Below are positions 1 through 34,606 of a DNA stretch of 34,606 bases, piece by piece. Source of the DNA: a virus. Lineage: Duplodnaviria > Caudoviricetes. Each line of letters begins with the position of its first letter. Position 1 is the first letter of the stretch. A model generated the notes under the pieces. It ran no database searches, was not told where the DNA came from, and saw only the letters and a list, made by a program, of their open reading frames with translations. The stretch lies in the IMG/VR virus record IMGVR_UViG_3300023263_000006, positions 1 through 34,606 of that record, one strand, 5' to 3'. Made by a program: the position numbers and the translations under genes.

Positions 1-128
1 TGACAAAAACAGTAACAGTGCCTAAACACATACCGATAGCACCCTTTTGGAATGAGACAGTTCAGTTTATGTGGGGCAAAGCTCCAGGTCCTCAATGGCC
101 TCGTCATTTCTATGGACCACGAGCATGA
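1..128 (+). CDS. Small Pro/Trp-rich peptide, 5' truncated (probably (M)TKTVTVPKHIPIAPFWNETVQFMWGKAPGPQWPRHFYGPRA)
   Basis: Manual translation; window begins with TG of a probable ATG; stop TGA 126-128 overlaps the next ATG (ATGA coupling). Confidence 0.5.
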   Translation, partial: TKTVTVPKHIPIAPFWNETVQFMWGKAPGPQWPRHFYGPRA

Positions 129-286
129 TGTGTGAAACAAGTTGCGCTATCTGGGTTGCGATTATATTGATGATGCCAGTTTGGCTTCCGCTTGTTTTAG
201 TGATAGGAATATTTGTTGTGCTTGTGCCTATAGTAGTTCCGATCGGTATCGTTATGTGTATATGGCAATATTACAAGGAAAGATAG
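125..286 (+). CDS. Small membrane protein with a long (~40 aa) hydrophobic segment
   Basis: ORF 71..286 restarted at coupled ATG 125; AIWVAIILMMPVWLPLVLVIGIFVVLVPIVVPIGIVMCIW. Confidence 0.6.
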   Translation: MMCETSCAIWVAIILMMPVWLPLVLVIGIFVVLVPIVVPIGIVMCIWQYYKER

Positions 287-292
287 TGAATT

Positions 293-424
293 ATGACTAA
301 AACTAACTATATCCCTCGACCTCCAAAGCCTTGGATACATGCCCGTCCCTATCCTTGGTGGCCACAACAAAAGCAAACTATGTACATAAGTTGCTCATTA
401 GTAATGAGATGCGGAGGAATTTAG
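293..424 (+). CDS. 43-aa Pro/Trp-rich peptide MTKTNYIPRPPKPWIHARPYPWWPQQ...
   Basis: Manual translation; AAGGAAAG upstream; fills the gap between neighbouring ORFs. Confidence 0.5.
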   Translation: MTKTNYIPRPPKPWIHARPYPWWPQQKQTMYISCSLVMRCGGI

Positions 425-429
425 ATGCT

Positions 430-525
430 ATGATAATGGCTACCCTTTCCTCGATTGGATTCTTTCTCTTTGCCGTGGCGTGTATATGGCTTTTATGGTA
501 TAACGCTAATAACAAGGAGTTGTAA
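430..525 (+). CDS. Single-TM micropeptide MIMATLSSIGFFLFAVACIWLLWYNANNKEL
   Basis: GGAGGA at 413-418; hydrophobic core. Confidence 0.55.
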   Translation: MIMATLSSIGFFLFAVACIWLLWYNANNKEL

Positions 526-529
526 ATCT

Positions 530-733
530 ATGGGACCTCTTAGCAGCTCAAGTGAGCAAGAAGATTTTCTCTTCAAAAGCGCAGAAGAAAACCCTTACTA
601 CAAAGACTTTGTAGCAAAGCTCATTGACCAAGAAGAGGAAGAAAGCTCCAGCATTTCTGAAGACCCTGATTTTGTTCCTTATTATCAGTTTTGGAATATG
701 CCTATACAGAAGTTAGAAGAAAAGGATAAATGA
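530..733 (+). CDS. Small acidic hypothetical protein
   Basis: AAGGAG RBS before ATG 530 (ORF 455..733 restarted). Confidence 0.6.
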   Translation: MGPLSSSSEQEDFLFKSAEENPYYKDFVAKLIDQEEEESSSISEDPDFVPYYQFWNMPIQKLEEKDK

Positions 734-748
734 CATAAGGAGGAGTAT

Positions 749-1057
749 ATGACACCTGTAGCACAAGTAGAAGGTCATAGCTCGGTAGAACTGAACGACA
801 GCTGTAATTGTACTGAATGCTGTCCACGAGTCTGTTGCTGGCCTCGCAAAGCCAAGAAGGTAGATCCTCGTAAGCCACACCGAACGAAAATGCAACCTCA
901 CCTAGAAAAGATAGTGCATGACGAGCTCAAAATGACTGATACAGGGATCAAAGTACATACAAGTTCAACGCCTGTACTCACCAAGTCAGGCCACTTCGAA
1001 GTAGATCTCAAGATCCCTCAAAAACATATGTATGAAAGTACGGAGGAAAATAAATGA
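749..1057 (+). CDS. Hypothetical protein with Cys cluster (SCNCTECCPRVCCWP)
   Basis: Strong AGGAGGAG RBS; stop overlaps next ATG. Confidence 0.75.
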   Translation: MTPVAQVEGHSSVELNDSCNCTECCPRVCCWPRKAKKVDPRKPHRTKMQPHLEKIVHDELKMTDTGIKVHTSSTPVLTKSGHFEVDLKIPQKHMYESTEENK

Positions 1058-1167
1058 ACTTTTTTGATTATGTAGGAGTAGTATTAGCGAGCTTCATGGG
1101 AAGCGTGCTATCGATCTTTTTTTGGATGTGGATGGAGAAAGAAGCCATTATGAAAGATAAGGAGTAA
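1054..1167 (+). CDS. 37-aa single-TM peptide MNFFDYVGVVLASFMGSVLSIFFWMWMEKE...
   Basis: GGAGG RBS, ATGA overlap; manual translation. Confidence 0.6.
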   Translation: MNFFDYVGVVLASFMGSVLSIFFWMWMEKEAIMKDKE

Positions 1168-1169
1168 TT

Positions 1170-1289
1170 ATGACTATCACAGTGACTGTCAAGATGACAC
1201 CCCCTCCTAATAGAGGATATGTGGGTTGGACATTTCCTAATCAATTTGGTGGACCTATGCGAATCCCTTACCCCAATAGGACTAACTGA
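1170..1289 (+). CDS. 39-aa Pro-rich peptide MTITVTVKMTPPPNRGYVGWTFPNQFGGPMRIPYPNRTN
   Basis: AAGGAG RBS; TGATG overlap with next ORF. Confidence 0.55.
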   Translation: MTITVTVKMTPPPNRGYVGWTFPNQFGGPMRIPYPNRTN

Positions 1290-1378
1290 TGGAACTAGTT
1301 ATAGGTTTTGGACTTGGCGCCCTTTCTTACTATGGCATGATCAAGTTTAAAGAATATTGGAATGGACTTACGCAATAA
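1289..1378 (+). CDS. 29-aa TM peptide MELVIGFGLGALSYYGMIKFKEYWNGLTQ
   Basis: AGGA RBS; coupled at both ends (TGATG, TAATG). Confidence 0.55.
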   Translation: MELVIGFGLGALSYYGMIKFKEYWNGLTQ

Positions 1379-1623
1379 TGGCAAAAAGGGAACGGCTTGA
1401 AGATCTTGGAAGACTACATGAGCTTCTCAAGGAATTAAAAGACAGAGAAATATTCGATTACACCGATTCCAAGCATGGATATGAGGAATGGGTGAAGTTT
1501 AATCATGATAAAGAAGAATATGGAGATCCTAAGGGTCTTTTTGGCATTTTTAGTGCGCTCCGAGGAATTTATTCTCAAATAGAAGAATGTTATTACATTA
1601 CTTGTGGGGATTATGAAGAATGA
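1378..1623 (+). CDS. Hypothetical protein
   Basis: ORF 1357..1623 restarted at coupled ATG 1378. Confidence 0.65.
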   Translation: MAKRERLEDLGRLHELLKELKDREIFDYTDSKHGYEEWVKFNHDKEEYGDPKGLFGIFSALRGIYSQIEECYYITCGDYEE

Positions 1624-1910
1624 ATACAAACTATGCCCAATATCAGTCCCTGGCAGAGCATCCAGATTATGCCAGGTCTCTTGTAGAGGCTTTTGACGCT
1701 CAATCGCAAACGCCTGAGGTTGCTGAATGCATGGAGCAGATAGTCACCGAAGTGATTACAGATAACGACAGCATCGAAGCTATAAGAGATAGGATATTTA
1801 AACCTGTAGTTGTGACATCAAAAGAAGTATGTACCGAACAAATTATTACTGAGCTTTTTACCGATCTAAAGACTCCAGCAAAAGGAAAGGAAAAAAGCGG
1901 TGAGAAATAA
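1620..1910 (+). CDS. Hypothetical protein
   Basis: 96-aa ORF, ATGA-coupled. Confidence 0.7.
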   Translation: MNTNYAQYQSLAEHPDYARSLVEAFDAQSQTPEVAECMEQIVTEVITDNDSIEAIRDRIFKPVVVTSKEVCTEQIITELFTDLKTPAKGKEKSGEK

Positions 1911-2151
1911 GTCTTTGTTAATTATTGGCATATGCGTAGGGCTGGCTTCTTGCGCCAAAAGAGAGTGCGTATTCCTCGAAGGGACTATCACGGCTATTTC
2001 GCCTAAGAAGCATCATGAAAAAGATGCAGGCACTGTATATGTACGCCATCCTAAAGATAAACATGATGACACAAACCCTGCTAGTAGGTATAAAAATCAA
2101 CGACAATATCCCCAAAGGGGCATGAAAGAGGACAGATCAAATGGATGCTAA
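1900..2151 (+). CDS. Predicted lipoprotein
   Basis: MRNKSLLIIGICVGLAS-C: basic N-terminus, hydrophobic core, lipobox LAS|C. Confidence 0.65.
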   Translation: MRNKSLLIIGICVGLASCAKRECVFLEGTITAISPKKHHEKDAGTVYVRHPKDKHDDTNPASRYKNQRQYPQRGMKEDRSNGC

Positions 2152-2284
2152 AATCAAAAAAGCAAAGCAACACATTGAGAAAGTAGAAAAGAAAGAATTC
2201 AAGGGCCTTCTTAAAGAAGACAAGAAGTTGGACATTCAGCGAGATAAACTCAAGAAGAAAGTCAAGATGAAGAAGGGATGCTAG
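2141..2284 (+). CDS. 47-aa very Lys-rich protein MDAKIKKAKQHIEKVEKKEFKGLLKEDKKLDIQRDKLKKKVKMKKGC
   Basis: Manual translation; GAGGA RBS; 18 Lys of 47 residues. Confidence 0.6.
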   Translation: MDAKIKKAKQHIEKVEKKEFKGLLKEDKKLDIQRDKLKKKVKMKKGC

Positions 2285-2505
2285 ATTGGATTTCAGTAAA
2301 TGATGATCTGCCAAAAGATTCATCACGTCTTTGGATAGCTTACAAGAATGATCAAGGTGATGTATGGTACACTTGTGGTATTTATACAGGCTATGGTACG
2401 CCATTTGGCAACTGGATAGATGAAGTCGGTAAACGCAAGGCGTTAAATCCTCCAAAGGCTACTGTAACGCACTGGATAAAGCTTCCCCATTTACCAGAGA
2501 CTTAA
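2278..2505 (+). CDS. DUF551-family phage protein
   Basis: N-terminal WISVNDDLP and C-terminal VTHWIKLP motifs. Confidence 0.8.
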   Translation: MLDWISVNDDLPKDSSRLWIAYKNDQGDVWYTCGIYTGYGTPFGNWIDEVGKRKALNPPKATVTHWIKLPHLPET

Positions 2506-2531
2506 CATTTGGATAGCTTACAAGACTGATC
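2330..2531. repeat. 24-nt direct repeat TTTGGATAGCTTACAAGA(A/C)TGATC at 2330-2353 and 2508-2531
   Basis: 23/24 identity read directly. Confidence 0.85.
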
Positions 2532-2583
2532 CCTATCAAAAAATTAACTGAAAAGCTTCAAAAAATTCCATAAATCGCCTACC

Positions 2584-2621
2584 TGATACAATGCGCCTAC
2601 CAAGAAAGCGGTTCTTGGTAG
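2584..2621 (+). promoter_or_regulatory. Extended -10 (TGATACAAT) followed by perfect 10-bp hairpin CTACCAAGAA-agcgg-TTCTTGGTAG
   Basis: TGnTACAAT 2584-2592; arms 2597-2606 and 2612-2621; upstream of the collagen-like gene. Confidence 0.55.
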
Positions 2622-2657
2622 TTAGTTTATAATACATAATAATTTAATAGGTGGTTT

Positions 2658-3326
2658 ATGTGTGATGAATATCATAAAATGAGATGCTGTTTACAAGGTC
2701 CGCAAGGCCCTGCAGGTCTACAAGGCCCTCAAGGTATACAGGGTGTTCCAGGTGCTCAAGGCATTCCTGGTCCCTCTGGTGCTCAAGGCCCTCAAGGCAT
2801 GCAAGGTGAACCTGGTAAAGATTGTGATTGCTCCGGTTCAAGCGCATTCTTACCATTTGCTAATCTATTCGCTTCTGTACCAGAAGTAATAGGTCCGTCA
2901 GGATCAGCAACAGACAAAGTTTTGTTTGATAAACAAAATGAAGTATCTGCTGGTGATTTTGATTTGACACAAGCAAATATATCAGGTGGTGTGCAATTTT
3001 TGAAACACGGCATCTACCGTATTTCTTGGCTTCTGCAAGCAAGAATAGTGCCCCCTGTTCCTGAACCAGTTCCTTCATGGAGCTTTGGTTTGTGGATGAA
3101 TGGTGTATTAGTTCCAGGCAGCATCTACTCAGGGTATACACAAGCCCCAGGTGATGATGCATGTCATAGTACAGGTGATGTGATTATAGAAGTTCAAGCG
3201 AACGATGTCTTAAAATTAAGAAATACTTCGGTGAGCGCTGTAAACCTTAATCCTGCTGTGACAGGTTCAATATTCCCGATTACAATAGCAAGTCTGAACA
3301 TAGTTTGTGTTCGTGCACTTGCCTAA
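2658..3326 (+). CDS. Collagen-like protein (14 Gly-X-Y triplets) with BclA/C1q-like C-terminal beta domain
   Basis: GPQGPAGLQ...GEPGKD flanked by CC and CDC; C-terminal GIYRISW...[11 protein letters not shown]...ASLNIV pattern typical of BclA-CTD/C1q folds. Confidence 0.85.
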
Positions 3327-3335
3327 TCTTTAACA

Positions 3336-3362
3336 AAATGGGCTATGAAATATAGCCCGTTT
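3336..3362 (+). terminator. Probable intrinsic terminator after the collagen-like gene
   Basis: AAATGGGCTAT-gaaat-ATAGCCCGTTT stem-loop 10 nt after the stop. Confidence 0.6.
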
Positions 3363-3403
3363 ACATCTTCGTTAACATTATCGTACTACGTATTTCCATC
3401 CTA

Positions 3404-3412
3404 TGATACACT
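3404..3412 (+). promoter_or_regulatory. Extended -10 element (TGATACACT) upstream of the portal gene
   Basis: TGnTACACT about 22 nt before ATG; AGGTGA RBS. Confidence 0.45.
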
Positions 3413-3433
3413 GAAATTTTACATAGGTGAAGT

Positions 3434-5578
3434 ATGGCAAGCCCCATGTCAAATTATTCTGACGATGCGCGTCAATTCCTCAAAGAGTATAAATCAAAGT
3501 CAAAATCTCAATCCCTTGAAGATCATCAGGATATCATAAAAGAGTTCGGAGAGAACTATGAGAGGGCATATCAGCAGCTAAACACGTACTACGCTGAAGC
3601 CTACAGGGACTTGAGTTACAGTTTGGGTAATCAATGGTCACTTGAGGAAATTAGCTACCTCAATAACCAAAGGCGCTCGTCCTTCACCTACAATATGTGT
3701 AGAAGGCTTATTAACCTCATAGAAGGCGTTCAGAGGGATGGTAGGCTCGCTACAAAGGTCAGTGCAATAGAAGACTCATCAGAGCAAACTGCTGAGCTGA
3801 TGACGGATGTAATGCAATACATAATGACTTCAGGAATGGGCTATGAAAAGATTTCACAGGCGTTTCGTGATAGTTTGGTTACAGGTATATCGTGGATCTG
3901 TCCTTACCTGGACTATAGGGGAGACCCTGTCAATGGTGATGTTAAATTCAATGTCACGAACTGGAATGACAGCATCTGGGATCCTTTTTTCTTTGAAAAG
4001 GATATGTCGGATTGTTCGTTCTGGGCAAGACGAAAGTATTTGGACAGGTCTACAGTAATTTCGCTGTTGCCTGATCAGGAAGATCGCATCAATGCCCTTC
4101 CGTATGGAAATAGAGACGATAAATTCACTTACATGAGCTTCGCTCGAAACTGGGGTATGCAGAAACTGCTGAACTACACTGAGTACTGGAGACGTAAGTG
4201 GGAGGTAAGAGATGTTCTTGTCGACATGGAGTCTGGAGAGACTGCAGAGTGGAAAGGACCTAAAAACAGACTTGAATTCATTCAAGCTTTACATCCTAAT
4301 CTCAAAATTATTCGTAAGCCTGTTAGGACTGTTGAGCTGGGCATTATCGTAGAAGGTGAGTTATTGTATTATGGAAAAGATCCTTGGGGGCTTGATGATT
4401 ATCCTTGCGTGCCTATTTTTGGCGGTGACTATTCGCCTACTTATGATTTGTACACATGGAAGTTACAGGGCGTCGTCCGCTACATACGCGATCCTCAAAC
4501 TGAGCTCAATAAACGCATTTCTCGCCATGTTGATCTACTGGATTCTCAGCTTAATTCAGGGTGGATAGCAAAAACAGGCGCAGTAACCAATACATCTTCT
4601 CTCTTCAAGTCGGGCAATGGGCAGGTGGTGTTCATTCGCCCCGATGCGAATATGGAAGATGTACAACGTATTATGCCTCCAGATATCCCACAAGGGCAGA
4701 TGATGCTTACGGAGATGTTTAATGAAATCATACCAAATATACTGGGCATTAATCCCGAGATGCTTGGTATGCCGGAGAACGAAAAAGTCGAAACCGCGGC
4801 CATACTTGCTAAGATGCGCCAATCAGCAGGTCTTGTATCACTCCGGGGAGTGTTTGACAACCTTGCTGAAAGTCAGAAGATTCTTGGCCAAAAAGTTATG
4901 AAGATGATGCAGGCTAATTACTCTCCTGAGAAAGTTAACCTCATAACTAAGAAAGAAGTAACCCCAGAGTTCTACTCCAAATCTTTCTCAAGGTACGATG
5001 TAGTTGTAGAAGAAGGCTTACTAACCAATACTCAGAAGCAAACAGAATTCATGCAGCTCACAACGCTTAAGCAAATGGGCATGCCTATACCTGATAGTCT
5101 TATCATCCAGAAATCCAGCCTACACTGTCGTTCAGAGCTCAATGAGATTCTTGATGCACAAGCTAAACAGCAAGAAGAAACTATTGCGCGTCAGATGGCT
5201 ATGGAAGATCAACAGATGCAGGTGACAACTGAAGGAATCTTAAGCAAGTCGCAAAGTGACCAAGCCCTTGCAGCTGAGAGACTTAACAAAATACACCTTG
5301 ACGAGGCTATCTCAGCAGAGCGTATGCAACGTGCCGAAGAAGAATCAACAGCTCAGCTACTCAACATGGCTAAAGTACTTAAAGAACTTGAAGGCATTGA
5401 TTTAACTCATATTCAAGCTAAAATAGATATGCTTAGAGGTCTTCACGACATTGAGCAGGGTCATCACCAACGTGAGATGGATCATCATGATATGAATTTG
5501 CGTCAACGTGAACTTGATATGAATTTGCGTCAACAATCTATGACTCAGCAGGCGGATCAGATGGCACCTCAGGGATAA
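3434..5578 (+). CDS. Portal protein (P22-like, with long C-terminal helical barrel)
   Basis: 714 aa; GNQW...L...RRSSFTYN...LINLIEGVQR N-terminal motif, GVVRYIRDPQTELNKR, RYDVVVEEG; Gln-rich coiled-coil C-terminus. Confidence 0.9.
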   Translation: MASPMSNYSDDARQFLKEYKSKSKSQSLEDHQDIIKEFGENYERAYQQLNTYYAEAYRDLSYSLGNQWSLEEISYLNNQRRSSFTYNMCRRLINLIEGVQRDGRLATKVSAIEDSSEQTAELMTDVMQYIMTSGMGYEKISQAFRDSLVTGISWICPYLDYRGDPVNGDVKFNVTNWNDSIWDPFFFEKDMSDCSFWARRKYLDRSTVISLLPDQEDRINALPYGNRDDKFTYMSFARNWGMQKLLNYTEYWRRKWEVRDVLVDMESGETAEWKGPKNRLEFIQALHPNLKIIRKPVRTVELGIIVEGELLYYGKDPWGLDDYPCVPIFGGDYSPTYDLYTWKLQGVVRYIRDPQTELNKRISRHVDLLDSQLNSGWIAKTGAVTNTSSLFKSGNGQVVFIRPDANMEDVQRIMPPDIPQGQMMLTEMFNEIIPNILGINPEMLGMPENEKVETAAILAKMRQSAGLVSLRGVFDNLAESQKILGQKVMKMMQANYSPEKVNLITKKEVTPEFYSKSFSRYDVVVEEGLLTNTQKQTEFMQLTTLKQMGMPIPDSLIIQKSSLHCRSELNEILDAQAKQQEETIARQMAMEDQQMQVTTEGILSKSQSDQALAAERLNKIHLDEAISAERMQRAEEESTAQLLNMAKVLKELEGIDLTHIQAKIDMLRGLHDIEQGHHQREMDHHDMNLRQRELDMNLRQQSMTQQADQMAPQG
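5488..5534 (+). repeat. In-frame tandem duplication (27-nt period) in portal C-terminus
   Basis: TGATATGAATTTGCGTCAAC at 5488-5507 and 5515-5534, encoding DMNLRQ twice. Confidence 0.85.
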
Positions 5579-5720
5579 CTTTTGGTGGATCGAGAAGATT
5601 TTTCAATGCTTTGCCCAATGCTCTGCGAAATTGATTCATTTCACTATTTTCGCATTCCCCCCATTCATCAGGTGTAAATCCGCAGGAATCTGAGATAGGA
5701 ACGTTAATATTCTTTTTCAT
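5538..5720 (-). CDS. Hypothetical protein, last gene of the inverted cassette, overlapping the portal 3' end
   Basis: GGAGGA RBS; ATGA-coupled to the upstream DUF551 gene. Confidence 0.55.
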   Translation of the reverse strand: MKKNINVPISDSCGFTPDEWGECENSEMNQFRRALGKALKNLLDPPKVIPEVPSDPPAES

Positions 5721-5956
5721 ACATCCTCCGGAGGCTCAAGCAACTCCGCCCAGTGTGTAATTATATGCGGTTCACAAAAATTATCACTAGCATATTGCCA
5801 AACATCGCCTAATATTAAATAAGCAATATTGACTTTATTACTAGGATGAGCCCAACGCCATGCAATCGCTTTTACTGGTCCGTTAAATTGTGAAAACACC
5901 AAATATCTTCCATATTTTTCAGGTAATCTATCGCTACACTTTATCCATTCAGTCAT
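5717..5956 (-). CDS. DUF551-family protein
   Basis: MTEWIKCSDRLPE...ITHWAELLEPP. Confidence 0.85.
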   Translation of the reverse strand: MTEWIKCSDRLPEKYGRYLVFSQFNGPVKAIAWRWAHPSNKVNIAYLILGDVWQYASDNFCEPHIITHWAELLEPPEDV

Positions 5957-6234
5957 TATTCATCCTTTGGTATACCCCAATGTGTAACGTTATATAAAGG
6001 TAATTTCGCTTTAGAAGACCACCAATAAGAAGGCTCTTCATCAAAATAATGCATCATCTCTATTAACTTATCCTCACAATAGTAAGCTACTGTTTGATCA
6101 CCATTCTCAAGCTTCACCCTGTAAATGCCCTGTTTACTCTCAGGTAGACGATTTTCAATCGCTATCCATTCTTTGACATCTTTGTGATGATTCTCTCCGT
6201 AGAAAAGGTCGAGGACTTGGAAACGCTTAAACAT
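5956..6234 (-). CDS. DUF551-like protein
   Basis: EWIAIENRLPE...VTHWGIP; start probably ATG 6234. Confidence 0.75.
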   Translation of the reverse strand: MFKRFQVLDLFYGENHHKDVKEWIAIENRLPESKQGIYRVKLENGDQTVAYYCEDKLIEMMHYFDEEPSYWWSSKAKLPLYNVTHWGIPKDE

Positions 6235-6383
6235 CACCAATCTCCATATCTAATAAGCCAGTAAATCACATAGAACCATGAGCAAAGCCCATGTATGATG
6301 GCCCATGCAATACTTTGCCAGGAGCTAAATGAGCATATGGCTGCGATGATTGATCCAGGTAAAATAGATATTCGTATTTTCAT
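6234..6383 (-). CDS. 49-aa membrane protein MKIRISILPGSIIAAICSFSSWQSIAWAIIHGLCSWFYVIYWLIRYGDW
   Basis: Manual translation; GAGGA RBS; coupled at both ends; two short hydrophobic helices. Confidence 0.7.
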   Translation of the reverse strand: MKIRISILPGSIIAAICSFSSWQSIAWAIIHGLCSWFYVIYWLIRYGDW

Positions 6384-6577
6384 TCTTTCCTCTTAGGCAA
6401 CTCAGGCAAAGGCATCCAATGTGTCCAGCCTTCAAATCTAAGTAATCCAGCTTTACTATTATAAGTCGGATCATAATCTTTGGGATCAAGCCAACTAAGT
6501 TCGACGTGTCTTGGCCCTGCAAGCAGGTAATAGTCAGACTCTTCAGGCCATCTCGTCTTAAAACTTATCCATCTCAT
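6380..6577 (-). CDS. DUF551-family protein
   Basis: MRWISFKTRWPE...WTHWMPLPELP; restarted at coupled ATG 6577. Confidence 0.85.
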   Translation of the reverse strand: MRWISFKTRWPEESDYYLLAGPRHVELSWLDPKDYDPTYNSKAGLLRFEGWTHWMPLPELPKRKE

Positions 6578-6819
6578 GAATGGTACGCCATTCCCAGTAT
6601 ACCATCCTTTCCAAAGAAATCTTCCACGTAGGTGCATTCGTTGCTACAGCAGCCTTTAAGTAGGTGATCTTTCATCATTAAGATTACTTTACGTGCATTA
6701 TTTGGAGTACACTCCGAAAATATCACATAATCATAATCATCACGACATATGTCATGTTCTCCAAGCCATTCATAAATATCATCGTCATCTGGTAGAAAGA
6801 ATTCCAGTATCATATTCAC
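6574..6819 (-). CDS. Acidic hypothetical protein, first gene of the inverted cassette
   Basis: 81-aa ORF downstream of a leftward promoter. Confidence 0.7.
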   Translation of the reverse strand: MNMILEFFLPDDDDIYEWLGEHDICRDDYDYVIFSECTPNNARKVILMMKDHLLKGCCSNECTYVEDFFGKDGILGMAYHS

Positions 6820-6822
6820 CTA

Positions 6823-6868
6823 TGTGTAAGATTTCCCCATCTTACACTGAAGTTCCTATTTAGGTCAA
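6823..6868 (-). promoter_or_regulatory. Leftward sigma70-type promoter with an overlapping inverted repeat
   Basis: TTGACC (6868-6863), 18 nt, TAAGAT (6844-6839); perfect IR GTGTAAGAT-N6-ATCTTACAC 6824-6847. Confidence 0.65.
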
Positions 6869-6953
6869 TACCCATGTTTTGCTTTTTCTTGCCGTATAAT
6901 GTTATTTAGTATTAACTGAAAGAATAAGTAATCTACAAACTATGAGGTAAATT

Positions 6954-7040
6954 ATGCATTGTGCAACAGGATTTCCAAAGCCAGGGCAGCCTTCACAACC
7001 AAGCCAGAAACCGAAACCTGGCTCACCAAGAGGTAGATAA
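6954..7040 (+). CDS. 28-aa Pro/Lys-rich peptide MHCATGFPKPGQPSQPSQKPKPGSPRGR
   Basis: GAGGT RBS; TAATG overlap with the next gene; TATAAT at 6895-6900. Confidence 0.55.
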   Translation: MHCATGFPKPGQPSQPSQKPKPGSPRGR

Positions 7041-7366
7041 TGAGCTTTGATTTTTATACACAAGGATACTATCCAGAAGAATCCTATTCACGACAGCTTG
7101 ATTTACAAGTAGCTCGTGATGAGATGCCTTATGGCTATACTACCGAACCAGTACTTCGTGAATTTCATCCTTACAAAGCTCAAGAGAGCAATCTAAAGAT
7201 GCCTATGGGTAGTGGTTATGGCAATGACGTTGGTACAGCTATGCCGCCTGTTCCTGGCATGGATCAGCTTGAGATGGATCATCCTAGGGAGCATATGCGT
7301 AAAGAGCGTCAGCCTAAAGGTATGAAGCTCCATCCTGAGTTTCCTATACGTAATGGACATAGATAA
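7040..7366 (+). CDS. Hypothetical protein (head region)
   Basis: GAGGT RBS, coupled. Confidence 0.75.
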   Translation: MSFDFYTQGYYPEESYSRQLDLQVARDEMPYGYTTEPVLREFHPYKAQESNLKMPMGSGYGNDVGTAMPPVPGMDQLEMDHPREHMRKERQPKGMKLHPEFPIRNGHR

Positions 7367-7581
7367 TGGATGTAGTGACACCAGAGATGTTGTTATTGCA
7401 CAGAATATTTTATCCAAACAAATCAGGATATAGAATGAAGAATGCACTTCCAGGAAAGCTAAATGACCAAAAGCCCAAGCCTCGTCTTGGCAATGATCCA
7501 AATTTACACGGTAAACATTCCGTGGACAATGCTGGGGGGGCTAATCCTCCTCCGCGTAATCCTTCAAAAAAGAAGAGGTAA
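7366..7581 (+). CDS. Small basic hypothetical protein (start possibly 7435)
   Basis: ORF track; basic, Pro-rich C-terminus. Confidence 0.55.
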   Translation: MDVVTPEMLLLHRIFYPNKSGYRMKNALPGKLNDQKPKPRLGNDPNLHGKHSVDNAGGANPPPRNPSKKKR

Positions 7582-7583
7582 TT

Positions 7584-7883
7584 ATGAAAGGTGGAAAACT
7601 CCACGGTAGAGGAATGATGGGTTCAGCCGAAAGAGATTCGGGTAAGAAAGTCTATGCTGGACAGCCTTACGACAATGAAGTCGACGAACCTAAGCATCAA
7701 AAGATTGATCATCGCCATATTTCAGCTACTGCTGATCTTGGAATGATGACTACATGTGCTGATTTCAAGCGTGAAGCTTCAGATCAGTCATGGGGACAGG
7801 CTGGTATGGATGGTTGCAACAGCGACAATAAAAAGATCCATTCACAGTTCTTCCATGCATATTCAGATGATACTGGATTTTAA
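7584..7883 (+). CDS. Hypothetical protein (head region)
   Basis: GAGGT RBS. Confidence 0.75.
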   Translation: MKGGKLHGRGMMGSAERDSGKKVYAGQPYDNEVDEPKHQKIDHRHISATADLGMMTTCADFKREASDQSWGQAGMDGCNSDNKKIHSQFFHAYSDDTGF

Positions 7884-7885
7884 CA

Positions 7886-8290
7886 ATGACTGAACAACTG
7901 GGACCTGTTAGAGATCAGATGGCGCTAGATTGCTGGGCTATGGCTCAACAAATAGCCGAGGATCGACGTAAAGATCCTAAGCCCTTCTACATTATATATT
8001 CTGCAAAAGTAGATCCTGCATTGGCTGGTGCTGATGCATGGGGAAAACGAGTTGCAGGTGGGATTAGACAGGCTTTCAAACTCTCTTACGACAGACCGCC
8101 CTTTGTTCTTGGAATGCTGGTATGGTTTGTTAACAACCCTATGGGAGTATTTCAGTTTGTTCCTGAGCTCTCAAGTCCGCCAGATGTTCCTATTGATCCT
8201 TCGCTGCTTTCGACAAAGTCTTACGACAAGTCGTATGCGTTGATGGACAAAGCAAAAGAGATGAACAAAGTAATGCCGCTTATAAGTTGA
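7886..8290 (+). CDS. Hypothetical protein preceding scaffold
   Basis: 134-aa ORF in operon. Confidence 0.75.
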   Translation: MTEQLGPVRDQMALDCWAMAQQIAEDRRKDPKPFYIIYSAKVDPALAGADAWGKRVAGGIRQAFKLSYDRPPFVLGMLVWFVNNPMGVFQFVPELSSPPDVPIDPSLLSTKSYDKSYALMDKAKEMNKVMPLIS

Positions 8291-8332
8291 CACAATGTTA
8301 TGTCAAATTCAAGTTGACATAGATTTATGTCA
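8287..8332. promoter_or_regulatory. Two tandem palindromic sites TGACA-N8-TGTCA (27-bp period)
   Basis: TTGACAcaatgttaTGTCAA 8287-8306; TTGACAtagatttaTGTCA 8314-8332. Confidence 0.6.
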
Positions 8333-8358
8333 TTATAAGCATCATAGAAAACTTTTAA

Positions 8359-8489
8359 CGGGCGTAATGCGAGTGTCGCCGACTCAAGGATACTATGACA
8401 ATATACGATCAAGACTACATGGCAGAACTTGCCATGCAGCAAGAATACCAAAAACCGGGCGTAACAGATTCTGTCGCCGAGAATCAGGA
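8359..8489 (+). promoter_or_regulatory. Duplicated structured RNA motif CGGGCGTAA-N2-3-stem-GTCGCCG-stem flanking the scaffold start
   Basis: Copy 1 8359-8385 (stem GAGT/ACTC); copy 2 8456-8485 (stem GATTCT/AGAATC); identical loop and 5' segment. Confidence 0.65.
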
Positions 8490-9177
8490 AACAGCTGTTT
8501 CACAAGTAGAACCCGCGGAGTCAACTCCACAGGCTGAACAGTTCCTTGAGGAAGCAAAACCGGCCGTTGAGGCTGGGAATGACAAGGAATATAACTTCAG
8601 AGCTCTACGAGAGGAACTAGCGCAAATTAAAGAAGATCGGGATCGTCTAAGAGGCGATTTTGAAGATCTTCGCAGGCAACAAGTGCAACGTCAACCTGAG
8701 CCGTCTCGTAAGCGAGCTATTGATGAGATAAACTCTGATGATCTCGTCACAGGTGCACAATTCAAGCAGGCCATGGCAGAGCGTGAAGCTGAGTATCAAC
8801 TCATGCTTGGAGAGCTTCAAGTCAAATCGCAGAACCCCGATTACGATGAGGTGACATCTAAGTATGGAGTCCCTCTAATTGAAAAAGAACCTGATCTAGC
8901 GCAAGGATTTTTAGCCTCTCAGAACAAAGCCGCGTATCTCTACAAGCTAGGGAAAATGGCTATGCTTGCTGAGCAAAGGCAACAAGTACCAGAACCTGTG
9001 ATGCCTTCTCCGCAGCCATCAAAAGTGGCAGAACGCATTGTAGAAAACTCTAGAAAGCCTGGCACGCTATCCAACGCTGTTGGTGGTGCTGGCAACCTCT
9101 CTAAAGCAGACTACTATGCTACAATGTCGGACGCAGAATTTACAGCCATGGTACAAAAGAACCTTGACTCGATCTAA
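8395..9177 (+). CDS. Capsid scaffolding protein
   Basis: Acidic disordered N-terminus, coiled coil (NFRALREE...), C-terminal MSDAEF motif; immediately upstream of capsid gene. Confidence 0.8.
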   Translation: MTIYDQDYMAELAMQQEYQKPGVTDSVAENQETAVSQVEPAESTPQAEQFLEEAKPAVEAGNDKEYNFRALREELAQIKEDRDRLRGDFEDLRRQQVQRQPEPSRKRAIDEINSDDLVTGAQFKQAMAEREAEYQLMLGELQVKSQNPDYDEVTSKYGVPLIEKEPDLAQGFLASQNKAAYLYKLGKMAMLAEQRQQVPEPVMPSPQPSKVAERIVENSRKPGTLSNAVGGAGNLSKADYYATMSDAEFTAMVQKNLDSI

Positions 9178-9193
9178 CTAAAGAGTAGATCTC

Positions 9194-10135
9194 ATGGCAA
9201 TGACAACATTAACGCAACTTCCTCCAGAAGTGCGTACCTATTTCGATAGGATGTTGCTTACACTGGCAAGACCATATTTCATCTACGATCTTTTCGCTCA
9301 GAAGCGTCAAATTCCGCTTAATTCTGGTGATCAGATGGTATTTGCAAGATACGGTACTTTAAGTGCAGCAACTATCCCACTAACCGATGGACAAACTCCA
9401 GCCGGTTCACAACTTTCAAGAACAGACTTTAAAGCAGCTATTAGCTGGTATGGCGACTATGTAACTATATCAGACCAAGTTCAGTTTGTGGTGCAAGACC
9501 GCGTTCTAAACGAAGCTACAAAAGTTCTGTCACTGCAACTCGGTTTGACAATCGACACTCTCATACGCGATATGATGGTTTCGACTGCATCTACCATTGC
9601 TGCTACAGAAGGTATAAACGGTAATACACCTACTGAAATCACTGACGGTGATATTCAAACGGCTATCGTTGCTCTACGTCAAGGGAATGCTCGTCTAATG
9701 ACGAACCCACTTCCTGGCGAGAACAAGTTTGGTACAGCGCCTGTACGTGCATCGTACTGGGGCTTTATGAGCGTGGATATGCAAAAAGACCTAGAAGCTG
9801 TATCAAGCTTCCTGTCTGCTGCTAACTACCCTAACCAATCCAATGCTCTAGAAGCTGAATGGGGTTCCACAAGGAATGTCAGATGGCTGCTGAACACCAA
9901 TGGTTATAACACTGGTGGAGATGTTCCAATTTACTCAAGCTTTATCCTCGGTCAAGAGGCATATGGCGTAGTAAGACTTGGTGCTAAGGAAGCAGAATTT
10001 ATCGTGAAGCCACTTGGCGCTAGCGGTACTGCTGACCCATTAAATCAACGTGGAACTGTTGGCTACAAGTATCCTTTCGCAACAAGGATCTTGAACGACA
10101 ACTGGATCACACGTTTAATCTCGACACTGGCTTAA
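9194..10135 (+). CDS. Major capsid protein (N4-gp56 family, HK97 fold)
   Basis: FAQKRQIPLNSGD, LTDGQTP, YGDYVTISD, ADPLNQRGTVGYK motifs. Confidence 0.9.
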   Translation: MAMTTLTQLPPEVRTYFDRMLLTLARPYFIYDLFAQKRQIPLNSGDQMVFARYGTLSAATIPLTDGQTPAGSQLSRTDFKAAISWYGDYVTISDQVQFVVQDRVLNEATKVLSLQLGLTIDTLIRDMMVSTASTIAATEGINGNTPTEITDGDIQTAIVALRQGNARLMTNPLPGENKFGTAPVRASYWGFMSVDMQKDLEAVSSFLSAANYPNQSNALEAEWGSTRNVRWLLNTNGYNTGGDVPIYSSFILGQEAYGVVRLGAKEAEFIVKPLGASGTADPLNQRGTVGYKYPFATRILNDNWITRLISTLA

Positions 10136-10145
10136 GGAGGGCATC

Positions 10146-10916
10146 ATGGCTATTTATAAATATGGTACCTTCAATGTGCCGACTGCTAAGGCAGCCTTAA
10201 ACTTAAATCTAGGGTTTGTGCCTAGTGAATTTCGCATGTGGAACCAAACAGTATTTAATACTGGTACTTTAACAGGTACTATTTCCGGATGGTGGAATGC
10301 AACAATGGGTGTTCAAGCTACTCCAATGAGTATGTTAGGCACCTGGACAGCTGGTGCTGAAGTTTGGAGCAGGTTAACTACGACTGGTATTCTTTCTTTC
10401 CAAAGTGATGATGCCAATCTGTTTACTCCTCAACAGGCTCCTTACACTACTATTGTTGGTAATAGACAATATATCCAAGAGTCTACAAACCTGGTAATTA
10501 CCGGGTTGTCTAATGCTGCAAATGCTTCAGTAACAGCTACTCATAGCTTTACTTCAGCAGACGTTGGAGTAACAGTTGTTACATTCCATGGCGTATTGGG
10601 CATGACTCAGATCAATGGTCTGTCAGGCATAGTACAATCTGTGACTAGCACAACATCCTTTACTGTAAATATCAATTCAACAAACTTTGGTGTTTATAGC
10701 GCGGGTGTAGCTGGTGTAACAGGTGGTTTTGCAAACGTCATCACTGGCGCTCCTGCAAATACACTTTACAGCAATGTATCGTTGCCAACAGCACAAGCAA
10801 ACCTAGGATTCATAGGTTTAACCATTGGTACTGGTATGTTCTCAGATGCATCAGTTACTGCTGGAGATCTGTATTCATACAGTGCTATCTTGCAGTCACC
10901 TGCAACTGGTCCGTAA
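10146..10916 (+). CDS. Virion structural/decoration protein with an E1-FCCH-like beta domain
   Basis: LNLGFVPSEF N-terminus; ITGLSNAANASVT..H...VTFHGVLGMTQING...SFTVNINSTNFGVY..G. Confidence 0.65.
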   Translation: MAIYKYGTFNVPTAKAALNLNLGFVPSEFRMWNQTVFNTGTLTGTISGWWNATMGVQATPMSMLGTWTAGAEVWSRLTTTGILSFQSDDANLFTPQQAPYTTIVGNRQYIQESTNLVITGLSNAANASVTATHSFTSADVGVTVVTFHGVLGMTQINGLSGIVQSVTSTTSFTVNINSTNFGVYSAGVAGVTGGFANVITGAPANTLYSNVSLPTAQANLGFIGLTIGTGMFSDASVTAGDLYSYSAILQSPATGP

Positions 10917-10948
10917 TAAAGGTCGCTGTACTTAAAACGTACAGAACC

Positions 10949-10977
10949 CCCGGGGTTTCGGCCCCGGGTCTACTTTT
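10949..10977 (+). terminator. Intrinsic terminator after head genes
   Basis: CCCGGGGT-TTCG-GCCCCGGG stem with UUCG loop, then TCTACTTTT. Confidence 0.75.
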
Positions 10978-10986
10978 GAGGAATAG

Positions 10987-11358
10987 ATGCCTAGAAACTT
11001 AGCTGGAGCAGGATTACCCGCAGGAAATGGTGGAGTAACATATCCAAGTCCTAATGAGTGGCCCACTACTGTTTATGCTGTAACCGGCATTACACAAAGT
11101 GGTAACCCTATCGTTACGGCTGCTAATCATGGCATTACGATATCTTCAACACAATCTACGCCGAGAGTCGATTTCTCTCAAGTTAGAGGCATGTATCAGA
11201 TCAACGGCCAATCTGCTTTCGTTACATCAGTAATAGACGCAAGCAACTTCACCATTGCTCTAGATACAAGTAAATATTCACCCTATACGAGTGGGGGCTT
11301 TGTCAATATATTGGTAAGCCCAGCACCTATAGACCCATTAACAAACACTTTTGCATGA
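10987..11358 (+). CDS. Small protein consisting mainly of an E1-FCCH-like domain
   Basis: VTGITQSGNPIVTAANHG...VDFSQVRGMYQING...NFTIALDTSKYSPYTSGG. Confidence 0.7.
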   Translation: MPRNLAGAGLPAGNGGVTYPSPNEWPTTVYAVTGITQSGNPIVTAANHGITISSTQSTPRVDFSQVRGMYQINGQSAFVTSVIDASNFTIALDTSKYSPYTSGGFVNILVSPAPIDPLTNTFA

Positions 11359-11366
11359 GGTAAAAC

Positions 11367-11768
11367 ATGGCAAGACCAAAAAGACTAAACGACATGGATA
11401 AGGAAACCATAGAAAAGAACTTCCTTGCTACAGAACCTGAAGGTATTCCAACAGAACAAAAAGTAGTGGTAGCTCAAGAAGTTCCACGTTATGAAGATGT
11501 TATCTTCATGAATAACAGAGATCCTGGTAGCACACTGTACTTTCACTATCGTACTAAGACTCACCCACTTAAGCACTACACTCTTGTGCATGGAATGCAA
11601 TACAAGCTTCCTTCTGAGGTGATTAGACATCTAGAAGGACAAAATGCTTACGATCCATACTCTTGTCACTCAAGACTTTATGGTATAGGAACGAATCAAG
11701 AAGGTAATGCGTGTCCTGTGGTCAATGGCTACAAGCCATATTTTCAGTGTAGGACTGTACGTAAGTAA
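11367..11768 (+). CDS. Hypothetical protein (head completion region)
   Basis: GAGGT RBS; position between head and tail genes. Confidence 0.75.
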   Translation: MARPKRLNDMDKETIEKNFLATEPEGIPTEQKVVVAQEVPRYEDVIFMNNRDPGSTLYFHYRTKTHPLKHYTLVHGMQYKLPSEVIRHLEGQNAYDPYSCHSRLYGIGTNQEGNACPVVNGYKPYFQCRTVRK

Positions 11769-11791
11769 TTATTTGAACCAATAGGGTTGAT

Positions 11792-12676
11792 ATGGTGACA
11801 TGGGATCTTCCGACAATAATAGCAAAAGTACGTGCGTTAACAGCAACGCCCACGGACCAGCTTTCTAATCAGCAGATCACTGATTATATAAATACTTACT
11901 ATAAATTTACGATGCCTTTTGAATTGAAGGAGCAGATAAACCTGCAACCGCTCAACTTCACTACAGTGGCAAACCAGGATGTTTATCCAACATTGGGTGG
12001 TTTCCAGACTGATGAACCCATGGCTTATGCTAATGGGTTTCCTTTAGTCTTTTATCAGGATAGAGATGTATTCTTTCAAGACTGGCCGCAGCAGTATACC
12101 CAAGATCAGGTAGCTACTTCTACTGGAACAGCTGGACCATACACCGGTACAACTCAGGCATCGCCAATCATACAAGGTTCTTATTTTATTACTGATGGTA
12201 CACTTGTAGCTTTTGATAAGAGTGATGGAGTACTCTATCAAACTATCGCTGGTGTAGATTCCGCTGTAGGTACGATAAATTACGTTACAGGAGCGTTTAC
12301 TGTGACTTTTAGTGCAGTTTCTGCAGCTGGAACCCTAATTTATGATAACTATCAAGCTTATCAGCCGGCAAGACCACAAGGTGTGCTATTCTATAATAAC
12401 CACTTTACATTTAGGCCTATACCTGACCAAGTTTATCAGATTACTATGCAAGGTTTTATTACTCAGATAGAACTTGGCAATGCACCTAATGATGAGCCTT
12501 TGCAAACAGAATGGGGTCAATTGATCGCCTATGGTGCTTCGCTTGATATCTTCTCGGATAGAGGAGACTTAGGTGCTTACAACAATTTTTATCCAATATT
12601 TAAGCGTTATGAGAACGTTGCTTTAGGACGATTTGTGGAACAGTTCCAGAACGCCCAAAGCGTCCCAAGATTCTAG
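11792..12676 (+). CDS. Head-tail adaptor / tail tubular protein A-like
   Basis: N-terminal L..IIAKVR.LT.....LS...I..YIN; FRPIPDQVY; LIAYGA C-terminal helices; synteny. Confidence 0.7.
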   Translation: MVTWDLPTIIAKVRALTATPTDQLSNQQITDYINTYYKFTMPFELKEQINLQPLNFTTVANQDVYPTLGGFQTDEPMAYANGFPLVFYQDRDVFFQDWPQQYTQDQVATSTGTAGPYTGTTQASPIIQGSYFITDGTLVAFDKSDGVLYQTIAGVDSAVGTINYVTGAFTVTFSAVSAAGTLIYDNYQAYQPARPQGVLFYNNHFTFRPIPDQVYQITMQGFITQIELGNAPNDEPLQTEWGQLIAYGASLDIFSDRGDLGAYNNFYPIFKRYENVALGRFVEQFQNAQSVPRF

Positions 12677-12686
12677 GAGAAACTTT

Positions 12687-13310
12687 ATGGCAGATTATGA
12701 TCCACTTATCCCACAAGCTAATGACCTAATTAGCCAATCACAAGCAGATATCCTGAACAACTTTGGAGAGTTGAATACTATATTCAATAATGACCATTAT
12801 ACTTGGGATTACTCTACTTCAGCCTATCGAGGATTGCATCGAAAGATAACATTTCCACTTGCTTTAGGGTCCGATCCGGCTCTTGCCGGAATGGCAGGAT
12901 ATTTATTCCTCAAAAATGATCCAAATGATGCTTCTGCAAGGCCTCAAGTATACTACAAAAATATTACAGAAACCTTGCAAGTAACCAACCGCTTTCATAG
13001 CGCTGTGAGCGATGGGTATATCCAGTTGCCTGGAGGCATTATATTGATGTGGGGAACTGCTGCAATACCTAACGCAGCGTCTGGACAAGTTAACGTTACG
13101 TTTCCAGTAATCGCAAATTATACGGGTGCTCCATCTGGATTTCCAAATAACGTATTTAACATTCAGATATCAATACAAGGCGCCTCTTCCAATAGTGGTA
13201 TTACTTATATTATTGGTTCTGGAACACCACCAACTGCCGCAGGATTTCAATTTAGATTTAGCAATAATACGCAGAGTGCAACTTTATACTGGTTTGCAAT
13301 AGGTAATTAA
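12687..13310 (+). CDS. Tail-associated protein with fibre-type C-terminal domain
   Basis: AGGAGA RBS before ATG 12687; GYIQLPGGIILMWG...VTFP...FPNNVFNI...YWFAIG motif common in tail-fibre C-termini. Confidence 0.7.
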   Translation: MADYDPLIPQANDLISQSQADILNNFGELNTIFNNDHYTWDYSTSAYRGLHRKITFPLALGSDPALAGMAGYLFLKNDPNDASARPQVYYKNITETLQVTNRFHSAVSDGYIQLPGGIILMWGTAAIPNAASGQVNVTFPVIANYTGAPSGFPNNVFNIQISIQGASSNSGITYIIGSGTPPTAAGFQFRFSNNTQSATLYWFAIGN

Positions 13311-15952
13311 TGAGCTCACCAACAAGTTATCAGCCGTTTTTGATAGGACAGTTCACCACTGGCCAGTTTAGCTATCTCCAACCATGGCAATCGCCACATG
13401 ATGCTTTTGAGCCATTGGTTAATGCTTATGCCTATCGTGGTGGCATTCAAAAGCGTCAGGGCTATCAAGAATGCGGGTTTACAGGACTGCTGCGTTATCA
13501 GAACAATGAACATGCTGATGATGGGAATGGTGGTGTAAACTACACGCTCAATTTGACTCACTTTCCTGTGGCGCCAAGTTCAGTAACTGTAACAGCCTTA
13601 GTTGGTGCAGTAGTCTTAACAATGACTGATGTTCCTGGAGTGTATCCCGCAGGTACTTTTGCAGGTGCCTTAGATGCAGGTAGCACAATAGATTACTTTA
13701 CCGGTGTGATTACTATGGTTGCCTCTGGTGGTGTAGATGCTGGCACTCCTATCATGGTCCAATATACTTTTACTAATAGCCAAACAGCTGAAAATATTGG
13801 CACAGGTGATGGTGTCACCTTAACCTTTAATGGCATACTTGGATCAATCCCTGTCGTACCTCTCTCTATAGAAATCACCACTACCACACTTGCTGGAGCC
13901 ACAACAATATCTGATGATGGCAATGGCAATCTAATAGGAACTTTCATAGATCCCATTAGCGACATCGATTACACCACGGGTGTCTGGAACCTGATCTTTA
14001 CTTCGCCAGTTGTAAACGGAACTGACATCATCATAACCTACATACAAGTAGGAGATGGATCCCCCATCATGGGCATAAACTACTTCGAAAATTCACTTGA
14101 CACTAATGAGTTGATGACAGTAGAAGATCAAAAAAGGATGGCTGTTTTTAATAGGACAACTAAACTTTTCGACCCAATTCAGTGCTTTGACCAGGACTTT
14201 TTTACTGTAAACAGTGCTGTTGCAGTTACAACTGGTGCAATTACCCTTCCTTGGACTGATATAGCTCCTTTTTCTGTATCCATTAGTGATGGTACCAATA
14301 CTATTACTGATATTCCTGGTGCTTATCCAGCTGGAACGTTTACAACTTCTGCAACGCTAAATACACTCAATACATCAGTAATAAATTATGCCACAGGTGT
14401 TATTACCATTACTCATGCAGCCTATGCAGCGGTCCCTGTTGTATTGCATATAGAAGCAAATCTTCAGGGGGATTACTTTACTGGTGGAGATGACGATTTT
14501 TTCAAGTTTGCTAACTGGAAAGCTAGAGATGAATTGCCTACGTATGAATATCTTACCAATAACAAAGATCGAATTACGCTTTTTGATGGCACATGTTTAT
14601 CTCGGCCTAATTTCCCGATTTATGAAGATCAAATTGCAGGTGGCATTGCCTTAGTAGAGGGACAGACCTATTATCCAAATTTCAATGGTATTGTCAAAAC
14701 TTTGGACATAAAGGTTTATAAAAACAGGTTACTGTTCTTTAGGCCTACAATAAATACATATGCAGCTGTTCCACATACAACTCCAAACGGTACTATAATA
14801 GAGCCACAAGTTGTAAGATATAGCTCAGAATTTTATACTTTCGGCACAAATATAACAATACCATTTGACTTTGTAGCTGATGTAGCTGGACATGGAGGGG
14901 TTGCAGATGCGCCTACACCTGACTGGATTATCTGCGCCGAGTTCTTAAGAGATGCTATTGTAGTTTTCTTTGAGAAATCCACATGGTTATTCCGTTTTAC
15001 TGGCGCTGCTACCGGTACCATATTTCGATGGGATCAAATAAATAGCTCTCGGAACTCCAATGCTCCATATGGATCTATATCTTATGATGGCTCTGCAACA
15101 TCTATGGGTACAAAAGGTTTAATTTCTTGTGATGGTACAAATGTTGATCGTTATGATCAGTCTGTAATAGATCAATATACAGACATAGACAACGATAATT
15201 TTGTACAATGTCAGGCAGTTCGTGATGATATTCTAAATCAATCTTGGATGATTTATCCATCAGTATCACGTAATGTGGATAATCGATTTTCTGATAAATC
15301 CATAATGTACAATTTCTTAGAGCAGAATTTTGCTACATATAAAATTAACCTATCCACCGTAGGTATTGAAAATACTTATCAAGATATAACATGGGCGAGT
15401 TTTGCTCATGGAAGTGGGGTATGGACCGAAGGACTAACTTGGGTTCAAGCGAATTTTAACTGGAATAAGTTTGTAGCTCAAAATTTATCACCTCAAGTAT
15501 TTGGTGGAGACCAAAATGGCTTTGTCTACATCATGAATGTCACAGAAACAGATAATGGCGGTCATATCGACGTAGAAATAAAGTCAGCTCGTTGGAATCC
15601 ATTCATACAAACTGGTGAGCGCTGCCGTTTTGGATATATAGATTTCTATTATCAGATCAATGAAGACGTGACACTTCAAATAGATATATTTGGTAACAAT
15701 TCTAAGAGTCCAAATTACACTAAATACTTAACACTCAATGGACCTGCCAATGATGATTATGCTTGGAAGCGACTCTTTGTTAACTTACAAGGTGAATTCA
15801 TAAGAATAGAGATTACTACGCCATTTATTCCTCAAGGAACAATCAATGAAGATCAGACTGATGATATTCCTAACAACGGGACATTCCTGATTAGCGGTAT
15901 TATTCTTTGGGCGGCTCCTGCAGGTAGATTGGCGCCAGGAGTTCTCATATGA
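13310..15952 (+). CDS. Tail nozzle / DNA stabilization protein (P22 gp10 or T7 gp12-like) with inserted beta modules
   Basis: 880 aa; NAYAYRGGIQKRQGY N-terminus, VYKNRLLF, VRYS, beta-propeller-like composition; synteny. Confidence 0.7.
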   Translation: MSSPTSYQPFLIGQFTTGQFSYLQPWQSPHDAFEPLVNAYAYRGGIQKRQGYQECGFTGLLRYQNNEHADDGNGGVNYTLNLTHFPVAPSSVTVTALVGAVVLTMTDVPGVYPAGTFAGALDAGSTIDYFTGVITMVASGGVDAGTPIMVQYTFTNSQTAENIGTGDGVTLTFNGILGSIPVVPLSIEITTTTLAGATTISDDGNGNLIGTFIDPISDIDYTTGVWNLIFTSPVVNGTDIIITYIQVGDGSPIMGINYFENSLDTNELMTVEDQKRMAVFNRTTKLFDPIQCFDQDFFTVNSAVAVTTGAITLPWTDIAPFSVSISDGTNTITDIPGAYPAGTFTTSATLNTLNTSVINYATGVITITHAAYAAVPVVLHIEANLQGDYFTGGDDDFFKFANWKARDELPTYEYLTNNKDRITLFDGTCLSRPNFPIYEDQIAGGIALVEGQTYYPNFNGIVKTLDIKVYKNRLLFFRPTINTYAAVPHTTPNGTIIEPQVVRYSSEFYTFGTNITIPFDFVADVAGHGGVADAPTPDWIICAEFLRDAIVVFFEKSTWLFRFTGAATGTIFRWDQINSSRNSNAPYGSISYDGSATSMGTKGLISCDGTNVDRYDQSVIDQYTDIDNDNFVQCQAVRDDILNQSWMIYPSVSRNVDNRFSDKSIMYNFLEQNFATYKINLSTVGIENTYQDITWASFAHGSGVWTEGLTWVQANFNWNKFVAQNLSPQVFGGDQNGFVYIMNVTETDNGGHIDVEIKSARWNPFIQTGERCRFGYIDFYYQINEDVTLQIDIFGNNSKSPNYTKYLTLNGPANDDYAWKRLFVNLQGEFIRIEITTPFIPQGTINEDQTDDIPNNGTFLISGIILWAAPAGRLAPGVLI

Positions 15953-16392
15953 TGAACTTTCCTAATTCAGCATATCCTGATCTTCCACCAAATACCATAG
16001 TACCTGACCCAGTGGATCAAAAAGATATCTTCATACAGTATTTCAACCGACTTTATGAGGATGTTGCTTTTGCAGTGAATCAAAGAGATTTTAATTTTTA
16101 TGAGATTGAGATAAGTTCTACTCCACAAAATATCCTATTTCTGCCAACGTTCGGTGCTTTTATTGTCGCTGTATCAGGGATTGATAGTACACAACCTGTA
16201 AAAACATGGTCTTTAGTAAAATCTACGGCAACGGCAGCAGGTGTAATTAACATTCTAGGAACTCAAGCGGGTTCCGCAGCCTGGGCGGGTATAGATCTTA
16301 CGATAACATCGACTGCAACTAATTTTCAGATAGCGCACAATAGAGCAGGGGTAGCAGCTAATTTTAACATCCGAGTAATCGGAACACAGTGA
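15949..16392 (+). CDS. Tail-associated structural protein
   Basis: ATGA-coupled; N-terminal helix then beta-rich region. Confidence 0.6.
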   Translation: MMNFPNSAYPDLPPNTIVPDPVDQKDIFIQYFNRLYEDVAFAVNQRDFNFYEIEISSTPQNILFLPTFGAFIVAVSGIDSTQPVKTWSLVKSTATAAGVINILGTQAGSAAWAGIDLTITSTATNFQIAHNRAGVAANFNIRVIGTQ

Positions 16393-16399
16393 GGAATAT

Positions 16400-17083
16400 A
16401 TGCCTAGATCAGCATTGACAGGAACAGAAAAGAAAGTAAAGAAGGCAGCACTTAAGAGTGCAAAAGAGCGTGATAAAGTTGCTCTTTCAGGTTATAAGAA
16501 AGGGATAAAAGGCCTTGAAGAAGCCTTGAGAGGGAAAGGAGCTCTTCCTAGTGAACAAAGCGAAATACAAAGAAGATACGCTCGAGCTCTTAAAGAATCT
16601 GAAGGCATGTTTGATGCTCAAAAGGCTAATGCCATTGCAGAATATCAACAAACCTATGCTCCACAGATACGCGGAACTTATGGTGCAGCATCTGGTCAGG
16701 GATCTCGAAGTAGCGCTCTTAACCAGGCCCTTGCAGCTGCACAGAGCAATCTCACGCGTGGATTAAATGCTGACTATGAAGCACTTAGGAATAATGTAGC
16801 ATCTAATATTATGAATGCCACATATGGGAATAAATTATCCAATCTGAATGCACAATTATCTTCCGCTAGTGGACTAACAAATCAGGGTGTTAATCCAGTT
16901 TCTGGAAGCTTGGCACAACAGTCATCCTACTTACCTAAGAGCAATGATCCAAGCACATTTAGAAAGATAATGGCTGGTGGTAGCACAATTGCTGGTACAG
17001 CTGCAGGTGCAATGTTCGGAGGGCCTGTAGGTGCCGGAATAGGAATGCAAACAGGAAATGCAATCGGACAAATGTGGTTATAA
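16400..17083 (+). CDS. Internal virion/ejection protein (P22 gp7-like)
   Basis: Ala/Gln-rich helices; C-terminal glycine zipper GTAAGAMFGGPVGAGIG; position. Confidence 0.6.
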   Translation: MPRSALTGTEKKVKKAALKSAKERDKVALSGYKKGIKGLEEALRGKGALPSEQSEIQRRYARALKESEGMFDAQKANAIAEYQQTYAPQIRGTYGAASGQGSRSSALNQALAAAQSNLTRGLNADYEALRNNVASNIMNATYGNKLSNLNAQLSSASGLTNQGVNPVSGSLAQQSSYLPKSNDPSTFRKIMAGGSTIAGTAAGAMFGGPVGAGIGMQTGNAIGQMWL

Positions 17084-17092
17084 GGGGAAATT

Positions 17093-18409
17093 ATGCCTAA
17101 ATATGTAGGAAATCAAGAGTATCTTACTCCAAAACGATCATTTGCCGATAAATTGGCAATTGCTTCTGAAGGTGTATCAAGAGGGCTACAGGCCTTTGGT
17201 CAAATGAAACAGCAGGAAGAAGCAAGACGCGTGCTTTCAGATCCAAACGCTACACCTATACAAAAAGCCACTGCTTTGGCAAATTTGGGCCAGGAAAAGT
17301 TAGGCGTAGAAGTATTTAAGAAGTCAGCCGATCAAAGCTTGATTGCAGACGTAGAGCAGCGCTTGAATGCTCGGCTTGGTAGATCGAATGAAGCTATTCC
17401 TGTTACTGATGCTGGTCCTGCTTCAGTGCCTCAACCAGGAGAAGGAGGAACGCCTTCTCAACGACCATATACTGTTGGAGGCCCTAGCTCTGCAGCCAGA
17501 AACGCAGTTCAAATGTCTGGTGGTTTAGGATTGACCGCTAATCAATATCAAGCACCACCCGAAGTTCCTCAAGGAACACCACAAAATGTACCACAAGCAC
17601 AACCTCAGGTAACTCCTGAAGATGAAATCGATGCGTATGATGAAGCTGCGCAGCAATTAGCTAACAGTAAACCATCTGTTTCAAAATATTATGAAAATAA
17701 AGCTAATCAGATTAGGAAAGATGTACGACAAGATAGAAAATTCTTTCGTGAGATTGAAAGAGATGCAATAAAAGACGAACAAGATATTCGTAAGGAATCT
17801 GCTCCATATATTGAGGGAGTTTTAAATGCTTATAAGGGATCTAAGAACCAAGAAGCCATTTTAAATCAAATGGATGGGTTAGCGAAAAACAGGGATTTAA
17901 CTACTCCATTAATGAATAATTTATTGGGCGCTATAGGAATGCCTCTCGGTATTTTAAACAATCCAGATTCCGAAGAATTCGAAAAGCTATCAAATAACTT
18001 GACTAGAGACATTACTAAGTTTTATGGTGCACGAATAAATCAAACAGAATTTGTAAATTTTCTAAAACAAATTCCTACTCTAAATAATAGTGAAGAAGGC
18101 CGAATAAGAGTTATATCAAATTTGAAGAAAATGTTAGAGCCTGCTGGGTTAGAATATAGAATAATGAGCGAAATTATGGCGGAAAATGGCGGTAAGCCAA
18201 TTCCTAATATGAATTTCGAAGTTACAAAAAGAATGGAACCTACATTAGAAAAATGGGCATCTGAAATAAACAATGATATGCATAGACTTGCAAACCAGTC
18301 TACTCCTTTAGCTTCAGATGAAGTAGTAATGGTGTTTCCGGATGGCGCTAGGAAAAGAGTTCCGAAATCTGAAGTTGGAAAATGGTCACAATGGGGTAAA
18401 TTAGAATGA
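17093..18409 (+). CDS. Internal virion/DNA ejection protein
   Basis: 438 aa, helical, with Pro/Gln linker; second of three genes after the nozzle. Confidence 0.55.
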   Translation: MPKYVGNQEYLTPKRSFADKLAIASEGVSRGLQAFGQMKQQEEARRVLSDPNATPIQKATALANLGQEKLGVEVFKKSADQSLIADVEQRLNARLGRSNEAIPVTDAGPASVPQPGEGGTPSQRPYTVGGPSSAARNAVQMSGGLGLTANQYQAPPEVPQGTPQNVPQAQPQVTPEDEIDAYDEAAQQLANSKPSVSKYYENKANQIRKDVRQDRKFFREIERDAIKDEQDIRKESAPYIEGVLNAYKGSKNQEAILNQMDGLAKNRDLTTPLMNNLLGAIGMPLGILNNPDSEEFEKLSNNLTRDITKFYGARINQTEFVNFLKQIPTLNNSEEGRIRVISNLKKMLEPAGLEYRIMSEIMAENGGKPIPNMNFEVTKRMEPTLEKWASEINNDMHRLANQSTPLASDEVVMVFPDGARKRVPKSEVGKWSQWGKLE

Positions 18410-19698
18410 GTTCACAAAATCCTTGGGATGTATTAGTTGGTGTAGAGCCTCAACAGCAACCTTATCAAAAGGTAATGCAAGATTATCCTGAACTTGCACC
18501 GCAACAGGATCAGACTCCATGGAATTCATTAAATGAAGCTCCTGAAAGTAGATTTGAAGGTGTTACCAGAGTGGCTGCACAATGGACTCAAAGAGCTTTA
18601 GAAGGGATTTATGGTACACCTGGAAATTTAGAAAAATTAGGAAGAAGTTTTCTAAATATAGCTGAAATTAAAAAGCCTTATATGGGTGAAAATTACAAAC
18701 GGAATGAAAAATTAGTATCAGAAGAAACGTTTTTTCCCACTACACAAGAAATTAGAGAGAAAGTCAAAAGAGAAACTGGTGGTAAATATGAGCCTAAAAA
18801 TGAAATAGAGCGGATAGGCGGCAATATCATAGGGGATTGGGTCTTTAGGCCTGGAGGACCTATGGCAAAAACGTTAACGTCAATAGGAGCTGAAACTGCA
18901 AAAGAAATAACAGGTGCCTTGGGCGGAGGCGACACAGCTAAAACTCTAATTGATATGGCTACTACTTTTGCTTCTTCGCGGTTCAACCACCCTACAATTA
19001 GAAACTACTGGAATAACCAATATAATCTTGCTACTGGTTCTATCCCTAGAAATGCAAAAATTGCTGCTACTAAAATACAACCAACATTGGATCAAGTAAG
19101 ACAAAGAGTTCTTGCTGGTGGATATGCAGATTGGAAAGCACCCGTAATTCAGCAAATTGAAACTTTAGAAAAAAATATACAGAATGGTGCCGTACACGTA
19201 AGAGATATTGATAAGGCCATTCATGATATTAACAAACAAATTTATTCTGGAAAATTACCAGGTGAAGCAGTACGAGAACTTCAGACTTTAGCAAAAGGCG
19301 GAAGAAGACTCTTAAGACAATATGGTCAAACAAATCCTCAATTTTTAGAGCATTGGAGAAATGCTAATGCAGCTTACGCTGGATGGGCAAGCAATAGAGC
19401 AGCTAGCAACTTTATGGAAAAATATACAAATAAGTTGACTGCTGGCAGTGGTAGTTATGCTTTAATGACCTTTTTATTGAAAGGAACTGAAGCAACTGGA
19501 AAAACTGTAGCAGCAATTGCCTCCACTTATGGAATTGCAAAAGCTTCAGAATTTACAGCCAGAATTTTTGCTAATCCAGTCACAAGAAAATATTATATGA
19601 ATGCAATGTTGGGTGCATTACGTGAAAATGCACCTCAAATGTTAAATAATTTTAGCAAGTTAGATAAAGAGCTTCGTAAGGAAAATCAATCTCGATAA
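18406..19698 (+). CDS. Internal virion/DNA ejection protein
   Basis: 430 aa, helical, with Gly/Ala hydrophobic patches; last gene of the operon. Confidence 0.55.
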   Translation: MSSQNPWDVLVGVEPQQQPYQKVMQDYPELAPQQDQTPWNSLNEAPESRFEGVTRVAAQWTQRALEGIYGTPGNLEKLGRSFLNIAEIKKPYMGENYKRNEKLVSEETFFPTTQEIREKVKRETGGKYEPKNEIERIGGNIIGDWVFRPGGPMAKTLTSIGAETAKEITGALGGGDTAKTLIDMATTFASSRFNHPTIRNYWNNQYNLATGSIPRNAKIAATKIQPTLDQVRQRVLAGGYADWKAPVIQQIETLEKNIQNGAVHVRDIDKAIHDINKQIYSGKLPGEAVRELQTLAKGGRRLLRQYGQTNPQFLEHWRNANAAYAGWASNRAASNFMEKYTNKLTAGSGSYALMTFLLKGTEATGKTVAAIASTYGIAKASEFTARIFANPVTRKYYMNAMLGALRENAPQMLNNFSKLDKELRKENQSR

Positions 19699-19778
19699 GC
19701 CTTACTATTTTTTTCTGCCCTCTCTTCTAACATGCATCCTAAAATTAAGAAAAATACCATTACAAAACCAGCAATCAT
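19686..19778 (-). CDS. 30-aa TM peptide MIAGFVMVFFLILGCMLEERAEKNSKAYRD
   Basis: GGAGA RBS; manual translation. Confidence 0.5.
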   Translation of the reverse strand: MIAGFVMVFFLILGCMLEERAEKNSKAYRD

Positions 19779-19909
19779 TATAATTTCTCCATAAGTTTTT
19801 TAAATTGTTCTTTTTGTCTTTTATCATATTCATCATAGATGTACGTGATTTAGTCAGAGCAAAGCCAAGTGAGAATGAAAAAAAATAACATATAGCCTAA
19901 AATTGTCAT
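19778..19909 (-). pseudogene. Small TM ORF interrupted by an in-frame TAA (MTILGYMLFFFILTWLCSD*ITYIYDEYDKRQKEQFKKLMEKL*)
   Basis: Coupled start (ATGA), AGGAG RBS; the frame continues past TAA to a stop that overlaps the next ATG. Confidence 0.45.
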
Positions 19910-20172
19910 AATATTTTCTCCTTTTGTTTTTTGTCATATTCATCATTGAGTCTATCTTCTAAAGCTCTCATCGATGAGTAAGTTTTATCTTCTTCAGCAA
20001 TTTCAACATCAGGTCTTACTTTTTTTCTGACGATGTTTATCACCATGTTTCTTGAAATCTCAAACTCTTTTGCTATGTCATTATAATCGAATCGACCTCT
20101 CGGTGGTCCGCCTGGAAAGCACAGTCGTATGTATTTTATCTCATCGTCACTTAAGTCTTTTCTGTATTTCAT
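19906..20172 (-). CDS. Small HTH protein resembling the C-terminal HTH of the neighbouring HNH nuclease
   Basis: LSDDEIKYIR...YNDIAKEFEISRNMVINIVRKK versus LNEKQVLEIR...YKSLANMYGVAVSNIFSIIHRK; coupled start 20172. Confidence 0.7.
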   Translation of the reverse strand: MKYRKDLSDDEIKYIRLCFPGGPPRGRFDYNDIAKEFEISRNMVINIVRKKVRPDVEIAEEDKTYSSMRALEDRLNDEYDKKQKEKIL

Positions 20173-20837
20173 GGTATATGTTTCCATGTTTTTCTATGTA
20201 TAATAGAAAATATATTGCTCACTGCTACACCATACATATTAGCTAAAGATTTATAGCTTAACCCTTGAGATTTCTGTAGTCTAATTTCCAAAACCTGTTT
20301 TTCATTTAATTTGCATGAACCTTGCTTTTCTCCATTAACAAAAACCCCCCTCTTTTTTCTTAACATGTCTTCCATATTTTCTTTATATGTACCTAAAAAT
20401 AAATGATCTACATTTATACATTTTGGATTATCGCATTTGTGACATACCAGTTTACCTTTAGGGATTTCGCCTTTATATACCAGCCAAGAAGCTCTATGTG
20501 CTCTCATTTGCCTTCCCTTAAATCCAACGGCTCCATATCCAAAATGTTTAACGTAAAATCCTGTCCATTCTATGCACCCAGTTTCTATGTTTTTGCGAGA
20601 TTTTTGTTCTAAGTTTTTCTTAAGACGTAGTATTGCTTCCATGCCTTGTGGAGAGTTAATGCATCCACAACTTTTTGAAGTATTCCTTCTTAGTGAACTT
20701 CCACTGATAATTTTCTCTTTCCCACAATCGCATAGACATTTCCAATAAACCATTCCATGTGCAACATGAGACTTTTCTATAACTGTTAGTCGATTGAACT
20801 TTTTACCTTTGATGTCTATACATTTCCAAAAAACCAT
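20169..20837 (-). CDS. HNH homing endonuclease
   Basis: GKKFNRLTVI..WKCLCDCG..SCGC N-domain; VCHKCDNPKCINVDHLFLGTYKENMED HNH motif; C-terminal HTH. Confidence 0.9.
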   Translation of the reverse strand: MVFWKCIDIKGKKFNRLTVIEKSHVAHGMVYWKCLCDCGKEKIISGSSLRRNTSKSCGCINSPQGMEAILRLKKNLEQKSRKNIETGCIEWTGFYVKHFGYGAVGFKGRQMRAHRASWLVYKGEIPKGKLVCHKCDNPKCINVDHLFLGTYKENMEDMLRKKRGVFVNGEKQGSCKLNEKQVLEIRLQKSQGLSYKSLANMYGVAVSNIFSIIHRKTWKHIP

Positions 20838-20848
20838 GTCTTATGTTC

Positions 20849-20892
20849 CCTATATACGTATACATTGTATATAGGTCTTAAATTTAATGCAA
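20849..20892 (-). promoter_or_regulatory. Dedicated promoter of the HNH gene with an overlapping inverted repeat
   Basis: TTGCAT-17-TACAAT on - strand; IR CCTATATAC-N9-GTATATAGG 20849-20875. Confidence 0.6.
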
Positions 20893-20894
20893 CC

Positions 20895-20954
20895 CTAATC
20901 ATCCTCCATCACAAACCACCACCAAAATACTCCAATCCAAAATGCCCAACTCAC
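20895..20954 (-). CDS. 19-aa Trp-rich micropeptide MSWAFWIGVFWWWFVMEDD
   Basis: AAGGAGA RBS, GTGA overlap with the upstream stop. Confidence 0.4.
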   Translation of the reverse strand: MSWAFWIGVFWWWFVMEDD

Positions 20955-21121
20955 TTATTCTCCTTCATTAGTTCGAAGAATTCTTTGTACATATTGTCGA
21001 TTCGATCATGCAATCGCTTATATTCCTCATCTCTGCTTGTATAAACTGCCATAGTGAAGAAAAATACTATGATTCCTGTAAAAAAACAGGCCATAATAGT
21101 GCTAAATGGGACGTTGTCCAT
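20951..21121 (-). CDS. 56-aa TM plus coiled-coil protein (…RLHDRIDNMYKEFFELMKENK)
   Basis: AGGAGG RBS; TAATG coupling; manual translation. Confidence 0.7.
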   Translation of the reverse strand: MDNVPFSTIMACFFTGIIVFFFTMAVYTSRDEEYKRLHDRIDNMYKEFFELMKENK

Positions 21122-21372
21122 TATGTTTCCTCCTTATCGTAAACGTAGTCTTCTAATTTTTTAACATACTCTTCTTTCATTCTTTTTTCTTTATTTTTCA
21201 ATTCATTTATATTTTCCTTAGACTCCTTATATAGTTCTTCTCTCCATAAACGTATCTCAGTTTCAAAAGATTTTAGGTCGCTTTTTAGCCAAGAGAAAAT
21301 TCCTAGATTGATCCCTGCTACAGCTAAAACTGTTCCTATTGCGGTAAGTATTACTTGTATGTCCATAGTCAT
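21121..21372 (-). CDS. N-terminal TM plus coiled-coil protein
   Basis: AAGGAG RBS before ATG 21372/21366; VILTAIGTVLAVAGINLGIFSWL then a charged helix. Confidence 0.75.
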   Translation of the reverse strand: MTMDIQVILTAIGTVLAVAGINLGIFSWLKSDLKSFETEIRLWREELYKESKENINELKNKEKRMKEEYVKKLEDYVYDKEET

Positions 21373-21385
21373 CTCCTTTACCACA

Positions 21386-21414
21386 AGTGTAACGTTACCC
21401 ACAATTACTGTCAA
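21386..21414 (-). promoter_or_regulatory. Near-consensus leftward promoter containing the 16-bp operator-like motif
   Basis: TTGACA-17-TACACT; AGTGTAACGTTACCCA at 21386-21401. Confidence 0.8.
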
Positions 21415-21430
21415 GTACACATTCTTACTT

Positions 21431-21459
21431 TTGCACTGAATACTATCTAGCTATATAAA
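21431..21459 (+). promoter_or_regulatory. Rightward promoter for the fibre/spike module
   Basis: TTGCAC-17-TATAAA; GGAGA RBS downstream. Confidence 0.55.
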
Positions 21460-21496
21460 TAAGAATCAAAACACCACTCTTACTCGGAGAAAAATT

Positions 21497-23809
21497 ATGT
21501 CGTCATTCACAGAGCGTCCTTTAGCCTATATGGGAGAGCCAAATGCATCTACTACAGTTGCTGGCGTTGCCGAATTTGCTACTGTTGCAGAAACAGTTGC
21601 AGGCGTTCGTACAGATGTAGCCACTACACCAGCAGGCGTTGCTGCTGTAGCCATCGCAGGCGCCCCTGCAGCTAGCACAGTAGTTGCTGGTATCATAGAA
21701 ATAGCAACAGATGCAGAAGCAGTAGCAGGAGTAGATAACGATTTAGCGATTGTTCCTACAAACTTGGCAGCAGTATTCGCAGCTCCTCCTGCAATAGGCG
21801 GCACAACTCCTGGAGCCGGTACATTCACAGATCTTACAGCCGACTCTACAGGTGCTATTAGCCTAGATGCCGATGCAGCCTCTCACTTCGCTGTATCCGG
21901 TGCTGGTGTTGATCTTACGCTAGAAAGCGCAGCTGGTCGAGTTGTAATTAATGGTGAAGAAGCCGCTGCCGATGCTATCAGAATCGTTTCTGCCGCTGGT
22001 GGTCTTGATGTAGATACAGCGCTACTCTTAAGCCTTACTTCTTCTAGAAACAACGCGCAAGCTATACAGATTAACGCTTCAGCTGGTGGTATCGATATTA
22101 CTGCTACTGGTGCTGCAACAGAAGACATAGACATCGTAAATACAGGTGGTTCTGTAAATATTTCTGCTACAGAAGCCGCTGCCGATGCTGTTACCATTGC
22201 TGCAAGTGCCGGTGGTATCGATATTACAGCTACTGGCGGTGATATGGACATTACAGCTTCTGGTGCTGGTCTTACACTAACCTCTACAGAAAACTCTGCT
22301 GATTCGATAGCAATTATATCTACAACAGGTGGTATCGACATTACGGCTAGTGGCGCTGCCGCAGGCGAGGACATCGATATTACAACTACCTCATCAATCA
22401 ACCTTACAGCTACTGAGAATGCCGCTAATGCTATCTATCTTAGAGCAAACGGTGGAGTCACTGAAACAGTGAAAATCCACGCAGACCAAGGTACAGGTGT
22501 AGCGAGCGTAGAAGTTGTTTCCGACGTTGGTGGAGTAACAATCACAGGTGGCGTTGCCTCTGCTGATGCAATCAACATCGTAGCTTCAAACGCTGCTGGT
22601 GGTATAGACGTTGATTCTGGTACTGCAGGTGTTATTGTAGATACTACTGGTGCTATATCCCTCGATGCGGCCGCAGCATCAAACTTTACTGTCACAGGTG
22701 CTTTTGATGTAAGTGTGATTACCACTCTAGGTTCAGCAAATATTACTGCTGGTGAAGATGCAGCTGATGCAATCGTTCTTTCAGCGGGTGCAGGTGGTAT
22801 TGATATCCTAGCAACAGGTGCAGCAGGACAAGACATTGACATAGTAAACACAGGTGGTTCTGTAAATATCTCTGCAACAGAAAGTGCTGTTGACTCTATA
22901 AAAATCGAATCTACTGCAGGTGGTATCGACATCCTGGCTTCTGGCGCTGCTGCCGGTGAAGACATCGACATCATAGCTACTGGTTCATCTGTAAATATCT
23001 CATCGACAGAAAACGCCGCCGACTCAATAGTCATCACTTCAACAGTTGGTGGTATCGATATTCTAGCTTCAGGTGCCGGTGCGGGAGAAGACATTGACAT
23101 TATTGCTACTGGATCATCAGTAAACATCTCTGCAACAGAAAGTGCTGCTGATTCAATTACTATCGTTTCTACAGCTGGTGGTATCGACATTCTGGCCTCA
23201 GGAGCTGCTGCTGGTGAAGATATTGATATCGTCGCTACAGGATCATCTGTAAACATAAGTGCTACTGAAAGTGCTGCCGACTCGATTACAATCATATCCA
23301 CAGCAGGTGGTATCGATATTTCAGCTAGCGGTGCTGCTGCTGGCGAGGATATTGATATAACATCTACAGGTAGTTCTATCAATATAACAGCAACTGAAAA
23401 CGTATCTGATGCGATTGTAATTAACGCTTCAGGAGCTGCATCAGGCATCACTATAGACTGTGGAACAGTTGGTGTAACAATCGGTACAGGTGTAAACCAT
23501 GCTGTAACTTCAGTTGCAACAGCTGCATCTCCTTACTCTGTACTTGGAACAGACTACTTCATCACTACAGACTCAACTGGTGGTGCAATGACAATTACAT
23601 TGCCTGCAGCACCTGCTACAGGTCGTACAGTAATTGTATATGACGGTGCTGGTCAAGCTGCTGCTGGTGGTAACGTAACCGTTGACGGTAATGGTAAGAA
23701 CATTGCGGCTGCTGGCACTTCGGCCGCTACAAAACTACTGAACACAGCTTATGAGTCGTATACTCTAACTTATAATGGCACCCTCTGGTGTGGTCAGAAC
23801 ATAGTTTAA
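21497..23809 (+). CDS. Large repetitive fibre/spike protein (43-aa beta repeats)
   Basis: N-terminal AST.VAG..E.AT.AE.VAG fibre repeats; GGIDILASGAAAGEDIDIIATGSSVNISATESAADSI repeats; C-terminal domain shared with 24732..26246. Confidence 0.75.
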   Translation: MSSFTERPLAYMGEPNASTTVAGVAEFATVAETVAGVRTDVATTPAGVAAVAIAGAPAASTVVAGIIEIATDAEAVAGVDNDLAIVPTNLAAVFAAPPAIGGTTPGAGTFTDLTADSTGAISLDADAASHFAVSGAGVDLTLESAAGRVVINGEEAAADAIRIVSAAGGLDVDTALLLSLTSSRNNAQAIQINASAGGIDITATGAATEDIDIVNTGGSVNISATEAAADAVTIAASAGGIDITATGGDMDITASGAGLTLTSTENSADSIAIISTTGGIDITASGAAAGEDIDITTTSSINLTATENAANAIYLRANGGVTETVKIHADQGTGVASVEVVSDVGGVTITGGVASADAINIVASNAAGGIDVDSGTAGVIVDTTGAISLDAAAASNFTVTGAFDVSVITTLGSANITAGEDAADAIVLSAGAGGIDILATGAAGQDIDIVNTGGSVNISATESAVDSIKIESTAGGIDILASGAAAGEDIDIIATGSSVNISSTENAADSIVITSTVGGIDILASGAGAGEDIDIIATGSSVNISATESAADSITIVSTAGGIDILASGAAAGEDIDIVATGSSVNISATESAADSITIISTAGGIDISASGAAAGEDIDITSTGSSINITATENVSDAIVINASGAASGITIDCGTVGVTIGTGVNHAVTSVATAASPYSVLGTDYFITTDSTGGAMTITLPAAPATGRTVIVYDGAGQAAAGGNVTVDGNGKNIAAAGTSAATKLLNTAYESYTLTYNGTLWCGQNIV
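22793..23434 (+). repeat. Tandem coding repeat, 129-nt unit (about 5 copies, more degenerate copies upstream)
   Basis: GGTGGTAT(C/T)GA(C/T)AT recurs at 22793, 22919, 23048, 23177, 23306. Confidence 0.85.
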
Positions 23810-23828
23810 TAACTAACGGAGTTTAGCG

Positions 23829-24152
23829 ATGCCTGCTGTACAAAGTAGACTAAGTTTCGAGACGCTGCGCAGTCAAGCGTCTCCTTTTGTGGCGTATACC
23901 AACCTTGGTACGCCCATGGCGAATCCGATACGAATCTTCAAGATTTCTAATGAATCAGATGCTGCCATCACCGTATCTTACGATGGTGGCACCACTGACC
24001 ATGAACACATTCCAGCTAATAGCTTTGTATTGATAGATATCACATCTAATAAGGTGTGGGACTGTCAATTCTGCTTGTCTGTAGGTGTTCAAGTTGCCAT
24101 AAAGGGCACAGGCTCAGGCACAGTTTATATGTCAACATATTATGCAACTTAA
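23829..24152 (+). CDS. Small beta-rich structural protein
   Basis: GGAG RBS; within the fibre module. Confidence 0.65.
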   Translation: MPAVQSRLSFETLRSQASPFVAYTNLGTPMANPIRIFKISNESDAAITVSYDGGTTDHEHIPANSFVLIDITSNKVWDCQFCLSVGVQVAIKGTGSGTVYMSTYYAT

Positions 24153-24160
24153 GGGGAACT

Positions 24161-24730
24161 ATGTCACAAGCCGGAGTATTAAATACAGCAGCAGGGCCGG
24201 TTCCTCCTACAGTAGCTACATCATATGAGACACAAAATGGAACGGCAGTCCCAGCGGCAAATGTACTTATTATTAATGCGATTGATTCCACAGAAACTAA
24301 TGACAATGGAATCATAGCAAAAGGTGGAGTAGTAGGTACTGGAACAGCCAATGAAGTAGATATTGTCATCACAAATAGATTTGTGGGAACCACAACTACA
24401 ACAGATGCAACGCCCGATACCTCTATATCTCTAGCCCTTGGAGCAACTCCTGGAGTCTATACTTTTGATATTCAGATAGCAGGCTATGATGCTACAGACG
24501 ATGAAGGGGTTGGCTATGCAATATTCGGCACGGTACGCACAACAGGTGCTGCGGCTACCGTAATAGGCACTCCAGATAAGATTGTTAATGAAGAAGCAGC
24601 TCCAGTAAACCTGTCGAGTTGTAACGCCAATTTAACAGCCTCTGGTAATAGCGCTGTGATCACTCTAACAGGTATTGCTGCAACAACAATTAGATGGCGA
24701 GTTTTATCAACATTTATATTTGTGAGTTAG
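24161..24730 (+). CDS. Structural protein of the fibre module (MSQAG...)
   Basis: AAGGGG RBS before ATG 24161; Thr/Gly/Ala-rich. Confidence 0.7.
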   Translation: MSQAGVLNTAAGPVPPTVATSYETQNGTAVPAANVLIINAIDSTETNDNGIIAKGGVVGTGTANEVDIVITNRFVGTTTTTDATPDTSISLALGATPGVYTFDIQIAGYDATDDEGVGYAIFGTVRTTGAAATVIGTPDKIVNEEAAPVNLSSCNANLTASGNSAVITLTGIAATTIRWRVLSTFIFVS

Positions 24731-24731
24731 A

Positions 24732-26246
24732 ATGGCCGGTTTTGAAAATGATATTTTATATGGAAGTAACGTCGACTTTAGAGGTGTAGAACCTGTTGTA
24801 GCACAAGTTACAGCTAACGGCCAACTACTTATCGGAGCGACAGCCTCCCCAAACATACGTGTAGGGGCTTTAGCCTCTGCAGGTGGCACAATTATCATCA
24901 CAACAGGTGCTGGCACTATAGACCTAGCTACATCTGGATCCGCCGTCGGCAATACCATCACAGGTGACTCTGGAGGAGCTTTAAGCCCTACAGCAGGTAA
25001 TTGGAACATCCTGGGTCAGCAGGCTGGTACATTAGCTGTAATGGACACAATAGGGTCAGGAAGTACATTAAGTATAGAAGATCGAACGTGGATTACTTCT
25101 TTTGTTGTAGACCAAAGCGCTACGGTAGGTTTAAGAGGTACGTTTACAACCATTCAAGCAGCGATTACAGCGGCTTCTTCAGGGCAAAATATATTTATCA
25201 GACCAGGAACATATACGGAGGATCTCACGCTAAAAGATGGCGTTAATCTTATCGGCATGTCCAATAGCTATTCTGCAGTTGCACCAGTTATTATACGTGG
25301 AAAATCTACTTTTACAACAGGAATAGCGTCTATTGACAATATTTCCTTTGTTACAAATTCTGATTACATTTCTGCCATTTCTGGAAGCGCACTTTTAAGT
25401 TATTATAGATGTTATTTCAATATACTAACAACAGGCGCATTTAATTTAAATAGCGGGCGCGTTAATCTTGTCCAATGCGGTTCTGTATCGGCTTCTGGAT
25501 CGACTTCAATGTTCACAGCAATAAACGCCTCTACAGTTTCAGTTTTTGGTAGTACTTTGATTGGCTCTTCAACAACAGCTAGTACATTTGCAAATACTAG
25601 TTCAATAACTGTAAGAAATAGTACTTTACAGGATTCAATCACAACTAGCAATACGGCAGTATTTGAGGCGCATAATTCCTCTTTTGGACGTACCTCTTCT
25701 GCCGTGAATGGATTAACCCATAACAGTACCGCAAGCGGTTGCTTAGCGTTTAATTGTGAGTTCTTGAGTCCGGGTGATACTTATAATATAAGTATTGGAA
25801 CCGGCGCAACGTTAACACTAGCTAATTGCACGATCCACACAGATCTGGCTTCCGGTCTGGCAATCACAGGCCTCGGAACACTAAAATATACCGGCCTTTC
25901 ATTTGCACAAACTGCAAGTACAATTGATACGACTACACAAGTTCCTTTAGTGACATCAAACGATGCACTTAAGATCAAATCACCGGCAGCTTATCCATAT
26001 ACCACAGTGCCACAAGATGCTGTTATTTTAGTGGATACATCCTCTGCAAGAACAATAACACCTCTTGCATCGCCTACAACTGGTCAGAAACATATAATAA
26101 AAGATAATGTGGGTTCCGCGGCAGCTAACAACATCACTATCACGCCTTCTGGAAAGAACATTGACGGAGCGGCTTCAAGTACGATCAATATCAACTATGG
26201 AAGTGTAACAATTGTATACGGGGGATCGGAGTGGCATATCGTGTAA
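24732..26246 (+). CDS. Tailspike/fibre with parallel beta-helix (pectate-lyase-like) region
   Basis: FTTIQAAITAA...IFIRPGTYTEDLTLKDGVNLIG beta-helix entry motif; C-terminal VDTSSARTITP...IKDNVGSAAANNITI domain. Confidence 0.8.
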   Translation: MAGFENDILYGSNVDFRGVEPVVAQVTANGQLLIGATASPNIRVGALASAGGTIIITTGAGTIDLATSGSAVGNTITGDSGGALSPTAGNWNILGQQAGTLAVMDTIGSGSTLSIEDRTWITSFVVDQSATVGLRGTFTTIQAAITAASSGQNIFIRPGTYTEDLTLKDGVNLIGMSNSYSAVAPVIIRGKSTFTTGIASIDNISFVTNSDYISAISGSALLSYYRCYFNILTTGAFNLNSGRVNLVQCGSVSASGSTSMFTAINASTVSVFGSTLIGSSTTASTFANTSSITVRNSTLQDSITTSNTAVFEAHNSSFGRTSSAVNGLTHNSTASGCLAFNCEFLSPGDTYNISIGTGATLTLANCTIHTDLASGLAITGLGTLKYTGLSFAQTASTIDTTTQVPLVTSNDALKIKSPAAYPYTTVPQDAVILVDTSSARTITPLASPTTGQKHIIKDNVGSAAANNITITPSGKNIDGAASSTININYGSVTIVYGGSEWHIV

Positions 26247-26249
26247 CTG

Positions 26250-26279
26250 TTGACACAAATAGAACCTTTGGTTTATACT
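26250..26279 (+). promoter_or_regulatory. Promoter of the GIY-YIG gene
   Basis: TTGACA-18-TATACT; GAGGT RBS. Confidence 0.7.
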
Positions 26280-26298
26280 TTACCTAAAAGAGGTAAAT

Positions 26299-27036
26299 AT
26301 GACTTCAGGAATTTATAAGATAAAAAGTTTGAAATGCGGAAAATGTTACTGGGGTTCTTCAAAGAACATATATAATAGATTTGCAACCCATAGGTATTGT
26401 CTAAATAAAAAAAAGCACGGAAATAAAACACTACAAAGTATTTATGATGAATATGGATTAGATAATCTACAATTTGAAATAGTTGAAGAATGTAGTTGTA
26501 ATGATTTAGAGCAACGTGAGAAGTATTATTTAGATAAGGATGAAAATAAAATAAATATATGGATAAATCCTTATTCTCCAAAGGGTTGTAAGCGAACAAA
26601 AAAACGAATTTGGTCACAAGAAGTAAAAGATAAGATTAGCAAAAGTGTTCGAGAAAGTCATTTAAAACATGGGCACCCATTGCTTGGGGTATCTATGAAA
26701 GAAGAGACGAAACGAAAAATAGGAAATGCCAACAGAGGCAATAAGTGGTCAGAAGAAAGTAAATTGAAGATCAAAGGAAGAGCATCTCCCAATAAGGGAA
26801 TTCCTCTTTCAGAAGAGACTAAATTAAAACTCAAGTTGGCAAACCTGGGGAAGCCCTGTAAACTTAAAGGTTTTGTAAAAGAGTTTCCTAAAGAGAAAGT
26901 TTGCATAAAATGTAAAGAGATGAAAAACATTCAAGCATATGGATTTTCAGGAAAATGGTATAGAAATATGTGTAGGAAATGCAAAGAACTACATAGAAAA
27001 CCTAGAAATAAAAGGAAGGTAAAACTTGGCTTATAA
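26299..27036 (+). CDS. Free-standing GIY-YIG homing endonuclease with NUMOD3-type repeats
   Basis: SGIYKI...YWGSSKNIYNRF..H...REKYY; SEETKRKIG/SEESKLKI/SEETKLKL repeats; C-terminal CxxC...CxxC; AT-rich relative to flanks. Confidence 0.9.
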   Translation: MTSGIYKIKSLKCGKCYWGSSKNIYNRFATHRYCLNKKKHGNKTLQSIYDEYGLDNLQFEIVEECSCNDLEQREKYYLDKDENKINIWINPYSPKGCKRTKKRIWSQEVKDKISKSVRESHLKHGHPLLGVSMKEETKRKIGNANRGNKWSEESKLKIKGRASPNKGIPLSEETKLKLKLANLGKPCKLKGFVKEFPKEKVCIKCKEMKNIQAYGFSGKWYRNMCRKCKELHRKPRNKRKVKLGL

Positions 27037-27664
27037 AAGTAAATTTCTAACACCAGCCGAAGGCGGATTAGGAGCTTCTACAACCGCTACATCTGCCAAA
27101 ATATTGATAGGTGATGGAACAAACTGGGTGGCTAGCACTCCGACATATCCTACTACCGCTGGTACTAGCGGAAATGTACTTACTAGCAATGGGACGAATT
27201 GGACTAGCGCCACAGCACCCGGTGGTGGCTTGTTGACCGCTACAGTAACGTTAACAAGTGCGCAAATTAAAGCATTAAATGCAACCCCGATACAACTCGT
27301 TGCTGCCCCAGGAGCAAATAAAATAATTATGCTCGAGCAAGCCGCAGCTAAATTTACCTATGGTGGAACAAACGTATTTGTAGCTGGCGCATCTCAAGTT
27401 ATTAATATATTTTGGAACAACGGAGTCACCGCGGCTTATTCTACAGGCGCGCCATTGATTTCAAACGCAACAATAGTAGGAAGTGCAAATAAATTTTGCG
27501 CAGGATTGAGTGGTCCAACTTCAGTAGTGAATCAGGTAGCAGGAATATTAGATAACGTTAATTTAGTCGTTCAAAATCCAATTGCTACAGAGATAACAGG
27601 TAATGCAGCAAATAACAACACAATAACTATAGTAGTTCAATATTGGATAGCTGATGTAACGTAG
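27026..27664 (+). CDS. Tail fibre-related protein
   Basis: TTG start with AGGAAGGT RBS; GTSGNVLTSNGTNWTS fibre motif. Confidence 0.7.
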   Translation: MAYKSKFLTPAEGGLGASTTATSAKILIGDGTNWVASTPTYPTTAGTSGNVLTSNGTNWTSATAPGGGLLTATVTLTSAQIKALNATPIQLVAAPGANKIIMLEQAAAKFTYGGTNVFVAGASQVINIFWNNGVTAAYSTGAPLISNATIVGSANKFCAGLSGPTSVVNQVAGILDNVNLVVQNPIATEITGNAANNNTITIVVQYWIADVT

Positions 27665-27681
27665 AAAAAAGCAGAATAGGA

Positions 27682-27882
27682 TTAATCCAGCTCTCCCATG
27701 CTTCTACAAACCGTAAACCTTTGATGATCTTGAAGTGTGGTCTTCTTTCTTGAAGGTTTCTCTGCCCATTTCCTGGCATGCTCAAGATTTCGGTATACTT
27801 CTTTGCAACTAACTGAGCAGTAGAGGTTTGACTTGTACTTGGTTTCAAATTCTTCTTGGCATTGGGGGCATATTTTTAACAT
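27682..27882 (-). CDS. Small zinc-finger protein
   Basis: CPQCQEEF...YCSVSC. Confidence 0.65.
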   Translation of the reverse strand: MLKICPQCQEEFETKYKSNLYCSVSCKEVYRNLEHARKWAEKPSRKKTTLQDHQRFTVCRSMGELD

Positions 27883-27942
27883 GTAAGCCTTTTATGGTTT
27901 TTGTTTTGCCCCAGAAAATGAAATCCTGGGGCGTTAAAGTTG

Positions 27943-28254
27943 CTAGAAAGGGCAATCATCATCAGCTACTATAGGAGTTGGTGCCTTCCTTTGCAGTTCT
28001 TCATATTCACCTTTTGCTATGAGGGCAAGAACTGAATCTTGGAACTTCTTATGCCTAGCTTCGTCAAATTTTACAAGGCTTTGATACTTCTTTTGCCCAT
28101 CTTTTTCATATTCTCGGCTAGGTAAGTTTACCCATTGCTTGGCATCCTTTTCAAAGAAAGAGCATGCTATTGTCATGCCCCATTCTTCAATTACCACATC
28201 AAAAAACCCTCGAAGGTAGCCTTTTTCTACTGATTTAAAATTAATTATCTTCAT
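27943..28254 (-). CDS. SpoVG-like single-stranded nucleic acid binding protein (phage SSB)
   Basis: LRGFFDV...WVNLPSREY..DG.KKY fold motif; acidic SSB-type tail DDDCPF; GAGG RBS before ATG 28254. Confidence 0.7.
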   Translation of the reverse strand: MKIINFKSVEKGYLRGFFDVVIEEWGMTIACSFFEKDAKQWVNLPSREYEKDGQKKYQSLVKFDEARHKKFQDSVLALIAKGEYEELQRKAPTPIVADDDCPF

Positions 28255-28606
28255 TATTTTCCTCATCTTCTTTTTTTTCGTTGTTTTCACAATGAAATTC
28301 GTAAACTTGTTGACTCACTGATTTCTCGCAAAATAAATTTATCTTTTCTCTTAGTTGCTGTTTGCAAGCTTCTTCTATAGATGAAGAAAAATCGCCAAAA
28401 CACTTAAATTTACCAATATAATTATGTTCAAAATTGCCAGTAGAGAAAAAGGTCCCATAACTTTTTCTCTTTGACCCATCCTTCAACACAAAATTAATTT
28501 CTGAAATATTATCATCATGTTCAATTATATTTATATGAGCAACTTCATCAATATTTATATATTCAACTTTTCTTCTTTCGCCTGAACAGTAAAATTTTAC
28601 AAACAT
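28241..28606 (-). CDS. Hypothetical protein
   Basis: Coupled ORF; YINIDEVAHI motif. Confidence 0.65.
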   Translation of the reverse strand: MFVKFYCSGERRKVEYINIDEVAHINIIEHDDNISEINFVLKDGSKRKSYGTFFSTGNFEHNYIGKFKCFGDFSSSIEEACKQQLREKINLFCEKSVSQQVYEFHCENNEKKEDEENNEDN

Positions 28607-28788
28607 TATTTAATCATCCTAAATTTGTTGATTATGTTTTCCATAGCTTGTAATTGATAGCTGGTTAATTCTCCATATTCATTGAAATTACTTTCAATAG
28701 ACTCTATAAATTCACTGTCAAAACTTTCATGCTCTTCTGCATATTGTTTAATAGTTTCTATCATAAATTCAGGATCATCAAACATCAT
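28606..28788 (-). CDS. Small acidic hypothetical protein
   Basis: GGAGG RBS; coupled. Confidence 0.65.
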   Translation of the reverse strand: MMFDDPEFMIETIKQYAEEHESFDSEFIESIESNFNEYGELTSYQLQAMENIINKFRMIK

Positions 28789-29186
28789 TCCTCCAATTCT
28801 TTCATTAATGATTTAACAGTTTCTTGAAATGTCATCTTATGATGCATCATACACCACTGGATGGCATCGCCTTCTGCTTCGCAGTTTCCGCATATATAGC
28901 GATGAGTTTCAACAATGAATTGCCCCTTACCCTCATTGCAAAAAGGGCAATCACCAACAAAATAGGTCTTAGGATCAAGCTGAATGCATTGAATTATCAA
29001 CTTTGGCAGATCTATTTCCTCTCTGATTCTTTCGATGACTCCTTTATCTACTTTAACTTTTGAGTCATTTTTCTCAAAGTAACTACTCAATATTGCTAAA
29101 GCTTCTTCTCTAAGGTCGTTTTCAACACAAAAATACACACCTGAAAGTATGGCTTTCAGTACTTGCATTTCTTTATTTCTATCCAT
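28785..29186 (-). CDS. Stand-alone primase-type zinc-binding (zf-CHC2-like) protein
   Basis: IERIREEIDL...CPFCNE...F.V...YICGNC...GDAIQW.M....MTFQETVKSL; no TOPRIM domain. Confidence 0.75.
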   Translation of the reverse strand: MDRNKEMQVLKAILSGVYFCVENDLREEALAILSSYFEKNDSKVKVDKGVIERIREEIDLPKLIIQCIQLDPKTYFVGDCPFCNEGKGQFIVETHRYICGNCEAEGDAIQWCMMHHKMTFQETVKSLMKELEE

Positions 29187-29409
29187 GCTTTATATCCTTT
29201 CCATAATTAGTTTGATATTGTTCTCTAAGTTTTTGATGCAATGCATCTACGTTCTCATCTCCGCAAAATTTATCACAATCTACGAGAGCCGAATTACGCT
29301 TTTTCATATAGTCCTTAGTTGAAAGATTCATCAGCTCTTGATCAATGGCGTTACATTGGTCCATAGCATCAACTATAATTTCTCGTTCAATCTTCTCGCC
29401 AGCAAGCAT
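29179..29409 (-). CDS. Hypothetical protein (start uncertain)
   Basis: 3' part of ORF 29179..29547 not overlapping dnaB. Confidence 0.5.
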   Translation of the reverse strand: MLAGEKIEREIIVDAMDQCNAIDQELMNLSTKDYMKKRNSALVDCDKFCGDENVDALHQKLREQYQTNYGKDIKHG

Positions 29410-29431
29410 CTTATCTCGAATGTTATCCCAA

Positions 29432-30838
29432 TTAAGATAAATCGCTTTCTTCTTCTTCTCTAATTGGTTTATGTTCATTAAAATCCATTGATTTAAATCT
29501 TGAAAATTGAAGTTCTGTGGCAAGAAATAATGTTCCTGTTGATCCATGCCGATTTTTTTCTACTACAACACTTATCCTACCGGCGCCATCATTTGGATTG
29601 GTCATAGAAGGCCGATGCAAAAAGATTACCTGATCGGCGTCTTGCTCAATCGATCCCGACTCTCTAAGATCAGATAATTTTGGTTTACTATCTAATCGAT
29701 TTTCTACGCTACGATTTAATTGAGATAAACAAACGATCGGAATATCGAGCTCCATAGCCAATAGTTTAAGCTTTCTCGAGATGTCTGATACTTCATTGAC
29801 TCGACTATCACTATTTTTGTATTTGGCAGATCCGTTTATAAGTTGCAGATAATCAATGATTAACAGTTCTATTTTATGAACCTCTTTTAGCTTTTTTGCA
29901 GCAATCTTGATAGAAGAGATATCTACGCTGTGCGATGTGTAAAAGTGTATTGGTGCATCTTTAATTTTTTCAATCGTATCAGTAAGGTCAACCCAAAACT
30001 GATCTAGATGCCCTTTGTGAATCGCTTCTAAAGGAATTTTACCAACATTAGAGCAAATCTTTTCTATGATTTGTTGAGGGTCCATCTCAAGAGAAAATAT
30101 TCCTACAGGTTTATTTTTCCGAATGGCCTGCTCAATTGCGAATTCAATAGCAAGAGTTGTTTTACCGACCCCAGGTCTTGCCGCAACTATAATAAGATTT
30201 TTTTTCCCCAATCCATTTATTTGTTCATCAAGCTTCGGAAATCCAGTAGTAAGGCCCAAGCAATTCCCAAGCCCGGCTTGTTTTCGTTCTTCTTGTCTTT
30301 GCTGCATAAGCTCTAAAAAGCTTTCTGGTTGCTTTTCAGTTTTCCCTTCACATACTTGTTTGACATTAGTAAACTCATTAAATGATTTCTTTTTACCAAG
30401 ATTGTGCAACTCAGTACTTATCGAAGCTATGTGAATTTCCACAGGTTCTTGATTTTCAAGAACTTCTCTCGCCGATCGCTGGTGAAGATTGATAAGATCT
30501 CTTCTAATTGATTTGTCTAAAATTATATTTGTATACTCTTCCGAATCATAGGCAATGAGAGCAGCTTCTTTGCAGGTCATCAAGTAGGCTATGCCACCGG
30601 CCCTAGAAAGCTCTCCAGTCGCTCGTAATGACTCGACCAGTATCTGTAGTTCACCTGGCGTGTTTTTCTCGTAGAGGGCCTGCAAATGCGAAAAAACAAT
30701 AACATGCTTTTCTTCTAGAAAATCCTGCGGACACAATCTTTGACAAGCGAGGTCATTATCGCTTGCAGAAGAGAGCATCATCCCTAAGAGAATTGTTTCG
30801 GATTCAACCGCGTTTGGTAATTCTTGATATTTTTTCAT
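29432..30838 (-). CDS. dnaB: Replicative DNA helicase DnaB
   Basis: AARPGVGKT Walker A, FSLEM, IIDYLQL, LSQLNR, DLRESGSIEQDAD, KNRHG; full N-terminal domain. Confidence 0.97.
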   Translation of the reverse strand: MKKYQELPNAVESETILLGMMLSSASDNDLACQRLCPQDFLEEKHVIVFSHLQALYEKNTPGELQILVESLRATGELSRAGGIAYLMTCKEAALIAYDSEEYTNIILDKSIRRDLINLHQRSAREVLENQEPVEIHIASISTELHNLGKKKSFNEFTNVKQVCEGKTEKQPESFLELMQQRQEERKQAGLGNCLGLTTGFPKLDEQINGLGKKNLIIVAARPGVGKTTLAIEFAIEQAIRKNKPVGIFSLEMDPQQIIEKICSNVGKIPLEAIHKGHLDQFWVDLTDTIEKIKDAPIHFYTSHSVDISSIKIAAKKLKEVHKIELLIIDYLQLINGSAKYKNSDSRVNEVSDISRKLKLLAMELDIPIVCLSQLNRSVENRLDSKPKLSDLRESGSIEQDADQVIFLHRPSMTNPNDGAGRISVVVEKNRHGSTGTLFLATELQFSRFKSMDFNEHKPIREEEESDLS

Positions 30839-31682
30839 TTAACATCCTTATACATTCATTAAAGGTTTTTTCAAATAAGGCATCTGATTTGAAACTATGG
30901 TACTCCTTACCGTCGAAAATCACAAGCAAATCATCGTTCGTGTCACTGCAATAAACTTTAGCAATACCGCATAGTTCAATTATTTCATCTATCATAGGTT
31001 TCTTGTTATCAACTTTGTTTTTTAACCGGCCCCACCTTTCGTAGGGTTTTCTTTCTTGCTCCTGAGTTGGTTGATCTTGTCTAGAGAGGTATTCTTTGCA
31101 TAGGTTTGTGAATACCGCTACTGGCTTCTTTGGTGTTATGGGCATTCGGCTTATGCATCGCTTCGCGTAAGCTACAGCCTCTTTAGGGTAACGGCTTAGG
31201 ATTTGCTTGTCTTTGACTCCGAAAGGTAGGGCTTCGATGTCAGGTCTCATCGATGGAGTTTGTTTGGTTTCTTTTGGCTGATTCGAAGAATCTGCTTCGA
31301 ATTCGTATTTATTTAGTTTGTTTTCTTTTGTGGGGGTGATTTTCACCCTGGGGGCAGGGTGATTTTCACCCTGGTCATTATTATTTGAAACAACGAGTTC
31401 ATAAACTGTAGCCTCTTGGCCATTTGTGCCTGCAACATATTTTTTGCATAAGCCTAATTGTTCTAGTTTTTCCGTAGCTTTCCATAAAGCTTGGCGGTTC
31501 ACACCTGTCATTTTCTCCATTTGAGATATGCTAATACGATCTCGAAAATTTTCTTTATGGAAACCAAAGATTTTTCTACAAAGTGCACAAAGTACTTTGA
31601 ATTCAGTACCATTAAGACGACTCATCCAATAATCAAAAATGACGTTTGGGCTTTGAGTATAATTTGGGATTGGAATAGACAC
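30804..31682 (-). CDS. Replication initiator, lambda O-like N-terminal wHTH
   Basis: NYTQSPNVIFD...LNGTEFKVL..LCRKIFGFHK..DRISISQMEKMTG; directly upstream of dnaB; internal iterons. Confidence 0.85.
   Translation of the reverse strand: MSIPIPNYTQSPNVIFDYWMSRLNGTEFKVLCALCRKIFGFHKENFRDRISISQMEKMTGVNRQALWKATEKLEQLGLCKKYVAGTNGQEATVYELVVSNNNDQGENHPAPRVKITPTKENKLNKYEFEADSSNQPKETKQTPSMRPDIEALPFGVKDKQILSRYPKEAVAYAKRCISRMPITPKKPVAVFTNLCKEYLSRQDQPTQEQERKPYERWGRLKNKVDNKKPMIDEIIELCGIAKVYCSDTNDDLLVIFDGKEYHSFKSDALFEKTFNECIRMLNEKISRITKRG
31311..31374. repeat. Putative replication origin: two palindromic iterons plus an AT-rich tract
   Basis: GGGTGATTTTCACCCTGG at 31334-31351 and 31357-31374; T-rich 31311-31330. 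Confidence 0.75.
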
Positions 31683-31693
31683 ATTAATTCTAC

Positions 31694-31762
31694 CTATGCG
31701 AGTTCTTATGTTGAGAAGAAAACCAACGTGTGCTAAGATCTCGCATAGATCACACGTTGGTT
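31694..31762 (-). promoter_or_regulatory. Alternative-pairing leader of the initiator mRNA
   Basis: IR1 31694-31708/31734-31748 (14/15), IR2 31721-31732/31751-31762 (12/12), interleaved; IR1 overlaps the SD. Confidence 0.7.
31711..31739 (+). promoter_or_regulatory. Antisense promoter within the initiator leader
   Basis: TTGAGA-17-TAAGAT with extended -10 TG. Confidence 0.7.
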
Positions 31763-31810
31763 GGTTAAGGGTCGCGAATTCTTTGGTTGGAAGCGCGGCC
31801 CTTTGGTTTT
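31746..31810 (+). ncRNA. Putative ~65-nt countertranscript (antisense) RNA
   Basis: Between the antisense promoter and hairpin AAGGGTCGCG/CGCGGCCCTT (31767-31803; fully paired only on + via G-U) followed by TGGTTTT; no ORF. Confidence 0.6.
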
Positions 31811-31890
31811 AGTACGATACTCTTCACAAGCCTTTTTGTCTCTACAAAAATTCTCGCTCTGTGTACGCTAAAAGTTAAAATAGGCATATC

Positions 31891-32304
31891 ATGGAATGGC
31901 AAATTTTAACTACGTTTTTTTCTCTAATGTCACTAGTTCTTCTGGTTGTGATACTTATGGCACAAGCATTCATAAAGCGATCGCAAACTTCTATGTCTAA
32001 GGTACTTGTAGAACTTCTTTCGGATTCTCATTCGCTCTTATCCATTGTGCGTGAGATGGATAAGCAACAGGACCTCTTTGTTAGACAGATGCCTCCTCAT
32101 GAAGAAAGTGCCGTTGTTGTGCATCCTATGGACACAAAAGACCTTCCAGCTGGCCTTGTGTGGATGTCTACAGTAGAAGCTGTGACTCCAGAGATCATTC
32201 CAGCTGAAAGAAAGGCCACATCTCCGAAGAAACATGGCCGTAGTCGAGGTTCTAGAGGCGCTGTGTCTAAACAACGAAAGGTCAAAGCGAAGAAATCGGA
32301 ATAG
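31891..32304 (+). CDS. N-terminally membrane-anchored protein with basic tail, inverted within the early arm
   Basis: TM ILTTFFSLMSLVLLVVILMA; possible promoter TCTACA-17-TACGCT 31841-31869. Confidence 0.65.
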   Translation: MEWQILTTFFSLMSLVLLVVILMAQAFIKRSQTSMSKVLVELLSDSHSLLSIVREMDKQQDLFVRQMPPHEESAVVVHPMDTKDLPAGLVWMSTVEAVTPEIIPAERKATSPKKHGRSRGSRGAVSKQRKVKAKKSE

Positions 32305-32950
32305 ACTCCCCTGTATCATCAATTGGAAAACGCTTCTCATAGGCCTTAGCAAACCTTGATAAGTTGTTATCCTGGTTAGCAATTGCAGATTTCAGGATGT
32401 TAAACTCTGACGTCTTGTGCTCAATGCTCTTTTCCTTTACAAAAACGACCAAGGAAGCGCGATCGGCTATAACCCCTATCGTAGTCAGCTTTTCCATAAG
32501 ATCGTCGATTGTGAACGATTCTGGCGCGTTTTGAGTAGGCTTAGCTTCCTTAGGCCTTCTATCCACGCAACTTTCGGCATCATCATCCGCTTGGGCAACA
32601 CCAACAAGGGCCGCATAGCTATAGCGTCTAAAGTACGTCAGTGCGCTTCCAATGCTTTGAGGATCTTGCTTAGCCAAAACGATAGGCATTACGGACTTAA
32701 TCCACTGACCTGACTTATGCGCTAAAGTGCTTATTAAGCAAAGCTGAGCGTCTATTATGCCCGTAGTCTGTATGACTGCTAGGCCATTATTCGCAAGAGG
32801 CTCTTTTGCAGCATTTAAAATACTGTGCAGATCTGCGTAGGAGCTCTTGAAGAACGGGTTCTTGCTGTCCTTTATGGCGGGCATTAGACAGCCCTGGGTT
32901 TTTGATAAGGCTTCAGCCAGTTCGTTAATTTCTTGAGATTGCATATCCAT
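32282..32950 (-). CDS. erf: ERF-family ssDNA annealing recombinase
   Basis: INELAEALSKTQ...KDSKNPFFKSSYADL...GSALTYFRRYS...DDDA; start at ATG 32950. Confidence 0.9.
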   Translation of the reverse strand: MDMQSQEINELAEALSKTQGCLMPAIKDSKNPFFKSSYADLHSILNAAKEPLANNGLAVIQTTGIIDAQLCLISTLAHKSGQWIKSVMPIVLAKQDPQSIGSALTYFRRYSYAALVGVAQADDDAESCVDRRPKEAKPTQNAPESFTIDDLMEKLTTIGVIADRASLVVFVKEKSIEHKTSEFNILKSAIANQDNNLSRFAKAYEKRFPIDDTGESIPISSL

Positions 32951-32951
32951 T

Positions 32952-33020
32952 TTATTTTCCTTTAAGTTCAGTTGGCCATGGTTCGCCAAGTTCGGGTTCT
33001 GGTACCGGGTATATATTCAT
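32952..33020 (-). CDS. 22-aa micropeptide MNIYPVPEPELGEPWPTELKGK
   Basis: Perfect GGAGGTGA RBS; ends 1 nt before the erf start. Confidence 0.5.
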   Translation of the reverse strand: MNIYPVPEPELGEPWPTELKGK

Positions 33021-33046
33021 GTTGCTCACCTCCAATGACATAAATA

Positions 33047-33265
33047 TTATCTATGTGATAATAAATATTCAAGGTGAGATTGCATTTTGTTTTCATGATC
33101 TAAAGCGAGCTTTTTCCATCTATCTCTAGATCTTTCCATATCTTCATACTTCATTTTCAATCTAAACAACTCATTGCTAAGCTCATCCGCACGTTCTTTG
33201 TACGGGTCATAGTTCATGATTGCAGAATATTCTTCCTGTTGGATATAGTCTGGCTGTGTTTTCAT
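33047..33265 (-). CDS. Coiled-coil hypothetical protein
   Basis: AAGGAG RBS. Confidence 0.7.
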   Translation of the reverse strand: MKTQPDYIQQEEYSAIMNYDPYKERADELSNELFRLKMKYEDMERSRDRWKKLALDHENKMQSHLEYLLSHR

Positions 33266-33321
33266 AAGGACTCCTTTTGGTTTAGGACCATCAAAAGATG
33301 GGTTAAAATGTTTTCCTTTAT

Positions 33322-33345
33322 GGGCTGAACTGTAATTCAGCCCAG
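33322..33345 (-). other. Intergenic stem-loop TGGGCTGAA-N6-TTCAGCCCA
   Basis: Perfect 9-bp arms just after the stop at 33347; no U-tract on the - strand. Confidence 0.5.
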
Positions 33346-33346
33346 T

Positions 33347-33580
33347 TTATTTTACGTACTGTTCAAGTTCTTTGATTTCTTCGATAATCAGCAAAGCTTC
33401 TACGACATCATCTTGATCCATCATGGTTGGGCTAAGCTCATCCTCTGATGACATGTTATAGTAGCTCATGATGATCTGTAGACGGTCTCTTAGGATTCTT
33501 ATCTGCTGCATCCATGCTCTCTTTTCACGAGCTTCAAACTCATTAGCAAGCTGCTGATAGCTATGTACAAGGCCGTTCAT
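33347..33580 (-). CDS. Hypothetical protein
   Basis: AAGGAGA RBS; own promoter. Confidence 0.7.
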   Translation of the reverse strand: MNGLVHSYQQLANEFEAREKRAWMQQIRILRDRLQIIMSYYNMSSEDELSPTMMDQDDVVEALLIIEEIKELEQYVK

Positions 33581-33605
33581 AATGGTTCTCCTTTGTTATG
33601 GCTTA

Positions 33606-33634
33606 AGTGTAACATTACCCATCATTTCCCACAA
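33606..33634 (-). promoter_or_regulatory. Leftward promoter containing the 16-bp motif
   Basis: TTGTGG-17-TACACT; AGTGTAACATTACCCA 33606-33621. Confidence 0.6.
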
Positions 33635-34229
33635 GAATATTCGCATTATCCTTTTCTTCCCAGTACCGAATTGCTGCTTCTACGCATATGTCGAGCACAT
33701 TTTGATCAAACTCGAACTCATAGATAACAGGGGATTTTGGTGTGTATTCTATGCGCTTGATTGCACCTGTGCTACTGTCTCTAAATGTATGCTTGTCATG
33801 GCGTAAGTTAATCCATTGCATCTTGTTAGAAGTGCTGTAGCCATTTTCTCGTAAGAGATACCAGTAAAAGTGTGCTTGCATTTCCCATATAGCTTTTTTA
33901 GGAGACGCTGAGCATTTCCAGTCGATGAGCACGTCTGGGCCATGGCCTTGAAGTAAACCATCACATTCTCCAGTGATCATAAGCTTATCGCAATAGAGTC
34001 TTGGGATTTGTTCTATGTTAGGTTTCTTAACATCCCACATTTTATAGCTCTGAAAGTATGCCCGGGCACGATCTGTGTCAAAACAGACAAATTCACCTGC
34101 ACAATCCTGTATGATGGCATTGTGTACGTTTGTTCCTATCTTGGCTTTCTCTTCAAGTATCACTGGGTCGATGTCCGCATATGAATCGAACATCTGTAAT
34201 ATCTCACTAACTCTTACATGTTTACGCAT
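33615..34229 (-). CDS. PD-(D/E)XK exonuclease (RecB/Cas4-like fold)
   Basis: RVSEIL, GTNVHNAI, GECDGL, LIDWK, QAHFY motifs; partner of ERF. Confidence 0.85.
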   Translation of the reverse strand: MRKHVRVSEILQMFDSYADIDPVILEEKAKIGTNVHNAIIQDCAGEFVCFDTDRARAYFQSYKMWDVKKPNIEQIPRLYCDKLMITGECDGLLQGHGPDVLIDWKCSASPKKAIWEMQAHFYWYLLRENGYSTSNKMQWINLRHDKHTFRDSSTGAIKRIEYTPKSPVIYEFEFDQNVLDICVEAAIRYWEEKDNANILVGNDG

Positions 34230-34255
34230 TGTCTATCCTTTTTGTTGTTACGAGA

Positions 34256-34288
34256 TTGACTATAACGCATGGGAACTGTTACACTCAA
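34256..34288. promoter_or_regulatory. Overlapping divergent promoters with central 16-bp motif
   Basis: + TTGACT-18-TACACT (34256-34285); - TTGAGT-18-TATAGT (34288-34259); motif at 34270-34285. Confidence 0.75.
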
Positions 34289-34305
34289 GGAAAAAAGGTA
34301 ACTGT

Positions 34306-34605
34306 ATGAATCTTAGGGAATGGTTAGATTCGGAATGCGTTGAAATTAAGCAACTTGCAGGCAAACTAGGAGTTAACAGAAAAACGCTATATAATTGGAT
34401 GACCCGTGGTGTTGTACCCCTTAGGATACATCGTGCGTTGATTCAGAGAGTTACAAAAGGACAAGTGAAAATAGGAGATTGGGAGGATGGAGAACAAATT
34501 GCTGCTAAACGCCTACGAGGCCGCAGAAAGAATGAAGTGCGGAGTCAGAAACGTTTGGTTACAGATGAGGCGATTAAGCCTAAAGTCGATAAAAAGGGAC
34601 GGTAA
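34306..34605 (+). CDS. Cro-like HTH transcriptional regulator (3' end runs off the window)
   Basis: MNLREWL...IKQLAGKLGVNRKTLYNW...P...I..VTKGQV; AAGGT RBS. Confidence 0.8.
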   Translation: MNLREWLDSECVEIKQLAGKLGVNRKTLYNWMTRGVVPLRIHRALIQRVTKGQVKIGDWEDGEQIAAKRLRGRRKNEVRSQKRLVTDEAIKPKVDKKGR

Positions 34606-34606
34606 A

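Follow-up and report, generated by a model that had tools for sequence, protein, structure and literature searches.

Results

Gene content of the analyzed sequence

The window, i.e., the whole stretch of 34,606 nucleotides that was analyzed, constitutes an entire IMG/VR record (IMGVR_UViG_3300023263_000006), which is linear, 34.6 kb long and has a completeness estimate of 90%. It represents about 90% of the ~40-kb genome of a dsDNA phage with a predicted short tail. The main genes and features are as follows.

2658..3326, plus strand: collagen-like minor tail protein (Pfam/PHROG), with a homologue (65% identity) on a phage contig of 40.7 kb from the bin of Chlamydiota genome G302
3434..5578, plus strand: P22-like portal protein (PF16510, PHROG 156)
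8395..9177, plus strand: probable scaffold protein, without a family match and assigned because it precedes the capsid gene and is conserved in relatives
9194..10135, plus strand: major capsid protein of the N4-gp56 family (TIGR04387, 199.6 bits with a cut-off of 60; PHROG 1357)
13310..15952, plus strand: 880-aa virion protein, likely the tail nozzle, which contains the protospacer and is kept in relatives and prophages
13406..13439, plus strand: protospacer, identical at 30 of 34 nt to spacer 9 from the type I-C-like array carried by G306, a Chlamydiota genome
16400..19698, plus strand: three genes at the position of podovirus ejection proteins, without family matches and assigned by position; homologues in relatives
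21497..27664, plus strand: fibre/adhesin-like module with proteins of 770, 107, 190-224, 504 and 212 aa (PHROG 910/972 for the 770-aa protein)
26299-27036: GIY-YIG endonuclease gene interrupting the fibre module (PF01541)
28785..29186, minus strand: stand-alone CHC2 zinc finger, i.e., a DnaG-type zinc-binding domain (PF01807)
29432..30838, minus strand: intact DnaB replicative helicase of the chlamydia-type group, 468 aa (Pfam DnaB and DnaB_C, homologues, trees)
30804..31682, minus strand: lambda O-like replication initiator, whose gene overlaps the dnaB start (PF04492, PHROG 678)
31334-31351 and 31357-31374: a pair of exact 18-nt direct repeats within the initiator gene, next to a stretch rich in A/T
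32282..32989, minus strand: ERF single-strand annealing protein (PF04404, PHROG 2324)
33615..34229, minus strand: exonuclease (PHROG 298)
34306..34605, plus strand: Cro-like HTH regulator, divergent from the exonuclease operon (weak PHROG 35/409 matches)
34487..34606, plus strand: start (40 codons) of an EUO-like tandem-HTH gene that is truncated by the end of the window, with 55% identity to the complete gene in relative G001

The major capsid protein (TIGR04387) and the portal (PF16510) assign the window to Caudoviricetes. No sheath, tube or tape-measure protein was matched among the 51 window ORFs in Pfam or PHROG, and a podovirus morphotype, i.e., a short non-contractile tail, is predicted from the gene content. 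The 880-aa virion protein has no match in Pfam or PHROG, and its look-alikes in the Atlas are unnamed Uroviricota proteins. The large terminase is absent from the window, which is ~5 kb short, and is present in two relatives, namely G001 (PHROG 2) and L059, the portal of which is 89.5% identical to that of the window. In near-complete relatives, the order of genes past the end of the window is EUO-like, RusA, terS and terL. A metagenome scan for the missing ~5 kb matched 3 of 242 stretches (the window's own contig and two 76% relatives) and did not recover it. The main DNA match among sequencing runs is a soil metagenome, which may be the source sample, with partial matches in soil and drinking water; no RNA run is listed as matching the window.

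An endolysin or holin was not recognized by Pfam or PHROG, which divergence may explain. Searches for tRNA genes and Rfam families yielded no match within the window, and a promoter scan found 23 sites compared to 18.6 ± 3.9 in shuffled sequences, i.e., no signal. No integrase was found among the 51 ORFs of the window, which is incomplete, or among 49 of 53 further ORFs from relatives G001 and G012 (Pfam, PHROG). As an integrase is missing from the window and from two near-complete relatives, this branch of the phage family is likely lytic or episomal.

The 770-aa protein (21497-23809) is rich in Ala, Gly, Ser and Thr, contains tandem repeats of ~27 residues and is a candidate receptor-binding fibre. 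Free-standing homing endonucleases of the HNH (20169-20837) and GIY-YIG (26299-27036) types are located in the virion module. The window also contains four DUF551 genes (2278-2505, 5717-6637), three of them directly after the portal gene on the opposite strand; relative G001 has five DUF551 genes at the same place.

Replication block and phylogeny of the helicase

The 18-nt repeats are likely origin iterons by analogy with lambdoid phages, where the origin is located inside the initiator gene. Membership in SF4 calls for a DnaB domain at the N-terminus and, at the C-terminus, an ATPase domain that contains Walker A, the motifs H2-H4 and an arginine finger; the adjacent helicase matches PF00772 and PF03796 above cut-off and has the helicase motifs at residues 220, 329, 370, 398 and 428.

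The initial annotation of the window proposed, from short motifs, that this helicase resembles chlamydial chromosomal DnaB. All ten quoted motifs are present (residues 7, 81, 100, 173, 244, 341, 370, 398, 415 and 428), and four of them (PVGIFSLEM, CLSQL, EQDAD and KNRH) appear to be general DnaB motifs that carry little lineage signal. The resemblance itself is borne out by homology searches: among the best 120 of 6,274 homologues, all eight that carry a taxon name belong to Chlamydiota, at 35-37% identity. The same best 120 include 15 closer homologues (39-77%), all on contigs of at most 41 kb, followed by DnaB proteins at 34-39%. The linker, which the annotation had considered distinctive, comprises 109-111 residues in 17 DnaB proteins of the phage clade and 113-115 in 16 chlamydial ones, compared to a median of 98 in 113 outgroup sequences; likewise, the stretch containing KNSDSR has 24 residues in the phage and chlamydial rows versus a median of 21. 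The window protein keeps 13 of 44 chlamydial signature columns and the outgroups a median of 4 (maximum 10), a comparison that is partly circular because the outgroup was chosen from the 226-row DnaB tree.

A profile search of 1.84 billion representatives contributed 145 additional DnaB rows. In the resulting 226-row FastTree, the phage clade, the chlamydial chromosomal DnaB proteins and a swarm of long branches are split from 122 other DnaB proteins with a support of 99. A mixture-model tree of 41 rows recovers the chlamydia-type group at 100/100, the phage clade at 100/99 and the crown of chromosomal copies at 99/95, and places the phage clade outside this crown. The phylogeny called for by the initial annotation thus groups the helicase with chlamydial DnaB proteins, though outside the chromosomal crown. 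The protein is not a chromosomal orthologue: in addition to its position outside the crown, it scores 349.6 bits against PRK06321, a model that we take to be chlamydial in scope, where the cut-off is 751. Consequently, the helicase is chlamydia-type but does not by itself identify a donor family; its position could result from either an old capture or fast evolution. The chlamydia-type group also takes in the DnaB of a Simkania plasmid and the helicase of a chromosomal island in G306 (see below). One member of the swarm is 99% identical to the Simkania plasmid DnaB, which is the best plasmid match of 1,449, and most of the swarm is without a taxon name. Elsewhere, the DnaB profile detected only generic DnaB proteins in IMG/VR (29-41%, used as outgroups), the best match among deposited phages was only about 34%, and no chlamydial DnaB was named among 23 matches in the PDB.

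A family of related phage genomes

The window's capsid protein identified 132 loci in IMG/VR, the best 80 of which are 61-94% identical. We searched 46 records of relatives, many of them 38-42 kb long and 15 with direct terminal repeats. A close full-length DnaB was found in two of the 46 (76% and 48% identity) and a more distant one of the same group in one; 13 have the C-terminal helicase domain alone. With a close DnaB in only two of 46 relatives, the helicase is a swappable module in this family, and the host must therefore be argued from other genes.

Outside these records, the best capsid match among 50,697 deposited phages was 32%, and no chlamydial plasmid was matched by the window's capsid among 72,556 plasmids. 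We found no account of a family of phages with this capsid, or of a phage-borne EUO, in literature in which subscription papers were thinly covered; the accessible part of bioRxiv 2024.09.13.612973 contained nothing relevant. The data point to a large family of free ~40-kb phage genomes, undescribed in the literature found, whose likely hosts are environmental chlamydiae.

At least 16 of the 80 family loci (L044-L047, L053, L054, L057, L059-L066 and L070), as well as G001 (G001:C1:5137-6618), have a capsid gene that is divided between two or three ORFs, with no Rfam intron match at gathering score in the four split loci scanned. One record (L058, IMGVR_UViG_3300049927_000163) is 73.5 kb long, nearly twice the usual length, and may be a concatemer or include host flanks. 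DNA methyltransferases of the C5 and N6/N4 types occur in G001 and G012 (L316:8680-9945, L316:15926-17353 and L318:887-1708).

CRISPR spacers in chlamydial genomes

A cas1 match was found in 22 of 400 Chlamydiota genomes; loci were taken from 19 of these, and 14 contained arrays, with 396 unique spacers in total. As suggested in the initial annotation, these spacers were compared with the window, and one of 371, located in the chromosome of G306, matches it at 30 of 34 positions. Three of the four mismatches fall at third codon positions. The next best spacer has 9 mismatches and the best of 3,710 shuffled spacers has 8; no exact match to the window exists among the chlamydial spacers searched. 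When positions 1-20000 of the window were compared by BLAST with seven genomes of the family of G306, the protospacer site alone was found (E = 2.5e-4). The 3.9-Mb contig with the array also carries euo, at a distance of 33 kb, and the DnaB of this contig falls among chlamydial DnaB proteins.

Among the family loci searched, the window is the best match of this spacer, and the next four sites, in other members, have 5-7 mismatches. Each of these four is followed by GAA, the complement of TTC, which is the PAM of type I-C systems; the window's own protospacer is flanked by GTG, not GAA. The four mismatches and the GTG flank suggest that the spacer was acquired from a relative and not from the window phage. 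As GAA follows 8 of 17 homologous sites, the PAM gives only moderate support. Another spacer (G361 spacer 8) matches two members of a different subclade, G031 and G016, at 29 of 33 positions; it is kept as secondary because the chlamydial origin of its 26.5-kb contig is less sure. As a control, the best spacer match in 1.09 Mb of unrelated phage DNA has 8 mismatches, where the family DNA searched amounts to 2.02 Mb. Matches of five spacers at 6-7 mismatches are within chance and were not counted.

Capsid relatives in bacterial genomes

The initial annotation also suggested a search for portal and capsid homologues in Chlamydiota. The capsid profile has matches in 9 of 400 Chlamydiota genomes (one further genome was unscored), including an apparently intact syntenic prophage of ~36 kb (G335:C1:42000-78700) that carries a portal gene and lies on a 137-kb contig with chlamydial genes on both sides. 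This prophage contains portal (30%), capsid (35%), terL in two pieces, terS and tail genes; the flanking genes are Waddlia-like, and the CTP synthase of the contig clusters with that of Waddlia. No att repeat or integrase was found in the prophage, and genes with a Panacea domain are located at its right end. In addition, a Rhabdochlamydia chromosome contains a broken capsid gene (46%; G221:C4). The remaining strong matches in Chlamydiota (G199, G445, G353, G302 and G050) are phage-only contigs and were not counted as integration. Chlamydial chromosomes yielded no close prophage from the subclade to which the window belongs.

In control genomes, N4-type capsids occur in 5 of 250 other Pseudomonadota and the capsid in none of 150 other Acidobacteriota. 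A quick tree joins all seven included capsids from chlamydial genomes to the family at 99 SH-aLRT, apart from the five proteobacterial capsids; the capsids of the prophage and of the pseudogene form long branches. Among 185,579 GTDB genomes, four close capsid loci were detected, one in a Chlamydiota bin and three in non-chlamydial bins. Two of these three are on short contigs (Aquaspirillum and Chthonomonas bins) where only phage genes are seen.

Terminase islands in chlamydial chromosomes

The genome with the matching spacer, G306, contains a 16.6-kb island (G306:C1:3466855-3483528) between 58-bp repeats at a tRNA-Leu gene, with genes for an integrase, a chlamydia-type DnaB, terS, terL and a small toxin-antitoxin-like pair. 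We considered this element as a prophage remnant and rejected this assignment, as it is an island with neither capsid nor portal between its 58-bp repeats. A third copy of the att repeat is found near position 3,490,882.

The terminase of G001 has matches in 13 of 151 Chlamydiota genomes, six of them full-length at 51-57% identity, and none of the 13 genomes has a capsid match. Of five terminase regions that were opened, four show terS-terL but neither a capsid nor a portal gene, and three of these four are close to a tRNA gene; the fifth has a different portal. Identity by itself says little about the relationship of these terminases, being 51-55% for the islands versus 45-47% for enterobacterial phages. 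In a tree with four proteobacterial outgroups, seven chlamydial chromosomal terminases group with eight from the family in a single clade (98/97), and the terminase of the fifth region lies outside it. This shared clade supports the assignment of the host to Chlamydiota and makes the phage family a candidate helper of the capsid-less terminase islands, a role to which we give about an even chance.

The EUO-like regulator

The EUO-like protein of G001 is 137 aa long, and the last 120 nt of the window are the start of its homologue. In the main matching sequencing run, which may be the source, a contig continues the window's EUO-like gene in frame, as judged by eye. The 40-aa fragment scores 23.2 bits against a profile of the phage proteins and 0.2 bits against a chlamydia-only profile; the window's own copy has no direct match to EUO and its first recognition helix is altered in the motif, and the link runs via the G001 protein.

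EUO-like genes were found in 22 of 46 relatives, the other 24 having no match. A profile built from these 22 phage proteins alone recognizes 99 of 100 Chlamydiota genomes at E ≤ 2e-40. The control genomes were Pseudomonadota and Acidobacteriota; a full-length match occurs in none of 250 other Pseudomonadota and none of 151 Acidobacteriota. The one full-length match in the 251 Pseudomonadota comes from the Aquaspirillum bin, where it sits on a family-like contig beside genes for RusA and an exonuclease, and the remaining matches in both phyla cover one HTH only, at about 1e-7. Conversely, the chlamydia-only profile recognizes all 23 full-length phage EUO-like proteins (E = 1e-48 to 4e-16). In three of four chlamydial genomes tested, the G001 protein matches a gene between neighbours that we take to be recJ-like and protease-like, and two of the chromosomal matches fall into 90% clusters with Waddlia and Rhabdochlamydia proteins that bear the name EUO. 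Two top EUO matches are labelled Verrucomicrobiota, and both are 52-78% identical to chlamydial EUO. The protein has no match among deposited phages. Several chlamydial genomes contain two euo copies, some in tandem (G221:C12:24073-27228, G104, G107, G129, G136, G140, G142 and G146).

The phage proteins share with chlamydial EUO two HTH_17-type domains and the same linker; they differ from it in the first recognition helix, which is altered in the window's subclade. Their identity to the nearest chlamydial EUO is 27-49%, compared to a mean of 63% among the chromosomal EUO proteins. In three copies (L190, L192 and L202) the first-helix motif is preserved and the identity to chlamydial EUO is 44-49%, whereas the copies of the window and its closest relatives belong to the most diverged ones (27-34%) and have lost the motif. 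EUO itself is reported in 99% of chlamydial genomes in the part of the source consulted (PMC8242063).

One possible role of the phage protein is that of a working EUO mimic, which would repress late genes of the host and hold the cell as a replicating reticulate body (RB) during phage production. The conserved copies of L190, L192 and L202 speak for this role, as does the observation, in the accessible portion of PMC10653925, that overexpressed EUO blocks conversion of RB to elementary bodies (EB) and delays host lysis in C. trachomatis. However, the same source reports that the overexpression also lowered chlamydial replication, and 24 of 46 relatives have no EUO-like match, the window's copy is among those that lost the motif, and the location of the gene, with a cro-like gene on one side and rusA on the other, is a common one for phage regulators. 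On balance, we consider mimicry rather unlikely; sequence conservation makes it plausible for the conserved copies and doubtful for that of the window. Given its diverged first recognition helix, the regulator of the window phage more likely acts on phage promoters than on late genes of the host.

Discussion

Host of the phage family

Comparison of sequences leads us to conclude that the host of the window phage is very probably an environmental member of Chlamydiota. This is the host proposed in the initial annotation, and the proposal now draws on the spacer, the EUO-like genes and the capsid and terminase relatives instead of on DnaB alone. A different origin of these signals would be a host among other bacteria that share protist cells with chlamydiae (e.g., Babelota, Legionellales or Rickettsiales), the DnaB and EUO-like genes being acquired from the co-resident chlamydiae. 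The modularity of DnaB and its position outside the chromosomal crown are consistent with such acquisition, and the genomes searched as controls came from Pseudomonadota and Acidobacteriota. On the other hand, chlamydial arrays target two subclades of the phage family, capsid and terminase relatives in chlamydial chromosomes group with the family, and EUO-like genes in 22 of 46 members are too widespread for chance pick-up. We regard a co-resident host as very improbable.

That free-living bacteria of soil or freshwater, such as Acidobacteriota, are the hosts of the family is extremely improbable in our assessment. Such hosts come into consideration from a 242-kb contig (G049:C68) on which a family member with 73% capsid identity is contiguous with Acidobacteriaceae DNA, and from the family contigs binned with Aquaspirillum and Chthonomonas. 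However, the phage part of G049:C68 has an exact terminal repeat of 352 bp at its two ends (2-353 and 41722-42073), it joins the middle of an efflux adaptor-like gene where the GC content changes from ~44% to 56%, there is no left host flank, and none of the 150 other Acidobacteriota has the capsid. The terminal repeat, the junction within a gene and the GC jump are what a complete phage genome fused to a fragment would show, and the apparent Acidobacteriota prophage is likely an assembly chimera. The phage part (G049:C68:1-42073, L226-L228) is a complete family genome with a tyrosine integrase and with RtcB-like and RNA-ligase-like genes (labels assigned by eye); its terminal repeat is located inside a terS-like gene, which would fit pac-site packaging.

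The initial annotation held that spacers or prophage homologues in an unrelated phylum would argue against a chlamydial host. The matching spacer is chlamydial; three of the four close GTDB capsids are in non-chlamydial bins, one of them the likely chimera.

Proposed biology and significance

In an environmental chlamydia as the host, the O-like initiator would bind the 18-nt repeats and load the phage DnaB, which in turn would recruit the primase and polymerase of the host. We propose that compatibility with the host replisome would be the reason for retaining a chlamydia-type helicase. Recombination would proceed through ERF and the exonuclease, and the DNA would be packaged by a headful-type mechanism. 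The particle may adsorb to extracellular EB or be engulfed with them, and the phage would replicate in RB, with the EUO-like protein as a transcription regulator, in the window phage more likely of phage promoters. A broader scenario is that a widespread podovirus family preys on environmental chlamydiae in protists and animals, carries EUO homologues that hold the host in the replicating form (or was the source of chlamydial EUO), and is the missing helper of the terminase islands at tRNA genes; taken as a whole, this is tentative and we would not expect all of it to hold.

Targets for chlamydial CRISPR spacers and a large family of free genomes are now in hand. A 40-kb tailed phage would be a route for gene transfer between bacteria that are otherwise sealed in host vacuoles. 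The family is also a candidate helper of chlamydial satellite-like islands and may serve as a genetic tool in environmental chlamydiae, and a virus-borne EUO homologue makes two questions testable, namely whether phages steer the RB-EB switch and where EUO originated.

Comparison with known systems

P22-type podoviruses share with the window a P22-like portal, a ~40-kb genome, an initiator-helicase pair with internal repeats, ERF and a gene order of the short-tail type; gp18 and gp12 of P22 are an O-like initiator and a DnaB-like helicase. The window differs in its N4-gp56 capsid, chlamydia-type DnaB and EUO-like gene, and no integrase or CI was found in it.

Larger phage particles have been reported from electron microscopy of Neochlamydia and of chlamydiae in bivalves. 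The initial annotation stated that characterized chlamydiaphages are small ssDNA Microviridae. This agrees with the consulted part of PMC4589997 as far as characterized phages are concerned, but tailed-phage genes have been published on chlamydial plasmids and islands. In the accessible sections of these reports, they comprise a block of phage genes on plasmids of Protochlamydia massiliensis and Criblamydia sequanensis (PMC7846284), a terminase island in Pr. naegleriophila (PMC5010888) and a 19.3-kb prophage predicted by PHAST in a Parachlamydia MAG (PMC5654357). They resemble the present family in being tailed-phage genes in environmental chlamydiae; as far as these sections describe them, they are fragments (tail tip protein L, terminase), unlike the large family of free ~40-kb genomes with spacer links. 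Unclassified viruses have also been predicted for Chlamydiales in protist single cells (PMC12644861, available excerpt). Earlier searches for targets of chlamydial CRISPR spacers found none, and knowledge of chlamydial phages was called very limited, according to excerpts of PMC5010888 and the supplement of PMC8242063.

Chlamydiamicroviruses (Gokushovirinae; PMC4589997) likewise have a chlamydial host and must reach an intracellular bacterium. They have 4.5-5 kb of ssDNA and Chlamydiaceae hosts, in contrast to the ~40-kb dsDNA genomes with portal, terminase and fibres and the environmental hosts of the present family; the window, a 34.6-kb record with a portal and an N4-type capsid, is not a Chlamydiamicrovirus. 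Finally, phages WO of Wolbachia and APSE of Hamiltonella are, in the partial accounts consulted, also dsDNA tailed phages of host-restricted bacteria. Their hosts belong to another phylum, whereas the host of the present family has a developmental cycle with two forms, and its members are mostly free genomes and not prophages.

Follow-up and report, generated by a model that had tools for sequence, protein, structure and literature searches.

A putative antisense RNA-controlled translational switch upstream of a lambda-O-like initiator gene in tailed phages that probably infect chlamydiae

RESULTS

Genetic context of the initiator gene

The window, that is, the whole 34,606-nucleotide stretch of DNA analyzed here, corresponds to the complete record (G000) of a 34.6-kb virus contig with an estimated completeness of 90%. 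Its gene content includes a P22-like portal, capsid, Erf, an exonuclease, a lambda-O-like replication initiator, DnaB and, at the right end, a Cro/CI-like helix-turn-helix (HTH) protein. A terminal repeat is absent from the contig, and no terminase was recognized in the window by family searches. A collagen/BclA-like protein, two virion proteins with E1_FCCH-like matches, and HNH and GIY-YIG homing endonucleases are encoded elsewhere in the window (2658-3326, 10146-11358, 20169-20837, and 26299-27036).

The initiator is a 292-amino-acid protein encoded on the minus strand (30804-31682), residues 8 to 77 of which match Pfam Phage_rep_O (E = 4.7e-8; PHROG 678); this was its only match, and none to RepA_N was found. 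Its start agrees with that of the homologs P0002 and P0004, which begin at the same residue, and the same O is also present on a 39.6-kb contig. DnaB helicase, identified by family match, comes next after O on the minus strand (29432-30838) and overlaps the end of the initiator gene, suggesting that the two share an operon. Two identical 18-bp palindromic repeats lie 23 bp apart within O (31334-31374) and are the sole two matches in the window, with 0.04 expected; they are candidate iterons or a candidate origin, placed inside O as in lambda.

Divergently from the initiator and downstream of the antisense terminator described below, a 137-amino-acid ORF with a hydrophobic N terminus (31891-32304, plus strand) has its own candidate promoter at 31823-31851; no family or homolog was found for it, and its Atlas scores were below 0.9. 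It is a candidate superinfection-exclusion or regulator gene. A terminator-like hairpin (32214-32239, minus strand) follows the Erf gene and would shield the initiator leader from transcripts entering from upstream. No cII-like arrangement was found, as no same-strand gene of at least 60 amino acids ends within about 350 nt. A preliminary description of this locus had reported neither CI nor integrase in view. Indeed, no integrase was recognized in this record of about 90% completeness, but the statement on CI was too strong, as the segment at about 34306-34605 encodes an HTH that weakly matches Phage_CI_repr. It had proposed looking for par genes in the rest of the genome; no ParA was recognized in the window.

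Elements of the initiator leader

The ribosome site of the initiator comprises a Shine-Dalgarno (SD) sequence, AGGTAG (31695-31690), and a GTG start codon at 31682 (together 31680-31695, minus strand). A candidate promoter for the initiator mRNA, GAGACA (31842-31837) and TATCGT (31819-31814) with a 17-bp spacer, lies on the minus strand at 31814-31842, with a predicted start at about 31807. Facing it on the plus strand is an antisense promoter at 31711-31739, which combines TTGAGA (31711-31716) and, after 17 bp, the extended element TGcTAAGAT (TAAGAT at 31734-31739). Both had been described previously, and using z-scores that rest on weights of our own choosing, the antisense promoter was found by the promoter scan with a z of 3.3 against shuffles of its stretch, whereas the mRNA promoter, although present at its place, was missed by the consensus scan, the best score around it being unremarkable (z of 0.9 against shuffles). 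A -10-like element just 5' of the hairpin described below recurs weakly in relatives (z above 0 in 17 of 26; P = 0.027).

The antisense promoter and a downstream terminator would delimit an RNA of approximately 65 nt (31747-31811, plus strand), with a predicted fold of -23.7 kcal/mol (z = -3.25). It is laid out as a weakly folded 5' part, complementary to the 5' arm of inverted repeat IR2, followed by the terminator hairpin. This intrinsic-terminator-like hairpin with its interrupted U tail occupies 31767-31810; the hairpin itself (31767-31803) has a predicted stability of -20.5 kcal/mol on the plus strand versus -13.3 kcal/mol on the minus strand, a difference of 7 kcal/mol due to a G-U pair that is a mismatch on the minus strand, and is followed by TGGTTTT (31804-31810). 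The earlier observation that it is fully paired only on the plus strand therefore holds. So does the presence of the YUNR-like UUGG in its loop. YUNR is a U-turn motif of antisense-recognition loops; the hairpin loops of relatives vary freely, and no support was obtained for a role of the motif here. Searches of 31500-32400 with Rfam 15 covariance models identified no family, giving only three chance matches (E = 2.6 to 7).

Within the mRNA leader, the two interleaved inverted repeats of the preliminary description were located on the minus strand with the matches it gave. IR2 (31721-31762; arms 31762-31751 and 31732-31721; 12/12 bp, 100%; -18.9 kcal/mol) is the predicted pre-emptor stem of the ON state, and IR1 (31694-31748; arms 31748-31734 and 31708-31694; 14/15 bp, 93%) is the stem predicted to close the ribosome site in the OFF state. 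The two are mutually exclusive, as the 5' arm of IR1 lies in the loop of IR2 and the 3' arm of IR2 in the loop of IR1. The -10 element of the antisense promoter also overlaps an arm of IR1. The stated overlap of IR1 with the SD was confirmed in part: IR1 proper covers just 2 nt of the SD, and a G-U extension covers the remainder. The partner bases of this extension (31750-31747) would be taken by a full antisense duplex. On the mRNA, IR2 is followed by UUUUCUUCU and thus also resembles a terminator, and IR1 is followed by GUAGAAUUAAU, in which a U run is absent.

Predicted folding of the leader with and without the antisense RNA

The mRNA leader folds far better than shuffled sequences (z of -3.5 to -5.3). 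In stepwise folding IR2 closes first and buries an arm of IR1, as had been proposed, and at equilibrium its probability is 0.81 to 0.83, or about 82% of the ensemble; the computed barrier on the direct path from IR2 to IR1 is about 21 kcal/mol. Folding with and without the antisense RNA predicted that the cost of opening the ribosome site (-16 to +3) would rise from 3.8 kcal/mol in the free leader to between 6.8 and 13.2 kcal/mol with the antisense duplex, depending on the 5' end of the duplex. For the SD alone, a full duplex from 31747 would raise the cost only from 1.5 to 2.3 kcal/mol, since the four bases pairing over the SD would then be bound by the antisense RNA.

Recurrence of the layout at O-family initiators

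Four scans identified 149 O loci, including the window, with the metagenome scan represented by the best 80 of 253. Of these loci, 131 had 230 nt of upstream sequence, giving 106 distinct leaders, 83 of which were noncoding. A strict antisense-strand terminator at -200 to -80 was present in 28 of the 83 noncoding leaders and lacking in 55, compared with 5 of 146 leaders of other genes from the same loci (Fisher P = 7e-10) and 4 of 166 shuffles (P = 1e-11). Strict terminators on the sense strand were found in 4/83 O leaders and 6/146 controls.

The set used for the switch test contained 31 leaders (34 strict matches among the 106, minus 4 that were bidirectional, plus L001, which was added by hand from a loose scan). 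Antisense promoter scores exceeded those of shuffles (z above 0) in 23 of the 31 (P = 1.5e-4), and the median predicted antisense RNA was 73 nt. When the target of this RNA was blocked, the predicted opening cost rose by at least 2 kcal/mol in 20 of the 31 leaders and fell by that much in one, with a median switch of 3.7 kcal/mol versus 0.5 with the 5' part shuffled; 11 of the 31 show no off-switch.

The closest relative of the window, L001 in G002, has an O that is 39% identical and a capsid that is 85% identical. Its parts are in the same order as in the window (recombinase, divergent ORF, one-strand hairpin, pre-emptor stem, anti-SD stem, and O), with a leader sequence that differs and a predicted switch of 4.7 kcal/mol. 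The L001 hairpin has the same strand asymmetry, being paired only on the antisense strand, with compensatory changes. A tree of O (quick method, 105 columns) was poorly resolved; switch-bearing leaders are scattered in it, and no order of events is claimed.

Recurrence and variability among capsid relatives

A search with the capsid identified 132 relatives, of which the best 80 were kept. A genome-wide scan was performed on 43 related records, comprising 39 capsid relatives read whole or in large part together with G002, G010, G196, and G046. It returned 62 leader-terminator pairs, and all nine with a predicted switch of at least 5 kcal/mol were at initiator genes (two of the nine leaders are identical, and one gene was assigned by eye). 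A switch of at least 2 kcal/mol was predicted for 12 of 19 initiator leaders versus 3 of 43 others; the initiators of G478 and G196 scored in reverse. In the main initiator cluster, the antisense terminator was present in 15 of 29 genomes.

The N-terminal domains of the initiators differ among relatives, being O, HTH_36, or unassigned, and sequence comparison indicates that members of this phage family have exchanged the DNA-binding domain. P0003 and P0005 share the C-terminal half of the window O and have another N-terminal domain; no viral loci were found with P0005 as a query.

In an alignment of 21 leaders, including two (G465 and G477) that were probably cut at a wrong start, the antisense -10 element was the best-conserved column block, with the complement of the -35 element about 17 to 18 nt farther on. 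RNAalifold found no consensus structure in the leader alignment of 10 relatives. A long-range helix between the target and the anti-SD segment showed two-sided changes in 7 of 10 pairs in these relatives, a descriptive count, as the helix was read off the same 10 rows and a +1 slide scores equally, the rows being out of register. A sequence-only profile of the ten leaders did not detect the leader of the window (E = 9.3); it matched three other initiator leaders among 78 loci and gave one weak match in 151 Chlamydiota genomes. The topology also differs: in many relatives the 5' arm of the hairpin itself is the pre-emptor, whereas the window and L001 have their pre-emptor 3' of the hairpin. Thus, as the leaders are hypervariable, yield no RNAalifold consensus, and escape a common profile, they appear to share a design tied to the initiator locus rather than to form one RNA sequence family.

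Several other features were observed at these loci. A small divergent gene of no known family (cluster 24; e.g., L300:2279-2692) separates the initiator leader from the recombinase gene in 16 relatives; the divergent ORFs of the window and G002 have hydrophobic N termini and are dissimilar to it. In G046:C1 (L187:10244-11900), the cassette is located 5' of an ORF of approximately 116 amino acids that overlaps the start of O and would therefore control the first gene of the operon rather than O directly. In cluster 36 (e.g., L314:3311-3667), from the sister group, the gene precedes a short DnaB-like helicase, and an antisense-strand terminator was found in the leader in 8 of 13 cases, mostly with no predicted switch.

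Likely host

Homologs of the capsid, with 27 to 88% identity, were found in 8 of 401 Chlamydiota genomes, and homologs of O in 7 of 400; the search took in this one phylum, and assembled bins can misassign contigs. Two homologs are inside chromosome-sized contigs among host genes (G218 and G332). With named phages, capsid identity reaches only about 27 to 32%. The phage DnaB gave higher scores with four chlamydial genomes than with the one nonchlamydial genome compared. Among named plasmids and phages, O had only distant Acinetobacter matches, and three alternative initiators gave partial, distant matches to plasmids, with no chlamydial plasmid among the matches listed. The comparisons with Chlamydiota genomes make an environmental chlamydia the likely, though not proven, host.

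DISCUSSION

The leader of the initiator gene most likely acts as a translational attenuator of the pSK41 type, driven by a countertranscript. The backward-facing promoter and terminator in the O leader would make an antisense RNA of approximately 65 nt. In its absence, the nascent mRNA is predicted to close IR2 first, leaving the ribosome site open. When present, the RNA would anneal to the 5' region of the leader and thereby sequester the 5' arm of IR2; with this arm blocked, IR1 would form over the ribosome site and initiator translation would fall, so that O, and probably the coupled DnaB, would not be made. The genomes themselves contain the repeats and motifs and show that these recur at initiator genes; the two folds and the switch between them are computed. 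The preliminary proposal that the antisense RNA frees IR1 and shuts off initiator translation thus gains support from folding and from the recurrence of the layout at the initiators of relatives. The likely purpose would be to restrain initiation in a chlamydial host in a dose-sensing and phage-specific manner; such a brake may hold a nonintegrated genome at low copy or may set the timing of lytic replication and prevent superinfection.

Regulation of the initiator by a countertranscript is a plasmid hallmark, and lambdoid O genes are normally controlled by CI and Cro. Most likely, a known plasmid mechanism is used here in an undescribed phage family. RNAI of pSK41 is approximately 83 nt and complementary to the rep leader some 100 nt ahead of the start, and its binding is proposed to mask the ribosome site through an induced stem-loop, with no transcription termination (PMC5703833). 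It is the closest match, as an antisense promoter and terminator lie inside the leader and face the initiator promoter (in the window, as sequence motifs), and upstream binding induces a stem over the ribosome site (in the window by computation only, and weakly for the SD alone). However, pSK41 is one of the staphylococcal RepA_N plasmids, whereas the initiators described here are lambda-O-like or HTH_36 proteins of P22-like tailed phages with their own DnaB and a likely chlamydial host; the RNA of the window is also approximately 65 nt with one strong hairpin and no Rfam match. RNAI of pT181 and the ctRNA of repABC similarly switch between pre-emptor and attenuator stems by a countertranscript of approximately 60 to 90 nt. 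They match less well because their induced stem terminates transcription (PMC5703833, PMC3155836), whereas IR1 lacks a U tail; the window also has no RepA/RepB partition operon.

In lambda, OOP is a self-terminating 77-nt antisense RNA made just 5' of O (tO-oop-pO), which overlaps the 3' end of cII and acts against CII on the long transcript from pR (PMC3349717). The window likewise has a self-terminating antisense RNA predicted just upstream of a phage O gene, but lacks cII; its leader has a promoter of its own behind an upstream terminator, the predicted target is the ribosome site of the initiator itself, and O is followed by DnaB, not by P as in the cII-oop-O-P order. Genes of phage origin are present on chlamydial plasmids, as are antisense RNAs within pgp5 and pgp7/8, which that work does not describe as initiator leaders (PMC7846284), and viruses predicted to infect Chlamydiales have been mentioned as unclassified (PMC12644861). 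In the open-access literature, no account of such a phage family, or of such a switch in O-type or chlamydial phages, was found.

A real antisense RNA might instead act like OOP, through duplex formation and RNase III decay, or by promoter collision, with refolding of IR1 and IR2 being secondary. There is precedent in lambda (PMC3349717), the facing promoters are about 75 nt apart, about a third of terminator-bearing leaders have no predicted switch, and the ribosome-site hairpin of G332 is unchanged with or without the 5' part. Against this, the predicted switch exceeds that of shuffled controls, switches of at least 5 kcal/mol are confined to initiators, and long-range anti-SD helices are not required for either decay or interference; we consider this explanation rather unlikely. 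Control could also be transcriptional, with IR2 and UUUUCUUCU forming an intrinsic terminator that the antisense RNA would antagonize, thereby activating the gene, or with the antisense RNA inducing termination as in pT181 and repABC. IR2 (-18.9 kcal/mol) is indeed followed by 7 U in 9 nt, and a loose scan found sense-strand terminators in 18/83 O leaders versus 18/146 controls and 10/166 shuffles. That difference disappeared in the strict scan (4/83 versus 6/146), the pre-emptor stem of L001 is not followed by a U tract, the U run of the window is the complement of the spacer of the antisense promoter, and IR1 has no U tail, all of which make transcriptional control very unlikely.

It is highly improbable that the plus-strand promoter serves the divergent 137-amino-acid gene through a leaky hairpin, with IR1 and IR2 forming a self-timing leader that involves no antisense RNA. 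The U tail is interrupted (TTTGGTTTT) and a divergent ORF is found at this position in 16 relatives as well as in the window and G002, but past the hairpin the ORF of the window is served by a candidate promoter of its own, and the cassette also occurs where another gene is upstream, e.g., portal in the sister group. Finally, consensus promoter matches occur here at near-chance frequency (4 found versus 2.7 expected), as would suit an AT-rich intergenic stretch holding chance repeats and promoter look-alikes. With fold z-scores down to -5.3, an enrichment P of about 1e-9, and specificity for one kind of gene, such an origin is scarcely credible and is already largely refuted by the comparative counts.

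A pSK41-type attenuator would mean that a lambda-O-like replicon carries a plasmid-type RNA brake, as it appears to do across tailed phages probably infecting chlamydiae. If true, this would explain how phages lacking an integrase might remain in an obligate intracellular host or adjust the timing of their replication to it, and it would provide both a naturally diversified set of orthogonal translational repressors of approximately 65 nt and a compact candidate replicon for environmental chlamydiae (leader, O, internal repeats, and DnaB). The switch is 160 nt long and could be tested in Escherichia coli or in vitro without phage culture.

The preliminary description had further proposed maintenance as a copy-number-controlled phage-plasmid. 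Consistent with this, integrase was absent from 19 of 20 records of the group, as a tyrosine recombinase over the cutoff was found in only one of the 20 near-complete close relatives (capsid at least about 80% identical); the serine recombinase domain PF07508 was found in 0 of 18 close relatives, and PF00239 in neither G002 nor G010. However, ParA was absent from the window and its 20 close relatives, and the window encodes a Cro/CI-like HTH. Although HTH regulators do occur, a search of 20 complete O-family records for a cleavable CI domain was negative. An integrated relative, in G332, keeps the antisense promoter and terminator before an HTH_36 initiator, with no predicted switch, as the same ribosome-site hairpin folds with or without the 5' part; this copy appears to count against a pure plasmid reading. 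Plasmid-like copy control is thus a possible role of the switch, with somewhat less than an even chance, and timing of lytic replication or immunity is about equally possible. It is more doubtful that these represent a large uncultured family of P22-like phages of Chlamydiota, of approximately 35 to 42 kb, that persist within their intracellular hosts as partition-free, integrase-free plasmids, in which a hypervariable antisense switch would set copy number and incompatibility or immunity and would stay with the locus while the DNA-binding domain of the initiator is swapped.

In the sister group (G459 to G485; capsid 71 to 76% identical), a XerC/D-like recombinase was found in 12 of 13 records and ParA in 4 of 13. 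Five of its initiators carry the antisense terminator, and the initiator gene stands alone on the opposite strand between the portal and large terminase genes (e.g., L335:2213-3115 and L323:2618-3286). Judged by this plasmid-like gene set, these are candidate chlamydial phage-plasmids. A dif-like motif matched 5 of 353 loci, a set that excludes the window, with no pattern. The related prophage in G332:C1 (about 45000-79000; L191 and L192) lies among host genes and has Panacea-domain antitoxin-like genes beside its initiator; no integrase was detected on that contig. Several related phages also carry RtcB and RNA ligase genes (L294:6307-7476 and L298:18650-19330), which suggests an RNA-repair counterdefense.
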